NCBI GenBank assembly: GCA_017470605.1
Contig: JAFUYH010000006.1
Coordinates: 8,078 to 72,077, forward strand
Reading direction: 5' to 3'
Origin: Treponema sp.
GTDB taxonomy: Bacteria > Spirochaetota > Spirochaetia > Treponematales > Treponemataceae
Length of the DNA stretch: 64,000 bases
The notes under the pieces are model-generated. The model was not told the origin of the DNA. It was given only the letters and a program-made list of their open reading frames with translations, and did not search any database. Made by a program: the position numbers and the translations under genes. Of the stretch, positions 1 through 64,000 are shown one piece after another. Each line of letters opens with the position of its first letter. Within the stretch, counting starts at the first letter, position 1.

Positions 1-1652
1 CTAATCATCTTTGCAACAATTGCATCGTATTCAGCATCTGTCTTTGCATAAATTGCATTCCAGGTTTCATTCTTAATACATTCAGCAACCTGATTCCACT
101 TCATTGTCAAATCATCTGGAACTCCAGCACCAGTAAAGAGAGAACCAGGGCTTACGCGGTAGTTAGACTTCTGCATGTATCTGTTTGGAGTTGTAGCACC
201 AGCCCATTCACGCCAGCGGGCTTCAATATCAGACTGAGCAGGAAGCTGTTCTGATTCCCAGTTAGTCTTGTTGTAAGTTTCGTTTGTTGTAAGAGGGTTG
301 TGTGAATCTTTACACCATGTTGTGTTGTTAATCTGGAAAGCACCGTCGTGGAATGATCCTTTGTAAGGAGCAGGCATTTCTGTGTTGTTCTGGTCTGCCT
401 GAGCCTTCTTACCAAGTTCAGTGAAGTATGTTTTTCCGTCTTTAATATCCCAGCAAACACCGCGAGGACCGTATTCAATTGTCATATATCCTTCTGGAGT
501 AGAGAACCAGTTGATGATTGCAAGACAAAGTTCCGGATAAGCAGTTTTTGCACCGATTGTCCAGAGGCGGTTTCCACCATATACGCTCTGACCATAAACG
601 ATTGGATGAGCATCTTTTGGAAGAACAGGGTACATAGCCTTTCCGCTCTGAACGTGAGCATCTGTGTTATAAGCACCAGAAGCCATCCAGTTAAAGATGT
701 TCCAGAATGCAGTTCCGTTCTGATAGTCTTCAGACATTCCGCCATACTTCTGAGTCATAGAGTCAGGGTCAACCAAACCTTTCTGATTCAACTTGTTGAT
801 GAATTTTAAAGTGTGAAGATATGGGCTGTCTTCTCCAAGACAATCATAGAATTTTCCTGTATCAGGGTCAAAAAGACCAAAGTCAAATTCATCATATCCA
901 TAGTAAGCTGTTGCAAGAGATTTTACATACATTACCATGTTTCCATCCCAGTCGTTAAAGAGGGAAACGCCGTATGTTGGCTTTCCGTTGTCATCTGTAG
1001 GACAGATTTCCTTCATCTTTGCAAGAACATCAACCATGTCATCAAGTGTGTTGATTTCTGGCTTACCAATCTGTTCGTAAAGGTCAAAGCGCAAATCCCA
1101 AGTATAGAAGAATTCCTGAATATCTTTTGCAGATGTAGAAACGTTGAATCCATATCCGTGAAGTTTCTTATCTGGTGAATCCATGAACTTGTTCTTCTGA
1201 AGAGCAAGCTTCATGTTGTTATTGATATATGGTGCCCACTGAGCAAGCATGTTGTCTTCTTCCCAGTCCAAAAGCATTCCTTTTTTGCAGGCAGCAGAAT
1301 ATTTATCTGTATTATCGCCCCAAACTACAATGTCTCCAAGATTGCCGGCTTCCATACGAGTCTGGTATGCTCCGCCTGTATCAGGAATGATGTTAATCTT
1401 TACGTTGAACTTTGCAAGCATTAAGTCTGCAAACCAGCCTGTCTGCATACCTGAATAGTTTGCAAGCTGAGAATAAACATCAAGTGTAACAGTTTCCTTT
1501 GGTCTGATTTTCTTAATGTTTCCTTCTGATTTTGCGGTTGTAGAAATAGCAAGTTCATCTACTCCGTTTTCAGCAGTCTTGCTGCCACCGCAACCAATTA
1601 CCATAGCAGAAAGAGCAAGCGCTCCAGCTAAAGCAAAAAGTGTTTTTTTCAT
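1..1652 (-). CDS. ABC transporter extracellular solute-binding lipoprotein (large LplA-like sugar-binding type); C-terminal end lies outside the window
   Basis: Absent from the ORF track because it is open to position 1. Reading the reverse complement from ATG 1652-1650 gives MKKTLFALAGALALSAMVIGCGGSKTAENGVDE (signal peptide plus lipobox Cys). The same frame is still open at the edge (...YAKTDAEYDAIVAKMI). It lies directly upstream of two sugar-type ABC permeases. Listed ORFs 152-478, 482-745 and 1013-1207 are in another frame and look like junk. Confidence 0.7.
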   Translation of the reverse strand, partial: MKKTLFALAGALALSAMVIGCGGSKTAENGVDELAISTTAKSEGNIKKIRPKETVTLDVYSQLANYSGMQTGWFADLMLAKFNVKINIIPDTGGAYQTRMEAGNLGDIVVWGDNTDKYSAACKKGMLLDWEEDNMLAQWAPYINNNMKLALQKNKFMDSPDKKLHGYGFNVSTSAKDIQEFFYTWDLRFDLYEQIGKPEINTLDDMVDVLAKMKEICPTDDNGKPTYGVSLFNDWDGNMVMYVKSLATAYYGYDEFDFGLFDPDTGKFYDCLGEDSPYLHTLKFINKLNQKGLVDPDSMTQKYGGMSEDYQNGTAFWNIFNWMASGAYNTDAHVQSGKAMYPVLPKDAHPIVYGQSVYGGNRLWTIGAKTAYPELCLAIINWFSTPEGYMTIEYGPRGVCWDIKDGKTYFTELGKKAQADQNNTEMPAPYKGSFHDGAFQINNTTWCKDSHNPLTTNETYNKTNWESEQLPAQSDIEARWREWAGATTPNRYMQKSNYRVSPGSLFTGAGVPDDLTMKWNQVAECIKNETWNAIYAKTDAEYDAIVAKMI

Positions 1653-1745
1653 TTATATCCTCCTGTTGGAATTAACATTTTAAGTGGAAGATTCTAAAAA
1701 ATTGCTCCGCACTGCTCGCAATTTTTTTTAACGAATCTTCTATTA

Positions 1746-2648
1746 TTAACCTTTTACAGCACCCAGCATGATTCCCTTTACAAAGTATTTCTGCATGAAA
1801 GGGTAAACCAGCAGAATTGGAATTGCAGTTACCATGGCAACTGTATACTGGATAGATTTTGTATTCATCATTTCCTGGCGCTGAGCCTCGCTTAAACCTG
1901 TGGTAGAAGTTCCCATAGAAGCCGCAAGGTTAGAAGACTGGGTAAGGTAAATGTAGAGTCGTTCCTGAAGTGTCTTAAGATGCGGAGCACCACTCATCAA
2001 AACCAGAGAATCCTGGAAAGAGTTCCAGTGACCTACCGCACACCAGATGGCGATTGTTGCAAGAATAGGTTTTGAAAGCGGCCAGATAATCTTTAAGAAG
2101 ATTGTAAAGTAAGAGGCTCCGTCTATCTGGGCACTTTCTTCCAGTTCAGCCGGAATAGATTCAATATAAGTTTTTACCATGATGATGTTATAAACACTTA
2201 CAAGCCCCGGGATAATATAACCCAGAAAATTATTTGTAAGGCCCAGCATCTGCATGGTGGTAAACCAAGGAATAAGACCGGCACTAAAGTACATGGTTAC
2301 AATCATAAAGCGGTAGGCAAGCTTTCTGTGCCACATTTCTTTTTTTGTAACCAGATAGCCTACAAAGCCGGAAACAGCTGTAGAAGTTGCCGTACCAATC
2401 AAAGTGCGGGCAAGTGTTACTAAAAAAGAAGTACCAAGACCGCTAACATTACGCAGATTGTAGTAATTCTTGAACTGAATTCCTCGCGGATAAAAGTTTA
2501 TAAGACCGCGGGCAACAAGTCCGTTATTAGAAATTGTATTTATAAAAAGATAATAAAATGGAAATACGCAGAGAATTGTAAAGATTACAAAAAATGCGTA
2601 GTTTATTACATTAAAAACTATATCACTAATCGATTTTCTTTCTACCAT
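1746..2648 (-). CDS. sugar ABC transporter permease (LplC-like)
   Basis: 300 aa, polytopic, EAA loop ESAQIDGASYFTIFLKIIWPLSKP. GAGG RBS; 12-nt gap from the upstream permease. Confidence 0.85.
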   Translation of the reverse strand: MVERKSISDIVFNVINYAFFVIFTILCVFPFYYLFINTISNNGLVARGLINFYPRGIQFKNYYNLRNVSGLGTSFLVTLARTLIGTATSTAVSGFVGYLVTKKEMWHRKLAYRFMIVTMYFSAGLIPWFTTMQMLGLTNNFLGYIIPGLVSVYNIIMVKTYIESIPAELEESAQIDGASYFTIFLKIIWPLSKPILATIAIWCAVGHWNSFQDSLVLMSGAPHLKTLQERLYIYLTQSSNLAASMGTSTTGLSEAQRQEMMNTKSIQYTVAMVTAIPILLVYPFMQKYFVKGIMLGAVKG

Positions 2649-2660
2649 AATCTGACCTCA

Positions 2661-4880
2661 CTAGAAAATTGAGCTTCCGCGAACCCACTTTGAAATCTTG
2701 TTGGTAATGAACAACAAAATCACACTGACTAAAGACTTGAACATACTTACAACCGTAGAGAACGGAATGTTGCTGTTTGAAGTCTGTCCAAAGCTCAACT
2801 GATATACATACAAATCAAGAACTTCTATAGGATTCTTGTTTGTAGGGTTTTTGAATACAAGGTACTGGTCCATACCATTGCTCAAAATATTTGAAACAGA
2901 AAGAATCAAAAGAACGATGTAAGTTGGGAAAAGTTCTGGAATTGTAATATGCCAGATTTTCTGGAATCGTCCTGCGCCGTCCACTGTGGCGGCTTCGTAA
3001 AGCTGCTGGTCAATTCCGGAAATTGCGGCAATATACATAATGGCAGACCATCCAAGGCCTTTCCATGTTCCCCAAAGCCACATCTTTACCCAGATAAGGT
3101 GTTCACCCATCAGCATGTTTACGCCTTTTTCCCATATTCCGCTGTTTACCATAAGACTGGAAATAAAGCCTTCTGTACCAAAAATACAGAAAGCGATGGC
3201 ATAAACTAAAACCCAGGAAATAAAGTTAGGGATTGTTGTTAATGTCTGAATGACCTTGCGGGCCTGGGTGTTTTTAATTTCCGAAAGGAAGATGGCAAAA
3301 ATCATAGGGAGCCAGCTGGTAGCAATTCCAAGGCCGCTCATTACAAGAGTATTTCTTAAAACACGAAGAATATCGGAGCGGGTTGCGGCATTTTCAAAAG
3401 GAGCTTTAAACCATTTGAGTCCTACCCACTTATCCATAGAAAGGGTGTCGCCGGCATTGTAGTCAAAGAAAGCATAGCGCCAGCCCCACAAAGGCAGGTA
3501 ACTGAAAATGAATACAAGCAGAAGGAATGGCAGCAGCATAAGGAAAAGCTGGAGGGGTGCTTCTATGTGGCATTTTTCACCTTTTTCTGGCGCAGGGCTT
3601 TTTATAAAGGCAACAAGGGCACAGACAAAGATAAAGGCAAGCAGAACACAGAAAAGAGGCACTGTATGCGGCTCAAGAGGTTCTATTTTTGCAACATTTT
3701 CGCTGGAAGTAAGCAGGTTGTAGGCATGAAGAAGGCCGAACATACTGGCAAAGGAGGCGGCGCTTCCGGCTAAGATTGTAATGTGGGCGTAACGCTTTAG
3801 TTTGCTGTTGCCCACGGACATACAGGAACCTGCGCCGCATGCAATGATTCCAAGGCAGGCTACAAGGCTGGAAATAAAGGCAGCCACCATAACGCTTTCT
3901 GGAAGCCAGCCGCGGATAAAGAGGCGTTCCATATTCTGGGTGTAGGTTCCGTAAGAAAAGCCTGCCGTGAACAAGGAAACGTTGCGGCTGATGTTCAGGG
4001 AAATGCGGGCCGGGTTTGCCCCAGGAATAAAGAGCAGCACAAAAAGAAGAAGAGCCAGCAGACGGTAAGTAATCTGGAAAGGCTGTACGTTCAAAGCAGA
4101 TTTTACTTTGCTGCCGTCTTCTGCAAGTTCAGCTTTTTCTACAAAAATAAGGGCAAGTGCAAGAAGCAGGGCAATTACGCTGAAAGTAATGAATGTTCCT
4201 GCCCCATTGGGATTAATTGCGGCAACATCAAGCGAATCAAGGGCAGAAGCAAAACTGGCTTGGGCAGCGGCATAAGTGGTCATAGAAAAAATCGTGAGTA
4301 CAGAACCTGCACAAATCACAATGTTTCCAATTTTTCTGATTTTATTGCTTCCGCAGGCAAGATAAACGCCGATTATACAGATAAAAATTGCAATAAAAGT
4401 AAAAATGCTGTCTTTGCGGCCATCTTCAAGAGCCTGTGCAATCTGCAGATGGCGGCCTTTAAAGGCATTCCATTCTGCCGCAAAACTGTTTGCCTTGATT
4501 TTTTTTGCCTTGGCATTTTCGTCAAAATCATCAAAAACAAGGTCACTTGAATCTGCTGCTGCAGAATTTTCTACCATTGCGGCAAAATTTGAATAAAAAT
4601 CATCATAAGATTCAGAATCTGCTTCAGCTTCATCTGTACTTTCACCGGCATTTACCCCTGCTTTTTCTGCTTCCAGAAGAGGGGCAACATATCCGCGGAA
4701 ATAAAATGCTGACTTTACAATGGATGTTCCGGAATCCATTCGGGAAGAAAATCGGGCAGGATTCAGATGCCCGATAAACATAAAAATAAAAAGCAATAGA
4801 ATTGAGATTTTTGATGCCCAGCTCAGGCCAGAAGTAATGTACTTTTGAATCTCAAACGTTTTCGTAATCTTATCCTTCAT
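2661..4880 (-). CDS. sugar ABC transporter permease (LplB-like) with a ~430-aa N-terminal polytopic extension
   Basis: The C-terminal ~300 aa carries the EAA loop YEAATVDGAGRFQKIWHITIPELFP. The N-terminal part has many extra hydrophobic helices and an acidic stretch GESTDEAEADSESYDDF. Confidence 0.8.
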   Translation of the reverse strand: MKDKITKTFEIQKYITSGLSWASKISILLLFIFMFIGHLNPARFSSRMDSGTSIVKSAFYFRGYVAPLLEAEKAGVNAGESTDEAEADSESYDDFYSNFAAMVENSAAADSSDLVFDDFDENAKAKKIKANSFAAEWNAFKGRHLQIAQALEDGRKDSIFTFIAIFICIIGVYLACGSNKIRKIGNIVICAGSVLTIFSMTTYAAAQASFASALDSLDVAAINPNGAGTFITFSVIALLLALALIFVEKAELAEDGSKVKSALNVQPFQITYRLLALLLFVLLFIPGANPARISLNISRNVSLFTAGFSYGTYTQNMERLFIRGWLPESVMVAAFISSLVACLGIIACGAGSCMSVGNSKLKRYAHITILAGSAASFASMFGLLHAYNLLTSSENVAKIEPLEPHTVPLFCVLLAFIFVCALVAFIKSPAPEKGEKCHIEAPLQLFLMLLPFLLLVFIFSYLPLWGWRYAFFDYNAGDTLSMDKWVGLKWFKAPFENAATRSDILRVLRNTLVMSGLGIATSWLPMIFAIFLSEIKNTQARKVIQTLTTIPNFISWVLVYAIAFCIFGTEGFISSLMVNSGIWEKGVNMLMGEHLIWVKMWLWGTWKGLGWSAIMYIAAISGIDQQLYEAATVDGAGRFQKIWHITIPELFPTYIVLLILSVSNILSNGMDQYLVFKNPTNKNPIEVLDLYVYQLSFGQTSNSNIPFSTVVSMFKSLVSVILLFITNKISKWVRGSSIF

Positions 4881-4966
4881 TTTATACCCTATTTTGACAT
4901 TAAATCACTTGTATTATAAATGCAGGATAAAAAAAAGAAATTAATATCAACTTTGATTATTAGACA

Positions 4967-6064
4967 TCATTTATCAAAATTTTTATAAATCGTTTTTATG
5001 TTTTCTGCGATAAAAGTTGCATTGCTTACATAGATTGGTCTGTTTGCAAGAACAATAATAGAAAGCTTGTTGTCAAAATCATAATAATTATAGGAATTAA
5101 ACACGTTTGTTGTCCCGGAATGAAACATTGTCTTGTTTTTAACGTAAACTCCATAACCGTAAGATTCTGTATCAATCATCTGGTGCAAAGACTTTTTACT
5201 TACAATTTTTCCGTTTGCAAAAAGTACATTCCATTTAAACAAATCTGTCACAGAAGAATTTACATCTCCACAGCCGGTTGCAAGGCTTGCGGGAATACTG
5301 TAATAGCGTCCATAGCGGTCATAAGCTTTTGTATCAGTAGCCTGAAATTCAAGATTTGAATGTGTCATCCCGGCCTTTTTGAAGATGTTTTTTTCTATAT
5401 ATTCTTCATAAGGCATACCGCTTACCTGTTCTATTATTTTTGCCAGCAGGAAATAATTTGTATTGCAGTAAAAATATGTGCTGTTTGGCTTTGCAAGAAG
5501 GGGGGCGTCATAAAAATAAGTGAGGACTAAATCTTTATCCAGCGGTTTGCAGGCAAGCTGATTTTTATCTATAAGACGATAAATATTTACTGGGAAAAAT
5601 TCATCGGCTTCATTTATATGGTCTGTAAGGCCTGAACGCATATTCAGAAGCATTTCTACTGTAATTTCATTGCCATGCTCATAGTCCGGGAAAAATTTAG
5701 AGATATAATCGCTTACATTCAGTTTTTTCTTTTCTACCAGCTGCATGATGGCGGCAGCGGTCATCTGTTTGGAAATTGAACCGGTTTCAAAGGTGGCATT
5801 CAGAAAAATTACGTGCGATGCATCATCTTTCGGGTCACAGCGGCCAAATCCTTTTGCAAAGATGATTTCCTTATCTTTTCCTACAAGAACCGCGCCCTGA
5901 AACTTTAAGTCCTGAAGATAGGAGTCAAGGGCAAGGGTAAAAGAACTGTACTGGGGATTTATGATTTGAGTTCCGTCCCAGGATTTATTTTTAAATGTTG
6001 CACAACTGACCAGAAAAAAGGAGGCAATGACGAAAAAAAAGCTGTGTGGAAACTTTGATTTCAT
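4967..6064 (-). CDS. serine hydrolase of the beta-lactamase/transpeptidase-like family, lipoprotein
   Basis: SxxK in TGSISKQ and Y-x-N in YFYCNTNY; signal peptide with lipobox FFLVSC. Start moved to ATG 6064 (GGAGG 5 nt upstream); the track ATG 6076 sits inside that RBS. Confidence 0.75.
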   Translation of the reverse strand: MKSKFPHSFFFVIASFFLVSCATFKNKSWDGTQIINPQYSSFTLALDSYLQDLKFQGAVLVGKDKEIIFAKGFGRCDPKDDASHVIFLNATFETGSISKQMTAAAIMQLVEKKKLNVSDYISKFFPDYEHGNEITVEMLLNMRSGLTDHINEADEFFPVNIYRLIDKNQLACKPLDKDLVLTYFYDAPLLAKPNSTYFYCNTNYFLLAKIIEQVSGMPYEEYIEKNIFKKAGMTHSNLEFQATDTKAYDRYGRYYSIPASLATGCGDVNSSVTDLFKWNVLFANGKIVSKKSLHQMIDTESYGYGVYVKNKTMFHSGTTNVFNSYNYYDFDNKLSIIVLANRPIYVSNATFIAENIKTIYKNFDK

Positions 6065-6098
6065 ATTTACCTCCATTTTTAAGGTTTGTCTTTATATT

Positions 6099-6842
6099 TT
6101 ATTTGTTTTTGTTGATGATGCGACTTTCGTACTTTCCGCTTTTCAGGTCTATGTAGCGCACAAAAAGCGAAACCTTGTTATCAGCATTCAAGGCATTCCA
6201 GATTTCATCGGCAAAAGAGTCGATGTTTCCGCGGAGGGCGAGTTTTACAGGTTCGCCTTCAAAACTTGGAAGAGGATTTCCGTCTTCCATATAAGTATGA
6301 ATATAGTGACCTTCTCCATTCTGCGGATTATCATAAGTGTAAGTAAAGCGCAGGGTATTGTCACCGTTTCCGCAGTCACTTTTAAGGATAGAAAGTGAAT
6401 AGGCATAGCCGCCATCTGCACCGCCCTTCAAATCCAGAAGGGAAGAAATGCGCGGTGTGTAATTTGGAGCATCGTGCTCATATTTACGGCTGCGCAAAGA
6501 CTGTTCAAAGGTGAGTCCCTTTTTCAGTCCGTCATAAATTGTATCTGTCTGGTCGCCGTTTGTTACGATTGTTTTTTCGCCAAGAGTGCGAACTGCTGCA
6601 TAAATAATAAGGCTTGGGTCTCCGGCAATCAGGCTTTCGTCAAAAGCCTTTGTGCGGATAACTTCTGTTCCGCCTTCGCCATCCATGCTGCTTACAAAAA
6701 TACGGTTGCGGCTTCCTGCACTGCGTCCCATTGTCCAGTATGCAGAAACAGCATATTTTCCGTCTTCTGATTTTCCAGCTATAATTCCGCGTCCTGGATA
6801 ACTTGTGCGGGAAAGTTCATCTTTTATTTCAAGAATTTTCAT
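6099..6842 (-). CDS. IMP cyclohydrolase-like protein (PurO/archaeal-type family)
   Basis: The N-terminus SYPGRGIIAGKSEDGKYAVSAYWTMGRSAGSRNRIF matches the pattern I associate with PurO-type IMP cyclohydrolase. GAGG RBS upstream. Confidence 0.55.
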   Translation of the reverse strand: MKILEIKDELSRTSYPGRGIIAGKSEDGKYAVSAYWTMGRSAGSRNRIFVSSMDGEGGTEVIRTKAFDESLIAGDPSLIIYAAVRTLGEKTIVTNGDQTDTIYDGLKKGLTFEQSLRSRKYEHDAPNYTPRISSLLDLKGGADGGYAYSLSILKSDCGNGDNTLRFTYTYDNPQNGEGHYIHTYMEDGNPLPSFEGEPVKLALRGNIDSFADEIWNALNADNKVSLFVRYIDLKSGKYESRIINKNK

Positions 6843-6857
6843 TATATTAACCTCTTT

Positions 6858-7763
6858 TTAAGCATTTCTTGTTTTTTCTACAGCGTCGTGCTGTTCATTC
6901 AGAATTTCCATTACACGGTCTACGGTCTTCTGCTTTGGATCAGGGTCATCTGCAGGAAGTTTTGAAAGAACATCATTTCTGAATTCCTTACAATTGATTA
7001 CAGGACTTGCTGTAAGAGTAACTGTGTCTGCTTCAAGAATGTCTGAAAGCATATCTTCCGGGTCATCTGGATTCAGGCGCAGGGCATTTCCGTTAATAGA
7101 AACAAGAATCATGTTTTCAAAAAGGCGAAGATAACTGTCTATTTCCCTTAATCCCCGTTTTGTCTCTGGTTTGCCCGGGCGATAACGAGTTCCGCTTGGG
7201 AATACCAGAATGATTTGACCGCGCTTTTTGCAGCTGTCCATTGCCCTCATTGCGGCAAAGTTGATTTTGCGGGCCTTCTGCTCTTCTGCCTGTTTTTCTT
7301 CTTCAGAAATTGCCTTGCCTTCTACGGCGTTCAGAGAACGGGTCGGGTAAATTACTACGCGGGTAAAACCTTCTGTAAAGGCACGAACACCGGCACTTGC
7401 TTCATTCAGTTTCATTCCGGCAACGGCTACAATGCGGGATGCAAAGTCCTTTGCCCAAGGTTCGCCTTCTTTTTCCAAAAGATAAAGGATTGCTGGAAGG
7501 TCAAGATTGGAATAATGTTCCATAAGAATCAGGCCGTTTTTACCTTCATTTACAACTGATTCATAGAATTTCTTGAAATTTTCAATGTTGTTGAGTCCCG
7601 AATCGCTCTTAAAATATTCATCAAGAACGCGGTACATATATTTGCGCGACTCAAGATTTGCTTCTTCGTAAACCTTGGTCTCATCAATTTTTGCAGCAGC
7701 CTTAGAGATTTTTAACATCTCTGCAAAAAGGCTGCCGTATTTTTCTTTTAATGTGATTCCCAT
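6858..7763 (-). CDS. lysophospholipid/glycerol-phosphate acyltransferase family protein (PlsC-like)
   Basis: HX4D motif in MEHYSNLD and a block III-like VFPSGTR. Start set at ATG 7763 (GAGGA 8 nt upstream); the track start 7778 is TTG. Confidence 0.6.
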   Translation of the reverse strand: MGITLKEKYGSLFAEMLKISKAAAKIDETKVYEEANLESRKYMYRVLDEYFKSDSGLNNIENFKKFYESVVNEGKNGLILMEHYSNLDLPAILYLLEKEGEPWAKDFASRIVAVAGMKLNEASAGVRAFTEGFTRVVIYPTRSLNAVEGKAISEEEKQAEEQKARKINFAAMRAMDSCKKRGQIILVFPSGTRYRPGKPETKRGLREIDSYLRLFENMILVSINGNALRLNPDDPEDMLSDILEADTVTLTASPVINCKEFRNDVLSKLPADDPDPKQKTVDRVMEILNEQHDAVEKTRNA

Positions 7764-7832
7764 TACAAAAATCCTCAAAAAGTTGTTATATTCTTAAAAG
7801 TATATTCTATTTCAAGGATTTTGTACATTCCA

Positions 7833-9317
7833 TTACCTTGCCTTGGGTGGGGCCGGCGGCTTCTGACGTGAATCAAATTTTCCGCCAAAAGTTTTAGGCT
7901 CTGCGAATTCCATTTCTATGCCTACAAGCTGGCCGCCGTCTTTAAGTTTAATTGTCTTGCCCTTAAGCTTCTTGTTTTCTGCCGCATTTTTATTGTAATA
8001 AATTGTATGCCCGTTAGAAACAATGTTTGAACCTTTCTTATCTTCCAGCGAAAGAACGTTCACATAAGCATCATCTGTAAGGGTAAGCAATGCCGATTTA
8101 TCAAGATAAAGATTTACCTTTCCCTGCTTTTCTGAATTGATTGAGCCTGTAAATACAGTTCCGGCATTAAAATAAAGGCTTGCGCTGCTTATTTCATCTA
8201 CTTCAATACTTCCTTCCAATACCTGATTTTCTGCTGTAAATTCCAGACTTCCGCCGTTTGCACCTTTGCGTCCCCACCCCCTCTCTGAATTATTCTGAGA
8301 AACCTGAATAAGTTTTCCAGTCTGATTCACGAGTTTTGTATTTTTAAGATTTGCCTTTGCAGAAGTATTTGTTACATAAAAAAATGCCCCGTCAGAAGTG
8401 CTTGTGAGTGTAGAATCTTCAACCGTAAAAACAGAAGTTCCCTGACCTGCATCGCCGCTCATACTCTGGTAAAGCATAACGGCACTTCCTGTATTGCCAT
8501 GCCCTGTTTTTGTTCCGCCAGTGATATTAGAATTTTTGATTGAAATTGAATTCTTTCCTTCAATCACGGCAATCTCTGAACCGGTCGCAACCCCTTGCAG
8601 GTTGCTTACCTGAATGTTTCCTGTTGAATAGATTACAGGAGACCCTTCTCCAGAAGTTAAAGCCTTGCCTCCGTCTGCGCTCACATTACCTTCGCCCCTG
8701 TCTGTTGCAAAAGCGGCACAGTGAGCACCTTCTGTAGTAATATCTACATTTTTTGCAGAAATTGTTCCGCCGTAAGTTGAATCAAGCCCGCGGGAAGAAT
8801 TCTGCTTTGTATAAATTTTTATTCCGTCTATCTGAATATTGCTCTTTTTGCCAGTTGCAAACACAGCATTTGAACCGTCTGCATCTGAATAAACTTCTAC
8901 ATTTGAAAGCGTAAGATTTCCTTCTGTAACAACCAGGGCTGCATTAAGTCCATAAAAATTGCTCTGTCCGTCATTAGAAGAATTTCCGCCTTTTTTATTG
9001 AAAGTTGAATCAGAAACAGAAACTTCTGCCCCATGGTGAACCAAAAGAACGCTCTGGTCTTCCTTACTTGCAGTAAGATTTTCATTACTTAAAACTGCAT
9101 CCTGGCTCAGAACTTTTTCTGCAGTAAGTTCCGGCTTTTCTTCATCAGGAACGCTTCCAAAACCTTCCGGCGGTTCGCCAGGCATTTCAGGAGGTTCCTC
9201 TTCAGAACCGCTGTGGCCTCCAGGTCCGCCCGGCCCTCCAAATCCGCCAAACTTCTGCGCAACCACAAAAAGTGAAAGGCAGCCTGCAATCAAAACTCCT
9301 GCTAAAATCTTTTTCAT
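7833..9317 (-). CDS. secreted parallel beta-helix protein, resembles the Cthe_2159-type carbohydrate-binding family
   Basis: Signal peptide MKKILAGVLIAGCLSLFVVAQ, then a Gly/Pro/Glu-rich spacer (GGFGGPGGPGG...). After that come periodic short-strand repeats (SNAVFATGKKSNIQIDGIKIYT, GAHCAAFATDRGEGNVSADGG, GSPVIYSTGNIQVSN, SEIAVIEGKNSISIKNSNITGG). Start set at ATG 9317 with AAGGAG upstream; the track start 9344 is TTG. Confidence 0.45.
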   Translation of the reverse strand: MKKILAGVLIAGCLSLFVVAQKFGGFGGPGGPGGHSGSEEEPPEMPGEPPEGFGSVPDEEKPELTAEKVLSQDAVLSNENLTASKEDQSVLLVHHGAEVSVSDSTFNKKGGNSSNDGQSNFYGLNAALVVTEGNLTLSNVEVYSDADGSNAVFATGKKSNIQIDGIKIYTKQNSSRGLDSTYGGTISAKNVDITTEGAHCAAFATDRGEGNVSADGGKALTSGEGSPVIYSTGNIQVSNLQGVATGSEIAVIEGKNSISIKNSNITGGTKTGHGNTGSAVMLYQSMSGDAGQGTSVFTVEDSTLTSTSDGAFFYVTNTSAKANLKNTKLVNQTGKLIQVSQNNSERGWGRKGANGGSLEFTAENQVLEGSIEVDEISSASLYFNAGTVFTGSINSEKQGKVNLYLDKSALLTLTDDAYVNVLSLEDKKGSNIVSNGHTIYYNKNAAENKKLKGKTIKLKDGGQLVGIEMEFAEPKTFGGKFDSRQKPPAPPKAR

Positions 9318-9449
9318 AAATAACTCCTTAAGCCCCACAGGCAAAATCTAAAAAATAAATGCCCGCTCCCCAAACAGGTTACTCACTTTTTCTTAAGAGA
9401 ATTCTTATCAGACCAGGCAGCTTGCAGAATCCCCAAGCCTCAAATTCAC

Positions 9450-9477
9450 TTGTAAAAGCACAAATATGTAGTATACT
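9450..9477 (+). promoter_or_regulatory. sigma70-like promoter candidate for the GH10 gene
   Basis: TTGTAA, 16-nt spacer, TATACT; about 18 nt upstream of ATG 9495. Confidence 0.35.
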
Positions 9478-9494
9478 AGAATATGAGGAAGAAT

Positions 9495-11192
9495 ATGAAA
9501 AAACTAAGTTTTATTAAATCATCAGCACTGGCGGCTGTATTTATGGCTGGAATTCTGGCAGGATGTTCAGGAAAATCAGCAGAAGCTAAAATCATTCAAA
9601 ATGATGACGGCAGTATTTCAATCACAAAAATTGATGAAGACGGAAAAGCCGTTGCCTATAACAAAAAATATGACGGCTTTGAAAACGTAACAATTGTAAA
9701 GCTGGGACTTACATCCGGTAATAACCCTATTAAAATCAATCTTAATGATTATGCAGACAAAGATGTCCTCATGGAACTTAGCTGTGACATGAAGGTTGTA
9801 GATAGCTCAGGTGAGGCAGAACATGAAATAATCTGGCTGGTAAATGAAGTGGATGAAAATTTCCCTCAGATATACCGTGATTACATAAAATCAGATGAAT
9901 GGACTAAAGTTTCCGGACAGGCAATAATTCACATTGGAAAAAACAGACAGTTTTATCTTTCCGGGGCAGGCCTTACAAAAGAAAACATTACCGTTTATCT
10001 TAAAAATTTCCGTCTGAAACTTTCTGGAGAAGGAATTGGAAGTCAGGAAGTGGTGGAAAAAAAGTGGACTGAAGTTCCTTCATTAAAAGAGACTTATAAA
10101 GACTATTTTGACTACTTTGGTCTGGCAGTTACAAAAGAAGATTTGGACAGTTCAAAAGTGCAGGATGGTCTTAAATATCAGGCTTCAAGCACAACTATGG
10201 GAAACGAATTTAAGCCGGACTTCCTTTTTAACTGGACTCAACCTACAAAATTTGAAGACTTTACGGCAGAAAACGGAAAAACTTACAAGGTGCCTTACTG
10301 GCTTCCTGGCTTTAACAGAATGGATGCCTGCTTAAAGGAATGTAAGGAACTGGGACTTAAAATGCGCGGCCATGTTCTTGTATGGCATTCCCAGACTCCA
10401 TGGTGGTTCTTTGTAGAAGACTATGGTGAAGGCGATTACTATGTTGATGTAGATGAAATGAACGCCAGAATGGAATGGTACATCAAAACAGTAATGGAAC
10501 ACGTTGCTGAATGGGAAAAGAAAAACAATAACGGCGAACATATTGTAACAATCTGGGATGTTGTAAATGAAGTCTGCTCAGATGGAGCAACAGAATCTTC
10601 ATGGCTTAGAGGTGAAGAATCAAGCGAATGGATGAAGGTATATGAAAACGGTGACTACATTGTAAATGCCTTCCGCTATGCAAACAAATACGCACCGGCA
10701 GATGTTGAACTGGTTTACAATGATTACGGATGTTCTTCACCTCATAAACTTAAGGGAATCCTAAAGATTATTGATTCCATTCAGGCTGCCCCGGATGCAA
10801 GAATTGACGCAATGGGAATGCAGTCTCACGTAAACATGAAAACACCTGTAACAGGACCAAATTCTTTTGAAAGCGCAGTTCAGGCATTTGTAAACAAGGG
10901 ATTAAATGTTCAGATTACAGAGCTTGATATTGCAAATGGTCAGGATGCATACAGTTCAATCAGATTAAAGGCTAAGTACAACGAATTCTTTAAAATGTTT
11001 ATTGCAAACAGAAAGACTGCTGAACATAAAGGAATTGAAGGGGTAACAATCTGGGGATTGAATGATGAAGGTACATGGCTGAACAGTCAGAAGGAACACC
11101 AGGGAAATACCCAGTATCCTCTGCTGTTTAAGACACGTGACTTTATTGTAAAACCAGCCTTTTACGGAGTTCTTGAAGCCGCAGAAAACTGA
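9495..11192 (+). CDS. endo-1,4-beta-xylanase, GH10, lipoprotein with an N-terminal CBM-like beta-sandwich domain
   Basis: GHVLVWHSQTPWWFF, WDVVNEV (acid/base Glu), ITELDI (nucleophile Glu). Lipobox AGILAGCSG. Start at ATG 9495 preceded by GAGGAAG. Confidence 0.9.
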   Translation: MKKLSFIKSSALAAVFMAGILAGCSGKSAEAKIIQNDDGSISITKIDEDGKAVAYNKKYDGFENVTIVKLGLTSGNNPIKINLNDYADKDVLMELSCDMKVVDSSGEAEHEIIWLVNEVDENFPQIYRDYIKSDEWTKVSGQAIIHIGKNRQFYLSGAGLTKENITVYLKNFRLKLSGEGIGSQEVVEKKWTEVPSLKETYKDYFDYFGLAVTKEDLDSSKVQDGLKYQASSTTMGNEFKPDFLFNWTQPTKFEDFTAENGKTYKVPYWLPGFNRMDACLKECKELGLKMRGHVLVWHSQTPWWFFVEDYGEGDYYVDVDEMNARMEWYIKTVMEHVAEWEKKNNNGEHIVTIWDVVNEVCSDGATESSWLRGEESSEWMKVYENGDYIVNAFRYANKYAPADVELVYNDYGCSSPHKLKGILKIIDSIQAAPDARIDAMGMQSHVNMKTPVTGPNSFESAVQAFVNKGLNVQITELDIANGQDAYSSIRLKAKYNEFFKMFIANRKTAEHKGIEGVTIWGLNDEGTWLNSQKEHQGNTQYPLLFKTRDFIVKPAFYGVLEAAEN

Positions 11193-11199
11193 TTTTTTA

Positions 11200-13338
11200 C
11201 TATTTTGCTTTGCGAACAAATACAGGAATATAATCCAAAGGTGCTTTTGCTATAATAGTCTGAGCACCTTTGTATTCTTTTCCGCTGGCACTCCATCCTG
11301 AATCATAGACAAGTTCTACCCATTTCTGACCTTCTGCAAGCGGCGGAAGATAAACGCTTCTTTCCCGCGCTCCCGCAACCGTTACAGGACAGACTAAATA
11401 TCTGCTTCCAAACATATATTCGTCTTCAATTTCCCAGGATTTCTGGTCATCAGAAAAATCATAGAAGAGAGGACGGATTACAGGGGAACCTTTTGTATGG
11501 GCTTCTTCCATAACCGTATGGATGTAAGGACGCAGGGATTCCCGCAGGGCTAACTGGGCAGCAAGAATCTTATAGACTTCTGTGCCGTCTGCCATATTGC
11601 CAAAACTCCATACTTCGTTATCCTGGCCGCTTTCCATCTGCTTAATCTGATGGCCTCGCACCTGATGAAAGTCGTCTCCGGCTGCCTGAGCCTTAAAAGG
11701 CGACCGCTCTCCATGCAGACGCATTACAGGGCAGAAAACACCCCACTGGAACCAGCGCACTAAAAGCTCGCGGAAGGAATCGTCTTTTATGTCACCGCCC
11801 AAAAAGCCGCCGATGTCCGTAGTCCACCATGGGATTCCGGCAATGGCCATGCTAAGCCCTGCCTGAATCTGGTTACGGAAGGAGCGGAAATCTGAATGAA
11901 CGTCCCCGCTCCAGACAACTGCCCCGAATTTCTGGGAGCCTGCCCAGGCACAGCGGACAAGGCTCAAAGGCTGAGCAACACCTTCTTTCTTTAGGCCGTC
12001 ATAAAATCCTTTTGCATAATAATATGGATAGATGTTTGAACATTCCATTGCAGGCCCGATGTGATATTTGTAGTGTTCAAATTCATAAAGTCCGTATTCA
12101 GGTTCGGCTTCGTCCAGCCAGAAAAGCTGAATGCCTTTCTTAAAATAGTTTTCCTTGCATTTGTTCCACACGTATTCGCGGGTTGCAGGATTTGTAGTAT
12201 CAAAAAAGACTGTGTTTCCCATCCAGTCCATGTTAAAGCCGTCTTTTTTATCAAAAGAAATCAAAAGACCAGACTGAGCCATTTCTTCAAAGTTCTCGCT
12301 GCGCTCGTCTACGGTTGGCCAGACGCTAACCATAAGGCGGGTGCCCAATTCGCTAAGTTCGCGAACCATAGCATCCGGATCCGGCCAGTCTTTTGGATCA
12401 AATTTAAAATCACCCTGACAGGTCCAGTGGAAAAAGTCTATGACGATGACAGAAAGAGGAATTTTCCGGCGGTGGTATTCGCGGGCAACATTTAAAACTT
12501 CTTCCTGAGTGCGGTAACGAAGCTTACACTGCCAGAAGCCGCTTGCAAATTCCGGCATAAGGGGTGTGCGACCTGTTACGGCAGTGTAGTTTTCTTCTAT
12601 TTCTGCAGGACTTCCGCAGGTTACCCAATAGTCAATTTTCTGGGTTTCTTCTGCAGTCCAGATTGTGCCGTTTGTTCCAAAAACCGCAGTTCCAACTGCA
12701 GGATTGTTCCACAAAAAGCCGTAACCGCGGCTTGATAACACAAAAGGCACGCTTGCCTGACTGTTTTTTTGCGAAAGCTCCCAGATTCCGCCTTTTTTGT
12801 TCAGGTGAGAATCCTGATACTGCCCCATTCCAAAAAGTTTTTCGTCATCATAGGCTTCAAAGCGAACCTGGGCTTTATAACTGAACTTGCCGGCATTTGG
12901 CTTTAGTTCCCTGGCATTGTGATTTGTAGGCACGCAGAAGCGGTCTATGCGCCAGCGGTTACGCCACTGCTCTTCAAAAAGAAGTTCTGCTTCTGACGAA
13001 CTGCCCTCGCCGTCACGCCGCCAGAAAGAAATCCAGCCTTCGTGATTTACCCTTACCAACAAACGACCGTTAGTTAGTTCAGCAATCTGACCGCTGCTGG
13101 CGGGCACGCCTTCAAAATGTGCCGCCCAGGGGTAAGTGGTGTCTACCTCGCAAATGGAAATTTTGCAGGAAGTTGGGGGCGTTGCGGGGGTGTCCCCCGC
13201 CTCTAATGCCCAGTCATTTTTATCCATGGCCCGCGCCGCAGTCATCCGCACGCGCACAGAATCTTTTCCCCACGGTTCAATCCAAAGGGTGCCAAATCCA
13301 TCTTTTATAATAAGTCTGTTTTTTTCCTGTGTAATCAT
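11200..13338 (-). CDS. glycoside hydrolase family 31 (alpha-xylosidase/alpha-glucosidase-like)
   Basis: IDFFHWTCQGDFKFDPKDWPDPDAMV, FWLDEAEPE, GIPWWTTDIGGF. Start taken as ATG 13338 (MITQEKNRL...); the track start 13377 is TTG. Confidence 0.8.
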   Translation of the reverse strand: MITQEKNRLIIKDGFGTLWIEPWGKDSVRVRMTAARAMDKNDWALEAGDTPATPPTSCKISICEVDTTYPWAAHFEGVPASSGQIAELTNGRLLVRVNHEGWISFWRRDGEGSSSEAELLFEEQWRNRWRIDRFCVPTNHNARELKPNAGKFSYKAQVRFEAYDDEKLFGMGQYQDSHLNKKGGIWELSQKNSQASVPFVLSSRGYGFLWNNPAVGTAVFGTNGTIWTAEETQKIDYWVTCGSPAEIEENYTAVTGRTPLMPEFASGFWQCKLRYRTQEEVLNVAREYHRRKIPLSVIVIDFFHWTCQGDFKFDPKDWPDPDAMVRELSELGTRLMVSVWPTVDERSENFEEMAQSGLLISFDKKDGFNMDWMGNTVFFDTTNPATREYVWNKCKENYFKKGIQLFWLDEAEPEYGLYEFEHYKYHIGPAMECSNIYPYYYAKGFYDGLKKEGVAQPLSLVRCAWAGSQKFGAVVWSGDVHSDFRSFRNQIQAGLSMAIAGIPWWTTDIGGFLGGDIKDDSFRELLVRWFQWGVFCPVMRLHGERSPFKAQAAGDDFHQVRGHQIKQMESGQDNEVWSFGNMADGTEVYKILAAQLALRESLRPYIHTVMEEAHTKGSPVIRPLFYDFSDDQKSWEIEDEYMFGSRYLVCPVTVAGARERSVYLPPLAEGQKWVELVYDSGWSASGKEYKGAQTIIAKAPLDYIPVFVRKAK

Positions 13339-13450
13339 GATTTTATTGTAAAAGGGAAAGGCTCTTACCGTCAACAAGCCTTTTTATAACTGAAGAAAAA
13401 TTTCTAAAGAAAATTCTTTTTTCTGCCGATAAAGGTTATAGGGAGCAAAT

Positions 13451-14437
13451 ATGAAAAAGACTTTGTTTTTCAAAATTGGCATTAGTACGGCAGCCTTGCT
13501 TGTTGTTTTTTCTCTTATAGTTTCAAGCTGCAATTTTAAATTTGGTGATCCAAGTCTGCTTACAGAACCAACTGTAGACTATTCATCTTCAATTCTTACA
13601 ATCAGTATTCCACGTCAGAGCAAGTCTACAAAATACATCAATATCTACAGACAGGATTTAACCGGCAAAAAATCTGCTGATTATGATGAAGCGGAAATTT
13701 TAAGCATAGGCGTTATTTTTCCTTCTAACCTGAAATCAGGCGGAAGTACATATCAGTTTCAGGACACAATGGTCTGCTATAATCACATTTACAGATATAG
13801 CGTACGCTATTGCGAAAAGAAGGGTTTTTATTATTCCGAATGGTCTAATACAATTGAAGTTGATAACAAATCTACCTTTGCAGAAGAACTGGAAGATTCA
13901 GATTTAACCTACTCAATTAAAGATGCAATGTTTTATTATGATATAACAGATGATTCCTTTACTCTGTCTGGAAGTGTAATTCCGCCAGAAGCATATCCGA
14001 ATTTTGCTGATTATTTTGACCCAGCCCTTCTTGTTGAATATGAAGATGACGCAAAAGTTTTCCAGCTTCCTAATTCAGTCATCAGTAAAATTAAAGAAGG
14101 CTCTTCTGATGAAGTAAAATTTTCTATTAAAAACATTATTTCTTCAGATTTTTATGATAAGGAAATTACAATAAAAGGCATTCTTGGCCAGCATAAACAG
14201 ACTGCCAGTGAGTCGGTTTCTGAAACAGAAAGCACAGAGACATCTACTGACGCTACAGAGTCTGAAGAAAGCGAAAGCAGTCAGACAAATACAGAAGATT
14301 TGGAAGAACCGATTCAGCGTATCATCTGGACAAAACCAGTAAGCATTCCTATAAGCCAGTCTCCAACTGCTACCATTACAATTCCATCTGGAACAGCTAC
14401 AGACGGATTTGATTATTCAAGAAGCCTTTCAAAATGA
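13451..14437 (+). CDS. hypothetical lipoprotein with a Ser/Thr/Glu-rich acidic segment
   Basis: Lipobox IVSSCNF and GGGAG RBS. Beta-rich N-terminal part (YINIYRQD, YRYSVRY); low-complexity SESVSETESTETSTDATESEESESS. Confidence 0.5.
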   Translation: MKKTLFFKIGISTAALLVVFSLIVSSCNFKFGDPSLLTEPTVDYSSSILTISIPRQSKSTKYINIYRQDLTGKKSADYDEAEILSIGVIFPSNLKSGGSTYQFQDTMVCYNHIYRYSVRYCEKKGFYYSEWSNTIEVDNKSTFAEELEDSDLTYSIKDAMFYYDITDDSFTLSGSVIPPEAYPNFADYFDPALLVEYEDDAKVFQLPNSVISKIKEGSSDEVKFSIKNIISSDFYDKEITIKGILGQHKQTASESVSETESTETSTDATESEESESSQTNTEDLEEPIQRIIWTKPVSIPISQSPTATITIPSGTATDGFDYSRSLSK

Positions 14438-14490
14438 CAATGTCAAAATGACAATTGAACAAATTTTGAGAAAATGTTAAGTTAAAGCCC

Positions 14491-15666
14491 ATGAATACGC
14501 TGGTTGCACTGTGCGCTGTGGGCGCAGAAAAAATTCTTGGGAATGAAATTAAACACCTCGGATATAAACTTGCCGGAAACGCTCCCGGCAGGGTTTCTTT
14601 TTTGGGCGATGATGATGCCCTTTTCCGCTCAAACCTCTGCCTTAGAACAGCAGACCGCGTTTACCTTCAGCTTGCTTCTTATTCTGCATTAGATTTTGAC
14701 CAGCTTTACGACGGAACTTATTCTATTGCATGGCAGGATTTTTTAAACAAGGATTCCCGCATTGTTGTAGATAAAGTCCGCACTTACAAAAGCAAGCTTA
14801 ATTCGGAACATTCAGTACAGGGAATTGTTCACAAGGCCATTTATTCAAAACTTGGTGACATCTGGCACATGGCCAGCCTGCCGGAAAGCGGAGAAGAAAG
14901 CGACATTCGCGTTTATGTGGATGAAAATCAGGTTCTTATCCTGCTAGACTTATCCGGTCTGCCCCTGCACAAAAGAGGATACAGAACGGATGGGGGTATT
15001 GCCCCGCTTCGCGAAACCACAGCCGCAATTCTTTTGCAGGAAATGATGTGGAGGCGCAAAACTCCTCTTCACGACCCTTTCTGCGGTTCTGGAACCATTG
15101 CCATAGAAGCAAGCCTTTACGCTTACAATGTTGCCCCAGGTTTTGGCCGCCGCTTTGCCCTGGAAAATCTTCCATTTTTTAATGCAGAACGCGCGCTGGA
15201 AATCCGCCAGAAAGAAGCCGAACAGATTCGCACGGATGTAGAAGTCCGTATTACAGGTTCTGACATAGATGCCGCTGCCGTAGAACGCGCCCGCAAGAAT
15301 GCAGAATATGCCTGCGTTATGGCCGGCCGCGCCCTTAAAACTATCGGAATCAGCAGGCACGTGCCCCGCCCGGACTTTGTGCAGTCAGATTTTGCAGACC
15401 TTGCCGCCCCTTACGAAAACGGACTTCTTTTGTGCAACCCGCCTTACGGAGAGCGGCTTGGAGACGACGAGCAGGCCTGCGAACTTTACCGCAACATGGA
15501 CAGCCTCTGGTCGGAATTCCCAAATTGGGATATTGGCGTAATTACTTCTAACGAACACTTTCAGGAAAGTTTTGGTCACAAAACCAGCCGAATCAAAAAA
15601 CTAAAGGCCGGAAACCTTGATACAAGTTTCTATGTTTATACCAGAATAAAAAAGCAGGAAAAATAA
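14491..15666 (+). CDS. THUMP-domain class I SAM-dependent RNA methyltransferase (RlmL/UPF0020-like)
   Basis: SAM motif I DPFCGSGTI and motif IV LLCNPPYGERLG; N-terminal THUMP-like region. Confidence 0.8.
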   Translation: MNTLVALCAVGAEKILGNEIKHLGYKLAGNAPGRVSFLGDDDALFRSNLCLRTADRVYLQLASYSALDFDQLYDGTYSIAWQDFLNKDSRIVVDKVRTYKSKLNSEHSVQGIVHKAIYSKLGDIWHMASLPESGEESDIRVYVDENQVLILLDLSGLPLHKRGYRTDGGIAPLRETTAAILLQEMMWRRKTPLHDPFCGSGTIAIEASLYAYNVAPGFGRRFALENLPFFNAERALEIRQKEAEQIRTDVEVRITGSDIDAAAVERARKNAEYACVMAGRALKTIGISRHVPRPDFVQSDFADLAAPYENGLLLCNPPYGERLGDDEQACELYRNMDSLWSEFPNWDIGVITSNEHFQESFGHKTSRIKKLKAGNLDTSFYVYTRIKKQEK

Positions 15667-16260
15667 ATGGCTATCATAGTTGAGCACGACAAGCGCAAGC
15701 AGGAAATTTTACAGAAGTCACTGGATGTCTTCATAGAAGAAGGCTACGAAGATGCAACTTTTCAGAAAATTGCAGACCGCTGCGGCATTACCCGTACAAC
15801 CCTTTACATCTACTTTAAAAATAAGCATGAAATTTTTTTGGGAAGCATAAAAGAACTGCTTTCTGAACTGGAAGTTTCCCTAAAAGACGTTATCAGCGAC
15901 AAGTCAAAAAGCTCTGCAGAAAAACTGCGCTTTATCTTAAAAACAATAACAGAACGCTGTGAAGAAAATTCCAAACTTTTCAGCGTTCTTTTGAACTACC
16001 TTATGCAGCTCAAAAAATCCGGAGTAGATACAAACAGCAGGGTACGCCGCCGTGTAATAAAAATGCATCATATTCTGGTTACAATCATAATTCAGGGAAT
16101 CAGAAGTGGTGAATTTAAGGACGGAAACGTAAAGATAATGGAAGAAAGCCTTTACGCACTGATTGAGTCTGCCATTTTCCGCATTGCAGTACTGAATCAG
16201 TCTGACCTTACAGGAATTCAGGCAAGCATGAACCGCACTGTAGATTCCTTCCTGGCTTAA
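15667..16260 (+). CDS. TetR/AcrR family transcriptional regulator
   Basis: HTH ATFQKIADRCGITRTTLYIYFKNKHEIF. The ATG directly follows the stop of the upstream gene. Confidence 0.85.
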   Translation: MAIIVEHDKRKQEILQKSLDVFIEEGYEDATFQKIADRCGITRTTLYIYFKNKHEIFLGSIKELLSELEVSLKDVISDKSKSSAEKLRFILKTITERCEENSKLFSVLLNYLMQLKKSGVDTNSRVRRRVIKMHHILVTIIIQGIRSGEFKDGNVKIMEESLYALIESAIFRIAVLNQSDLTGIQASMNRTVDSFLA

Positions 16261-16364
16261 TTCATACCAAACTCTAAAAATCATCATTTTTTATCAAATA
16301 TTATAAGTATAGTCATTTAAAAAGGTAATAATACTTACAGGCCGGGTGATGCTATACTGTATTT

Positions 16365-17486
16365 ATGAAAATCAGAAAGTTATACTCGGCAATAATTTTA
16401 AGTTCAGCCCTTATCTCATTATCATTGATTTCCGGTTGCAAAAAAAATCTTTCATCAGTTGAATTCACAAAACAGTTAGGCTTAGGCTACAACTGGGGTA
16501 ATACAATGGAAGCCTGGGGAACAGGCCAGATGGAAACCGGATGGGGAGCCCCGATTTCTACAAAAGAAATGTTTGAAGACTTAAAAGCACGCGGGATAGA
16601 CACAATACGCGTACCGGTTGCATGGTCTTTTAGAATGGAAGATAACAACAGAATTTACGAACCGCTTGCAAAACGCGTAAACGAAATTGTTGACATGGCG
16701 TTAGACAGCGGAATGTACGTTATTCTGAACATTCACTGGGACGGCGGCTGGATAAACGACCCTAACTACGGTTTTACCCGCAACTGGGATAAGTGTATGA
16801 AAAAATACACTGATATCTGGACTCAGATTTGCGAACGCTACGAGGATTATGACAATCACCTGATTTTTGAATCACTGAATGAAGAAGGTGCATTTGATAA
16901 CGTCTGGAACCGCTATTCTGCAAGCCGCGGGCCTAACACAAAAACTGCCTATGATATTCTGAATAAAATTAATCAGCAGTTTGTTGATATTGTCCGCTCT
17001 TCCGGCTCAAACAATGCAGACCGCTACCTTTTGATTGCAGGTTACGGTACAGATATTGATTTAACAACTGAACCTGAATTTGTAATGCCTGTAGACAAGA
17101 AAAAGCACTGCATGATTTCTGTTCACTACTACACTCCTTCTACTTTTGCAATCCTCACAGAAAATGCTTCTTGGGGTAAAAATCGCCGCACATGGGGAAC
17201 AGAAGACGATATTAAAGAATTGCAGAGAAATATGAATAAAATGAAAACCTATTTCCATGATAATGGAATTGGCGTAATTATTGGCGAATACGGCTGCCCT
17301 GTTGTAAACAAGGAGCCTGAAAGCGTCCGTAAATATCTTACAGAAGTTGCAACTACTGCTTATGATTTGGGCTTCTGCCCGGTTTTGTGGGGCGGTTCTG
17401 TAGATATTTATTCAAGAAGGAATCTGAGCTTTGATGACCCTGCCATAGGAGAGATGTACCTGGCACTGTCAAAAAAGGCTAGATAA
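16365..17486 (+). CDS. GH5 endoglucanase/glycanase, lipoprotein
   Basis: GLGYNWGNTMEA, IRVPVAW, LIFESLNEEG (acid/base Glu), VIIGEYGC (nucleophile Glu). Lipobox LISGCKK. Confidence 0.8.
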   Translation: MKIRKLYSAIILSSALISLSLISGCKKNLSSVEFTKQLGLGYNWGNTMEAWGTGQMETGWGAPISTKEMFEDLKARGIDTIRVPVAWSFRMEDNNRIYEPLAKRVNEIVDMALDSGMYVILNIHWDGGWINDPNYGFTRNWDKCMKKYTDIWTQICERYEDYDNHLIFESLNEEGAFDNVWNRYSASRGPNTKTAYDILNKINQQFVDIVRSSGSNNADRYLLIAGYGTDIDLTTEPEFVMPVDKKKHCMISVHYYTPSTFAILTENASWGKNRRTWGTEDDIKELQRNMNKMKTYFHDNGIGVIIGEYGCPVVNKEPESVRKYLTEVATTAYDLGFCPVLWGGSVDIYSRRNLSFDDPAIGEMYLALSKKAR

Positions 17487-17522
17487 TATTTTTATAAAAG
17501 TCTTTCATACAGGAGGAAAGAT

Positions 17523-18194
17523 ATGAAAAAAATCGCATTAACTATTGCCGCTATGGCTTTGGTATTTGCAAGCGTTTCTTGTACAAAGAAACAGGCTGCT
17601 GCAACAAATGAAATGCCAGCAGATTTGGCTATGTTCCAGACAGAAGAAAGTGACGGCCCGACATGGGAAGCAACTGGTGACAAGCTTACTGGTGATTCAT
17701 GCAATACTCTTGCAGCAGACACTGGCGTAGCAGTTTCTATCGTTGTAGACAAAGACTTGTCTAAAGACGGTATTGAAGTTAAGGGTGCTGATGTAGAAGT
17801 TGTTGAATACCTTGGTGAAAAGTGCCTTAAAGTTACTGCTAACTACAACCCAGAAATCCGCGTTTCTTTCGCTTTTGAAAAGCCTGTTACTCTTGAAGCA
17901 TTCTCTAAGATTAAGTTTGATGTAGCTGCCGGCTCTGATGACGGAAACGGTGGTTTTGGTGTTTATAACTGCGGTATTATGTATGCAGACGGACGCCCAG
18001 AAGGCGGAGAATATCCATTGGCATTCTTCGGAACAGACTGTTCTTCTTCTGAATGGCTCGGTGGAGAATGGGACCTTGTAACAGAAGGTCAGTGGGGTTC
18101 TTCAGTTGATAAGACCCGCCCAGTTCAGGCTATTCAGTTCTGGTCTGGAATCAAAGGCCCTCTCTTTATCAAGGGACTTTCTTTGGTAAAATAA
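17523..18194 (+). CDS. hypothetical lipoprotein, CBM-like beta-sandwich suspected
   Basis: Lipobox FASVSCTKK; 36 nt downstream of the GH5 gene. All-beta-looking sequence ending IQFWSGIKGPLFIKGLSLVK. Confidence 0.45.
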   Translation: MKKIALTIAAMALVFASVSCTKKQAAATNEMPADLAMFQTEESDGPTWEATGDKLTGDSCNTLAADTGVAVSIVVDKDLSKDGIEVKGADVEVVEYLGEKCLKVTANYNPEIRVSFAFEKPVTLEAFSKIKFDVAAGSDDGNGGFGVYNCGIMYADGRPEGGEYPLAFFGTDCSSSEWLGGEWDLVTEGQWGSSVDKTRPVQAIQFWSGIKGPLFIKGLSLVK

Positions 18195-18201
18195 ACTTGA
18201 A

Positions 18202-18340
18202 CGTGGTGGTTGAGCTTGTCGAAACCACCACATATAGTGTAAATGGTCATTTCGACAAGCTCAATGACCGCAGTCCCAAATCTTATTAGACATCCACTTC
18301 TAAATTGGCGAGTTTTGGACTGCTCCGCAGTTCAAAACTC
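18202..18340. repeat. cluster of three or four stem-loops (REP-like) between convergent genes
   Basis: Hairpin 1: GTGGTGGTT-GAGCTTGTCGA-AACCACCAC (18204-18231). Hairpin 2: GGTCATT-TCGACAAGCTC-AATGACC (18245-18269). Hairpin 3: GAGTTTTGGACTGC-tcc-GCAGTTCAAAACTC (18310-18340). The loop cores 18210-18223 and 18251-18264 are perfect reverse complements of each other. Confidence 0.7.
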
Positions 18341-18353
18341 GTACATGCATAAT

Positions 18354-19799
18354 CTATTTCTTCCAGAAGGCCGGCATAAAGACAATGAGCATAGTGTAAA
18401 GTTCAAGACGGCCGGCAAGCATGGCAAAGCAGTAAAAATATTTTACGAAATTTGGCAAGAAACTGAAATTTTCTGCCGGGCCAAGAGCTCCAAAACCCGG
18501 TCCCACGTTACCCACCATAGAAAGGGCGCCTGTAAAGGCAGACCACAAATCAAGATTACCAAGACAGCCCACCCAGGTAGTAAGTGCAACTAAAAAGAAA
18601 TAAACCGTCATAAAAGCGGCAACGCTAAAAACAATGTCCTTGCGGCCAACGCGGTCGTTCAGGCGGACAGTAAAAACTCCGTGAGGATGCAACATTCTCT
18701 GAGTTTCATTCTGTACCTGCTTGTGAAGGATTACCCAGCGCACAACCTTAATGCCGCCGGAAGTAGAACCCGAACAGCCGCCAATAAAATATGTAAGCAG
18801 CAGCCAGAATTGGGCAGAAGAAGGCCACTTCATAAAATCGGCAGTAGAAAAACCGGTTGTAGTAAGCAGCGAAACAATCTGGAAAGAAGAATAGCGCAGA
18901 CATTTTGCAAAAGAGTGGTATACCGGGCGCAGAGAAATTGTAAGCCCCAGAATAAATACAATCACAATTCCAAAATAGGCCTTGAGTTCAGAGTTGGCGG
19001 CAACATCCTTGAATTTTCTGGCAATCAGATAATAATAAATGGAAAAGTTTATGCCGGAAAGGAACATAAAAACGGTACATATTACATCAATTGCAACTGA
19101 ATCATAAGAACCGATTGAAGCGTTTCTTGTAGAAAAGCCTCCGGTTCCAAGAGTTGCGAATGCGTGAGAAATTGCATCTACAAAATCCATGCCCGCAAGC
19201 CGTAACAGAACCGCCTCCAAAACAGTAAGGCCTATGTACATAAGCCAGAGAACCTTTGCCGTGGTAGTTATGCGGGCAGTTACCTTGCCCTTTTCAGGGC
19301 CTGTTGTTTCTGCCTTAATCAGCTGAAAGCCGCCCACGCCAAGCAGAGGCATAAGGGCAACAGTGAGGGTAACAATTCCCATACCGCCAATCCAGTGGGT
19401 AAGACAGCGCCATACATTTACAGAACGAGGAAGACTTTCTATATCAACAAGAACTGTTGCCCCTGTGGTAGAAAATCCGCTGAAACTTTCAAAAAGTGCA
19501 TCTGAATAACTGGCAAAAGAGCCGCTAAAATAAAGGGGAATTGTTCCCATAAGGCTGGCGGCAATCCAGGCAAGTGCGACAATCACAAAAGTCTGGCGGG
19601 TAGACATGCTGAATTTAATGCGGCGGGTTGGAATATTAACCGCAAGCACAAAGGCAATGCTTACCAGCATAGGAATGATGAAAGAAAGATAAACCGCACT
19701 TTCGCCGTAGGCAAATGCCACAGAAAGAGGAATTAAAAACAATGCCCCCACAATGGAAAGCAGAATAGATGTGATTTTCAAAAAATTTACAACAAACAT
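18354..19799 (-). CDS. trkH: Trk-type potassium uptake membrane subunit TrkH
   Basis: 481 aa, polytopic, with repeated pore-loop-like segments (FSGFSTTGATV, LGTGGFST, TTTGFSTAD, GGCSGSTSGGIK). Directly downstream of trkA. Confidence 0.85.
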   Translation of the reverse strand: MFVVNFLKITSILLSIVGALFLIPLSVAFAYGESAVYLSFIIPMLVSIAFVLAVNIPTRRIKFSMSTRQTFVIVALAWIAASLMGTIPLYFSGSFASYSDALFESFSGFSTTGATVLVDIESLPRSVNVWRCLTHWIGGMGIVTLTVALMPLLGVGGFQLIKAETTGPEKGKVTARITTTAKVLWLMYIGLTVLEAVLLRLAGMDFVDAISHAFATLGTGGFSTRNASIGSYDSVAIDVICTVFMFLSGINFSIYYYLIARKFKDVAANSELKAYFGIVIVFILGLTISLRPVYHSFAKCLRYSSFQIVSLLTTTGFSTADFMKWPSSAQFWLLLTYFIGGCSGSTSGGIKVVRWVILHKQVQNETQRMLHPHGVFTVRLNDRVGRKDIVFSVAAFMTVYFFLVALTTWVGCLGNLDLWSAFTGALSMVGNVGPGFGALGPAENFSFLPNFVKYFYCFAMLAGRLELYTMLIVFMPAFWKK

Positions 19800-19810
19800 C
19801 AGCTTTGTCC

Positions 19811-21253
19811 TTAATTGCTTCCAAAAAATGACAGAACCTTTTTACTGTCGTCTGCCTTTGTAATAAGAACGATATGGTCTCCGGCAGAAAAAACTGTATT
19901 ACCGTTTGCAATCTGATAGCCTTCGGCACCAACTTTCCGCGCCATAAGCACCAGATAAGAACCTGGATTTGCGATTTCTTTTAATGCTTTTCCGCAAGCC
20001 TTGGAAGAAGAAGATACTTCGCACTCGACAATTTCAAGGTGACCGTTTGTAACTGTGTGAATTTCTTTTACAGATTTACCGCGCAGATGGCTCATAATGG
20101 AATCTACAACGCTGTCCCGCAAAGGAACAGAAACATCTACGCCAAGTTTTTCTGCAATGGAAGCAAAAGCCGTACTGGAAACCAGAGCAATAGACTGCCC
20201 TACTCCCAGAGATTCAAGATAAGCTGCAAGAACCATGTTCATTTCATGATTGTGGGTTGTACAGATGGCAAGGTCAAAGTTTGTAATGCCCTCTTCCCGC
20301 AAAAAAGTTTCGTCCGTAGCATCGGCTCGCATTACGCGGGCATTAGGAAAGCGTTCAGCAGCAGCCTTAGAAAGTTCATCCTGACTGTCTATAATGACAA
20401 AGTCCATGCCGCGCCGCCCGCTTGCAAAGCCTCCGAAAAGTTTTGCAAGGCCGCTTACCTTCTGCTGGCCCATAAGCCGCTCAGCAACAATTGTTCCAAT
20501 GCGGCCCGCTCCAATCATGGCTACCTTATTCAGCTGTTTTGGCTCAGTTCCGCAAAGTCCAAATACATCCGCAATATCGTCTTTAGAAACAAGAACGCCA
20601 AGAGTTGTTTCTGCTTCAATTTTAGTTTCACCGCTAGGGAGCGAAGTCTCTCCATTCTTTTCTATGTAGGCAATAAGGAATTTAACTTGAGTCTTGCTTC
20701 TGATTTCTTTAAGCAGAATTCCGTCCAGAGCACTGCCTGCACTAACCGTTATGCGGGCAATTTCCAAATCTGAATTATCAAAAGTGATGACGTTTCCTAC
20801 CGCACCGTTTTCTACAGCCTGAACAATGGCTTCTGCGGCTTCTACGTCTGGATGAATCATGTAGTTAATTCCGTAAAGAGGACGGCGTTTTCCTGCAAAA
20901 TCATTATGATGTTTTTTTTCTGCAGAAGCGGTATTAACGTAGTAGGCGTAATTTCGTACTCTGGCAATTTTGAGTACATCAGGATAGACTGCGTCCACAA
21001 GGGAACAGGTAATCATATTAACTTCATCAGAAGAAGTAACGCACACAAGGGCATCTGCCTTTGCAATGCCTACTTCTTCCAGAGTTTCAAGGTTGTTGCC
21101 GTCTGCACACATAACAGTACAGTCCAGCTGGTTCTGTGCATGACGAATTGTGTTTTCATCATTATCTATAACCGCAACCTGATTTTTTTCATTTATCAAA
21201 AGCTTTGCAAGCTGAGTGCCGGTAAAACCGGCACCTACAATTACAATTCTCAT
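19811..21253 (-). CDS. trkA: Trk system NAD-binding subunit TrkA (two RCK modules)
   Basis: MRIVIVGAGFTG and a second VAMIGAGRIG Rossmann motif. Start taken at ATG 21253; the track start 21271 is TTG. Confidence 0.85.
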   Translation of the reverse strand: MRIVIVGAGFTGTQLAKLLINEKNQVAVIDNDENTIRHAQNQLDCTVMCADGNNLETLEEVGIAKADALVCVTSSDEVNMITCSLVDAVYPDVLKIARVRNYAYYVNTASAEKKHHNDFAGKRRPLYGINYMIHPDVEAAEAIVQAVENGAVGNVITFDNSDLEIARITVSAGSALDGILLKEIRSKTQVKFLIAYIEKNGETSLPSGETKIEAETTLGVLVSKDDIADVFGLCGTEPKQLNKVAMIGAGRIGTIVAERLMGQQKVSGLAKLFGGFASGRRGMDFVIIDSQDELSKAAAERFPNARVMRADATDETFLREEGITNFDLAICTTHNHEMNMVLAAYLESLGVGQSIALVSSTAFASIAEKLGVDVSVPLRDSVVDSIMSHLRGKSVKEIHTVTNGHLEIVECEVSSSSKACGKALKEIANPGSYLVLMARKVGAEGYQIANGNTVFSAGDHIVLITKADDSKKVLSFFGSN

Positions 21254-21271
21254 GCTGTTATTATACAGCAA

Positions 21272-21910
21272 TTAAATATTCTTGTCAGTTTCCTGTGAAG
21301 ATACTCCAGAAAGCTTTGATTTGCGGTTTCCTGCAATATATAATCCGGCATAAACTGCAGCACAGATAACTGTTGCGGCAATTGCTTCAAAAATTGCGTT
21401 TCCTAGCACAAGACCAATAAAGCCAAAATAACTGAGTCCGCCAACAGCGGCACGAACATCTGCTCCCTTAAAAATGTAGATACAGCCGATTACAAGCATT
21501 GTGTGGGCAATAGTTGTAATGAAGCCTGTGACACCGGCAGAAACTGCTTTTGGAAGATGAGGAATAAGGTTCAGAAGTTTCCAGAGGCCCCATGCAACAA
21601 ATGCAATAAGCATACGTGGAAGTACAGAACAAAGGGGATTTACAAACATAGGGTCAAGAACGCTGCTAGGGCTCATTGCGGCCTGAATAAGACTGAGAAT
21701 ACCGAATGCGGCACCAACAAACAGACCTTCCGGGAGACCAGAAATCATACAGATTAAAATTACCGGCACGTGAAGGATTGTGATGGAAGCGGCCGCTCCA
21801 ATAGTAATAAAACCAAGTTTTGTAATTCCAAGTACAATAACCAGTGCGCTGAATGCACCTGTAAGAGCAAGTTTTCTAGTTAAATTAAGGTTCTTTTTTG
21901 TTTCGTTCAT
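21272..21910 (-). CDS. ECF transporter S component (substrate possibly pantothenate, by context)
   Basis: 212 aa with about six TM helices and an ECF-S-like N-terminus (LTRKLALTGAFSALVIVLG...ITILHVPVILICMISGLPEG). Adjacent to coaX. Confidence 0.55.
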   Translation of the reverse strand: MNETKKNLNLTRKLALTGAFSALVIVLGITKLGFITIGAAASITILHVPVILICMISGLPEGLFVGAAFGILSLIQAAMSPSSVLDPMFVNPLCSVLPRMLIAFVAWGLWKLLNLIPHLPKAVSAGVTGFITTIAHTMLVIGCIYIFKGADVRAAVGGLSYFGFIGLVLGNAIFEAIAATVICAAVYAGLYIAGNRKSKLSGVSSQETDKNI

Positions 21911-21952
21911 TTTTTTATCCTTTTATCCTTTAGTAATATTTTTGAGATGTCC

Positions 21953-22723
21953 TTATGAATTAATTTCTATGGCACGTTTTACGCCGCTAAGGACAAGGGA
22001 AGGAACAATTTCATCAAAAAGATTGCAGTCTGCAAAATTCTTTGAAAATCCTCCTGTACCAATGACAAACGTTTCCTCTCCATGAAAAACATTCTTCTTA
22101 AACAGACGGCAGACTTCTTTTACAGCCCCCTCTGTTCCGTAATACAGGCCAGCCTGAATTGCTTCTGTAGTAGAAGTGCCGTAAACGTGTTCCGGCCTTG
22201 CAATTTCTACCGAAGTAAGGTTTGCAGTTCCGCTGGCAAGTGCATCAACAGAAATCTTGAGCCCGGGCATTATCACACCGCCCAGAAATTCCCTGTCTTT
22301 AGAAACAAGTTCCGCAGTTGTTGCAGTTCCCATATCAATAATGACGAGATTTTTTTCCGGGAAGCGTTCTACAGCCCCCATTGCAGCCGCAATTAAATCT
22401 GCACCAATTTCTTTAGGATTTGAATAGCGGAGTTTTAATCCGGTTTTGATTCCTGCCTGAATAAAAAGCGGTTCACAATTCAGATATTTTGAACACGCGC
22501 TTGAAAGCGAATAGTTCACAGGCGGCACAACGCTGCAGCAGCCCACACGATTAATTTCGCGGTAGTCAAAACCGTTTTCGCGCAGAACTGAACGCATGAA
22601 TATGCCGATTTCATCTGAACTTGTTGTGATGCTTGTTGTCCGACGGAAGTTAAAAACAAGATTGTCGCCGTCAAATAAACCGAATTCTGTAGAAGAATTT
22701 CCCACGTCTATCGTGAGAATCAT
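21953..22723 (-). CDS. coaX: type III pantothenate kinase
   Basis: MILTIDVGNSSTEFGLF, IIDMGTATT, FVIGTGGFS. Confidence 0.85.
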   Translation of the reverse strand: MILTIDVGNSSTEFGLFDGDNLVFNFRRTTSITTSSDEIGIFMRSVLRENGFDYREINRVGCCSVVPPVNYSLSSACSKYLNCEPLFIQAGIKTGLKLRYSNPKEIGADLIAAAMGAVERFPEKNLVIIDMGTATTAELVSKDREFLGGVIMPGLKISVDALASGTANLTSVEIARPEHVYGTSTTEAIQAGLYYGTEGAVKEVCRLFKKNVFHGEETFVIGTGGFSKNFADCNLFDEIVPSLVLSGVKRAIEINS

Positions 22724-22783
22724 TTGAGTTTAATCAGATTCATAGTACCTGTCCTCCTGGATCAAGTCTTAATTTTGAATTTT

Positions 22784-22822
22784 CAGGGCAGACTATATTA
22801 ATGCGAATGCCCTGCATTTTTT
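22784..22822 (+). terminator. plus-strand-oriented stem-loop with T run in a minus-strand gene gap
   Basis: CAGGGCA-17 nt-TGCCCTG followed by CATTTTTTG. Confidence 0.3.
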
Positions 22823-22934
22823 GCATAGCCCTGTATGGAATCAACTTCACATGGATAGCAGTTCCAGGCCACACGCGCAACATAATAGACATTTTTTCAA
22901 AAAGTGTCAAACATAGTCAGAAATTATCTATAAA

Positions 22935-24890
22935 TTATCTTTGAATTAAAACCGTTCGGACAATTTCATTAAGGGAAAGGGGCATAAATGGCTTTGTGAT
23001 ATAATCAACTGCGCCTGCGTCCATTGCTTTTGAAATTGTCTCAAAAGATTTATCGGCCGTCATAAAAATAACAGGAATTGTGTATTTCTGATTAATCATC
23101 TTTATGGCTTCAAGTCCGTCTATTTTTGGCATCAGGAAATCAAGAAGTATCAGATCTATGTTGTGTTCGTTCAGTATTTTTTCAGCTTCTTCATAATTCT
23201 GGGCGCCAAAAATAGTATATGAATTTTCGCCCTGCAAAAGTCTTGAAACCATTTTGATATTTATTTCTTCGTCATCAAGAACAAGAATGTTATATTGAGA
23301 AACATCTGGCTGCCTCATATTATAATCAACATCTTCATCAATCATTTGCAGCATTATATCTGTAACGGTTGGGTCAAATTGGGTGCCGCGGCCTTCAACA
23401 ATCTGCTCCCGCACCACTTCCTGAGGTAAAACTTTTCTGTAACTGCGGTTACTTGCCATTGCATCGTAAGAATCGGCAACACAAATAATTCGGGCAATTT
23501 CCGGAATATTTTTTCCGCTCAAGCCGTTAGGATAACCATTTCCATCATAACGTTCGTGGTGGTATTTTGCGGCATAAGCAACCTGCTTGTCTTTGTAAAT
23601 GTCCTTCAAAATCTGGTAGCCGCTCACAGTATGAATTGTAATCAGTTCAAATTCACTTTCGGTGAGTTTATCGGCCTTGTTAATAAGTTCATCCGGCACA
23701 CGAATTTTTCCCAGGTCGTGTAGAAGTCCCGCAGTGTAAATCACTTCCTGTTCTTCCCGGCTTTTTCCCAGACGGCGGGCAATTTCCATGGCATATTTTG
23801 CAACACGGTAGGAATGACCACTTGTGTAACGGTCCTTTGCATCTACCGTGTGCGAAAGAGCCATAATCATATCTTTATTTAACTGATGGAGGTTCTGGCG
23901 AACTTCGTTTTCTTTACGGGCATGTTTTATCATGCTGCGGTAAGTTATATAACAAAGGCCTACAATAATAATAAAAATTGTTGTAGCAGTAAAAAGCAGG
24001 CTGAAAAAGCGTAAGCGGACACTGTGAAAAAGTTTTGAATCTTCCAGAACAACAACTACATTCCAGCGGTCGCGGACTGAGTGGGTAAAAATAGAAAAGG
24101 CTCTGTTATCTACTGCTGCAGAAAAATTGCCCTTTGCAAGTTTAAGGCAGCGTGAAGCAATCTGTGATGTGGATAAATCTGAAAGATAATTCTTGCCGTT
24201 TTCATTATCATCATAATGCGCTACAACAAGACCTGTGCTGTCAATTATATAGCTGTAACCAATGCCGTCTCCAATATGAATGTTTTTTATGATATTTTGA
24301 ATTTCTGTAAGGGCTAAATCCATGGAAACAACGCTTACATCATCCGGCAAAAGCTGACTTATGGAAATCATCAGATTACCGGTCTGCATGTCAATGTAAG
24401 GAGAAACCAGAACAGGAGCACCAGCCCCCTTTACGGCTGCAGTGTACCAGTCGCGCTCAAGAGGATTGTAACCTTCCGGGGGAACCCAGCCGGAACCGTC
24501 CATGTATTTACCGCCGATATAACCATAAATGCCGGTATAATTATTATCAACCTGATTAATCCAAAGCTCTGTTTCCTGGGCAAGATAATTCAGGATTTCT
24601 TCTTCTGTGCGTTCAGACTGCATCATGTACCAGAGAGAATCTGCAATTACCCATATAGAATCAAGGCTTTTCTGCAGATAGTTTTCAATTCGGGAACTTT
24701 CATAGGCAAGATTTGTTTCGCCAATCTGTTTTATGCTTTTCTTGGAAAGATTATAAGATGAAATAAAGGAATAAAGAACCAGACTTTCCATTAAAAGGAA
24801 AATTATAATGATTGAAGACCAGAAACGGCGCCTGTAAACTACTTCTTTTTTTAAAAAATAACTTTCCTCAGATTTCATTTTACTTTTCAT
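22935..24890 (-). CDS. Cache-like sensor HD-GYP phosphodiesterase with C-terminal receiver domain
   Basis: HDLGK and HHERYDGNGYP. C-terminal REC: NILVLDDEE...DLILLDFLMPKIDG...KPF. One N-terminal TM helix, an extracytoplasmic region, then a second TM helix. Start at ATG 24890 (AAGGAG 9 nt upstream); overlaps the kinase stop by 11 nt. Confidence 0.8.
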   Translation of the reverse strand: MKSKMKSEESYFLKKEVVYRRRFWSSIIIIFLLMESLVLYSFISSYNLSKKSIKQIGETNLAYESSRIENYLQKSLDSIWVIADSLWYMMQSERTEEEILNYLAQETELWINQVDNNYTGIYGYIGGKYMDGSGWVPPEGYNPLERDWYTAAVKGAGAPVLVSPYIDMQTGNLMISISQLLPDDVSVVSMDLALTEIQNIIKNIHIGDGIGYSYIIDSTGLVVAHYDDNENGKNYLSDLSTSQIASRCLKLAKGNFSAAVDNRAFSIFTHSVRDRWNVVVVLEDSKLFHSVRLRFFSLLFTATTIFIIIVGLCYITYRSMIKHARKENEVRQNLHQLNKDMIMALSHTVDAKDRYTSGHSYRVAKYAMEIARRLGKSREEQEVIYTAGLLHDLGKIRVPDELINKADKLTESEFELITIHTVSGYQILKDIYKDKQVAYAAKYHHERYDGNGYPNGLSGKNIPEIARIICVADSYDAMASNRSYRKVLPQEVVREQIVEGRGTQFDPTVTDIMLQMIDEDVDYNMRQPDVSQYNILVLDDEEINIKMVSRLLQGENSYTIFGAQNYEEAEKILNEHNIDLILLDFLMPKIDGLEAIKMINQKYTIPVIFMTADKSFETISKAMDAGAVDYITKPFMPLSLNEIVRTVLIQR

Positions 24891-27549
24891 TTTTAAGAGC
24901 TCCTTCAATGTTGTTTAAAAGTTCTTTGTATTCTTTCATTGCAATTTCATGATTAGTCAAAATATATTCTATGTCGCCCTCTCTTGCGGCAGTTTCCAGA
25001 AGTTTTGCCTTTTCAGAAACTACACTTGCGCCAATTGTTGCAGAAGTGCTTTTTAAGGCATGAACAAGGATTCTGTAGTCATCCCATTTTTCTTCTTTCT
25101 TAAACTGTTCAAGACGGGAAATTTTGTCATCAGCAAGATAGGATTTTAAAATATCTTTATAAAAGTCTTTTTCGTTGTTAAAGTTCTCTAAACCTTTTTT
25201 TAAATCAAGGAAGGAAAATTTTTCTTCAAAAGTTTCAGGCCGGGAAAGCGGCTGTTCGGAAGAAAGAGGAAGGGAAACCGAATGGACTGGACTGACACCA
25301 AATTTGTCCACATTTGTGTCTTGTGAAAGCAAATCTAAAATCATTTTTTCCAGTTTTTCCGGGTTCATCGGCTTGGAAATATAATCTGTAAAACCTATTC
25401 CCAAATACTGCTGTTCCGCTCCGCTAATTGCATTTGCGGTAAGAATCACTACAGGAACAGAAGAATTAAGATTGTCTGCATCAGTTTTTATAGAATTAAA
25501 AGTCTGAATTCCATCCATACCCGGCATCATGTGATCCATGAATATAATGTCATATTTTTGCTTTTTTGTCTTTTCAAGACATTCCTGACCGCTTAAGGCA
25601 GAATCTATCTGAATCTGTGTCTTTTTCAGGATGCCTTTGAATACAGCAATATTCATTTCCACATCATCTACAACAAGAATTTTTGCCTCTGGAGCTGTAA
25701 AGAGTTCCTTATAATGGCGGGAAGAATTTTCTATAAGAGGAGCATAAAGTCCCATTTCTACATTTTCTGAACCTTCTGAAATTGTCTGCGGTATACTTAT
25801 GGTAAAAACAGAACCTTTTCCGTATTCACTTTCTACGTTAATTTTGCCATGCATCAGGGTACAAAGTTCTTTTGAAATTGAAAGACCAAGTCCGGCCCCT
25901 TCTATATAACGGTTTTTAATTGCATCAACGCGGCGGAAAGAATCAAAAATATACTGAATATCTTCTTCCTTAATTCCAGCACCGGTATCTGCAACAGAAA
26001 CTTTCAGATAAATTTTATTATATCCAAGTTTTTCATAATCAAAATCAACCGTAACAGAACCTTTTGAAGTGTATTTTATTGCGTTATTTACCAGGTTCAC
26101 AATTATCTGTTTAATTCGTATTTCATCACCTTTTAAAAGCGAAGGAATTTCGGGATTGTTTTTAAAATTCAACCAGAGATTTTTTTCTTCAGCACGTGGA
26201 TAAACAATTGTGTAAATATCATTAATTACCGAAGAAAGATTGTATTCAGCCGTTACAATTTCTAATTTGTGAGATTCAATTTTTGAAAAATCAAGAATAT
26301 CGTTTATAAGTGTGAGCAGAAGATTACCCGCGTGCTTTATATTTTCTGAATAATCTGTAATTTCCTGAGAAGTAGATTCGCGCAGAATCATTTCATTCAT
26401 CCCAAGAATTCCATTGATAGGAGTTCTGATTTCGTGAGACATGGAAGCAAGAAAGTTTCCTTTTGCCTGATTAGCCTTACGCAACTGTTCCATTGTTTTT
26501 TCTTCATTTGAAATATCATAGGCAACCGTTACATAACAATATTCGCCACCAAACTTATCATGACAGGCCGTTGTTTCTACATAATAAATCTTGGAATCGC
26601 TTTTAGAACGAAGCTTCATTTTACTCTGTTCGTTAGAAATAGAAGAATTAAAAAGTGAATGAGCCGCTTCCGGTTCAATTTCGAACAAATCATAAAGATG
26701 CAGACCCGAAAGTTTTTCTCCGGCAGGTTCAAAAACCTTGTTGAATTCGTCGCGGGCATTGTTATTTGCCATCGAAATTGTTTCATCGGTTTCAAAAATA
26801 ATAACCGGCACCTTAAGGCTATCAAAAATCTTATGAGAAAGAGCAGCAAAATTCAGGGAAACTATATTCTGAGTTAATGAATAATAATAAATGATGATTG
26901 AACACAAGGCCGCTCCAAATCCGGAAGTTGGGAAGCCCTGCACATTAAAGTGCAAAAAGATAGTGTCTGGTATACAGAAAGCCACCATAATAAGGTTTGC
27001 GATGATGGCTTTTTTAATAAAATCGTGTCTTCGGCCGTTTTTTAGAGTCTGAATAAAAAGGAAGACTGCCATAATCAGCATAAGACCAAAAGTTGTGAGT
27101 ACAAAAAGAGTGTGATAATCACGCTGCCAGCAGTCTATCATGAACCAGGATGTCCAGTTATTTTCGCGGAAGAAAACATCTACTGCCGGCTGAGTAAAAA
27201 TAAATAAATCTGAAAAACCTAAAAAGGAAACTATTGCACAAATAGCGTATTTATAAACTTTAATTATCTTGTTATTTTCGGAAAGCAGACTGGCAAAAAA
27301 GCAACAGTCCATAATTATAAAAAAGTTGACGAAGAAAATGCCCGGGTATCGCATTTTTTCAACGAGTTTTAAATCTGGAGTGAGTCCGATTATTCCATAA
27401 ATGAGTGTCCAAAAACCGGCAGAAATACACAAGAGAAAAATTCCTACGGCGAGTTTTTTGTTCTCTTTAATTCTGCGTAAAGAAGAAATTCCGATTACAA
27501 AACAAAAGGTTGATAGAGAAATAAGCAGGACATCAAATAAATACCACAT
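24880..27549 (-). CDS. hybrid sensor histidine kinase (multi-TM, PAS-like, HisKA, HATPase, REC, HPt)
   Basis: H box SHEIRTPINGILG, G boxes DTGAGI and GAGLGLSIS, REC ILVVDDVEMN...DIIFMDHMMPGMDG, HPt HALKSTSATIGA. Start trimmed to ATG 27549 (MWYLFDV...) because the longer ORF overlaps the upstream gene. Confidence 0.85.
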   Translation of the reverse strand: MWYLFDVLLISLSTFCFVIGISSLRRIKENKKLAVGIFLLCISAGFWTLIYGIIGLTPDLKLVEKMRYPGIFFVNFFIIMDCCFFASLLSENNKIIKVYKYAICAIVSFLGFSDLFIFTQPAVDVFFRENNWTSWFMIDCWQRDYHTLFVLTTFGLMLIMAVFLFIQTLKNGRRHDFIKKAIIANLIMVAFCIPDTIFLHFNVQGFPTSGFGAALCSIIIYYYSLTQNIVSLNFAALSHKIFDSLKVPVIIFETDETISMANNNARDEFNKVFEPAGEKLSGLHLYDLFEIEPEAAHSLFNSSISNEQSKMKLRSKSDSKIYYVETTACHDKFGGEYCYVTVAYDISNEEKTMEQLRKANQAKGNFLASMSHEIRTPINGILGMNEMILRESTSQEITDYSENIKHAGNLLLTLINDILDFSKIESHKLEIVTAEYNLSSVINDIYTIVYPRAEEKNLWLNFKNNPEIPSLLKGDEIRIKQIIVNLVNNAIKYTSKGSVTVDFDYEKLGYNKIYLKVSVADTGAGIKEEDIQYIFDSFRRVDAIKNRYIEGAGLGLSISKELCTLMHGKINVESEYGKGSVFTISIPQTISEGSENVEMGLYAPLIENSSRHYKELFTAPEAKILVVDDVEMNIAVFKGILKKTQIQIDSALSGQECLEKTKKQKYDIIFMDHMMPGMDGIQTFNSIKTDADNLNSSVPVVILTANAISGAEQQYLGIGFTDYISKPMNPEKLEKMILDLLSQDTNVDKFGVSPVHSVSLPLSSEQPLSRPETFEEKFSFLDLKKGLENFNNEKDFYKDILKSYLADDKISRLEQFKKEEKWDDYRILVHALKSTSATIGASVVSEKAKLLETAAREGDIEYILTNHEIAMKEYKELLNNIEGALKNEK

Positions 27550-27598
27550 ACTTATATTATCGAAAAATTTTGTGCTGGCTTTAGGTGGGCCATGGCGA

Positions 27599-28387
27599 CT
27601 AACTAACCCCCAGGCCAAAAAGCGAAAAATCTGCACGGCACGGGTCCCCGGGAAAGACCTGCGCGAGTTCTTCTGTAAGAAGAAGAGCTGTGCGATGAGA
27701 GGCCGGGGCATTTGAAGGAAGGAGGTCAAGCCGGGCAGCTTCCTGCATTACGTGAACATCCAGAGGAATCAGAAGGTTTGCAGGGCTGTACCAGGTCCAT
27801 AATCCCAAATCTACCGGCGAATTCCGGCGAACCATCCAGCGCAAAAACATGTGAATGCGTTTGTTTGCACTGCTACTGCCCTTTGGAACTATTTTAGACT
27901 TTGGAAAAGACTGGGAAATGATGTCGGCAAGGTGAAGCCTTTCATCAGCCTTCCACTTTTTGTGAAAATATTCCCCAAAGGAAGTCGTCCCCATGTTCAG
28001 GCCACACTTCCGGGCATCGCCCTGCCCACTTAAAATATCAGCCATTTCCCCAAAAAATGACTGCATATCATCATAAGAATAAAAACGGTAAAACTTTTCT
28101 GAACCATGGGGAAAGTCTTTTTCAAAAGCCCTGCTGCATAACCAGCGGGAAAAAGAACCGCAGGAAGAATCTGCCTTTTCCAGAACAGAACGGATTTTAG
28201 GAATAAACTGTTTGCGGCTGCCAAAAGCCAGCATAGCGGCCAGAAAAGAGGCCGCTTCCACATCCCCGCGCACAAATTCCGGCTCAGAATACCAGCGTAA
28301 AAACTGCGAAGGATCTTGGTCACAAAAAGAAGCGACTTCATATTTATCTGCAAGTTCCTGCAGCGTCTTTTTTAATTCTTCCGTCAT
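27599..28387 (-). CDS. TIGR02757/DUF2400 family protein
   Basis: FLRWMVRRNSPVDLGLWTWYSPANLLIPLDVHV is the pattern I associate with DUF2400. Start trimmed to ATG 28387 (MTEELKK...) because the longer ORF would overlap the divergent cyclase gene. Confidence 0.6.
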   Translation of the reverse strand: MTEELKKTLQELADKYEVASFCDQDPSQFLRWYSEPEFVRGDVEAASFLAAMLAFGSRKQFIPKIRSVLEKADSSCGSFSRWLCSRAFEKDFPHGSEKFYRFYSYDDMQSFFGEMADILSGQGDARKCGLNMGTTSFGEYFHKKWKADERLHLADIISQSFPKSKIVPKGSSSANKRIHMFLRWMVRRNSPVDLGLWTWYSPANLLIPLDVHVMQEAARLDLLPSNAPASHRTALLLTEELAQVFPGDPCRADFSLFGLGVS

Positions 28388-28516
28388 CGCTTTATTATAA
28401 AGAGGCACCAGGAATTTGTAAATTATGAAAGAAGAAGAGGACAGGGGGGCTGATAAGCTCATTCCTCCTGCAAAAAAAATTCGCAAATTCTGCACTTCTC
28501 TTCTATAATATAATGT

Positions 28517-31500
28517 ATGAAGAGAAGAACATTTTTTGCAGGCGCAATCCTGCTTTTTTTGGGGCACAGTCTTTCTGCGCAAAATTCTTTTTTTGATAAT
28601 TATGTTTATCAGTCCTGGCATTCATTTGGTTCTCTTAACGGCACCACAGTTACTGATATTGCACAGACTAAAGACGGCTATATCAACATAGGAACTTATG
28701 AAGGTCTGGCCAGATTTGACGGCGTTACCTTTACTACACACAAACGTAAATCAGGAAACGACCTTACCTTTGTTTCTGTACGCGCCATTCTTGAAGATTC
28801 TCATGGAAACTTATGGCTGGGCTCAAATGACGAAGGCCTGCAAAAAATCTCCCAAGAAAGTAAAAAAACTTATACCATGCAGAACGGACTTCCAAATAAT
28901 TCCATCCGCTGCCTTGCAGAAGACAAAAAGGGCAACGTGTGGATTGGAACCGCAGCAGGCGTTGTTTACATCACCCCGCAGGGGCACATGATAACTCCAC
29001 AATTTGAAGCGGGTACCATTTCTAAAGGAATTATTGCAACATCACTTTACTGCGATACAGCAGGCAGAATCTGGCTTTTAACTGCAAATGAACGCGGACT
29101 TTTTATGTTCAGCGATGGAATCTTCCGCACCAGACCGGAACTTGAACCTTTTGGAATTTACTTTGCAACTTCAATCTGTCAGGATTTAAAAGGAGTTTTC
29201 TGGATTGGACTGGGAGACCTGGGACTTGTGCGCATGGAAAACGGTGATGTTCAGAAAATAGAAACCGGAACCCTTCTGGACGATGAACCAACCACTGCAA
29301 GTTACACAAACAAAGACGGAACAATCTGGTTTGGAACAGAAAAAGGACTTGTTGTTTATAATGAAGGACAGTTTTATGAATATACAGGCAGCATTCTTAA
29401 TTCGGCAAAGATAAACAAGATAATCTGCGACAGGGAAGACAACATCTGGATTGCCACAGACAGAAGCGGAATTGGAAAGCTGACTAACGGCAAATTCAAG
29501 GTTACAAAATTGGGCGTAACCGTAAACAGTATTACAGAAGACAGGAGCGGAAATGTCTGGGTTGGAACAGATAACGGTGTGCGCTGTTACCAGAATGACG
29601 CAGAAGTTCACAATTCACTTACAGAATACACAAAAGGGCTTCGCATTAGGGATATAGAAGCTACCAAACATGGCGACATCCTTGTAAGCTGTTATACAAA
29701 ACCAAGTCAGATAAAATATGACGGCTGGCACATAGACAATTGGACTACAGATGATGGCCTTGCAGGAAACAAAGTGCGCGTTGCAATAGAAGCAAATACC
29801 AGAGATTTATATGTAGGAACCACAACAGGATTAAGCATAATCCACACAGACGGCACAATCAGAAACTTTAAGCAGACAGACGGTCTTGAAAATGAATACA
29901 TCATGGCTCTTTATCAGGATACGAACAACATAATCTGGATTGGCACGGACGGCGGTGGAATATATCTTATGCAGGATGAAAAAATCATCTCTCACTTTAC
30001 TTCCGAAAACGGACTGGCAGGAAACGTAATTTTTAAGATTACCCAGAATGTGGACGGAGCCTTCTGGATTTGCAGCGGAAGCGGAATTACCCGCTGTGCA
30101 GGCTTTGATAGCAGAAGCGGACTTCCACCTGTATTCCAGAACATAAATTCTGATAACGGCATAGAAACAGATTCAATGTTCCAGATTCTTGCAGACAGCA
30201 CAAACACGCTCTGGATGACCAGCAATCATGGAATCTCATCTGCTTCTCTTTCTGAAATTCTTGATGTTGCAAACGGAAAAACAAAAAAGACATCAGTTAA
30301 GTTCTATAACCGTAATGACGGACTGGATTCAGACGGGCCTACTTCTACTGCAAAAAGCATTATAGACAAATACGGACGCATCTGGTTTGCCATGGTAGAC
30401 GGAATTGCAGTTTATGACCCGGTTAAAATCAAGGAAAATTCAATCACTCCTCTGGTTCAGATTGAAAAAGTAATTGTAGACAACGATGTAATCATAGATA
30501 ACACGCTTTATCAGTCTGCCATTAAATCAATTACATTAAAACCGGGTACACAGCGCGTAGATATAAGCTACACAGGACTAAGTTTTGATGCCCCTGAAAG
30601 AATCACTTTTTCACATCAGCTTTCAAACTTTGAAAAAACATTCAGTCCACCAACAACTTCCCGCACAATGTCTTACACAAACCTTACGCCAGGAAAGCAT
30701 AATTTTTACGTTTTTGCAATAAATGGTGATGAAGTCTATTCTGAACGGGCAGAAGCAGTGCTTTTTGTTCAGAAACCATATATATATCAGATGCCAGTTT
30801 TCTGGATTATCATTGCAATCATTGCAATGGGCTCCATCATATTTGTTTTCTATATCCGCCAGAACAGGATGAAAAAAGAAAACATACGTCTGGAAGGTAT
30901 GGTTCGCATTCGTACAGCAGAACTGAATCTTGAAAAGGAAAAATCAGATGAACTTCTGCAGGCAATCTTTCCAAAAGAAATTGCGAATGAACTTAAAACA
31001 GGAATTCATTCTATCGGTCAGGATCATGAAGATGTTACGATTCTCTTTTCAGATATTGTGGAATTTACAAAAACTTCAAGCGGACACACTGCGGCAGAAA
31101 TTGTAGAAGGCCTGAACGACCTTTTTACACTTTTTGATAAGAGGGCACAACGCTGCGGGGTTGAAAAAATTAAGACAATAGGCGATGCTTATATGGCTGC
31201 CTGCGGGCTGCCGTCACCAAATAAAGACCATGCCTTAGTTATGCTGGAATATGCAAAAGGAATGCTGGAAGATTTGGCAGAATACAATAAAACTGCTAAA
31301 ATCCCTTTCAATATCAGAATCGGATTAAACAGCGGGCCTGTTACGGCTGGTGTAATTGGCCGAACAAAATTTATTTATGATGTCTGGGGAAACACTGTAA
31401 ATGTTGCAAGCCGTATGGAAACTGCGGCAAAACCGGGCGGAATAAGGGTAACGGAAGCCTTGGTCAAGCACTTAAAACCTGGAGAAGGCGGTATAATTTT

Positions 31501-31564
31501 CAGTCAGCCTATTGAATGTGATGTAAAAGGCAAGGGCCTGATGATTACTTACGACGTCTTGTAA
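28517..31564 (+). CDS. two-component-regulator-propeller/Y_Y_Y sensor fused to a class III adenylate cyclase
   Basis: Signal peptide, then many Reg_prop-like repeats ([22 protein letters not shown] etc.) and a Y_Y_Y-like segment (ISYTGLSF...YVFAINGD). One TM helix ([20 protein letters not shown]). Cyclase motifs [39 protein letters not shown]. Confidence 0.85.
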
Positions 31565-31578
31565 TAGTGGAGGAATAT

Positions 31579-32781
31579 ATGAAAAAGATGATGATTTGGG
31601 CCGGGAGCCTGCTGATGGGGATGATGACGGCGGCACTTTTTATCGGTTGTAAAGATAAAGAAGGAAAAGGCGGATATGTAAAAGTAGGTCTGCTTCATTC
31701 CTTAAGCGGCACTATGGCAATAAGCGAAATTCCTGTACGCGATTCAGAACTTCTGGCTATAAAAGAAATAAATGAAGCCGGCGGAATTCTTGGGAAAAAG
31801 ATAAAGCCTGTAGAAGTGGACGGTGCCAGCGACCTTGCAACCTTTGCGGAAAAAGCCCGCAAACTGATTACAGAAGATAAGGTTGTTACGCTTTTTGGCT
31901 GCTGGACATCTGCTTCACGCAAGGCTGTAAAACCTGTTGTAGAAGAACTTTTCAGTCTTTTGTGGTATCCAGTTCAGTATGAAGGAATGGAAGCAAGTCC
32001 TAACATCATGTACATGGGGGCTTCACCAAATCAGCAGGTTGTTCCGGCAATTGACTATTGTGCAGAAAACTTTGGAAAAAGAATGTATCTGCTGGGCAGC
32101 GACTATATTTTTCCTCGCACTACAAACAGAATTATTAAGGCACAGTTAGGACAGCTGCAGGGCGAATGTGTGGGCGAAACCTATGTACCGATGGGACATT
32201 CAGATTTCACAGAAATCATTGCAGAAATTCTGGCAGAAAAACCGGATACAATTATTAACAGTCTGAACGGAGATTCAAATGTTGCATTCTTTAAGCAGTT
32301 AAAAGAAGCTGGAATAACGGCAGATTCCATTCCTGTTATGAGTTTTTCTGTTTCAGAAGAAGAAATTTCAAAAATTGGTGTAGAAAACATCAAGAACCAT
32401 CTGGTTGCATGGAATTATTATGAAACTACAGAAACAGACCGCAATACAAAATTTGTTTCAGATTATAAATCAGAATATGGAAGTGACCGCGTAACAGGCG
32501 ACCCTATAGAAGCAGGCTACATTGCCGTTTATATGTGGGCTGCTGCCTGCGAAAAGGCAGGAAGTTTTGAAGTAGAAGACGTGCGTATGGCTGCAAAAGG
32601 TTTAAGTTTTACGGCGCCAGAGGGAACCGTAACCATAGACGGCTCAAATCAGCACCTTTACAAACAGGTCCGCATTGGAAAAATTAACGACAAGGGTCTG
32701 ATTGATGAAATCTGGGCAACACCAGGAGCCGTAAAACCTGACCCATACCTTAGTACCTATGAATGGGCACGCGGACTCTAG
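31579..32781 (+). CDS. periplasmic binding lipoprotein of the UrtA/AmiC (Leu/Ile/Val-binding-like) family; no cognate permease nearby
   Basis: [42 protein letters not shown]...[13 protein letters not shown]...PNQQ. Lipobox [11 protein letters not shown] 31579 preceded by GGAGGAA, 15 nt after the cyclase stop. Confidence 0.75.
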
Positions 32782-32791
32782 AGTCTGCACT

Positions 32792-33718
32792 TTACAAGCA
32801 TAAAGAACTAAAGAAGTCACATTCTTCGTTATTGCAGATTACGGCTTCCGGCAAATCAGGGTCGCAATGGAAAACGTGCCAGAGAGGTTTTTCTTCTGTT
32901 CCATAGCAGCGGTATTCATGGCGAACCCCGTTTTTTTCTAGGGAAGAGATAATAAAAGGTACCTGTGTTAAAAGGAAATCTCCTTTGCAGGTCATTACAA
33001 AAGAAGGCGGAAAATCTTTAGTAAGATACTGATAGCCGTTTATGAGTTTCACTTCTGCTGGGGTGCCCCCATCCGGCATAAGTGCCCCAAGCAGCATTTT
33101 AGTCTGCCTGTTACCGGCCAGGGCTTCATCCATATTATATTTTCCGCAATTAAGGGCAATGCCTCGTAAAACAAGAGGCTTTTTCTTAATAAACGGAAAG
33201 TTTTTTGCATAATCTTCATTTGTAATTGCAGCAGCATAAAGGGTAAGCAGATGCCCGCCCGCAGAATCACCAACTGCAAAAACATTCTGACAATCAAAAG
33301 CATATTTTTCTGAATTATCACAAATCCACTGAAAAACTTTTTCACTATCTTCCAAAGAAGAAGGAAACTGTGCTTCCGGGGCAAGACGGTAAGAATAGTT
33401 CACAACCGCAAAACCGCGCTCCGCAAGATTCATGCCATAAAACTGATATACGTCTTTATCGCCATAAACCCAGGCACCGCCGTGAACAATCACAATTACC
33501 GGCAGTTTTTTTAATTTTCCATCTTCACTAACAGCGGCTTTAGGCCTGTAAACATCCAGCAACTGCCACTTCTGCAGTTTTTTATCATCACCATAAAGGA
33601 TATTATCAAAGCGAACAATTCCTGCAGGAGTAGTTTTAGAAGAATCGCGTTTTTTGTCTCCCCTGCCAAAGGCCTTTCTAATCTGATTTGCAGCAATCCT
33701 GTATTTCAGCTTTATCAT
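32792..33718 (-). CDS. alpha/beta hydrolase (esterase/lipase, HGG type)
   Basis: Oxyanion motif VHGGAW and nucleophile elbow GDSAGG. Confidence 0.8.
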   Translation of the reverse strand: MIKLKYRIAANQIRKAFGRGDKKRDSSKTTPAGIVRFDNILYGDDKKLQKWQLLDVYRPKAAVSEDGKLKKLPVIVIVHGGAWVYGDKDVYQFYGMNLAERGFAVVNYSYRLAPEAQFPSSLEDSEKVFQWICDNSEKYAFDCQNVFAVGDSAGGHLLTLYAAAITNEDYAKNFPFIKKKPLVLRGIALNCGKYNMDEALAGNRQTKMLLGALMPDGGTPAEVKLINGYQYLTKDFPPSFVMTCKGDFLLTQVPFIISSLEKNGVRHEYRCYGTEEKPLWHVFHCDPDLPEAVICNNEECDFFSSLCL

Positions 33719-33731
33719 ACTTTCCCCCTTA

Positions 33732-34679
33732 TCAAGCCTGCCTTGAAATCAGTTTTTCTACAGCCTCGTCATAGCAATTATCAAAAGTGGCACGAATAAG
33801 AGGGCGGGCTGCAATAACCTGACTGGCACCGTAATAAAGTGCCGTCTGAACATCAGAATAAGTACGTATTCCGCCATCCACCCAGATTTCTCCACAAAAA
33901 TCATGAAGTTCTTCTGCATGGGCGGCAAGAAATTCTGCCGTACTTCCAATGCGGGTTTCAACTCGCCCGCCATGATTTGAAATATAAACTACATCCGGTT
34001 TAACCTGACGCACCAGTTCAATATCTGACTCTGTAAAAACGCCTTTTATTACAAAGGGCAATCCTGAATGTTTGCGAAAATCTTCCAGTTGGGCAGCAGT
34101 CTTCTGCTCCAGATTCACAAGATTCCTCATTGTGAGGATATTATACGAATCAATGTCTATTCCGATGTGGGAAGCATAGGGTTTTACCCATTCTATGCGC
34201 TCAAAAAGCCGCTTCTGAGGGTAAGGCTTTAAGAAAAAGGCAGCCCTTGCCCCCGCAAGCCCCACAGCCCCGGCATCCTCTCCCAGCCGTCTTACAGCCT
34301 CCACGCCCAGATGCAGTTTTTCATCAGGGCAGCCGTCGCCAACACAAAGCCCAAAACCGGCGCTCAGGGCATTTGAAAGGTAAGGAAAATAAAAATCAGC
34401 TTCCTTTTCATAGCCAATATTTTCTACTGCGCCGGTAACAGGCCCGCAGCGCAGTGCTTCCGCCCCCACTTGCACGGCTTCCAGTTCGCTCAAACGCCCG
34501 CAGGCAGCCACCCGCCCCCGCAGCAAAGCCCAGCCCTCACAGTTGAGCATAAAATTCTGATTTTCAAAAACGCCGCCAAGCCCGGGTAACATTCCCATGC
34601 AGCCGTAGCCGTCGCACACAGGGCAGCGGTGGCACTTAAGTTCACCAGCCGCCAGCCCTCCCCCAGTTCTAATCTCCAA
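33732..34679 (-). CDS. FMN-dependent alpha-hydroxy-acid oxidising enzyme family protein
   Basis: YISNHGGR and VDGGIR motifs. N-terminal Cys cluster CHRCPVCDGYGC. Confidence 0.6.
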   Translation of the reverse strand: MEIRTGGGLAAGELKCHRCPVCDGYGCMGMLPGLGGVFENQNFMLNCEGWALLRGRVAACGRLSELEAVQVGAEALRCGPVTGAVENIGYEKEADFYFPYLSNALSAGFGLCVGDGCPDEKLHLGVEAVRRLGEDAGAVGLAGARAAFFLKPYPQKRLFERIEWVKPYASHIGIDIDSYNILTMRNLVNLEQKTAAQLEDFRKHSGLPFVIKGVFTESDIELVRQVKPDVVYISNHGGRVETRIGSTAEFLAAHAEELHDFCGEIWVDGGIRTYSDVQTALYYGASQVIAARPLIRATFDNCYDEAVEKLISRQA

Positions 34680-35760
34680 AACAAATTCCTAAATCGCGGG
34701 CAGTTTTAAGAACAGGGTCATCCTTCTGTATTTCTTTTACACGCCCTGCAACAACACTTAAAGGAATTGCGGCAATTGCACCATTTTTAACGGCCACAAG
34801 GTTTCCAAACTGTCTGTTAGCCAAAAAGTCTGCAGCAGCATTTCCCAGTTTTGTTGCAAGAATTCTATCATAAGGAGCCGGATCTCCACCCCTCTGTAAA
34901 TATCCAAGAACAGAAGTTCTGGTTTCTATTCCTGTTTCTGATTCTATTTCTTTTGCAACGCGGAAACCAACTGACTGTGGCATTGACTCACGAACCTTCT
35001 TAAATTCCTTTTTACCAAGTTTTGCCTCGTTCAAATCAATGGCACCTTCCGAACAGGCAATTATAAAATGATTCTGACCGGCAGTTTTTTTTGCCTTCAT
35101 GAATTTTGCAATTTTCTTAATGTCATAAGGAATTTCCGGCAATAAAATCACGTCGGCTCTGGCCGCAAGCCCTGAATAAAGCCCCAGCCAGCCCACCTTG
35201 TGCCCCATAATTTCTACAACCATTGCCCTGCTATGGCTGCGGGCTGTTGTACGGATTGCTTCTATTCCATTTGTGGCAACATCAATTGCAGTATGAAAAC
35301 CGAATGTTTCATCTGTTCCCACAATATCATTATCAATTGTCTTTGGCATTCCAATTACGTTAAAACCAGCCTCATAAAGAAGAGAAGCTGTTGTATTAGT
35401 TCCATTTCCGCCCAGACAGACAAGGGCATCCAGCTTATTTTCCTTAAAAGTTTTCTTAATTCCTTCTACAGGAAGAAGGCCTGTTTTTGGATCCGGCACA
35501 GGATTTTTAAATGGCTTAACGCGTGAAGTTCCAAGAATTGTTCCGCCCTGAGAAATAAGCGGCTCCAAGTCAATTTCATCCATCTTAAAAGTATCGCCGT
35601 CTATAAGCCCGCGGTAGCCGTTGCGGATTCCAATAAATTTCATGCCATAATTATTTTTACCGGAAATGCAGAGTGCCCGAATTGCGGCATTCAGTCCCGG
35701 AGCATCACCGCCGGAAGTCAAGATTCCGACTGTTTTAATAGAAGTCTGTTTAGGTGCCAT
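34669..35760 (-). CDS. pfk: 6-phosphofructokinase (PfkA family, mixed ATP/PPi signature)
   Basis: VGILTSGGDAPGLNAAIRA, LGGNGT, PKTIDNDI. Start taken at ATG 35760 (MAPKQTS...). Confidence 0.85.
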   Translation of the reverse strand: MAPKQTSIKTVGILTSGGDAPGLNAAIRALCISGKNNYGMKFIGIRNGYRGLIDGDTFKMDEIDLEPLISQGGTILGTSRVKPFKNPVPDPKTGLLPVEGIKKTFKENKLDALVCLGGNGTNTTASLLYEAGFNVIGMPKTIDNDIVGTDETFGFHTAIDVATNGIEAIRTTARSHSRAMVVEIMGHKVGWLGLYSGLAARADVILLPEIPYDIKKIAKFMKAKKTAGQNHFIIACSEGAIDLNEAKLGKKEFKKVRESMPQSVGFRVAKEIESETGIETRTSVLGYLQRGGDPAPYDRILATKLGNAAADFLANRQFGNLVAVKNGAIAAIPLSVVAGRVKEIQKDDPVLKTARDLGICFGD

Positions 35761-35806
35761 AAGAATAATTATAACAAGAAACATAACAACAGACAATTAA
35801 AAAGCA

Positions 35807-37372
35807 TCATTGAAACTCCCATTGGAGTGTATATGGAATTTCCTGACTATAATATCCAAAAGTTGAATAAACCTTTACATATACCTCGTCATAATCGTAA
35901 GCTGAAATATCAATCTCATTCTTTTCATCTTCAAAAACTGCATCTATAAGATTTCCTGCTTTGTATAATACCAACTGCAAATTATATTCAAGAAATTCAG
36001 GACTTATTAATTTGAACTGATTAACGGCATTTTCTTTATTCCCATCCTTCTTAAATACATACCAGTCATCATCATTTGAACACCATAAATATGAAACTAT
36101 TTGATTTTCTGGTTGATTCACAATATATGCATCAATTTGATAATTATTCGGTTCATATGTGTCTATATTTAAATAAGCAGAATTAATATCTTGCATTTTT
36201 GATAAGAACGATATATATGACGGACATAGCTCTAAAAACCGAAGTCTATTTGACGTATATTCCCATGAATCTTTTGAATAAGTTAGAAAATCTGGAAAAT
36301 AAATAGACATTCCTGTCGAAAATTCTGAACAATTTTTAATTAGAATATTTTTATACTCTCTTTCTAAAGCATCATCAAAAAGAATTTCTATATCAACAAC
36401 ATCACTCAAAAAATCATAATAATATGAACGACTTTCACTAATTGCTTTTAATCCAGAGAAAGACTCCATGTATTCTTCAAATTTGTGTAAAAACTTCTGC
36501 ATGCTATAATTTTCATCAATTCTAAAAGCAGAAATTGTAGTTTTCTGCTTTTCATAGTTTTTTGAATATGAATCACAAATTTGAATACATTTTTCATCAA
36601 TACTTTTATCCGAAAATAATATAGGTATAATATTATTATAAGGCATTCCATCTTCTGGAATTGAATCTTGAGAAAAAATAACAGTGTCTGTAAGACCTAT
36701 CATTTCAGCAGCAACTTCAACTGATGCCATAAAACAGGCATCCATCAATATTATATCAAAATGACCTATACAGGAACTTTTAATGGCATAAGATAATTCT
36801 TTTAAAGACAATGAATTATTTGAATCTTCATCAAAACAAATATTTCTGGAAGAGTTACGCACTACTCCTGTATATGAATCTCCAGATTTCCAGCCACCTC
36901 CATGATTCCATAAGTCCAGATACAGTTTCTTGCTATCATAGTGATTTTTAGCATACTGTAAAAATAGTTTTAATGTAGTTTCACTTCCTGTATCAATACT
37001 GTCATCTAACCATTCTAGAGAAACGCCTATATTATTATCTTCCAATTCAATAACATTCACCTCCTCATTCTCATAAGAAATCTGGTATAGTCTTGCTTCG
37101 TCCCAGCCATCTTCATAGAAATTGGAAGTATACCTATCTGCCAGAAGTAGAATAATATCATTTTCAGAGTTTAAGCCTTGCTTTATTTCCTCAAAATCTG
37201 AATAGACAGTTTTGTTTAATGAATTATCTCCTGCCATGTAAACAAGGAAAAGATTATTACATGTAATCCTTTCTGTTTTTGGAAAACAAGTACATGAAAG
37301 ACAACAAAGAATCAGCAACATTGAGATTATAGCTTGTGCAATAAATTTTTCCTTATCCATTCTTGTATTCAC
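35807..37372 (-). CDS. clostripain-like cysteine peptidase (family C11) lipoprotein with C-terminal PPC-like domain
   Basis: YMAGDNSL, catalytic His in LWNHGGGW, catalytic Cys in ILMDACFMAS. C-terminal EPNNYQ...SNDDDWYVF. Lipobox LCCLSC. AT-rich. Confidence 0.75.
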   Translation of the reverse strand: MNTRMDKEKFIAQAIISMLLILCCLSCTCFPKTERITCNNLFLVYMAGDNSLNKTVYSDFEEIKQGLNSENDIILLLADRYTSNFYEDGWDEARLYQISYENEEVNVIELEDNNIGVSLEWLDDSIDTGSETTLKLFLQYAKNHYDSKKLYLDLWNHGGGWKSGDSYTGVVRNSSRNICFDEDSNNSLSLKELSYAIKSSCIGHFDIILMDACFMASVEVAAEMIGLTDTVIFSQDSIPEDGMPYNNIIPILFSDKSIDEKCIQICDSYSKNYEKQKTTISAFRIDENYSMQKFLHKFEEYMESFSGLKAISESRSYYYDFLSDVVDIEILFDDALEREYKNILIKNCSEFSTGMSIYFPDFLTYSKDSWEYTSNRLRFLELCPSYISFLSKMQDINSAYLNIDTYEPNNYQIDAYIVNQPENQIVSYLWCSNDDDWYVFKKDGNKENAVNQFKLISPEFLEYNLQLVLYKAGNLIDAVFEDEKNEIDISAYDYDEVYVKVYSTFGYYSQEIPYTLQWEFQ

Positions 37373-38709
37373 GTTTCTTTAAGCCGGAGTCTTGCTATGT
37401 AAGAACCGGTCGTAATATAAAGGTAATCTCCTTCTGCATAACAGTGTCTTTCTCCACCAAAAATAGGAATATAATATTTACCCTTAATTATGCCCGTATC
37501 TATATCAATATAATATAAAAAACTGTTACTACAGCTTGGAATTACAAAATAATTTTTTACAATGCACCCTTCACAAAATAAATTTATAGAGTGATTTTCA
37601 TCAGTAAGTTTAGTTTTCCAATTAAGTCTTCCGTTCTTCGTATCTAAGCAATAAACACAGCCATAATCTGCTGCCAGAAAGAGATTTTCTTTATGTAAAA
37701 AAATCCCGTTTACACCATCAAAATTTTTATCATCAATTTCGTAAGTCCAGAGAGTATGATAGTTTTCCAATGAAACTCCATACACTATTAAATTTGACTT
37801 GCACTCTTCCCTATTAATAGTTTTCCAGCAACAAAAATAGCAGGTTTTTCCATCGGAAACTATGTTACTGTATATATTCGCTTCATAGATTTTTTCTTCA
37901 TTTGGAAATTCATAATCTATACAGTCTTTAGAATCATAATTGGGGGCAATTAATTTATTTAAATCATAGATAGCTAAAGGCTCGTATTTTTGATGCAGAA
38001 GAAGTTTATCTTCGACTATACATAAATCATGATCTTCTATGGGTAGAGAAATAGAACTAGGTATGAACCTTTTTATAACTTGATTCCCATTTGTATCAAG
38101 GAAAATAAGATAATATCCGTCATCATTCTTTTCTTCTGCATAATATATAATAAAATAATCCTTCCATTTTGGAATTGTAGGATTCCCTGTTACATTATAA
38201 TCAATTCGTCCATTTTCATCAGGAGTCCATCGCCATTGTACAGATAAATCTTCTGATTTTAAACAAAATAATTCAAATTCACCATGTTCAAATTGAATAA
38301 ATGCAGGCAAAGCCTTAACAAGTAACTGTTCATTATAACAACTTACTGATTCAAGATAAAAAGCATGTGAATCAATATATCCACTTTGAATAGCTTCTGT
38401 ATATAAAGTTTTTATAAGCGGAGAATCTCCATCTTTTCGAACCTTTACTATTTTTCCTGGAACTTCCTTGTATCCTGTTGTTACACAATAAAAATAATCT
38501 TCATCAGCTGCAATTGAATATTCTGTTATAAAAGAAATCTCATCAGGTAATAACTCAGCATCAAAAATATTTACATCTTCAAACTCTCCTATTTCCTTAT
38601 CTTTAACATCTTCTTCTGGTGAAAAAAAGGACATAATTAATTCACATGAAGAAAAAAGAAAGATAAGGATAATAGAAAGCAGTATACATAAAGTCTTTTG
38701 TTTTTTCAT
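37369..38709 (-). CDS. hypothetical lipoprotein, PQQ/BamB-like beta-propeller repeats suspected
   Basis: Lipobox FLFSSCEL. Repeat such as YGCVYCLDTKNGRLNWKTKL. 4-nt overlap with the C11 gene. AT-rich. Confidence 0.5.
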   Translation of the reverse strand: MKKQKTLCILLSIILIFLFSSCELIMSFFSPEEDVKDKEIGEFEDVNIFDAELLPDEISFITEYSIAADEDYFYCVTTGYKEVPGKIVKVRKDGDSPLIKTLYTEAIQSGYIDSHAFYLESVSCYNEQLLVKALPAFIQFEHGEFELFCLKSEDLSVQWRWTPDENGRIDYNVTGNPTIPKWKDYFIIYYAEEKNDDGYYLIFLDTNGNQVIKRFIPSSISLPIEDHDLCIVEDKLLLHQKYEPLAIYDLNKLIAPNYDSKDCIDYEFPNEEKIYEANIYSNIVSDGKTCYFCCWKTINREECKSNLIVYGVSLENYHTLWTYEIDDKNFDGVNGIFLHKENLFLAADYGCVYCLDTKNGRLNWKTKLTDENHSINLFCEGCIVKNYFVIPSCSNSFLYYIDIDTGIIKGKYYIPIFGGERHCYAEGDYLYITTGSYIARLRLKET

Positions 38710-38813
38710 TTCTATTATCCTTTAGTAATTATATCTAGTTCATTACAAAGTCCTTAGCTTGTATAAGTTTTTTTTTGCTATTATTATTTTACGTCATTGC
38801 TTTTAAAAAGATA

Positions 38814-38867
38814 GGTCATAAATGGTCATAAATTCATAGAATTATAAAAACATGACCTTTTATGACC
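38814..38867. promoter_or_regulatory. operator-like palindrome of four GGTCAT half-sites in a divergent promoter region
   Basis: GGTCATAAATGGTCAT (38814-38829), a 22-nt AT-rich spacer, then ATGACCTTTTATGACC (38852-38867). The arms match 15 of 16 as an inverted repeat. Confidence 0.55.
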
Positions 38868-38940
38868 ATGTTATGACTTCAAAAAAAATAATCTGGTGTT
38901 AAAATATGAATGTAAATTGAAGAAAAAGAGAGGAAATATA

Positions 38941-39486
38941 ATGTTTAACACAAACCTTGTTTATTCTTGTCAAAATCACATATGGAAATTACCTATTTGG
39001 GACTATCTTGTAAATGAAGTTTCAAATGTTTATAAATTGACACCAGAAGAAAAGAAGCAATTAGAAAACAGTTACACTGCAAAAATAATTGCCACAATAC
39101 CATTTGAAGCAGAATGTAAAAATCCTGAAAGAACAGCTATAGCTCATCTTTGTCTTTATGTTGCCGAATTAAAGGGTTTTCAAAAGTATTGCTCGCATCT
39201 ACCTACAGATGACAATGATATTTTTAATAGGTTAGCTTTCATTTCTACTTTTGAAAGTGGAAAACAAGAAATAATTAATCATGGAATGAATGTTCTGGCA
39301 TTAATAATGCTGGAAGGATATAAGAGGAGTATAGAAAAAGACAGAATCAATAATGTTTATAATCCTTTGATTTCTGGAAAGTGGAATTATCAGTCAATAA
39401 AAAATAAATTGCTTTGGGAAATAAATAAAATAAATGTACCAAATATTGATTGGATTTTTACAAATATTCCTTTAAACATATGGTAA
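38941..39486 (+). CDS. hypothetical cytoplasmic helical protein
   Basis: ATG 38941 preceded by GAGAGGAAA (the track start 38896 is GTG). No motif recognised. 7-nt overlap with the next gene. Confidence 0.5.
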   Translation: MFNTNLVYSCQNHIWKLPIWDYLVNEVSNVYKLTPEEKKQLENSYTAKIIATIPFEAECKNPERTAIAHLCLYVAELKGFQKYCSHLPTDDNDIFNRLAFISTFESGKQEIINHGMNVLALIMLEGYKRSIEKDRINNVYNPLISGKWNYQSIKNKLLWEINKINVPNIDWIFTNIPLNIW

Positions 39487-40280
39487 CAGAGATAGAAAAC
39501 AACCTGTACTCAAAAAAAACAAGACTTTTTATAAGGATTATTTCTTTAATTGCAATAACGATTCTTGTTTCTTCTAATTTAAGAAGAATAGATGTTCTTG
39601 GGCTTGAAAATTTGAATAAATATCCTCTGGAATTGCTTTCATTTATAGTAAATTTAATATCCATAGTTTTATCCATTTTTGTTATAGTTTTTCCGGCAAA
39701 AATAACCATACTGTCAACAATTTCATTTATATATGGAAGTCTAATCTTACTCTTTGAGCCTCAAAATAATCTTGGTATAATGATGTACGGACTTTCCATA
39801 ATAATGCTTTATGCACGCGGAACTTTGAACAAACATAAAAAGATAAAAGAAATATTTTTTTTCATCATCTATTTTGCATTAATTTTTTCTGAATTGCGCT
39901 TTGGAATTAAAACATTTATGAATTGTTTTCTGGAAAAAATAGCCTATTCCTTTGTTTTTGTACTCTGCTTAATTTTCCTTCATTTTTGCTCATTCGATTT
40001 ATTTGAAAATGCAACAACAAACAATACTCTGGACATTCAGAAATTTACAAAATTAAGAAAACGCGACGCAATCTGGCTAGTGGAAATATTAAATGGCAAA
40101 AAATACGAATATCTGGCTGTAGAATATCAAATGTCCCTGGGGTCTGTAAAAAACAGATTTAAAATTATCTTTGATGAAATCGGATGCGGAGACAAACAAG
40201 GCTTTTTCAATAAATATTCAGATTACAAAATATGTTACGGAGAAGAATTTTCCTTTGATAAAAACAAAAAGATTTTCTAA
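39480..40280 (+). CDS. polytopic membrane protein with C-terminal LuxR/GerE-type HTH
   Basis: Five to six hydrophobic helices. Then LRKRDAIWLVEILNGKKYEYLAVEYQMSLGSVKNRFKIIFDEIG, which fits the LuxR C-terminal pattern. ATG 39480 overlaps the upstream stop. Confidence 0.55.
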   Translation: MVTEIENNLYSKKTRLFIRIISLIAITILVSSNLRRIDVLGLENLNKYPLELLSFIVNLISIVLSIFVIVFPAKITILSTISFIYGSLILLFEPQNNLGIMMYGLSIIMLYARGTLNKHKKIKEIFFFIIYFALIFSELRFGIKTFMNCFLEKIAYSFVFVLCLIFLHFCSFDLFENATTNNTLDIQKFTKLRKRDAIWLVEILNGKKYEYLAVEYQMSLGSVKNRFKIIFDEIGCGDKQGFFNKYSDYKICYGEEFSFDKNKKIF

Positions 40281-40320
40281 CACAACTTAACTCTTTTTTC
40301 AAACTGCCGATAATGCAAGT

Positions 40321-43300
40321 ATGAAAACATCTAACAAGTCAAGTTTGATTACCGGCATCGTTTTGCTTTTGATTGCCGCTTTATTTTCTATCAGTCTTAT
40401 ACTTCAGCCTCTGGACTTTGGAGTTTCTGGTCCGGGACATAACAATATTTTCTATCTGCTTGGAAACATGCTTTATTCCGTTTATGGATTTTCCAGCATC
40501 CTGATTCCGGGCTTTCTTTTAATTGCAGGGCTTTCCTGCTTTGCCGCAAAATGGACTGCCCGCAAAACCATGCGTCTGCTTACCGCACTGGTTCCATTTT
40601 TTACCTGCGTTGTAACAGAAAATATCTGCCGTTCCATTCTTGCACTGGGGCATGATTCTTTTGCTGGCGTAAAAATGACAGTTGCCATCATAACAGGTGC
40701 CATGCTTGTTGTAATTGAATGGCTTGGCGTTGGCATCATTGCTGATAAATTAAATAAAAAATCTTCCCGCCCTTCTCTAAAAAAGTTTGAAGGATTCAAG
40801 AAGCCTGATACAGAATCTGAAGCTGATTATGAAGACAAAAGTTCTGTTTTTGACGAAGCACTTTCAGAAGTCGCTCCAAAATCTGATTCAGATGAAATTG
40901 ATGAAATTGCAGAAGATGATGAGCCAGAAAGTGATGAAGCAGAAAATTCTGACGACAGGGAAATTGATGATGATAAAACAGAAGCCCCTTCCGCTCCGCT
41001 TTTAACTCAGGAAGAATATGCCGCCCTCACCACACCGGAAGAAGATTTAGGCTGGAATCTGCCTCCTGCTCCAGAAGTACTTCCTCCAGAATACGACGAA
41101 GATTTTGATGAAAATGACCCTGCTCTGGAATTTCCTCCAAAAGAAGAAGATGAAACAGTCGCTGTAGAAGAAAGCCTTCCAGAAGCCGAATATATTGACG
41201 TTGACGAGCCTGACGACTCTGACAAGCCTGCAGAAGATTCTGCAGATGATGAAATCATAACTGATGAAGAAACAGCGCCTGCCTTTGATGTAAATTTTGC
41301 AGATGATGAAGAAGATGAAGAAATAGAGGAAAAAAAAACTTCTGAAGCCTATGATTTAGCAAGTCCTATTACTGCAGCACCTGTATTTGAAAATAATGAG
41401 GATGACGACTTTATTGAATGGCCGGAAGATTCAGATGCAGAAAATGACCCTGTAGTTATAGAAGAAAATGCAGAAGAAAGTCCCTATTCCACAGCCCGCT
41501 ACATTGATTCCGTAGTAGAAAATCCTAAGTTCCCCCATGGAATTATAATTCATGATGATAACGAAGAAGAAGAGGATGATGAAGACAGTGAACGCCCTCT
41601 TCCTGTAAAACCAAAGTTTCCTTCAAAAATAAAAATCCAAAGTTCACCAGAGCCAGAACGTGATGATTATTTTGAAGACAATTATATAGAAGACGAAACT
41701 CTTCCCTTCCCTAACTTTGATATAGAAGAGCCGGCTTACAGACCAAATGAAACAGAGGAGATAGAGGAGGAAGAAGACTCCCCTTTATCCATGCCGGAGG
41801 AAAGTCCGGCTGTTCAGACACAGACAGAAGAGACAGAAACACAGGTTCAGAGCCCGGTTCAGAATCAGCAGTATTATAAGCCTCTGCCTTCTGCAATTCC
41901 TGTAACAAATCCAAGAGAAACAGAAGAAAAGCCCAAAAGTTCAGGAATCTCTTATGCCGCTTCAAGTGTCTTTTCTGACATGGAAAATGAAATTCGCGAA
42001 AAACAGGCAGCAAATCAGCGGTCAGTTCAGGCAAAGTCAGTTCAGTCAAATCCAGTTCAGTCAGGTCAGCCGCTCGCCACAGACGCAGGCAGCCCAGTTC
42101 CGCCAGCCGCAGATTCTGCCCCAGAAGTTGACTTTGAAGGCAAGGTAATTGAACACGACTCTACCCCATCTCTGGAAGGCGGAGCAACAAATCTTACTGC
42201 AGACGAGCTTACAGACTTTTTTAATGCCCAGCAGGATGAAATTGCTGTTCGCCCAGAACGCCCAGAAAAAAAAGGCCCTTACTTCATCCCTTCTGACCTT
42301 TTAATTGCCTACAAAGACGACCAGTATTGGGTAATAGACGACGCAACAAAACAGGCCGCCATGAACCTTAAACAGACTCTTGCAGAATTCAACATAGAAG
42401 CCGAAATCACAGGAATTAAAAAAGGCCCTGTAGTTACAATGTTTGAAATTCTTCCGGCCCCAGGCGTAAAACTCAGTAAAATTGTTGCCCTGCAGGATAA
42501 CATAGCCCTTAGCCTTGCCGCCCAGTCAGTCCGAATTGTTGCCCCAATTCCGGGAAAACAGGCCGTAGGTATTGAAGTTCCAAACCGCCACCGTTCAGTT
42601 GTAGGCTTCCGTGAAATTATAGAAATGGACTTACCTGAATGGAATAAAATGGCAGTTCCGGTAATTCTTGGTAAAGACATTCTTGGAAAAGCCCAGCTTA
42701 TAGACCTTGTAAAAACACCCCACATGCTTATTGCAGGTGCAACAGGTTCCGGAAAATCAGTCTGTGTAAACTCGCTTATTCTTTCTATCCTCTACAAGCG
42801 TTCTTACCACGATGTAAAACTGATTTTGGTAGACCCTAAGGTAGTTGAACTTAAACTTTACAACAACATTCCTCATCTGCTTACTCCGGTTATTACAGAA
42901 CCAAAGAAGGCATTGCAGGCTTTGCAGTATTGTCTGTGCGAAATGGAACGCCGTTATGCCCTTCTGGACGGAATGGGTGTCCGCGATATTTCCAACTACA
43001 ACACAAAAATCAAGGAACAGAATATCTGCGCAGAAAAACTGCCTTATATTGTAGTCATCATAGATGAATTTGCAGACCTTATGGCAACCAGCGGAAAGGA
43101 ACTGGAAAACATTGTTGCCCGCCTTACAGCCATGAGCCGCGCCGTTGGTATTCACCTTGTACTTGCAACCCAGCGCCCTTCTGTAAACGTAATTACAGGT
43201 TTAATTAAGGCAAATATCCCAACCCGAATTGCCTTTATGGTTGCCAGCCGAACCGACTCTAACATCATTATTGATACAGTTGGTGCCGAAAAGCTGCTTG

Positions 43301-43692
43301 GCCGCGGTGACATGCTTTATGCTTCTGCCGTAGACCCTGCCCCAATCCGAATTCAGGGAACCTTTGTAAGCGACCAGGAAGTAGAAGACGTTGTAAATGC
43401 CGTTAAGGAATACGGTGAGCCAGACTATATTGATGATGAAATCTTTGTAGATGACGAAGAAGAAGACGGCTCTGGCGGACTTTTTGGAAGCCCTGCAGAA
43501 GGAGATGACCCTCTTTACGACCAGGCTCTGGAAATCGTTGTCCAGTCCGGTAAAGCCAGTGCCAGCTACCTCCAGCGCCGCCTGAAAATCGGCTACAACC
43601 GCGCCGCCCGCCTGGTAGAAGAAATGGAAGAGCGGGGCATCGTAGGCCCACAAAACGGCGCCAAACCACGCGAAATCATTCATGTGCCGTGA
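40321..43692 (+). CDS. ftsK: DNA translocase FtsK with very long acidic linker
   Basis: N-terminal TM helices, a ~480-aa Asp/Glu/Pro-rich linker, Walker A AGATGSGKS, Walker B VVIIDEFADL, gamma domain ASASYLQRRLKIGYNRAARLVEEME. Confidence 0.95.
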   Translation: MKTSNKSSLITGIVLLLIAALFSISLILQPLDFGVSGPGHNNIFYLLGNMLYSVYGFSSILIPGFLLIAGLSCFAAKWTARKTMRLLTALVPFFTCVVTENICRSILALGHDSFAGVKMTVAIITGAMLVVIEWLGVGIIADKLNKKSSRPSLKKFEGFKKPDTESEADYEDKSSVFDEALSEVAPKSDSDEIDEIAEDDEPESDEAENSDDREIDDDKTEAPSAPLLTQEEYAALTTPEEDLGWNLPPAPEVLPPEYDEDFDENDPALEFPPKEEDETVAVEESLPEAEYIDVDEPDDSDKPAEDSADDEIITDEETAPAFDVNFADDEEDEEIEEKKTSEAYDLASPITAAPVFENNEDDDFIEWPEDSDAENDPVVIEENAEESPYSTARYIDSVVENPKFPHGIIIHDDNEEEEDDEDSERPLPVKPKFPSKIKIQSSPEPERDDYFEDNYIEDETLPFPNFDIEEPAYRPNETEEIEEEEDSPLSMPEESPAVQTQTEETETQVQSPVQNQQYYKPLPSAIPVTNPRETEEKPKSSGISYAASSVFSDMENEIREKQAANQRSVQAKSVQSNPVQSGQPLATDAGSPVPPAADSAPEVDFEGKVIEHDSTPSLEGGATNLTADELTDFFNAQQDEIAVRPERPEKKGPYFIPSDLLIAYKDDQYWVIDDATKQAAMNLKQTLAEFNIEAEITGIKKGPVVTMFEILPAPGVKLSKIVALQDNIALSLAAQSVRIVAPIPGKQAVGIEVPNRHRSVVGFREIIEMDLPEWNKMAVPVILGKDILGKAQLIDLVKTPHMLIAGATGSGKSVCVNSLILSILYKRSYHDVKLILVDPKVVELKLYNNIPHLLTPVITEPKKALQALQYCLCEMERRYALLDGMGVRDISNYNTKIKEQNICAEKLPYIVVIIDEFADLMATSGKELENIVARLTAMSRAVGIHLVLATQRPSVNVITGLIKANIPTRIAFMVASRTDSNIIIDTVGAEKLLGRGDMLYASAVDPAPIRIQGTFVSDQEVEDVVNAVKEYGEPDYIDDEIFVDDEEEDGSGGLFGSPAEGDDPLYDQALEIVVQSGKASASYLQRRLKIGYNRAARLVEEMEERGIVGPQNGAKPREIIHVP

Positions 43693-43699
43693 TAAATAT

Positions 43700-43722
43700 C
43701 CCCTGCTCCCCATGAGCAGGGG
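43700..43722 (+). terminator. stem-loop just after ftsK (no clear T run)
   Basis: CCCCTGCTC-cccat-GAGCAGGGG, starting 8 nt after the ftsK stop. Confidence 0.35.
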
Positions 43723-43866
43723 GTCGGATGATTCAAGTTCTGCAAGAGTAGTATATTCCGTTATTGCATAATAATTGCAATGATTGAATCAGAATAATCA
43801 TATCTCTGCGTTTTTAAAGTAAAGTTTAAGGTAGACTTATTAGCGTTTTTGTGTAAATATCTAAGT

Positions 43867-44988
43867 ATGAAAAGAAATCTCAAACATAACCGCCTTATCT
43901 GCCTCTTTGCATCTGCCCTGCTTTTTACAGCAGCCTGTACTGCCCAGGTAGATAAAAATGCTGATTCCAGCACAAAACTCGTAATGCAGTATTTTGAAAA
44001 CGAAGTGTATGGAAAACGAATCCTTACCGGAATGATGGACTGTGCCTGGAGCAACGACATTGACATGGATAAAAAAGTTCTTGCAGACACAGGAAAGCAC
44101 ACTGCCCTTATGGGCTATGACTTTATGTTCCTCACAAAGTCAGACAGCCGTTCCTGGTATCATCCTACTCAGATTGAAAAAGCAAAAGCCTGGTGGAATC
44201 AGGGAGGCCTGGTAACATTCTGCTGGCACTGGCTTGATCCAAGCACGCGCTCTTCTAGAGGGGCAAGTTTCAGAACAGAAGAAACAAAATTCCGCATTCC
44301 TTATGACAGCACGGCAAAAACCCTGAATACAAATGCAAAAGAATTTACCCAGATTAAACGCGATCTGGACACCGTTGCAAACTATCTTTCTGAACTTCAG
44401 GAAGCTGGTGTTGTTGTACTCTGGCGCCCCCTGCACGAAGCCTGCGGCAATTACGGCAAATGGGGCGGAACAGGAAAAGCATGGTTCTGGTGGGGAGATT
44501 CTGGCCCGGAACCTTATATTGCCCTCTACCGCTATATGTTCGATTATTTTACAAATGAAAAAGGCCTGCATAATCTTATCTGGGTCTGGAACGGACAGGA
44601 AGCGGCCTGGTACCCTGGAGACGACTGTGTAGATATTGTTGGCTATGACGTTTATGACGACAGCAACAAGCACAAGGCTGCAGAAAAATACTACAAGGAT
44701 TTGATGGCATGGAGCGGCTCTAAAAAAATGGCTGCAATTTCTGAAGCGGGTTATGTGCCTTCTACAGAAGCATTAAAATCATCTTCTGCAAAATGGCTTT
44801 ATTATATGATTTGGAATGATGATGACGCACTTGCAGATGATACAAAAAAAGATAATAATAACTTCTGGGGCGGCACAAAGTATAACAAGGCCGAAGATAA
44901 AAACAAAAATGCCTTTGATACGGATTACCAGATAAAACTGGGTGATGAAGGTTTAAAAGCACTTTTTGAAAAGATTCATGACAGGTAA
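43867..44988 (+). CDS. GH26 beta-mannanase-like lipoprotein
   Basis: VLWRPLHEACGNYGKWGGTGKAWFWWG matches the GH26 RPxHExxGxWFWWG pattern. Lipobox LFTAAC. Start at ATG 43867. Confidence 0.8.
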   Translation: MKRNLKHNRLICLFASALLFTAACTAQVDKNADSSTKLVMQYFENEVYGKRILTGMMDCAWSNDIDMDKKVLADTGKHTALMGYDFMFLTKSDSRSWYHPTQIEKAKAWWNQGGLVTFCWHWLDPSTRSSRGASFRTEETKFRIPYDSTAKTLNTNAKEFTQIKRDLDTVANYLSELQEAGVVVLWRPLHEACGNYGKWGGTGKAWFWWGDSGPEPYIALYRYMFDYFTNEKGLHNLIWVWNGQEAAWYPGDDCVDIVGYDVYDDSNKHKAAEKYYKDLMAWSGSKKMAAISEAGYVPSTEALKSSSAKWLYYMIWNDDDALADDTKKDNNNFWGGTKYNKAEDKNKNAFDTDYQIKLGDEGLKALFEKIHDR

Positions 44989-45301
44989 AATAATTTTTCA
45001 GGCGGTTCTAAGCCTTATGGCAGGAGCCGCCTTTATTGCAGTTGGTATTTATTTTCTTTCTTCTAAATTTTTAGACAAACTGAATGAAGCAAGTCCAAAA
45101 AATGATGAAGATGACAGTCTGAGACGCAAAAATGCCTTTAGGGCAAAGGGCAGCGGCTACACAAGTCTTGCTCTGGGAGCCCTTACCCTGGTTCAGGCCC
45201 TGCTTTTATTCACTTTTCCTGCAGCCGCAAGCTGGCTTTCCCTGATTTATCTTTTTTTTATAATGATTGCAGTCCTTATTCTGGTCTTTGTATTCCGCTA
45301 A
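44978..45301 (+). CDS. small membrane protein, hypothetical
   Basis: Three hydrophobic helices. ATG 44978 overlaps the GH26 stop by 11 nt. Confidence 0.4.
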   Translation: MTGKIIFQAVLSLMAGAAFIAVGIYFLSSKFLDKLNEASPKNDEDDSLRRKNAFRAKGSGYTSLALGALTLVQALLLFTFPAAASWLSLIYLFFIMIAVLILVFVFR

Positions 45302-45338
45302 AACGGGCAATGAGGCAGGACGAGGAACAAAAATCTGT

Positions 45339-45374
45339 CAGTTAAACAGTTAAATAATAGAAAATAATAGAAAA
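45339..45374 (+). repeat. two back-to-back perfect tandem duplications directly upstream of a -35 element
   Basis: CAGTTAAA x2 (45339-45354) followed by TAATAGAAAA x2 (45355-45374). Confidence 0.8.
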
Positions 45375-45375
45375 C

Positions 45376-45403
45376 TTGAAATCCGCCAAAAACATGGTAA
45401 AAT
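45376..45403 (+). promoter_or_regulatory. sigma70-like promoter candidate for the acyl-CoA ligase gene
   Basis: TTGAAA, 16-nt spacer, TAAAAT. Confidence 0.4.
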
Positions 45404-45499
45404 CAATATAATAAGGGTATCGCTAAAAACTTCTAAAAAGCGATGATTTAAGTAATGCTATAATAACAGCTTAAAACCCATAATCTTTTGGGGGATTCT

Positions 45500-47290
45500 A
45501 TGACACAAAACCGTCCGTTACCGTGGGCATACTTAGACGAATATCGGGGAAAAGATTTTAAGGGAGAATGGCCAACATTCCCGGAACTTCTCGCAATTCA
45601 AAACAAGCGTTTTGGCGAGCGTCCATGTTTTACAGATTTTGACGGCCCTGACGGTTCCAAACGGACTCTTAATTACAGTCAGGTATATGAAAAAGTTCAG
45701 ATTCTGGCTAATTTTCTTCTTGCAAAAGGACTTAAAAAAGGCGACCGCGTTGCACTTGCCGGAAAGAATTCTCCTGAATGGGCAATTACCTATCTTGCAA
45801 TCCTCTGCGCAAGCGGAATTGTAATTCCTATTGCAGATTCCCTGCACGACCCGGAAACCGGAAACATAATCAAGGCTTCTACTCCAAAATTTGCCTTTGT
45901 AGATGACGGAAAAATTCCTTACCTCAAGGAAAATTTTCCGCAGATGATAATTTATTCCTTAAATCCAACAGACCCGGAAAACTTTGTTCTTAATCTTAGC
46001 GCACCAGAAGTTGCAGCAGAAAATAAAAACGAACCTGCAACAGAAGAAGACCTTGCCTTAATCCTTTTTACTTCCGGCACAACAGGAAATCCAAAAGGCG
46101 TTATGCTGACTCATAAAAACATAATTTCTGACGGCTACATTGCACAGACAAACCTTCTGATTCTTCATACTGATGTTTTTTATGCCCTTCTTCCAATTCA
46201 TCATGCCTACACAATGCAGGCCGCCTTTATCTGCCCTCTGCAGGTTGGTGCAGAAATTGTTTTTGGAAAAAGTCTGGCTGTAACCCGCCTTATGAAGGAA
46301 CTGCGTGAAGGAAAAATTTCCATCATGCTGGGAGTTCCTCTGCTTTACAACAAGCTGCTTTCCGGCATAAACAAGGGAATTGCCGCAAAGGGCGCAATTG
46401 TTTCTGGAGCAGTTTCCATTCTGCGCGGAATTTCTTTCCTTGTAAAAAAACTGACCGGCAAAAATATTGGCCGCAAGCTCTTTAGCAAGGTTCTGGAGCA
46501 GGCAAACATAAGCACACTGCGCGTTGCTATATGCGGGGGCGGCCCCCTTGCAAAGTCGGTTTTCCGCCAGTATCAGGAAATGGGAATTGACTTTATTCAG
46601 GGCTATGGACTTACAGAAACTTCCCCAATTATTGCCCTGAATCCTCTGGAAAAATTCAAGATTCAGTCTGTTGGCCGCGACTTTTCTCCTTATGAAGAAA
46701 TTAAGATTCTGGAAAGCGAAGATGCAGAAAATCTGAATACCCGCGGAGGAAAAAAAATCGGCGAAATCTGCGTAAAAGGGCCAATGGTTATGAAAGGCTA
46801 CTACAACATGCCGGAAGAAACTGCAAAAATGTTCACAGAAGACGGCTTCCTTAAAACAGGAGACCTGGGCTGGATGGATAAAGACCACTACATCATGCTC
46901 TGCGGACGCGCAAAAAATCTGATTGTTACAAGCGGCGGTAAAAACGTATATCCGGAAGAAATAGAAGATTCTTTCCAGCTTTTCTATGACATTCAGCAGG
47001 TAACAGTCCGCGCCTATCACCCGGAAAACGATGCAACTGCGGAAGAAATTGAAGCCCTTATCTATGTTTCTGATGATTTGTACAAGCGCATGGCCTGCAA
47101 GCGCAATTCAGACTTTGTTCAACAGGAAATTGTAAACGAAGTTCAGATGATTGTAAGCCGGGTAAACAAAAAGCTTCAGCCTTATGAACATATTACAAGA
47201 ATCAGCATTCTGAAAGAACCTCTGGAAATGACTCCAAGCCAGAAAGTAAAACGCAATTACACCCCAAATATTTATCCTAAGACTGTGTAA
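45500..47290 (+). CDS. long-chain fatty acid-CoA ligase (AMP-binding family)
   Basis: LILFTSGTTGNPKGVMLTHKN, GYGLTETS, TGDLGWMD, SGGKNVYPEEIE. ATG 45500 preceded by GGGGGA. Confidence 0.85.
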   Translation: MTQNRPLPWAYLDEYRGKDFKGEWPTFPELLAIQNKRFGERPCFTDFDGPDGSKRTLNYSQVYEKVQILANFLLAKGLKKGDRVALAGKNSPEWAITYLAILCASGIVIPIADSLHDPETGNIIKASTPKFAFVDDGKIPYLKENFPQMIIYSLNPTDPENFVLNLSAPEVAAENKNEPATEEDLALILFTSGTTGNPKGVMLTHKNIISDGYIAQTNLLILHTDVFYALLPIHHAYTMQAAFICPLQVGAEIVFGKSLAVTRLMKELREGKISIMLGVPLLYNKLLSGINKGIAAKGAIVSGAVSILRGISFLVKKLTGKNIGRKLFSKVLEQANISTLRVAICGGGPLAKSVFRQYQEMGIDFIQGYGLTETSPIIALNPLEKFKIQSVGRDFSPYEEIKILESEDAENLNTRGGKKIGEICVKGPMVMKGYYNMPEETAKMFTEDGFLKTGDLGWMDKDHYIMLCGRAKNLIVTSGGKNVYPEEIEDSFQLFYDIQQVTVRAYHPENDATAEEIEALIYVSDDLYKRMACKRNSDFVQQEIVNEVQMIVSRVNKKLQPYEHITRISILKEPLEMTPSQKVKRNYTPNIYPKTV

Positions 47291-47322
47291 AAATACTTAA
47301 ATTGATTTCTTGTATTTTAGCT

Positions 47323-47375
47323 CCATGTTGAAATAAAACAATTCTTTCTACTTTTTTTCTTGAATTTCAACATGG
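47323..47375. promoter_or_regulatory. 12-bp perfect inverted repeat between the ligase gene and the DUF2156 gene
   Basis: CCATGTTGAAAT (47323-47334) and ATTTCAACATGG (47364-47375) with a T-rich 29-nt spacer. Confidence 0.5.
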
Positions 47376-47394
47376 GGAACGTTAATTTTTAAAC

Positions 47395-48318
47395 ATGAAC
47401 TTGCATGACTTTGAGTACTTGGAAGATAATCTTGATACTTCAGCCCTTTTTGGCAGTGATTCTTGCATAGCAAATCTTTTTCTACTTCAAGAGAAATATA
47501 ATACTCAACTAAAAATCGAAAAGGGAATTCTCTTTCGCTATTATTATGGTGATGAAAATAGAAATGGATACGGATTTCCAATTGCCCTAAAAAATACAGA
47601 TAAGGACTATCTTAAAGAAGCTTTAGAATTTATTTTTGAAGATGCAAAGGCTCAAAATATAGAAGTTGCTTTTTGTTTAATCACACAAAATCAAAAAAAG
47701 GAAATAGATAACTGCCTTGCTAAACATTTTAAAGGACGCCAGGTTTCATGGAAAACAAACCGTGACGACTGTGATTACATTTATCTGCAGGAAAATCTTG
47801 CAAATCTGCCAGGTTCAAATTATCAGAAAAAAAGAAACCATGTTTCACGCTTTAACAGAACTTACGGAGATTCATGGAAATTTAAAACATACCCCGAAAA
47901 TGATATTGCCAATGATATTCTAGAAGTTTCGCAAAAATGGCTAGAAGAAAAAAACATTGAAAATGAAAAAGAAAGACATATTTTACAACTGGAACATGAA
48001 AGCATAAAAAGCGCACTTAAAAATGCTTCCCTTCTGAGAATGTGTGGTGGAGTGCTTTACATAAACGGAGAAGCTGCCGCAATGACCCTTGCTTCACCAA
48101 TTTCTGAATCTGTTCTGGATGTTATTTACGAAAAATCCATTGGAAAATATGAAAAAGACGGAGTCTACTCTGTTATAAATCAGCAGTTTTCAAAAAAATT
48201 TGAAAATTATCTCTATATTAATAGAGAAGAAGACATGGGTGTGGAAGGATTAAGAAAAGCTAAACTTTCTTATAAGCCAACAATTATACTTGAAAAATTT
48301 TATGGAAAAATAATTTAG
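47395..48318 (+). CDS. DUF2156 / phosphatidylglycerol lysyltransferase C-terminal-like domain protein
   Basis: NYQKKRNHVSRFNRTYG plus overall resemblance to the MprF C-terminal (GNAT-like) domain family. Confidence 0.55.
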   Translation: MNLHDFEYLEDNLDTSALFGSDSCIANLFLLQEKYNTQLKIEKGILFRYYYGDENRNGYGFPIALKNTDKDYLKEALEFIFEDAKAQNIEVAFCLITQNQKKEIDNCLAKHFKGRQVSWKTNRDDCDYIYLQENLANLPGSNYQKKRNHVSRFNRTYGDSWKFKTYPENDIANDILEVSQKWLEEKNIENEKERHILQLEHESIKSALKNASLLRMCGGVLYINGEAAAMTLASPISESVLDVIYEKSIGKYEKDGVYSVINQQFSKKFENYLYINREEDMGVEGLRKAKLSYKPTIILEKFYGKII

Positions 48319-48325
48319 AGGAAAA

Positions 48326-48841
48326 ATGCTAAGTTCTATTCTTTCAAAATCAGACTGCGCCGCCTGCAGATTCTGCTGTTCTTTCCGCCGTCAGAGCCTA
48401 TGGGAAACTCCAATTTTTGATGCCTCTACCGTAGAAAAACTGAGAGTCCTTTACCCTAAGACAAAGTTTCGGCCGGTCGGCAAGGCTTCTTACACCTTTG
48501 ACATTTCCGATCAATACAAAACAAATGCCCCTAAAGAAGAGGCCCCCTGCCCCTTCCTGGACATCAACTCTGGCTGCATCCTCCCTCCAGACCTGAAGCC
48601 CTTTGACTGCAGCATCTGGCCTTTCCGCGCAGTACGCAGGACCGAAACTGGTAAGCAACCCCTGTACGTAGCTCTTACTCCAACCTGCCCCGCCATAAAC
48701 AAAGTGCCACAAGCTAAAATTAACTCTCTTGTTCAAGAAGAGGGGCTTGGAAAAAAAATCCTTGATTACGCGAAGGAACACCCGGACATAATCAAGGACT
48801 GGTCAGAATTTCTTTCTAATAATGTATACGAAGAAAACTAG
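48326..48841 (+). CDS. YkgJ-family cysteine-cluster protein (CxxCxxCC)
   Basis: CAACRFCC near the N-terminus and CPFLDINSGCILPPDLKPFDCSIWPF. 7 nt after the DUF2156 gene. Confidence 0.55.
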   Translation: MLSSILSKSDCAACRFCCSFRRQSLWETPIFDASTVEKLRVLYPKTKFRPVGKASYTFDISDQYKTNAPKEEAPCPFLDINSGCILPPDLKPFDCSIWPFRAVRRTETGKQPLYVALTPTCPAINKVPQAKINSLVQEEGLGKKILDYAKEHPDIIKDWSEFLSNNVYEEN

Positions 48842-48858
48842 CAGAAAAATGCTTTCTC

Positions 48859-49788
48859 CTAGCGCACGCCCTTATCATAAGGAATTCCTTCTGCTTTAGG
48901 AGCGCGGGATTTCTTTGAAGTAAAGGCCAAAACTACAAGCGAAATGATGTATGGCAGCATTTTGTAAACATCACCAGGAACCAGATGAATTAAAAGGTCA
49001 AATGCTGAATATGTGTCTGCAACGGCACGGAAGGCTCCAAAAAGCAGGGCGCTGGCTGCAATTCTAAGCGGATTCCACTGACCGAAAATCATAACGGCCA
49101 GGGCAAGGAAGCCCGCACCCGCAACACCATACATAAAATCCCACTGTGAATTAGCCGCAGAAATGTAAATAATTCCTCCGATTCCACCACAGAAGCCGGA
49201 AATCAAAACGCCGGCATAACGCATTTTGTAAACGTTAATTCCAACACTGTCTGCCGCCTGCGGGTGTTCACCGCAAGCCATGAGCCTGAGCCCGAATTGG
49301 GTTTTATTCAGAACAATGTAGGCTGCAATAATCAGCACAATAGTAAGAATCATGTAGATATTAAAGTCTCCGCCAATCAAAAAGACCTTGCGGTTTTCTA
49401 TATAGTCCAGAATTGCAGAAGGATTTGTTCCCCCCGAGCGGGCATTATTAAAGGCCTTTACAATAACAACGGCACCTGCAGTTGCAAGCATATTCATGGC
49501 TGTTCCCACAAGTGTCTGGTCTGCCCTGAAATTTATGGCCGCAACAGCAAGGAAAAGTGAATAAATCATTCCAAAAAGTACGCTGGCCAGAATTGTCAGC
49601 AGAATAATTACAAAAGCCGGAGTTCCCACAGGGAGTGAATAAAGCATAAAAGCCCCGCCCAAGGCTCCCATAACCATAATTCCTTCCAGCCCCAGGTTAA
49701 TTACACCGCTTCGCTCGCTGAACATTCCGCCAAAGGCCACAAAAATCAAAACTGTTGCATAAATAAGTGTATATTGAATAAGTAACAT
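48859..49788 (-). CDS. nucleoside-type (BMP family) ABC transporter permease
   Basis: 309 aa, polytopic. Last gene of the ATPase-permease-permease set downstream of a BMP lipoprotein gene. Confidence 0.8.
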   Translation of the reverse strand: MLLIQYTLIYATVLIFVAFGGMFSERSGVINLGLEGIMVMGALGGAFMLYSLPVGTPAFVIILLTILASVLFGMIYSLFLAVAAINFRADQTLVGTAMNMLATAGAVVIVKAFNNARSGGTNPSAILDYIENRKVFLIGGDFNIYMILTIVLIIAAYIVLNKTQFGLRLMACGEHPQAADSVGINVYKMRYAGVLISGFCGGIGGIIYISAANSQWDFMYGVAGAGFLALAVMIFGQWNPLRIAASALLFGAFRAVADTYSAFDLLIHLVPGDVYKMLPYIISLVVLAFTSKKSRAPKAEGIPYDKGVR

Positions 49789-49805
49789 ATTTCCCCCTTG
49801 TCGCC

Positions 49806-50960
49806 TTAAGCCTGCTCTACCGGCGCTTTTTGCTCACTTTTACCGGCAGCGGCAGAATCAGTCTTTTTCTTTCTTTCAATCAGTTTAGAAATCTGAGTCT
49901 TAAACAGGAACATAAAGGCACAGGAATAAATAATGATTGAAGAAATTAAATCTGCAATCTGAGGATTAAAATACTTTGTATCAATAAAACTTCCACCCTG
50001 AGTAATATGCTGAATAAAATAACCGGAAAAGATTACACCAATAGGATTCAGTTCTCCAAGGAAGGCAACTGCAATTCCATTAAAGCCCATTGCAGGAACT
50101 GTTGAACTTGTTTTCCAAGGCTGAATGTCTGTAAGATAGAAAAGAGCGGCACCAAGTCCCGCAATTGCGCCAGAAACAGCCATGGTAAGAATCAGGTTTC
50201 TTTTATCCTTCATGCCGGCATATTTTGCCGCATTTTTGTTCAGACCGGTTGCCCGCAATTCATAACCCAGAATAGTCTTTTTAAGGATGATTTCTACCAG
50301 AACCGCCACCAGAATGGCAATTGGAATAGCAATAGAAACATACTGATTGTCATGGAAAAGTTTTCCTAATCCCAAAGTTGGGAGAAGTGAACGCGGAGAA
50401 GTTGCCGCAATAGAAAAAGTTTCAGATTTTCCCACATTCATAACGGCTTCATTCTGCATAAGAACATTTACCAGATACAAGCCTATCCAGTTCAGCATAA
50501 TTCCCGCAATAACTTCGTTTACATTGCAGAAGGCCTTTAAAAGACCTGCAATAGCTGCCCACAGGGCAGCGCAGAATACGGCACACAAAATGCAGAGCCA
50601 CCAAGGCAGATGCCAGGCAAGGGCTGTCCACAAAGAAATGCCGATTCCAATACAATACTGGCCTGCAACACCAATATTAAAGAGACCAGACTTATAAGCA
50701 AACAGAACCGCAATTCCGCAAAGAATAAGCGGTACTGCCTTTACCAGAGTCTGCCCCAAGTAATAAAGTTTCTTTCCGTTATTCCTGTAATAAAGGAAGT
50801 TTTTTAAGATTACGCTGATTGCCTTTGGCGCGTGTTCCGCATTAATAATCAAAAGGATTATGAAACCAATAATTATTCCAACAAGAGCACAAAAAACCGC
50901 TGAAAGAATTGAGCGGAATGTATCTGAATCAAATATTGCTTTGATTTTCTTATCTGCCAT
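49806..50960 (-). CDS. nucleoside-type (BMP family) ABC transporter permease
   Basis: 384 aa, polytopic. Its start abuts the ATPase stop. Confidence 0.8.
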   Translation of the reverse strand: MADKKIKAIFDSDTFRSILSAVFCALVGIIIGFIILLIINAEHAPKAISVILKNFLYYRNNGKKLYYLGQTLVKAVPLILCGIAVLFAYKSGLFNIGVAGQYCIGIGISLWTALAWHLPWWLCILCAVFCAALWAAIAGLLKAFCNVNEVIAGIMLNWIGLYLVNVLMQNEAVMNVGKSETFSIAATSPRSLLPTLGLGKLFHDNQYVSIAIPIAILVAVLVEIILKKTILGYELRATGLNKNAAKYAGMKDKRNLILTMAVSGAIAGLGAALFYLTDIQPWKTSSTVPAMGFNGIAVAFLGELNPIGVIFSGYFIQHITQGGSFIDTKYFNPQIADLISSIIIYSCAFMFLFKTQISKLIERKKKTDSAAAGKSEQKAPVEQA

Positions 50961-52510
50961 TATGCTTCCTCCCCAACTTTTGCGCGTTTAGCACCAGCCA
51001 TGTACAGGCCAAGCTCTTCTGGCGTAGTCTTTTTAGGGTCAAATTCACCAACAATTTCGCCTTCATACATCACAAGAATGCGGTCACTCAAATTCATTAC
51101 TTCTTCCAGTTCATAAGAAACCAAAAGAACGGCCTTTCCCTGGTCACGGTCTGCAATAATTGCCTTGTGCAGGTATTCAATAGCCCCAACATCCAGACCG
51201 CGGGTAGGCTGAACTGCAATTAAAAGTTTATGCTCTTTTGCAAGTTCACGCCCTACAATGGCCTTCTGCTGATTACCACCAGACATTGCGCGGACGACAG
51301 TTTTTGTTCCCTGACCGCTTCGCACGTCATATTTATCTATAAGAGACTGAGCATATTCGCTCACATCATTTTTCTTTATAAAGTGATAATGCTGGAACTG
51401 ACTTTCCCAATAACGCTGCAGGACAAGATTCTGTTCCAGAGAATAATCCAGAACAAGACCGTGCTTGTGGCGGTCTTCCGGAATATGGCTCATGCCGTCT
51501 TTGCTTTTTTCGCGGATTGATTTTTTAGTAATATCTTCACCGCCAAGGGTAATTTTTGTTTCAGGATTAGGAAGGATTTTTGTAAGACCTGTTAATCCCT
51601 GAATGAATTCTGACTGTCCGTTACCGTCTATTCCCGCAATGCAGACAATTTCACCGGCATGAACCTGCAGGCTCACGTTATTAACGGCAAGTTTTTTGTG
51701 CAGGCGGCTTTCTACGCTCATGTGCTTTACATCCAGTATAACAGGCCCCGGAATGGCCGGCTTTTTTTCTACAGTAAACTGAACATCGCGCCCTACCATC
51801 ATTCGGCTTAATTCTTCTTTGCTTGTTTCGCTTATGTTTACAGTTCCAATGTAACGCCCCTTGCACAAAACAGAACAGCGGTCTGAAACTTCCATAATTT
51901 CGTTGAGTTTGTGAGTAATAAAGAGGATTGATTTACCTTCTGCCGCAAGATTTTTCATAATCTGCATGAGTTCTTTTATCTCCTGAGGAGTAAGAACGGC
52001 TGTCGGTTCATCAAAAATCAGGATTTCGTTATCGCGGTAGAGCATTTTTAAGATTTCTACACGCTGCTGCATTCCCACCGTAATGTCTTCTATTTTCGCA
52101 TCAGGGTCAACTGAAAGTCCGTATTTTTTACTGAGGTTTATTATTTTTTCGCGTGCTGATTTACGGTCAAGAAAACCGTGTTTTGTACTTTCGCTTCCAA
52201 GAATGATATTGTCTAGAACTGTAAAAACTTCTACAAGTTTAAAATGCTGATGAACCATTCCAATGCCAAGGGCAGTTGCATCATTCGGATTTCTGATTTC
52301 AACTTTCTTTCCATTCTTGTGGATTTCGCCTTCTTCTGGCTGATAAAGTCCGAACAGTACGCTCATAAGCGTAGATTTTCCCGCGCCGTTTTCGCCAAGC
52401 AGGGCATGAATCTCGCCTTTTTTAAGCTGCAGCGTAATGTTATCATTTGCCACAATTCCAGGGAAACGCTTAGTTATATTAAGCATCTCGATAATGTATT
52501 CTTCGCTCAT
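50960..52510 (-). CDS. ABC transporter ATP-binding protein with duplicated cassette
   Basis: Walker A GENGAGKST, signature-like MSGGNQQK, Walker B ILIFDEPT and LLIAVQPTRGLD; 516 aa. Confidence 0.9.
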   Translation of the reverse strand: MSEEYIIEMLNITKRFPGIVANDNITLQLKKGEIHALLGENGAGKSTLMSVLFGLYQPEEGEIHKNGKKVEIRNPNDATALGIGMVHQHFKLVEVFTVLDNIILGSESTKHGFLDRKSAREKIINLSKKYGLSVDPDAKIEDITVGMQQRVEILKMLYRDNEILIFDEPTAVLTPQEIKELMQIMKNLAAEGKSILFITHKLNEIMEVSDRCSVLCKGRYIGTVNISETSKEELSRMMVGRDVQFTVEKKPAIPGPVILDVKHMSVESRLHKKLAVNNVSLQVHAGEIVCIAGIDGNGQSEFIQGLTGLTKILPNPETKITLGGEDITKKSIREKSKDGMSHIPEDRHKHGLVLDYSLEQNLVLQRYWESQFQHYHFIKKNDVSEYAQSLIDKYDVRSGQGTKTVVRAMSGGNQQKAIVGRELAKEHKLLIAVQPTRGLDVGAIEYLHKAIIADRDQGKAVLLVSYELEEVMNLSDRILVMYEGEIVGEFDPKKTTPEELGLYMAGAKRAKVGEEA

Positions 52511-52548
52511 AAGCTATAATTATACTATAAAATCTAGTGGTTTTAAAC

Positions 52549-52580
52549 AAAAAAATCCCTGGAAGTCTTAAGTCCAGGGA
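52549..52580 (-). terminator. rho-independent terminator (minus strand) between the BMP gene and the ATPase gene
   Basis: TCCCTGGA-9 nt-TCCAGGGA, followed on the minus strand by seven T. Confidence 0.65.
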
Positions 52581-52689
52581 TTTGGATGAGCAGCCCTTCG
52601 ATTATAGGCTGCTCGCAAGTCTCGCAGCTTGAGCCGTTCTTTTATGGATGAGCTAAAAAATGCTGACGCATTTTTCTTAACGCTCTTCT

Positions 52690-52718
52690 ATAAAACACCG
52701 GCCGCCTACCGGGCGGCC
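52690..52718 (-). terminator. GC-rich stem-loop with short T run just after the BMP gene stop
   Basis: GGCCGCC-5 nt-GGCGGCC, 7 nt after the stop; the minus strand continues GGTGTTTTAT. Confidence 0.45.
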
Positions 52719-52725
52719 TTACACA

Positions 52726-53841
52726 TTATTTAATATTCTGATAGTAATTAACCTTTACAGAAACTGCAGGGTTCTTGTCGATTGCGTTAGAAATAACAAT
52801 CTTCTTTGCATAAACATCAGCAACAAGTTTCTTGTAGTCATCAATTGAGAACTGCTTCATTACCCATGTGTCTGTTGGAAGTCCAACGTAGTTTACGCTC
52901 AAATCTTTTCCAGAAACAAGACCAAGTGAAGAAACTTTTCCAGAGTAGTCTGCCCACTTTCCGCCAATAATAGCTTCAAGAGCAGCGTTTACAGTTGCAG
53001 AAAGTCCCTTCATGGCAGAAGTAACGTGCATTCCTACACCATAACCATTAATAAGGGCAGTCTGGTCAACGTCTACACCAATTACCTTTCCGTTTACTTT
53101 TGCAGCCGCTTCACAGGCAGAAGTCCAGATTCCGCCACCGCAGGCAAATACAACTTCTACACCACGATTCTTGTACCATCCGTCCATAGCAGCAGTGATT
53201 GTCTGGTCGCCATAGAACTGACCGCCATATACATATTCAACAGTAACGTCGTTAGCAATGCCAAGTTCTTCTGCAGCCTTATTAACACCCTGAACAAAAC
53301 CGTATCCATAGCGGATTACAGCAGGAACAGCCATTCCACCAAGGAATCCAAGGTGACGGTAGCCTTCTTTTACAGCAGCATATCCTGCAAAGAAACCAGG
53401 AATCTCTTCTGCATAAACTGCACAGAATACGTTGGCAGGAACAGCTTCACCGCCCAAATCACCTTCGCCAATATCAAGACCAATGAATTTTGCATCATCA
53501 TAATCTTTTGCAACCTTTACGATTGCTTCTCCAAACAGGTATCCAGGAAGAACGATTACATTGTAGCCGTCCTGATAAGCAGCGTCGATAGAAGCAACGC
53601 GGTCTGCTGTTGAATCTCCTGCTGGTTTGTAATACTGGAATTCCAGTCCGTTAGCTTCAGCATAATCTTTACATGCCTGATAAGTTGTCTGATTGAATGA
53701 CTGGTCTGTAATATCTCCAGAATCAGTTACCATTGCAATCTTAATTGAAGACTTAGCTGCCTTCTTTGATTTTTTTGGTTTTGCGAATGTTGATGCGCAA
53801 ACAAGAGCAAACATCATTGCAATAACAACAAGTTTCTTCAT
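52726..53841 (-). CDS. BMP family ABC transporter substrate-binding lipoprotein (PnrA/TmpC-like, purine nucleoside type)
   Basis: IKIAMVTDSGDITDQSFNQ, PGYLF and GVDVDQ motifs typical of the Bmp/PnrA family. Start trimmed to ATG 53841 (MKKLVVIAMMFALVCAS) with GGAGG upstream. Confidence 0.85.
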   Translation of the reverse strand: MKKLVVIAMMFALVCASTFAKPKKSKKAAKSSIKIAMVTDSGDITDQSFNQTTYQACKDYAEANGLEFQYYKPAGDSTADRVASIDAAYQDGYNVIVLPGYLFGEAIVKVAKDYDDAKFIGLDIGEGDLGGEAVPANVFCAVYAEEIPGFFAGYAAVKEGYRHLGFLGGMAVPAVIRYGYGFVQGVNKAAEELGIANDVTVEYVYGGQFYGDQTITAAMDGWYKNRGVEVVFACGGGIWTSACEAAAKVNGKVIGVDVDQTALINGYGVGMHVTSAMKGLSATVNAALEAIIGGKWADYSGKVSSLGLVSGKDLSVNYVGLPTDTWVMKQFSIDDYKKLVADVYAKKIVISNAIDKNPAVSVKVNYYQNIK

Positions 53842-53972
53842 TTCTATCCTCCAATATAAATGATATTTTATTATAGACAATAAACATAATCCTATCAATC
53901 TATAAAAAAGCTGGCAAAACTGCATGGAAATAGAACAAAGATGCACAACAAACAGTTTTGCCAGCTAAAATG

Positions 53973-54755
53973 CTATAAATGCAAGAGATTTCCAAGAGTC
54001 TTTTCTGCCCAGCTGAACTGACTCATATATTCACCTTTAAAGGCCTCGCGGGCGGCAGATTTGCCTGCCAGATAATCCATATAATCACAGTCAATTTTAG
54101 AAACATCAATTCCAATGTTGTTATGAGAACGTAAAATTATTCCTTTTGCATCATAACGCTGTAAAACACGCCTTATATCTGCAATCAGATTTCTTATATA
54201 AGCCCGGTGGTCATGACATTTATCTTCATTTTCCCATAAAAGTTCTTCTACCATTCCCATGCTGCAAGTTACACCTTTTGCATCTATCAGAACTGCCAGA
54301 AGTTCTTTAGATTTTGAATATGTAAATTTAAGGGGAACTCCATCACCAAAAATTTCAAAAGGACCAAAGGCCTGCACATAAATGCGCTTTTTACCGGAAA
54401 CAGGAAACCTAAGGTTTTCCAGCTCTCGTTTTATGTTTTCTGCAATTACCGGTTTTAGAACATAGCCGCTTGCATAAAGATTAAAGGCTTCCTTCATATA
54501 ATCCGTATAACCGGTAACAAAAATTATATTAATCTTGGGATTTAATTCTTTCAGGCGTTTGGCAACATCCAGACCGTTTCCGAGTCTAAGTTCAATATCC
54601 AAAAAAGCAACGTCCGGAATGTTTATTGCAGCATATTTAATGGCTTCATCTGCATTACGGAATGCATTCAGGCTGGCAGACGGTTCAACTTCTGTAATGG
54701 CAGAAACAAGACCTTCAAGACCAAGCTTTTCATCATCAAGTGCGATAATATTCAT
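53973..54755 (-). CDS. response regulator with winged-helix SARP/OmpR-like output
   Basis: REC: IIALDDEK...DVAFLDIEL...IIFVTGY...LKPV. Output region: IYVQAFGPFEIFGDGVPLKF...KELLAVLID...LWENED...IRNLIADIRRVL. Confidence 0.7.
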   Translation of the reverse strand: MNIIALDDEKLGLEGLVSAITEVEPSASLNAFRNADEAIKYAAINIPDVAFLDIELRLGNGLDVAKRLKELNPKINIIFVTGYTDYMKEAFNLYASGYVLKPVIAENIKRELENLRFPVSGKKRIYVQAFGPFEIFGDGVPLKFTYSKSKELLAVLIDAKGVTCSMGMVEELLWENEDKCHDHRAYIRNLIADIRRVLQRYDAKGIILRSHNNIGIDVSKIDCDYMDYLAGKSAAREAFKGEYMSQFSWAEKTLGNLLHL

Positions 54756-56070
54756 TCTTTTCCTCCATCATGCGTTTTTTGTGAATAGGGATACTGATAA
54801 AAACACAGGTTCCCTTTCCTTTTTTGCTTTTTATTTCCAAAGTTCCTGAACTTATAATTTCCAGTCTGCTCCTGACATTTTTAAGCCCTATATGACTTCT
54901 TTCTGATTTTTTATCGTCATTATTAAAAACTTCATCCGTATCAAAACCGACTCCGTCATCAGAAATCTTTATTTTATAGCAATCCTCTGTTTTGTAACTT
55001 GCAATTATTATTGAACCGCCGTTTTCTTTTTTCAGAATTCCATGTTTTAAGGCATTTTCCACAATCGGCTGCAGGGTAAGCGGAGGAAGATAAAAATTTG
55101 TTTCCTGCAAATCATAACTTACATAAACATCATCTCCAAAACGTAACTGTTCCAGATTCAAATAATGCTTAAGATTTTCTATTTCCTTTTCAAAAAGAAT
55201 TTCAGAATGATTTTCCAGAACTTCTATGTTTGTACGCAGATAACTTGAAAAATCACCTATCGCTTTTTTTACCAGTTCAGGATTATCTTTATCGCATAAA
55301 ACATAAATTGAATTTAAGGTATTAAAAATAAAATGCGGCTGAATCTGACTGAAAGAAAGAGAAATTTTCCCTTCTTTAATTTCTTCCTGCTGGCTTAAAA
55401 TCTGCCTTACCTGTGTAAGATGAATAAAATTGAACATCAGCAGAATAGAAAATGTCAGAGCCATCTGCATTGTAAAGAAAGAAGCGTAGAGCCTTATAAA
55501 AATGGATATTAGAGGAAGAAGGATAAAGGAAAGAAAGAAAAGTGCATCATAAATGCCAAGAACCTTTATATATTTGAAAATAACAAGGGCTGTAACAAAA
55601 GCAACAAAAACTCCACCTAACTGTGCAAACCAGTAAAATTGCCCGTGGGTAAATTTTCCATTTTCTATACTAAAAAACATTCCGTTAAAAATAGAGGCAC
55701 ACCATCCAACTGCAAAAATTATACACACAGCAAGACAGATATGAGCATAAGTCCAGTTTACTTTTGTTTTATAGGAAATATAATCCAGCACATAATAAAC
55801 AAAAAGTGAAATAAGTGCAAAATAGGAAATAAAATCAAAACAGGCCGCAATGCGCATTGGCAGCATAAAACCTGCATCAACTTCTGTTGCAAGGTCAACA
55901 AAAATAAATTCAAAAATAAGAGATACAAGCATGATGCAATCGCAGGATATAAGGGCAACAAAAAACTTTGATGTCATTTTTCTGACTGTTGTTCTTGCAA
56001 CACAATCCAGATATGCCAGAAAAATTACAATAAAGAGAACCAAATGCGACACAATTTCTGTATGGTGCAT
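54736..56070 (-). CDS. LytS/YehU-type sensor histidine kinase (PF06580 His_kinase + HATPase)
   Basis: QIQPHFIFNTLNSIYVL, LQPIVENALKHG, DDGVGF. Six to seven N-terminal TM helices. 20-nt overlap with the regulator gene. Confidence 0.85.
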   Translation of the reverse strand: MHHTEIVSHLVLFIVIFLAYLDCVARTTVRKMTSKFFVALISCDCIMLVSLIFEFIFVDLATEVDAGFMLPMRIAACFDFISYFALISLFVYYVLDYISYKTKVNWTYAHICLAVCIIFAVGWCASIFNGMFFSIENGKFTHGQFYWFAQLGGVFVAFVTALVIFKYIKVLGIYDALFFLSFILLPLISIFIRLYASFFTMQMALTFSILLMFNFIHLTQVRQILSQQEEIKEGKISLSFSQIQPHFIFNTLNSIYVLCDKDNPELVKKAIGDFSSYLRTNIEVLENHSEILFEKEIENLKHYLNLEQLRFGDDVYVSYDLQETNFYLPPLTLQPIVENALKHGILKKENGGSIIIASYKTEDCYKIKISDDGVGFDTDEVFNNDDKKSERSHIGLKNVRSRLEIISSGTLEIKSKKGKGTCVFISIPIHKKRMMEEKNEYYRT

Positions 56071-56205
56071 GTAATAAGTATATCACAAAAGCGTTATAAA
56101 AACTTAATAATAGTCATAAAAATCAAAATAAAATTTATTACCCATATTTATACTAATATGTTATAATTATCAGATAATTTTATTAGGAGTTTTGAAAGAA
56201 GTTTT

Positions 56206-58203
56206 ATGGAAACTGGCAATTCTAATAACCTTCACCTTCGTCCTGTTATTAACGTAGATAAAGATAAATGTTGTAACTGCCACCGCTGTATCTCTGTCTG
56301 CCCTGTAAAGCTTTGTAATGACGGATCAGGCAACTTTGTTTCTTTGAACAGTGATTTGTGTATTGGATGTGGTTCTTGTATAGAAGCCTGTACACATGGT
56401 GCCAGAACAGGAATTGATGACGCTCCTCTTTTCTTTACGGAACTTAAAAAAGGAACCCCTATAATTGCAATTGTTGCTCCTGCTGTTGCCGTAAATTTTA
56501 AGGGACGAGACCTGGAATTAAACGGATGGCTTAAATCTATTGGCATTAAGGCTATTTTTGACGTTTCTTTTGGTGCAGAGCTTACTACAAAATCTTATGT
56601 AGAACAGATTAAAACAGAAAATCCACAGCTGATGATTTCTCAGCCATGCCCGGCCTTAATTTCTTTTATAGAAACATACCGCCCTAACCTGATTAAATAC
56701 CTTGCAAAAGGTGACAGCCCTATGGCTCATACTGTGGAATATATCCGCCATTATCACCCTGAATATAAAAACTGCAAGATTGCCGTTATTTCTCCATGTT
56801 ATGCAAAACGCCGCGAATTTGATGAAAACGGGCGTGGTGATTTTAACGTTACCATGAAGGGGCTGGATGCATACTTTAAGGCAAATAACATTGATCTTGC
56901 AAAATTCCCTAAGGTGGAATACGACAATCCTCTTGCTGAACGGGGAACTCTTTATTCTACTCCAGGCGGACTTATGCGCACTGCGGAACGCTTTGTTCCT
57001 GGAATTGGAATGCAGACAAGAAAGATAGAAGGTCATCCTGCAATTTTTGAATATCTTGCCCACCTTGATGAATCTTTGCAGAAAGGCATTAAACCTTACT
57101 ACCGCCTTGTAGACTGTCTTAACTGCGAAAAATGGAATACCCTTAATCCTCATGGAAGAAAAAGGGCCCTTAAAAAACTGAATAAAACTATTGATGAATG
57201 CTGGCAGCCAAAAATCTACGAAAGAAAATATGTTGACCGCAGTTCCGTTCATGATTCACTTTTAAAAGAACCAAACAAAGCAGAACTTAATAAGATTCTT
57301 ATAGAAATGGGCAAACATACTCAGGCAGACATGTATGACTGCGGTGCCTGCGGTTATGTTTCCTGCGAACAGATGGCCGTTGCCATTTTTAATGGAAAAA
57401 ACAAGCCTCATAACTGTCATCATTATGTTCTTAAAAAGGCAAATGAAGACCACACAGAAGAACTTATCCGCGCAGTAAGAAGTATTACTCAGGAAAGCGT
57501 AAGTCTTCTGCAGGGTACAAAAGCAAATGTTTCTTCCCTTACAGAAGTTACAGATAAAATGTCTCAGAACGTTTCTTCTTCTTCATCTGCAATAGAAGAG
57601 ATGGTAAGCAATATTTCTTCTATAAACAATATCATTGATAAAAACTTTACTATTGTAAGTGAACTTGAAGAGGCAACAAATACCGGTAGAAGCAATCTTT
57701 CTGAAGTAACCGAACTTGTAGGTGAAATTGAAAAGGAATCTGAACAGCTGGTAGAAATGAGCAAGGTAATTGGTCAGATTTCTGAACAGACAAACCTGCT
57801 TGCCATGAATGCCGCCATAGAAGCCGCCCATGCCGGTGAATTTGGTACAGGATTCAGTGTTGTTGCAGACGAAATCAGAAAACTTGCCGAAGATTCTGGA
57901 AATCAGGCAAAGCAGATTGAAAATGTCCTTAAATCTATCAAACAGATGATTGATAACGCCTACTCAAAAGCCGGAAATGTTCAGCAGGAATTTGATTCGG
58001 TTGTATCTTTGACCGGAAAAGTAAAAGAGCAGGAACTTTCTGTAAAGAATTCCATGGAAGAGCAGAATCAAGGTAATACAATGCTTCTTTCTAGCCTTTC
58101 ACAGATGAAAGAAGGAACCCGCGCTGTAGAAGATGCCGCAAACAACCTGCGCCAGGATACAGAAACCGTTATTGAATCTATAAACAACATAGGACAAAAG
58201 TAA
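56206..58203 (+). CDS. cytoplasmic methyl-accepting chemotaxis protein with N-terminal 2x[4Fe-4S] ferredoxin and [FeFe]-hydrogenase-like domain
   Basis: [12 protein letters not shown] and [12 protein letters not shown]-cluster-like remnants [26 protein letters not shown]. Putative Fe-S motif [19 protein letters not shown] signalling hairpin [36 protein letters not shown] saw no TM helix. Confidence 0.85.
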
Positions 58204-58439
58204 AATACAAAGACAAACTGATTCTATACACCATTGCGGATTTGTATAAAGAGTGATTTTTGGGGAAGATGACTGGTCCTCTCCTCAATTGCTTTCACCC
58301 CTTTGCCATAAGGAGGACCATTTCTGAAAGGGCATACTTTATCGAACGCATAGCGGGTTAGCGAAGTGCGGACGTAGCGACGGCGGCGGAACGAAGTGGA
58401 GCTGCCGGAACCCCATCAATCACACCAATCTCCCCATAA

Positions 58440-58468
58440 TTGAATATATCGCGGAATTCTTCTATAAT
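58440..58468 (+). promoter_or_regulatory. near-consensus sigma70-like promoter for pheT
   Basis: TTGAAT, 17-nt spacer, TATAAT; 54 nt upstream of ATG 58523 (RBS GAGGAAA). Confidence 0.5.
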
Positions 58469-58522
58469 AAAACATTAAAATTTTGGGGTGAACGGACTGC
58501 CGGCCCCGACTCGAGGAAAAAA

Positions 58523-60868
58523 ATGCCTAAGATCGAATGTAACGAAAAACTGTTTTTTGATGCTATCGGAAAAAAATACACTTATGATGCTCTGGAAGAT
58601 GTGCTTCCTTGCGCTAAGGCTGAGCTTGATGAAAAGCCAGATATGAGCTTGCCTGAAAACGAACGCGTTGTAAAAATTGAATTGAATGATACTAACCGCC
58701 CTGACCTCTGGTCTACTAACGGTGTTGCCCGCCAGATTAAGCTGCACGAGGGTGGAAAGACTGTTGACTATATGAAGCTGATGGCTAACCACGGCAACAA
58801 CGATTACGGCGACCGTATTGTTGAGGTTGACCCAAAGCTTAAGGATATCCGCCCTTACATGGTTGCTTTTATGATTACCGGTAAGGCAATTGATGATCCT
58901 ATGCTTAAGGACATTATCCAGACTCAAGAAAAGCTGGCATGGAACTTTGGCCGCAAGCGTAAGTCTATTTCTATGGGCCTTTACCGCGTTGACCAGATTA
59001 AATTCCCTGTAAAGTACCACGCTGTTGACCCGGACAAGACTTCGTTTGTGCCTTTGCAGTGCGACGCTCCAATGACCTGCCGCCAGATTCTTACTGACCA
59101 TCCTAAGGGAAAAGATTTCGGCTGGATTTTGGCTGATATGAAAAAGTTCCCTCTTTTGAGCGATGCTAAGAACGAAGTGCTTTCTATGGCACCGATTATC
59201 AATAGTGCAACTTTGGGCGCTGTTCAGGTTGGTGATAAGGACCTTATGGTTGAGCTCACAGGGGACAATATTGAAAACCTGATTTTGTCTGCTAACATCG
59301 TTGCCTGCGACTTTGCTGATCAGGGTTATGAAATTAAACCTATTCTTGTAAAGCATCCTTATGATACTGGCCTTGGAAAGGACATCATGGTTCCTTACTA
59401 CTTCCAGCCAACTACAAAGACAACTCTCGGCGCTGTAAACAAGCTGCTTGGTTCTGATTTTGATATTGAAAAGGTAAAAGATGCTCTCATCAGAATGGGT
59501 AGCACCGTGGTGGTTGAGCCTGTCGAAACCACCTCTGGTAAAGACTACTCTATCACACTCTCGCCAGCTCCTTACCGCAACGACTTCCTCCACGAAGTTG
59601 ATATTATTGAAGATGTTATGATTGGCTGTAACGTTGCCGCATTCGAGCCACGCACTCCACAGGACTTCACTGTTGGCCGCCTCCTGCCACTTACAGAGTT
59701 CAGCCGCAAGGCAAAGACTTTGATGGTTGGTCTCGGCTATCAGGAAATGATTTTCAACTATGTTGGTTCTAAGAAAGACTACATCGACAATATGCTGATT
59801 GACGGTTCTAAGGTTATTGAAATTGCAAACCCTATGAGCGAAAACTATCAGTTTATCCGTCCTGAGATTTTGTCTAGCCTTTGCCGTGCTGAGGCCGGTT
59901 CTGCCAACGCTATGTACCCTCACAAGATTTTTGAAATCGGTAAGGTTGCATATCTTAAGGAAGATGAAAACACCGGAACTATTACACGCCAGCACCTGGG
60001 CTTCCTGACTGCAAGTGCTAACGCTAACTTCAATACTTTGGCTTCGGAAGTTTCTTCACTTGTTTACTTCCTCGACCACGAGTACAAGGTTGTTGAAAGC
60101 GAAGATCCACGCTTTATTCCTGGCCGCCAGGCTCAGCTGATTGTTGATGGTCAGCCAGCAGGTGTATTTGGTGAAGTTCACCCTCAGGTTCTCGAGAACT
60201 GGGGAATTACAGTTCCTTGTGTTGCCGGCGAACTCGACCTGGAAACACTTATGGCTACTGCTGATACAAGGACTGATGCTGAAAAGGCAAAAGACAAGAA
60301 AGCAAATGCGGCCCCTGAGGCACTCGAAGGGGGCGCTGCAAACAATCAGAAATCAGAAGCAGAGACAAACCCTGTGAAATACTTCAACGAGCACATTGAG
60401 CTCCGCGTAGCAAAAATCACAAAGGTAGAAACAAACCCACAGGGCGACAAGCTCTATATCGAAACTTTGGATGATGGAACAGGCACAGAACGCATTATTC
60501 AGAGCGGTCTCCGCCCATACCTCACAGAAGAAGAACTCCTCGGCCAGCACGTAATCATCGCTGCTAACCTCGCTCCTCGTAAGATGAAGGGCGTAGAAAG
60601 CCGCGGAATGCTCCTTGCCTGCGATTACACAGAAGACGGCAAAGAAAAGGTTGAACTCCTCACTGCTCCATGGGCAGCTCCAGGAACAATCATCCAGCTC
60701 GAAGGTGCCGAATACACCGGCGAAAAGCCAGCCAAAATCGACATCGACCACTTCTGTAAGATTGAATACCGCATAAGCGGCAAATGCTTTACAATCGCAG
60801 GAAAGAAGGCAACTGCTGCCGGAAAGCCTGTTACAACAAACAAGGCTGATAACTGCGAAGTTTGCTAA
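58523..60868 (+). CDS. pheT: phenylalanine-tRNA ligase beta subunit, archaeal/eukaryal type, with added C-terminal Trbp111/EMAPII-like tRNA-binding OB domain
   Basis: YRNDFLHEVDIIEDV and NPMSENYQFIRPEILSSL. Lys/Ala-rich linker DAEKAKDKKANAAPE. OB domain VAKITKVETNPQGDKLYIETLDDGTGTERIIQSGL...NLAPRKMKGVESRGMLLA. Confidence 0.9.
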   Translation: MPKIECNEKLFFDAIGKKYTYDALEDVLPCAKAELDEKPDMSLPENERVVKIELNDTNRPDLWSTNGVARQIKLHEGGKTVDYMKLMANHGNNDYGDRIVEVDPKLKDIRPYMVAFMITGKAIDDPMLKDIIQTQEKLAWNFGRKRKSISMGLYRVDQIKFPVKYHAVDPDKTSFVPLQCDAPMTCRQILTDHPKGKDFGWILADMKKFPLLSDAKNEVLSMAPIINSATLGAVQVGDKDLMVELTGDNIENLILSANIVACDFADQGYEIKPILVKHPYDTGLGKDIMVPYYFQPTTKTTLGAVNKLLGSDFDIEKVKDALIRMGSTVVVEPVETTSGKDYSITLSPAPYRNDFLHEVDIIEDVMIGCNVAAFEPRTPQDFTVGRLLPLTEFSRKAKTLMVGLGYQEMIFNYVGSKKDYIDNMLIDGSKVIEIANPMSENYQFIRPEILSSLCRAEAGSANAMYPHKIFEIGKVAYLKEDENTGTITRQHLGFLTASANANFNTLASEVSSLVYFLDHEYKVVESEDPRFIPGRQAQLIVDGQPAGVFGEVHPQVLENWGITVPCVAGELDLETLMATADTRTDAEKAKDKKANAAPEALEGGAANNQKSEAETNPVKYFNEHIELRVAKITKVETNPQGDKLYIETLDDGTGTERIIQSGLRPYLTEEELLGQHVIIAANLAPRKMKGVESRGMLLACDYTEDGKEKVELLTAPWAAPGTIIQLEGAEYTGEKPAKIDIDHFCKIEYRISGKCFTIAGKKATAAGKPVTTNKADNCEVC
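59506..59533 (+). repeat. copy of the 18.2-kb hairpin element inside the pheT coding sequence
   Basis: CGTGGTGGTTGAGCCTGTCGAAACCACC matches 18202-18229 at 27 of 28 positions. It encodes VVVEPVETT in frame. Confidence 0.8.
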
Positions 60869-60911
60869 CATAAAATCAACGTCATCCCGAACTTGTTTCG
60901 AGATTTATATG

Positions 60912-60949
60912 AAAGACCGCCTGAGAATTCCTCATCCGGTCTTTTTTTA
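60912..60949 (+). terminator. rho-independent terminator after the present pheT end
   Basis: AAAGACCG-17 nt-CGGTCTTT followed by a T run. Confidence 0.7.
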
Positions 60950-60991
60950 TAAATAGACATATTTTATAATCAAAAACAAAAGGAGGTCTTT

Positions 60992-61240
60992 ATGCCACAG
61001 GAAGATTATTCGAAATTACTAAATACAATTTTAGCTCTTTCTTTTGAACAACGCTTAAATTTGCTTTCTGTTGTAGCAGAGTCATTACAAGATAATGTTC
61101 CCACACCTCCAGATATGTCCGTTTCTTCAATTGCCGAATTAAACCAAAAAATAGATGAAGGTCTTTCAGATATAAAAGCCGGAAGAATTATTCCAGCTGA
61201 GGTGGTTAATCAACAACTTCATGAAAGATACGGAATATGA
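60992..61240 (+). CDS. type II antitoxin-like protein (addiction-module component)
   Basis: The N-terminal LSFEQRLNLLSVVAESL pattern is typical of unstable-antitoxin components. C-terminal KIDEGLSDIKAGRIIPAEVV. AAGGAGG RBS. The stop TGA overlaps the ATG of a toxin-like stub. Confidence 0.5.
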   Translation: MPQEDYSKLLNTILALSFEQRLNLLSVVAESLQDNVPTPPDMSVSSIAELNQKIDEGLSDIKAGRIIPAEVVNQQLHERYGI

Positions 61241-61281
61241 ATAATTTCAAAGTATTCTACTCAAAAAAAAACAAAAGCCAC
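61237..61281 (+). pseudogene. truncated RelE/ParE-like toxin gene (only ~11 codons of native sequence)
   Basis: The ATGA overlap with the antitoxin stop opens MNNFKVFYSKK, a typical RelE/ParE start. The reading frame then runs into the pheT-like fragment out of frame. Confidence 0.4.
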
Positions 61282-61354
61282 AAAGCCAGCCAAAATCGAC
61301 AACGACCACTTCTGCAAAATCGAATACAGCGTGTCGGGCAAGTGCTTCACAATC
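61282..61354 (+). repeat. diverged duplicate of pheT nucleotides 60724-60796 (att-like core)
   Basis: Hand alignment gives 61 of 73 identical, most differences at third codon positions. In the pheT frame it reads KPAKIDNDHFCKIEYSVSGKCFTI then TAA. Confidence 0.8.
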
Positions 61355-61370
61355 TAACCTTGTAAATTTA

Positions 61371-61422
61371 AAAGTGAAACAGCCAATTCTGCTTTTACGT
61401 AGAATTGACTGTTTCACTTTTA
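61371..61422. terminator. long stem-loop (about 20 bp), bidirectional terminator candidate
   Basis: AAAGTGAAACAGCCAATTCT-10 nt-AGAATTGACTGTTTCACTTT with one mismatch. It lies between the pheT-like fragment and the convergent AT-rich genes. Confidence 0.7.
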
Positions 61423-61442
61423 TAAAGAGATTTCAATACTAT

Positions 61443-61715
61443 TTATGCTTTTTGAAAATTGGTTTTGTATTTTACTTCTTGTATAGTTCCCACCGATGAA
61501 TGCATTTCACATAAAGGGGCAATGTAGTTTAACTTATCAATTATTTTTCCTGCATTATCACATTTATTTACTATGAAAAATTTTGTGGTATCTTTTGAGC
61601 AGTTTAAGCAACAACACTCCATATTCTCAGGAATTGCTTTTTCAGATTCCCTTATAACTTTTACACATCTTGGTTTAACACCAGCAAGATATCTAAGTTT
61701 GTCTAAAATATTCAT
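61443..61715 (-). CDS. hypothetical Cys-rich 90-aa protein
   Basis: AAGGAG RBS 8 nt upstream. Cys pattern ECCCLNC...KCDN...LCEMH. AT-rich. 34 nt downstream of the large ORF. Confidence 0.55.
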   Translation of the reverse strand: MNILDKLRYLAGVKPRCVKVIRESEKAIPENMECCCLNCSKDTTKFFIVNKCDNAGKIIDKLNYIAPLCEMHSSVGTIQEVKYKTNFQKA

Positions 61716-61749
61716 AATTGAATCTCCTTTATTTTAACTAATAAAATTA

Positions 61750-64000
61750 TTATATTTTGTTATACATTATTCCATCTACAATAAAAACTATAAGACTAAT
61801 CAAAATTGAAATAAGTGTACCAGCAACAGGATGCCCTATATTTAAACCAATTTTCAATCCACCAGCAATAATAGCAGGAATTATCCATATATAAAAAAAA
61901 TAAATTATTGGTGCTAAGGAAGCAAGAGGACCATGCCAATCTTGAGACTCTTTCATTTTATCTTTAGCAAGAGAGAAAATAGTTCCAATTAATGAAGCAC
62001 ATAATGAACCAAAAATTACATATCCACACTTTTGTAATAAAATTCCTCCCAATTTTACAAGAGGAATTGAAAAAATAATTCCTATAAGAATAATTAAAGC
62101 TAATATGCACTTCTTTTTTCTTTCTCGTTTTAACCATAACCTATTCTTTTCTAAAGATTCTTGTAATCTTTTATCAAACTCTATATTTTTTGCTTTATCT
62201 TCTTGTTTTTTCTCTTCCTGGAGTCGCTTTTCTTCTTGTTTTTGCCTTTCTTCCAATAAAGGACGCTCTTTTATTTCCTGTAAATCTTTTTTTAAAACAA
62301 TTCCACTTTGATAAACAACCATACGCTTTGTCGGCTCCAAACAAAGAATTGTATTATTATCTATCTTCCAATTAATTTTTCTTTCTATTCCTTCATATAT
62401 TTCTTCATTAAAAAATGCCTCCTCATCTATTAAATCTTCATTCCAAAGTCCATACCCTTTTGCTTGTGAATAGCGATACTCTGATTTATGGACACTATCG
62501 ATTAATATGACTTTCCCCGTTTCACCATATTTTGATTGAAGGAAAGTATAAGATAGAGTTGGAAGATATAGAGATTCATTACGATTTGAAGAATATTTAT
62601 CAAAATCTTTAACCGTTTCTAACTGCTCTTCTTTATTAAAACCATTCTCGCTTAAATGATCATATATTATATTAATTAAAATCTGATTTTTATAAACCTT
62701 TCTTGATAAGTATAGTCTCACTGGATTATAACTATCTTCGATTCCATCATAGGCAGTAAAATGATAAGGCGACATTTGATGTTCTCGTATATCGTCTTTT
62801 ACCATATCAATTAAACAGTCTGTTTCTTCCCAATTCTCAGGATGCAAATAGATAGCTTTAGTCAGTCTAGTTTCCAATTTATTTTCAAAATAATATCCCT
62901 CAAGTTTATATCCACTTTTTGATATAATATATCTACCATCACTGTCTCTTATATAATCTTTACATATTTTGTTTTCATAAACCTGTATATCCATAGGATG
63001 TTTAGATTTCTTTATTACCTCGAATTCTTTACCGAAAGCTTCATATCCCGCTCGAATATCCAAATATGGACTTTCAGAAGCTATTAGCTCTTCACATTTT
63101 ACAATCAATTTTTTAATGCTCTCACAATATTCACCGCCTATCAATTCGTAGTCATTTGAAAATTCTGTAAGAAGTTCTTTTGTTTTTTGCTGACATTCAT
63201 CTCTAAGATTTTTGATAAGTGATACAATATTATCCTCAATACTCTTAAAATCTGAATCTCCTAATGCCTTAATTGAATAAAGGCCATCTGCTCTAATAAC
63301 CTCTTCTAAAATAGAAATAGCTTTCTCATTTTGATTTAACAGAGTAAGGGCTCTGGCCTGATTATAAGCAGATTCCAGCATTGCAGAAGACAAAGCATAA
63401 CTTTTTGCATTTGCTTTTACAGAAGCTTCCAGATATTTTGTTACATCATCGATATTATTTGCCAAACGGCTTTCATTTGAAAGAATATAATTTGCATATC
63501 CGACATAAAAATAGAATTCGGCAGCCATCTTTTTTGCTTCTTCCGATTCATCAATATCTGGTGTTATATATTTACAAGCGTTAATAAATGATTCAAGTGC
63601 CTTTTGAACATCAACTACATTGCTGAATTCACTCATTCCAAAAAGATAAATCTTTCCCATTAAAGCCCAAGATAAATAGTCTGTTTTATTTTTTTCAACA
63701 GCCTGTGTTATATCTTCTAAAGCTTCCTCATAAAACTGTTTTTGAGCATTGGCTTGTGCTCTTCTAAAAAGTTCTCGGCTTGCAGTTAAAAGAGGATTGT
63801 TTACAATATCATGAATGGCATCAAGTTTTTCACAAATTTCAGTTCCCCAAGTATTCACAGTCTTCTGGAGTCTGTCAAATCCTGCAGACATACTTGCACT
63901 CATGCTTCCAATTGCATTCTGAACTCCACCAAATCCAAGATCAAGCGTATTATTAAGTTCATTAAATCCTTCATTAAAAGAATTTGCAAGGAGTGTACTT
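61750..64000 (-). CDS. large hypothetical protein: helical TPR-like N-terminal region, unknown middle domain, Lys/Glu coiled coil, four C-terminal TM helices; probably extends beyond the window
   Basis: The track gives 61750-63903 (717 aa). The same frame is open from 63904 to 64000 (...NSFNEGFNELNNTLDLGFGGVQNAIGS) with no RBS before ATG 63903. Coiled coil EERQKQEEKRLQEEKKQEDKAKN. TM helices ILALIILIGIIFSIPLV, YVIFGSLCASLIGTIFSL, LAPIIYFFYIWIIPAIIAGGL, GTLISILISLIVFIVDGI. Confidence 0.6.
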   Translation of the reverse strand, partial: STLLANSFNEGFNELNNTLDLGFGGVQNAIGSMSASMSAGFDRLQKTVNTWGTEICEKLDAIHDIVNNPLLTASRELFRRAQANAQKQFYEEALEDITQAVEKNKTDYLSWALMGKIYLFGMSEFSNVVDVQKALESFINACKYITPDIDESEEAKKMAAEFYFYVGYANYILSNESRLANNIDDVTKYLEASVKANAKSYALSSAMLESAYNQARALTLLNQNEKAISILEEVIRADGLYSIKALGDSDFKSIEDNIVSLIKNLRDECQQKTKELLTEFSNDYELIGGEYCESIKKLIVKCEELIASESPYLDIRAGYEAFGKEFEVIKKSKHPMDIQVYENKICKDYIRDSDGRYIISKSGYKLEGYYFENKLETRLTKAIYLHPENWEETDCLIDMVKDDIREHQMSPYHFTAYDGIEDSYNPVRLYLSRKVYKNQILINIIYDHLSENGFNKEEQLETVKDFDKYSSNRNESLYLPTLSYTFLQSKYGETGKVILIDSVHKSEYRYSQAKGYGLWNEDLIDEEAFFNEEIYEGIERKINWKIDNNTILCLEPTKRMVVYQSGIVLKKDLQEIKERPLLEERQKQEEKRLQEEKKQEDKAKNIEFDKRLQESLEKNRLWLKRERKKKCILALIILIGIIFSIPLVKLGGILLQKCGYVIFGSLCASLIGTIFSLAKDKMKESQDWHGPLASLAPIIYFFYIWIIPAIIAGGLKIGLNIGHPVAGTLISILISLIVFIVDGIMYNKI

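What the first reader, a model, noticed from the sequence alone, without database searches (positions are those of the whole stretch)
61443..64000. AT-rich cassette beside the pheT att-like scar: sensor-like giant protein with a membrane-helix tail plus a Cys-rich partner, a candidate undescribed defence-like module
Composition drops sharply here: I counted 16 G+C in 62101-62160 against 32 in 42541-42600. Two co-oriented minus-strand genes lie 34 nt apart. Gene 1 is at least 717 aa, and its frame is still open at position 64000 with no stop or RBS upstream of the listed ATG, so the true N-terminus is probably outside the window. It has a helical TPR-like first third (QKQFYEEALEDITQAVEKNKTDYLSWALMGKIYLF) and a ~330-aa middle region with no motif I recognise. 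A strongly charged coiled coil follows, then four hydrophobic helices at the extreme C-terminus, with no signal peptide. Gene 2 is a 90-aa Cys-rich protein (ECCCLNC..KCDN..LCEMH) with a strong RBS. A cytoplasmic repeat or sensor region coupled to a membrane-inserting tail resembles abortive-infection or defence islands. So does the location next to an integration scar and a toxin-antitoxin relic. I cannot assign either protein to a named family.
Basis: partly seen in the sequence, partly recalled or inferred. Interest (0 to 1): 0.75.

Follow-up and report, generated by a model that had tools for sequence, protein, structure and literature searches.

The report
Mobile membrane-anchored TPR protein cassette
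This is a horizontally acquired cassette in a gut Treponema: a membrane-anchored repeat protein with a constant front half and a swappable back half, followed by a small cysteine-rich partner. It belongs to an undescribed family that looks like a conflict or defence module, but no function has been shown.

Summary
Two minus-strand genes lie 34 nt apart in DNA of 30% G+C, against 40% for the window. The large gene runs off the window; the full protein is 834 aa.

It has a constant N-terminal module of about 400 aa, a beta-rich domain with no detectable fold relative, a coiled coil and four C-terminal membrane helices. It belongs to an unnamed family of more than 200 proteins. Nearly all that could be placed are Treponema or other spirochaete metagenome-assembled genomes (MAGs).

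The N-module is one cluster, but the C-terminal halves fall into 41. One relative is about 98% identical over residues 1-400 and 20-30% after that.

The 90-aa partner keeps six Cys and one His invariant. Diverged copies (44-92% identity) follow four family members at two chromosomal sites. Other members carry an unrelated 204-aa partner instead.

None of 80 related pheT loci has the cassette, and some sites are empty. The pheT "scar" brackets only a decayed toxin-antitoxin remnant.

PADLOC, Pfam, PDB and the viral structure library name neither protein. A defence-like, membrane-acting role is the best guess but is inferred. Distant relatives sit beside a triple AAA+ ATPase and zinc-ribbon genes.

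The parts
61750..64000 (-). 3' 2251 nt of the large gene. Stop codon TAA at 61750-61752. The window holds residues 86-834 of the 834-aa protein P0001. The true start lies about 254 nt beyond the window end.
63880..63999 (-). End of the conserved, low-confidence N-terminal helical region (residues 86-125). It is rich in Gly, Ser and Asn and has GF motifs.
63010..63879 (-). TPR-like helical solenoid, residues 126-415. It is the constant module that defines the family and holds the near-invariant motifs C141, DxIHDIVNNPLLTxSRE and EKNKTD.
62290..62997 (-). Variable beta-rich central domain, residues about 420-655. It is swapped between close relatives and has no fold relative in PDB or in BFVD (viral protein structures).
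62119..62289 (-). Charged coiled-coil helix, residues about 656-712. It ends in RERKKK just before the first membrane helix, which suggests this end faces the cytoplasm.
61753..62118 (-). C-terminal membrane tail with four hydrophobic helices (residues 717-735, 738-756, 780-798, 812-830) and the conserved loop LKIGLxxGHP.
61724..61729 (-). Ribosome-binding site AAGGAG, 8 nt upstream of the small gene's ATG.
   Evidence: read directly
61443..61715 (-). 90-aa basic protein (pI 8.9). C34, C36, C39, C52, C69 and H72 are invariant in five versions, so it is a putative zinc-binding partner.
61369..61422 (.). Perfect-stem hairpin with 22-nt arms, -30.6 kcal/mol, z-score -8.4, just downstream of the small gene. 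It is the likely operon terminator. It is not found in the related pheT loci.
61282..61354 (+). Displaced 73-nt fragment of the pheT 3' end, 84% identical to 60724-60796. It marks the old end of pheT and the proximal edge of the cassette.
60992..61281 (+). Remnant toxin-antitoxin insertion lying between the two pheT repeat copies. It holds an 82-aa RelB/ParD-like gene (a weak match, below cutoff). A toxin-like start, MNNFKVFYSKK, overlaps that gene's stop codon and is cut off by the pheT fragment.

Best explanation
The cassette is an accessory, horizontally exchanged unit of a gut Treponema, inserted in the variable gap between pheT and a 2-hydroxyacid dehydrogenase gene.

**Components**
- A divergent XRE-type repressor gene, just outside the window.
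- The 834-aa protein.
- A tightly coupled 90-aa Cys/His protein.

**Shown**
- The large protein has no signal peptide. Four helices at its C-terminus are hydrophobic enough to span a membrane, and a basic RERKKK stretch precedes the first.
- Its N-terminal 400-residue TPR module is constant across the family.
- The roughly 430 residues after it have been replaced again and again by recombination.

**Inferred topology**
- About 710 residues face the cytoplasm.

**Inferred mechanism**
1. The XRE protein keeps expression low.
2. The variable beta-rich domain, presented on the TPR scaffold, recognises a changing target, most likely a component of a phage or other invader.
3. Binding is passed through the coiled coil to the membrane helices.
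4. The helices rearrange or oligomerise and damage the membrane. This halts the infected cell, as in abortive infection.
5. The small zinc-type protein acts on the constant N-module as an inhibitor or adaptor. Its presence does not track the variable domain or the tail.

The descriptive part is secure. The defence and membrane-effector mechanism is a best guess.
For: **Acquired and variably present**
- The region is 30% G+C against 40-47% for the flanks.
- None of 80 related pheT loci (PheT 63-96% identical) carries either gene.
- Empty sites exist, with 78-349 nt between pheT and the dehydrogenase gene. Other relatives carry 1.3, 3.2, 8 or more than 10 kb of different low-GC cargo.

**Exchange and diversification**
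- In relative locus L026 the regulator plus codons 1-430 are 96% identical in DNA, while the flanking dehydrogenase gene is 83% identical. The protein falls from 97-100% to 20-30% identity after residue 400.
- Family-wide, the N-modules form 1 cluster and the C-halves form 41. Forty-six pairs share at least 85% N-module identity but have dissimilar C-halves.

**Unit structure**
- A divergent XRE gene lies upstream in 5 of 9 distinct contexts, and a 144/147-aa gene in 2-3 others.
- A small gene follows within 13-49 nt in 8 of 9 contexts.
- The 90-aa partner has invariant Cys and His residues in five versions, at two chromosomal sites.
- The XRE protein matches PADLOC regulator models such as HTH_VI, control protein and CapH.

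**Neighbourhood**
- Nearby genes include PIN/Phd, RelB/YoeB, HicAB, ToxN, DpnII restriction-modification and a WYL regulator.
- A KilA-N gene beside the regulator matches PADLOC candidate PDC-S22 at 3e-132.

**Architecture:**
Against: - No experiment exists, and neither protein matches any PADLOC model.
- The membrane tail is not a shared effector module. Among 1.8 billion representative proteins it matches only three clusters from the same family.
- No enzymatic or pore-forming domain is recognisable.
- Several family members lack membrane helices and end in RCC1, ankyrin or zinc-ribbon domains instead. The tail may therefore be only an anchor.
- Distant members are linked to a SpoVK/CbbX/EccA-type triple AAA+ ATPase. 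This suggests a machine whose purpose is unknown.
- The association with toxin-antitoxin and defence genes was not tested against a background rate.
- The only two close DNA copies of the small gene differ by 7 non-synonymous and 0 synonymous codon changes. That is too few to show selection either way.
Confidence: 0.4

Rival explanations
1. The protein is a membrane-anchored adaptor for a SpoVK/CbbX/EccA-type AAA+ machine. The constant N-module docks onto, or is remodelled by, a triple AAA+ ATPase encoded elsewhere in this genome. The variable half selects the substrate or the location. The purpose could be protein remodelling, export or quality control at the membrane, and need not be defence.
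For: - In 8 more distant loci, one or two family paralogues are followed by an 855-870-aa protein and a 240-aa zinc-ribbon protein.
- The larger protein has three AAA domains with AAA_lid_6. Its TIGR spore_V_K, CbbX and EccA scores are 1e-158 to 1e-130.
- Several paralogues with different C-termini share one ATPase gene (L009, L017).
- The invariant motifs of the N-module are kept in the window's protein.
- The small partner's genotype does not track the variable half or the tail, which fits action on the constant module.
Against: - No such ATPase is in the 64-kb window or next to any member of the regulator-linked clade.
- That clade carries its own regulator and small partner, so it looks self-contained.
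- The rest of the genome could not be searched.
Confidence: 0.25
2. The cassette is a selfish addiction module of the toxin-antitoxin type. The large membrane protein is the toxin, the small Cys-rich protein is its antidote, and the XRE protein is an autoregulator. Its only role is to keep the island in the genome.
For: - The genes are tightly coupled, 34 nt apart with a strong ribosome-binding site.
- The cassette lies among classical toxin-antitoxin pairs at every site examined.
- It is mobile between sites.
Against: - An 834-aa toxin with a recombining 250-aa recognition-like domain is atypical for a toxin-antitoxin system.
- Two unrelated partner families (90 aa and 204 aa) pair with related tails without any correlation.
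- In L032 a family member has no tightly linked partner.
Confidence: 0.12
3. It is a polymorphic toxin with an immunity gene, used in competition between bacteria. The constant N-terminus would be a delivery module, the variable C-terminus the toxin, and the downstream gene the immunity protein.
For: The layout is a constant N-terminus, 41 unrelated C-terminal types and a small gene immediately downstream.
Against: - There is no signal peptide and no secretion-linked domain.
- The C-halves carry binding-type repeats (RCC1, ankyrin) or membrane anchors, not recognisable toxin domains.
- The same 90-aa gene (92% identical) follows two proteins whose C-halves are only 20-30% identical. The supposed immunity protein therefore does not co-vary with the supposed toxin.
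Confidence: 0.07
4. It is an ordinary housekeeping membrane scaffold of Treponema that happens to be AT-rich.
For: TPR membrane proteins are common scaffolds. Some family members sit near core genes such as der or the chemotaxis operon.
Against: - It is absent from all 80 related pheT loci, and empty sites exist.
- Its site differs between strains.
- Its composition is foreign.
- The C-terminal half has been swapped repeatedly.
Confidence: 0.03

Closest known systems
Single-protein abortive-infection or defence sensors with a membrane effector (for example the transmembrane effectors of CBASS, Pycsar and retron systems, or RexB-type proteins)
   Same: A cytoplasmic recognition region is coupled to membrane helices. 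The gene sits in variable, toxin-antitoxin-rich islands and is controlled by a small divergent XRE or WYL-type regulator.
   Different: - There is no sequence or fold match to any of them.
- There is no nucleotide-sensing domain.
- The tail is specific to this family.
- Function is untested.
TPR-bearing immune sensors of the STAND/Avs type
   Same: A repeat scaffold is combined with a highly variable recognition part. The family diversifies within one lineage.
   Different: - There is no P-loop NTPase domain.
- The polarity is reversed: here the TPR part is the constant module and the non-repeat beta domain is the variable one.
EccA (type VII secretion ATPase: an N-terminal TPR domain fused to a CbbX-like AAA domain)
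   Same: In distant relatives a TPR protein is paired with an ATPase of the same CbbX/SpoVK/EccA clade.
   Different: - The two are separate genes.
- The ATPase has three AAA domains and is absent from this window and this clade.
- Foldseek did not place the EccA TPR domain among the top hits.
- From general knowledge, spirochaetes are not known to have type VII secretion.
Polymorphic toxin-immunity loci
   Same: A constant N-terminus, a cassette-like variable C-terminus and a small downstream gene.
   Different: There is no secretion domain and no toxin domain. The downstream gene does not co-vary with the variable part.
Generic TPR proteins such as MamA and designed consensus TPR arrays
   Same: Residues 126-415 superpose on TPR superhelices (TM-score normalised to the target 0.73-0.90 for 130-180-residue targets). 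NCBIfam TPR_END_plus is matched above its cutoff.
   Different: Only the scaffold is shared. The invariant motifs, the N-terminal 125 residues and everything after residue 415 have no counterpart.

Membership tests
TPR repeat proteins (Pfam TPR clan; NCBIfam NF047558 TPR_END_plus) | Tandem helix-turn-helix repeats of about 34 residues forming a superhelix, detected by repeat or capping models | tested here: met
   NF047558 scores 37.9 bits against a cutoff of 32. Pfam TPR_2, TPR_8 and TPR_14 hits are all below their gathering scores. AlphaFold gives a helical solenoid at residues 126-415 with pLDDT mostly 85-97. Foldseek top hits are TPR arrays with probability 1.0.
Known or candidate anti-phage systems in PADLOC-DB v2 | A match of the protein to a system component model | tested here: not met
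   No family matches the large protein, the 90-aa protein or the RelB-like protein at E <= 1. Only neighbours match: the KilA-N gene to PDC-S22 at 3e-132, and the XRE gene to regulator models.
STAND/Avs/NLR-like sensors | A central P-loop STAND NTPase domain | tested here: not met
   No NTPase domain is found by Pfam or NCBIfam. The model is all-helical, then beta-rich, with no Rossmann-like core.
Polymorphic toxin systems | An N-terminal secretion or trafficking domain | tested here: not met
   No signal peptide is seen. No LXG, RHS, PAAR, TPS or similar domain is found at E <= 1.
Polymorphic toxin systems | An immunity gene that co-varies with the C-terminal toxin domain | tested here: not met
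   The 90-aa gene is 92% identical downstream of P0001 and P0002, whose C-halves are 20-30% identical. Partner type does not track the middle domain or the tail.
EccA / CbbX / SpoVK AAA+ proteins | An AAA domain with the AAA_lid_6 lid | tested here: not met
   It is absent from the window's protein and from the whole window (tblastn). It appears only as a separate neighbouring gene in distant relatives.
RRNPP-type peptide sensors (HTH fused to TPR) | A DNA-binding HTH fused to the TPR sensor, plus a secreted signalling peptide | tested here: not met
   The HTH is a separate, divergent gene. A Rap protein appears only at Foldseek rank 28, at the generic TPR level. The 90-aa protein has no signal peptide on inspection of its sequence.
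Type II toxin-antitoxin, RelB/ParD-RelE/ParE (the neighbouring relic at 60992-61281) | An antitoxin model match and an intact cognate toxin gene | tested here: inconclusive
   The RelB_ParD model matches at E 0.0027 with 17.9 bits against a cutoff of 60. The overlapping toxin-like ORF is cut off after about 15 codons by the pheT fragment.
Zinc-ribbon or treble-clef small proteins (the 90-aa partner) | Two pairs of metal ligands (CxxC or CxxH) kept in all homologues | tested here: inconclusive
   C36-x2-C39 and C69-x2-H72, plus C34 and C52, are invariant in five versions at 44-92% identity. No Pfam, NCBIfam or PHROG model matches. No structure was predicted, and metal binding cannot be tested here.

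The most novel reading that the evidence does not exclude
The constant N-terminal TPR module is the docking handle of a previously undescribed spirochaete conflict system. Its full form would be a set of interchangeable sensor proteins (41 or more C-terminal types: membrane tails, RCC1, ankyrin, zinc ribbons), a triple SpoVK/CbbX/EccA-type AAA+ ATPase and zinc-ribbon proteins. The window's cassette would be a streamlined version: regulator, sensor-effector and a small zinc protein. The system would diversify its recognition domain by cassette recombination, much as immune receptors do.
Probability: 0.2. Interest if true: 0.7.

Novelty: new variant of a known kind. Interest (0 to 1): 0.5.

Why it matters
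If the cassette acts in defence or conflict, it would add a family with an unusual design to the bacterial immune repertoire. The repeat scaffold is constant and a non-repeat recognition domain is exchanged by recombination. It would come from spirochaetes of animal guts, a group in which almost no defence biology has been tested. The link in distant relatives to a CbbX/SpoVK/EccA-type triple AAA+ ATPase would give that ATPase clade a new biological setting. Finally, the gap between pheT and the dehydrogenase gene is a well-defined integration hot spot, with empty and filled alleles. It can be mined for further cargo.

Tried and rejected
**Searches that returned nothing useful**
- Pfam, NCBIfam, PHROGs and PADLOC scans of both proteins gave only the TPR signal.
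- A weak bDLD2 (bacterial Death-like domain) hit at E 0.1 was followed into the two eLife conflict-system papers. Neither mentions CbbX, EccA, SpoVK or spirochaetes. The lead was dropped.
- Foldseek of the whole model returned generic TPR only.
- Foldseek of a separate model of residues 400-700 against PDB and BFVD gave no hit better than E 0.1.
- A family profile against PDB sequences gave only low-complexity noise.
- The membrane tail, searched alone against 1.8 billion representative proteins, matched only its own family. It is not a shared effector module.
- Searches of IMG/VR, GenBank phages and PLSDB plasmids found no relatives, so a prophage or plasmid origin is unsupported.
- No tRNA gene lies nearby.
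- Literature searches for a TPR-membrane-XRE defence system, or for a defence role of AAA_lid_6 ATPases, found nothing relevant.

**Ideas rejected or corrected**
- *The 90-aa gene is an orphan.* The word-indexed search found only two clusters. This was later overturned, when 44-47% identical copies were found beside other family members.
- *A third pheT repeat marks the far edge of the island.* None was found.
- *The hairpin at 61369-61422 is the ancestral pheT terminator.* It is absent from all related pheT loci.
- *Partner type tracks the tail or the middle domain.* It does not.
Full report
**1. The observation**

The large frame stays open to the last full codon of the window.

An identical 8-kb stretch on a public 81.8-kb contig (locus L001) shows that the gene starts about 254 nt beyond the window. 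It encodes the 834-aa protein P0001, annotated only as a hypothetical protein of a Treponema sp. MAG.

The region has 30.4% G+C against 40.2% for the window, and only 5% of same-size windows are as low or lower. Open frames of 750 and 90 codons are very unlikely by chance in this composition, at about 1e-31 and 2e-4.

An AAGGAG site lies 8 nt before the small gene's ATG. A perfect 22-bp-stem hairpin follows the small gene at 61369-61422, with -30.6 kcal/mol and a z-score of -8.4.

**2. Anatomy of the large protein**

AlphaFold2 with a 120-sequence alignment gave mean pLDDT 73 and pTM 0.61. A second model covered residues 400-700, with pLDDT 73.6 and pTM 0.70. Together they give five parts:

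| Residues | Feature |
|---|---|
| 1-125 | Conserved but low-confidence helical region, rich in Gly, Ser and Asn |
| 126-415 | Confident helical solenoid |
| about 420-655 | Beta-rich domain |
| 655 to about 712 | Long charged helix |
| 717-830 | Four hydrophobic helices (hydropathy scan) |

The solenoid is TPR-like. NCBIfam TPR_END_plus scores above its cutoff. Pfam TPR hits are below threshold. Foldseek returns designed TPR arrays and MamA.

There is no signal peptide, and RERKKK precedes the first membrane helix. I therefore infer that both termini face the cytoplasm, with about 710 residues in the cytoplasm.

The beta-rich domain has no match better than E 0.1 in PDB or BFVD. A family profile finds nothing in PDB sequences. 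PADLOC and PHROGs have no meaningful match for either protein.

**3. The family**

The large protein has more than 200 homologues at E <= 0.001. Of 17 loci recovered from species-representative genomes, 16 are Treponema, Treponemataceae or other spirochaete MAGs from guts. One weak hit is a Methylococcaceae MAG.

- All 120 best homologues share the N-terminal 400 residues as a single cluster. Near-invariant motifs include C141, DxIHDIVNNPLLTxSRE, EEALEDI, EKNKTD and FSNV.
- Their C-terminal halves fall into 41 clusters. Forty-six pairs have at least 85% identical N-modules but dissimilar or unalignable C-halves.
- About three quarters end in one to six membrane helices. The rest end in RCC1 repeats, zinc ribbons, or ankyrin repeats plus a domain shared with MzaA and PDC-M72A.

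The closest relative, P0002, is 97-100% identical over residues 1-390 and 20-30% over residues 420-700. In DNA, the regulator plus codons 1-430 are 96% identical, while the flanking dehydrogenase gene is only 83% identical. This shows recent exchange of the constant part and replacement of the variable part.

**4. The small gene and the real unit**

The word-indexed search found only two clusters for the 90-aa protein. Reading the neighbourhoods of family members found more copies:

- a 92% identical copy after P0002;
- 44-47% identical copies directly after P0019 and P0017, at a different chromosomal site between an AP-endonuclease gene and a chemotaxis operon.

In all five versions C34, C36, C39, C52, C69 and H72 are invariant, along with several short blocks. 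The protein is basic, with pI 8.9. The CxxC and CxxH pairs suggest a small metal-binding fold. This is an inference.

Other members carry an unrelated 204-209-aa protein in the same slot. That family is also narrow (20 clusters) and has no Pfam domain.

Upstream and divergent there is usually an XRE-type HTH gene of 100-118 aa. It is present in 5 of 9 distinct contexts, including this one. It matches PADLOC regulator models. In other contexts a 144/147-aa gene takes that place.

Partner type does not follow the N-module, the middle domain or the tail. The unit is therefore regulator, large protein and small partner, with interchangeable outer genes.

**5. Where it sits**

Eighty metagenomic loci hold PheT relatives of 63-96% identity. 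None has the large gene or the small gene.

| Relatives | Between pheT and the dehydrogenase gene |
|---|---|
| L075, L044, L087, L052 | 78-349 nt (empty site) |
| L047, L048, L040, L059 | 1.3, 3.2, 8 or more than 10 kb of other low-GC cargo |

The 8-kb island of L040 includes a WYL regulator and an XRE gene 57% identical to this cassette's regulator.

Extra copies of the last 150-170 nt of pheT occur in several relatives: L039 and L059 have two, L046 has three. The 3' end of pheT is thus a recurrent integration target.

In the window, the two repeat copies (60724-60796 and 61282-61354) enclose only an 82-aa RelB/ParD-like gene and the first codons of a toxin-like ORF. The scar therefore belongs to a decayed toxin-antitoxin element inserted later. 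The cassette lies beyond it, and no repeat marks its far edge.

The rest of the low-GC island lies outside the window (L001 positions about 7500-13300). It holds the XRE gene, a KilA-N gene matching PADLOC candidate PDC-S22 at 3e-132, and a Phd/PIN pair. KilA-N proteins include the abortive-infection protein BstA (PMC8585504).

At other sites, family members sit next to RelB/YoeB, HicAB, PIN, ToxN and a DpnII restriction-modification system. No relatives were found in IMG/VR, GenBank phages or PLSDB plasmids.

**6. A different core in distant relatives**

In eight loci whose N-modules are 40-50% identical to this one, one or two family paralogues are followed by two conserved genes:

- an 855-870-aa protein with three AAA domains of the SpoVK/CbbX/EccA type, with TIGR model E-values of 1e-158 to 1e-130 and AAA_lid_6;
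- a protein of about 240 aa that begins with a zinc ribbon.

No such ATPase is present in the window or beside any member of the regulator-linked clade. I found no description of this arrangement in the papers searched.

**7. Interpretation**

*Secure:*
- This is an accessory, exchanged, three-gene cassette of an undescribed family.
- It encodes a tail-anchored TPR protein whose C-terminal half is repeatedly replaced.
- It has a genuinely co-occurring small Cys/His partner.
- It sits in a variable hot spot.

*Inferred:* The function. The best-supported reading has confidence about 0.4. It is a conflict or defence module in which the variable domain recognises a changing target and the coiled coil and membrane helices deliver a membrane insult. 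XRE repression and the small protein would modulate it.

*Main rival:* About 0.25. The constant module is a handle for the AAA+ machine seen in distant relatives, and the tail is just an anchor.

*Less likely:* A pure addiction module (0.12), a polymorphic toxin (0.07) and a housekeeping scaffold (0.03). Reasons are given under rival explanations.

**8. Verdict**

The family is not in Pfam, NCBIfam (apart from a generic TPR cap), PADLOC, PHROGs, PDB or BFVD.

Its design is a variant of a familiar theme, a sensor joined to a membrane tail in a defence-type island, with an unusual constant-TPR and variable-domain polarity. Interest is moderate at 0.5. The family-level pattern is striking, but function is untested and the hosts are uncultured.

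Noticed in passing
window 60724-60796 and 61282-61354; L039 12205-12377 and 15589-15761; L046 7397-7568, 8498-8624 and 11769-11936; L059 12145-12313 and 17906-18056: The last 70-170 nt of pheT are duplicated once or twice downstream in several related genomes and bracket low-GC inserts. The 3' end of this protein-coding gene is a recurrent integration target. No integrase gene was identified among the inserts examined.
   Followed up: partly
window 60992-61281: An 82-aa RelB/ParD-like gene has a stop codon that overlaps the start of a toxin-like ORF (MNNFKVFYSKK...). That ORF is cut off after about 15 codons by the displaced pheT fragment. This is a decayed toxin-antitoxin pair.
   Followed up: partly
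L001 8665-9480 (outside the window, about 0.8 kb beyond its end): A 271-aa KilA-N protein next to the cassette's regulator matches PADLOC candidate system PDC-S22 at E 3e-132. A Phd/PIN pair follows it.
   Followed up: partly
L007 8373-11713; L035 10031-15045; also L008, L009, L010, L013, L017, L018: Distant family members form an operon with a triple AAA+ ATPase of the SpoVK/CbbX/EccA type and one or two zinc-ribbon proteins. Some loci have two family paralogues in tandem, with small Sel1-repeat genes upstream. I found no description of this gene set.
   Followed up: partly
L119 5001-8219; L121 1590-4742; L122 1578-4130: A second chromosomal hot spot lies between an AP-endonuclease gene and a CheW/CheB/CheR operon. 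In different samples it carries different versions of the cassette: an 851-aa protein with the 204-aa partner, or 745-751-aa proteins with the 90-aa partner.
   Followed up: partly
L040 12524-19813: In a close relative the same pheT hot spot holds an 8-kb island. It contains a WYL regulator (HTH_11-WYL-WCX), an XRE gene 57% identical to this cassette's regulator and an 83-aa zinc-ribbon protein. It also holds a 118-aa protein matching the FlhB/YscU C-terminal domain, and several proteins with no match.
   Followed up: no
window 35807-40280: A second low-GC patch (28-30% G+C) holds a clostripain-family (C11) peptidase and a lipoprotein-like protein with beta-propeller repeats. Two further proteins have no family match, and one of them has several hydrophobic segments.
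   Followed up: partly
window 56206-58203: A 665-aa chemoreceptor joins 4Fe-4S and Fe-hydrogenase-like domains to a methyl-accepting signalling domain (Pfam families listed). It may be a redox-sensing receptor.
   Followed up: no
window 58523-60868: The PheT protein has the B1, B5 and core domains of the archaeal-type beta chain plus a C-terminal tRNA-binding domain. As far as I know this form is usual in spirochaetes.
   Followed up: no
window 61369-61422: A 22-bp perfect-stem hairpin lies between the small gene and the pheT fragment. It is absent from all 80 related pheT loci, so it arrived with the cassette rather than being the old pheT terminator.
   Followed up: yes
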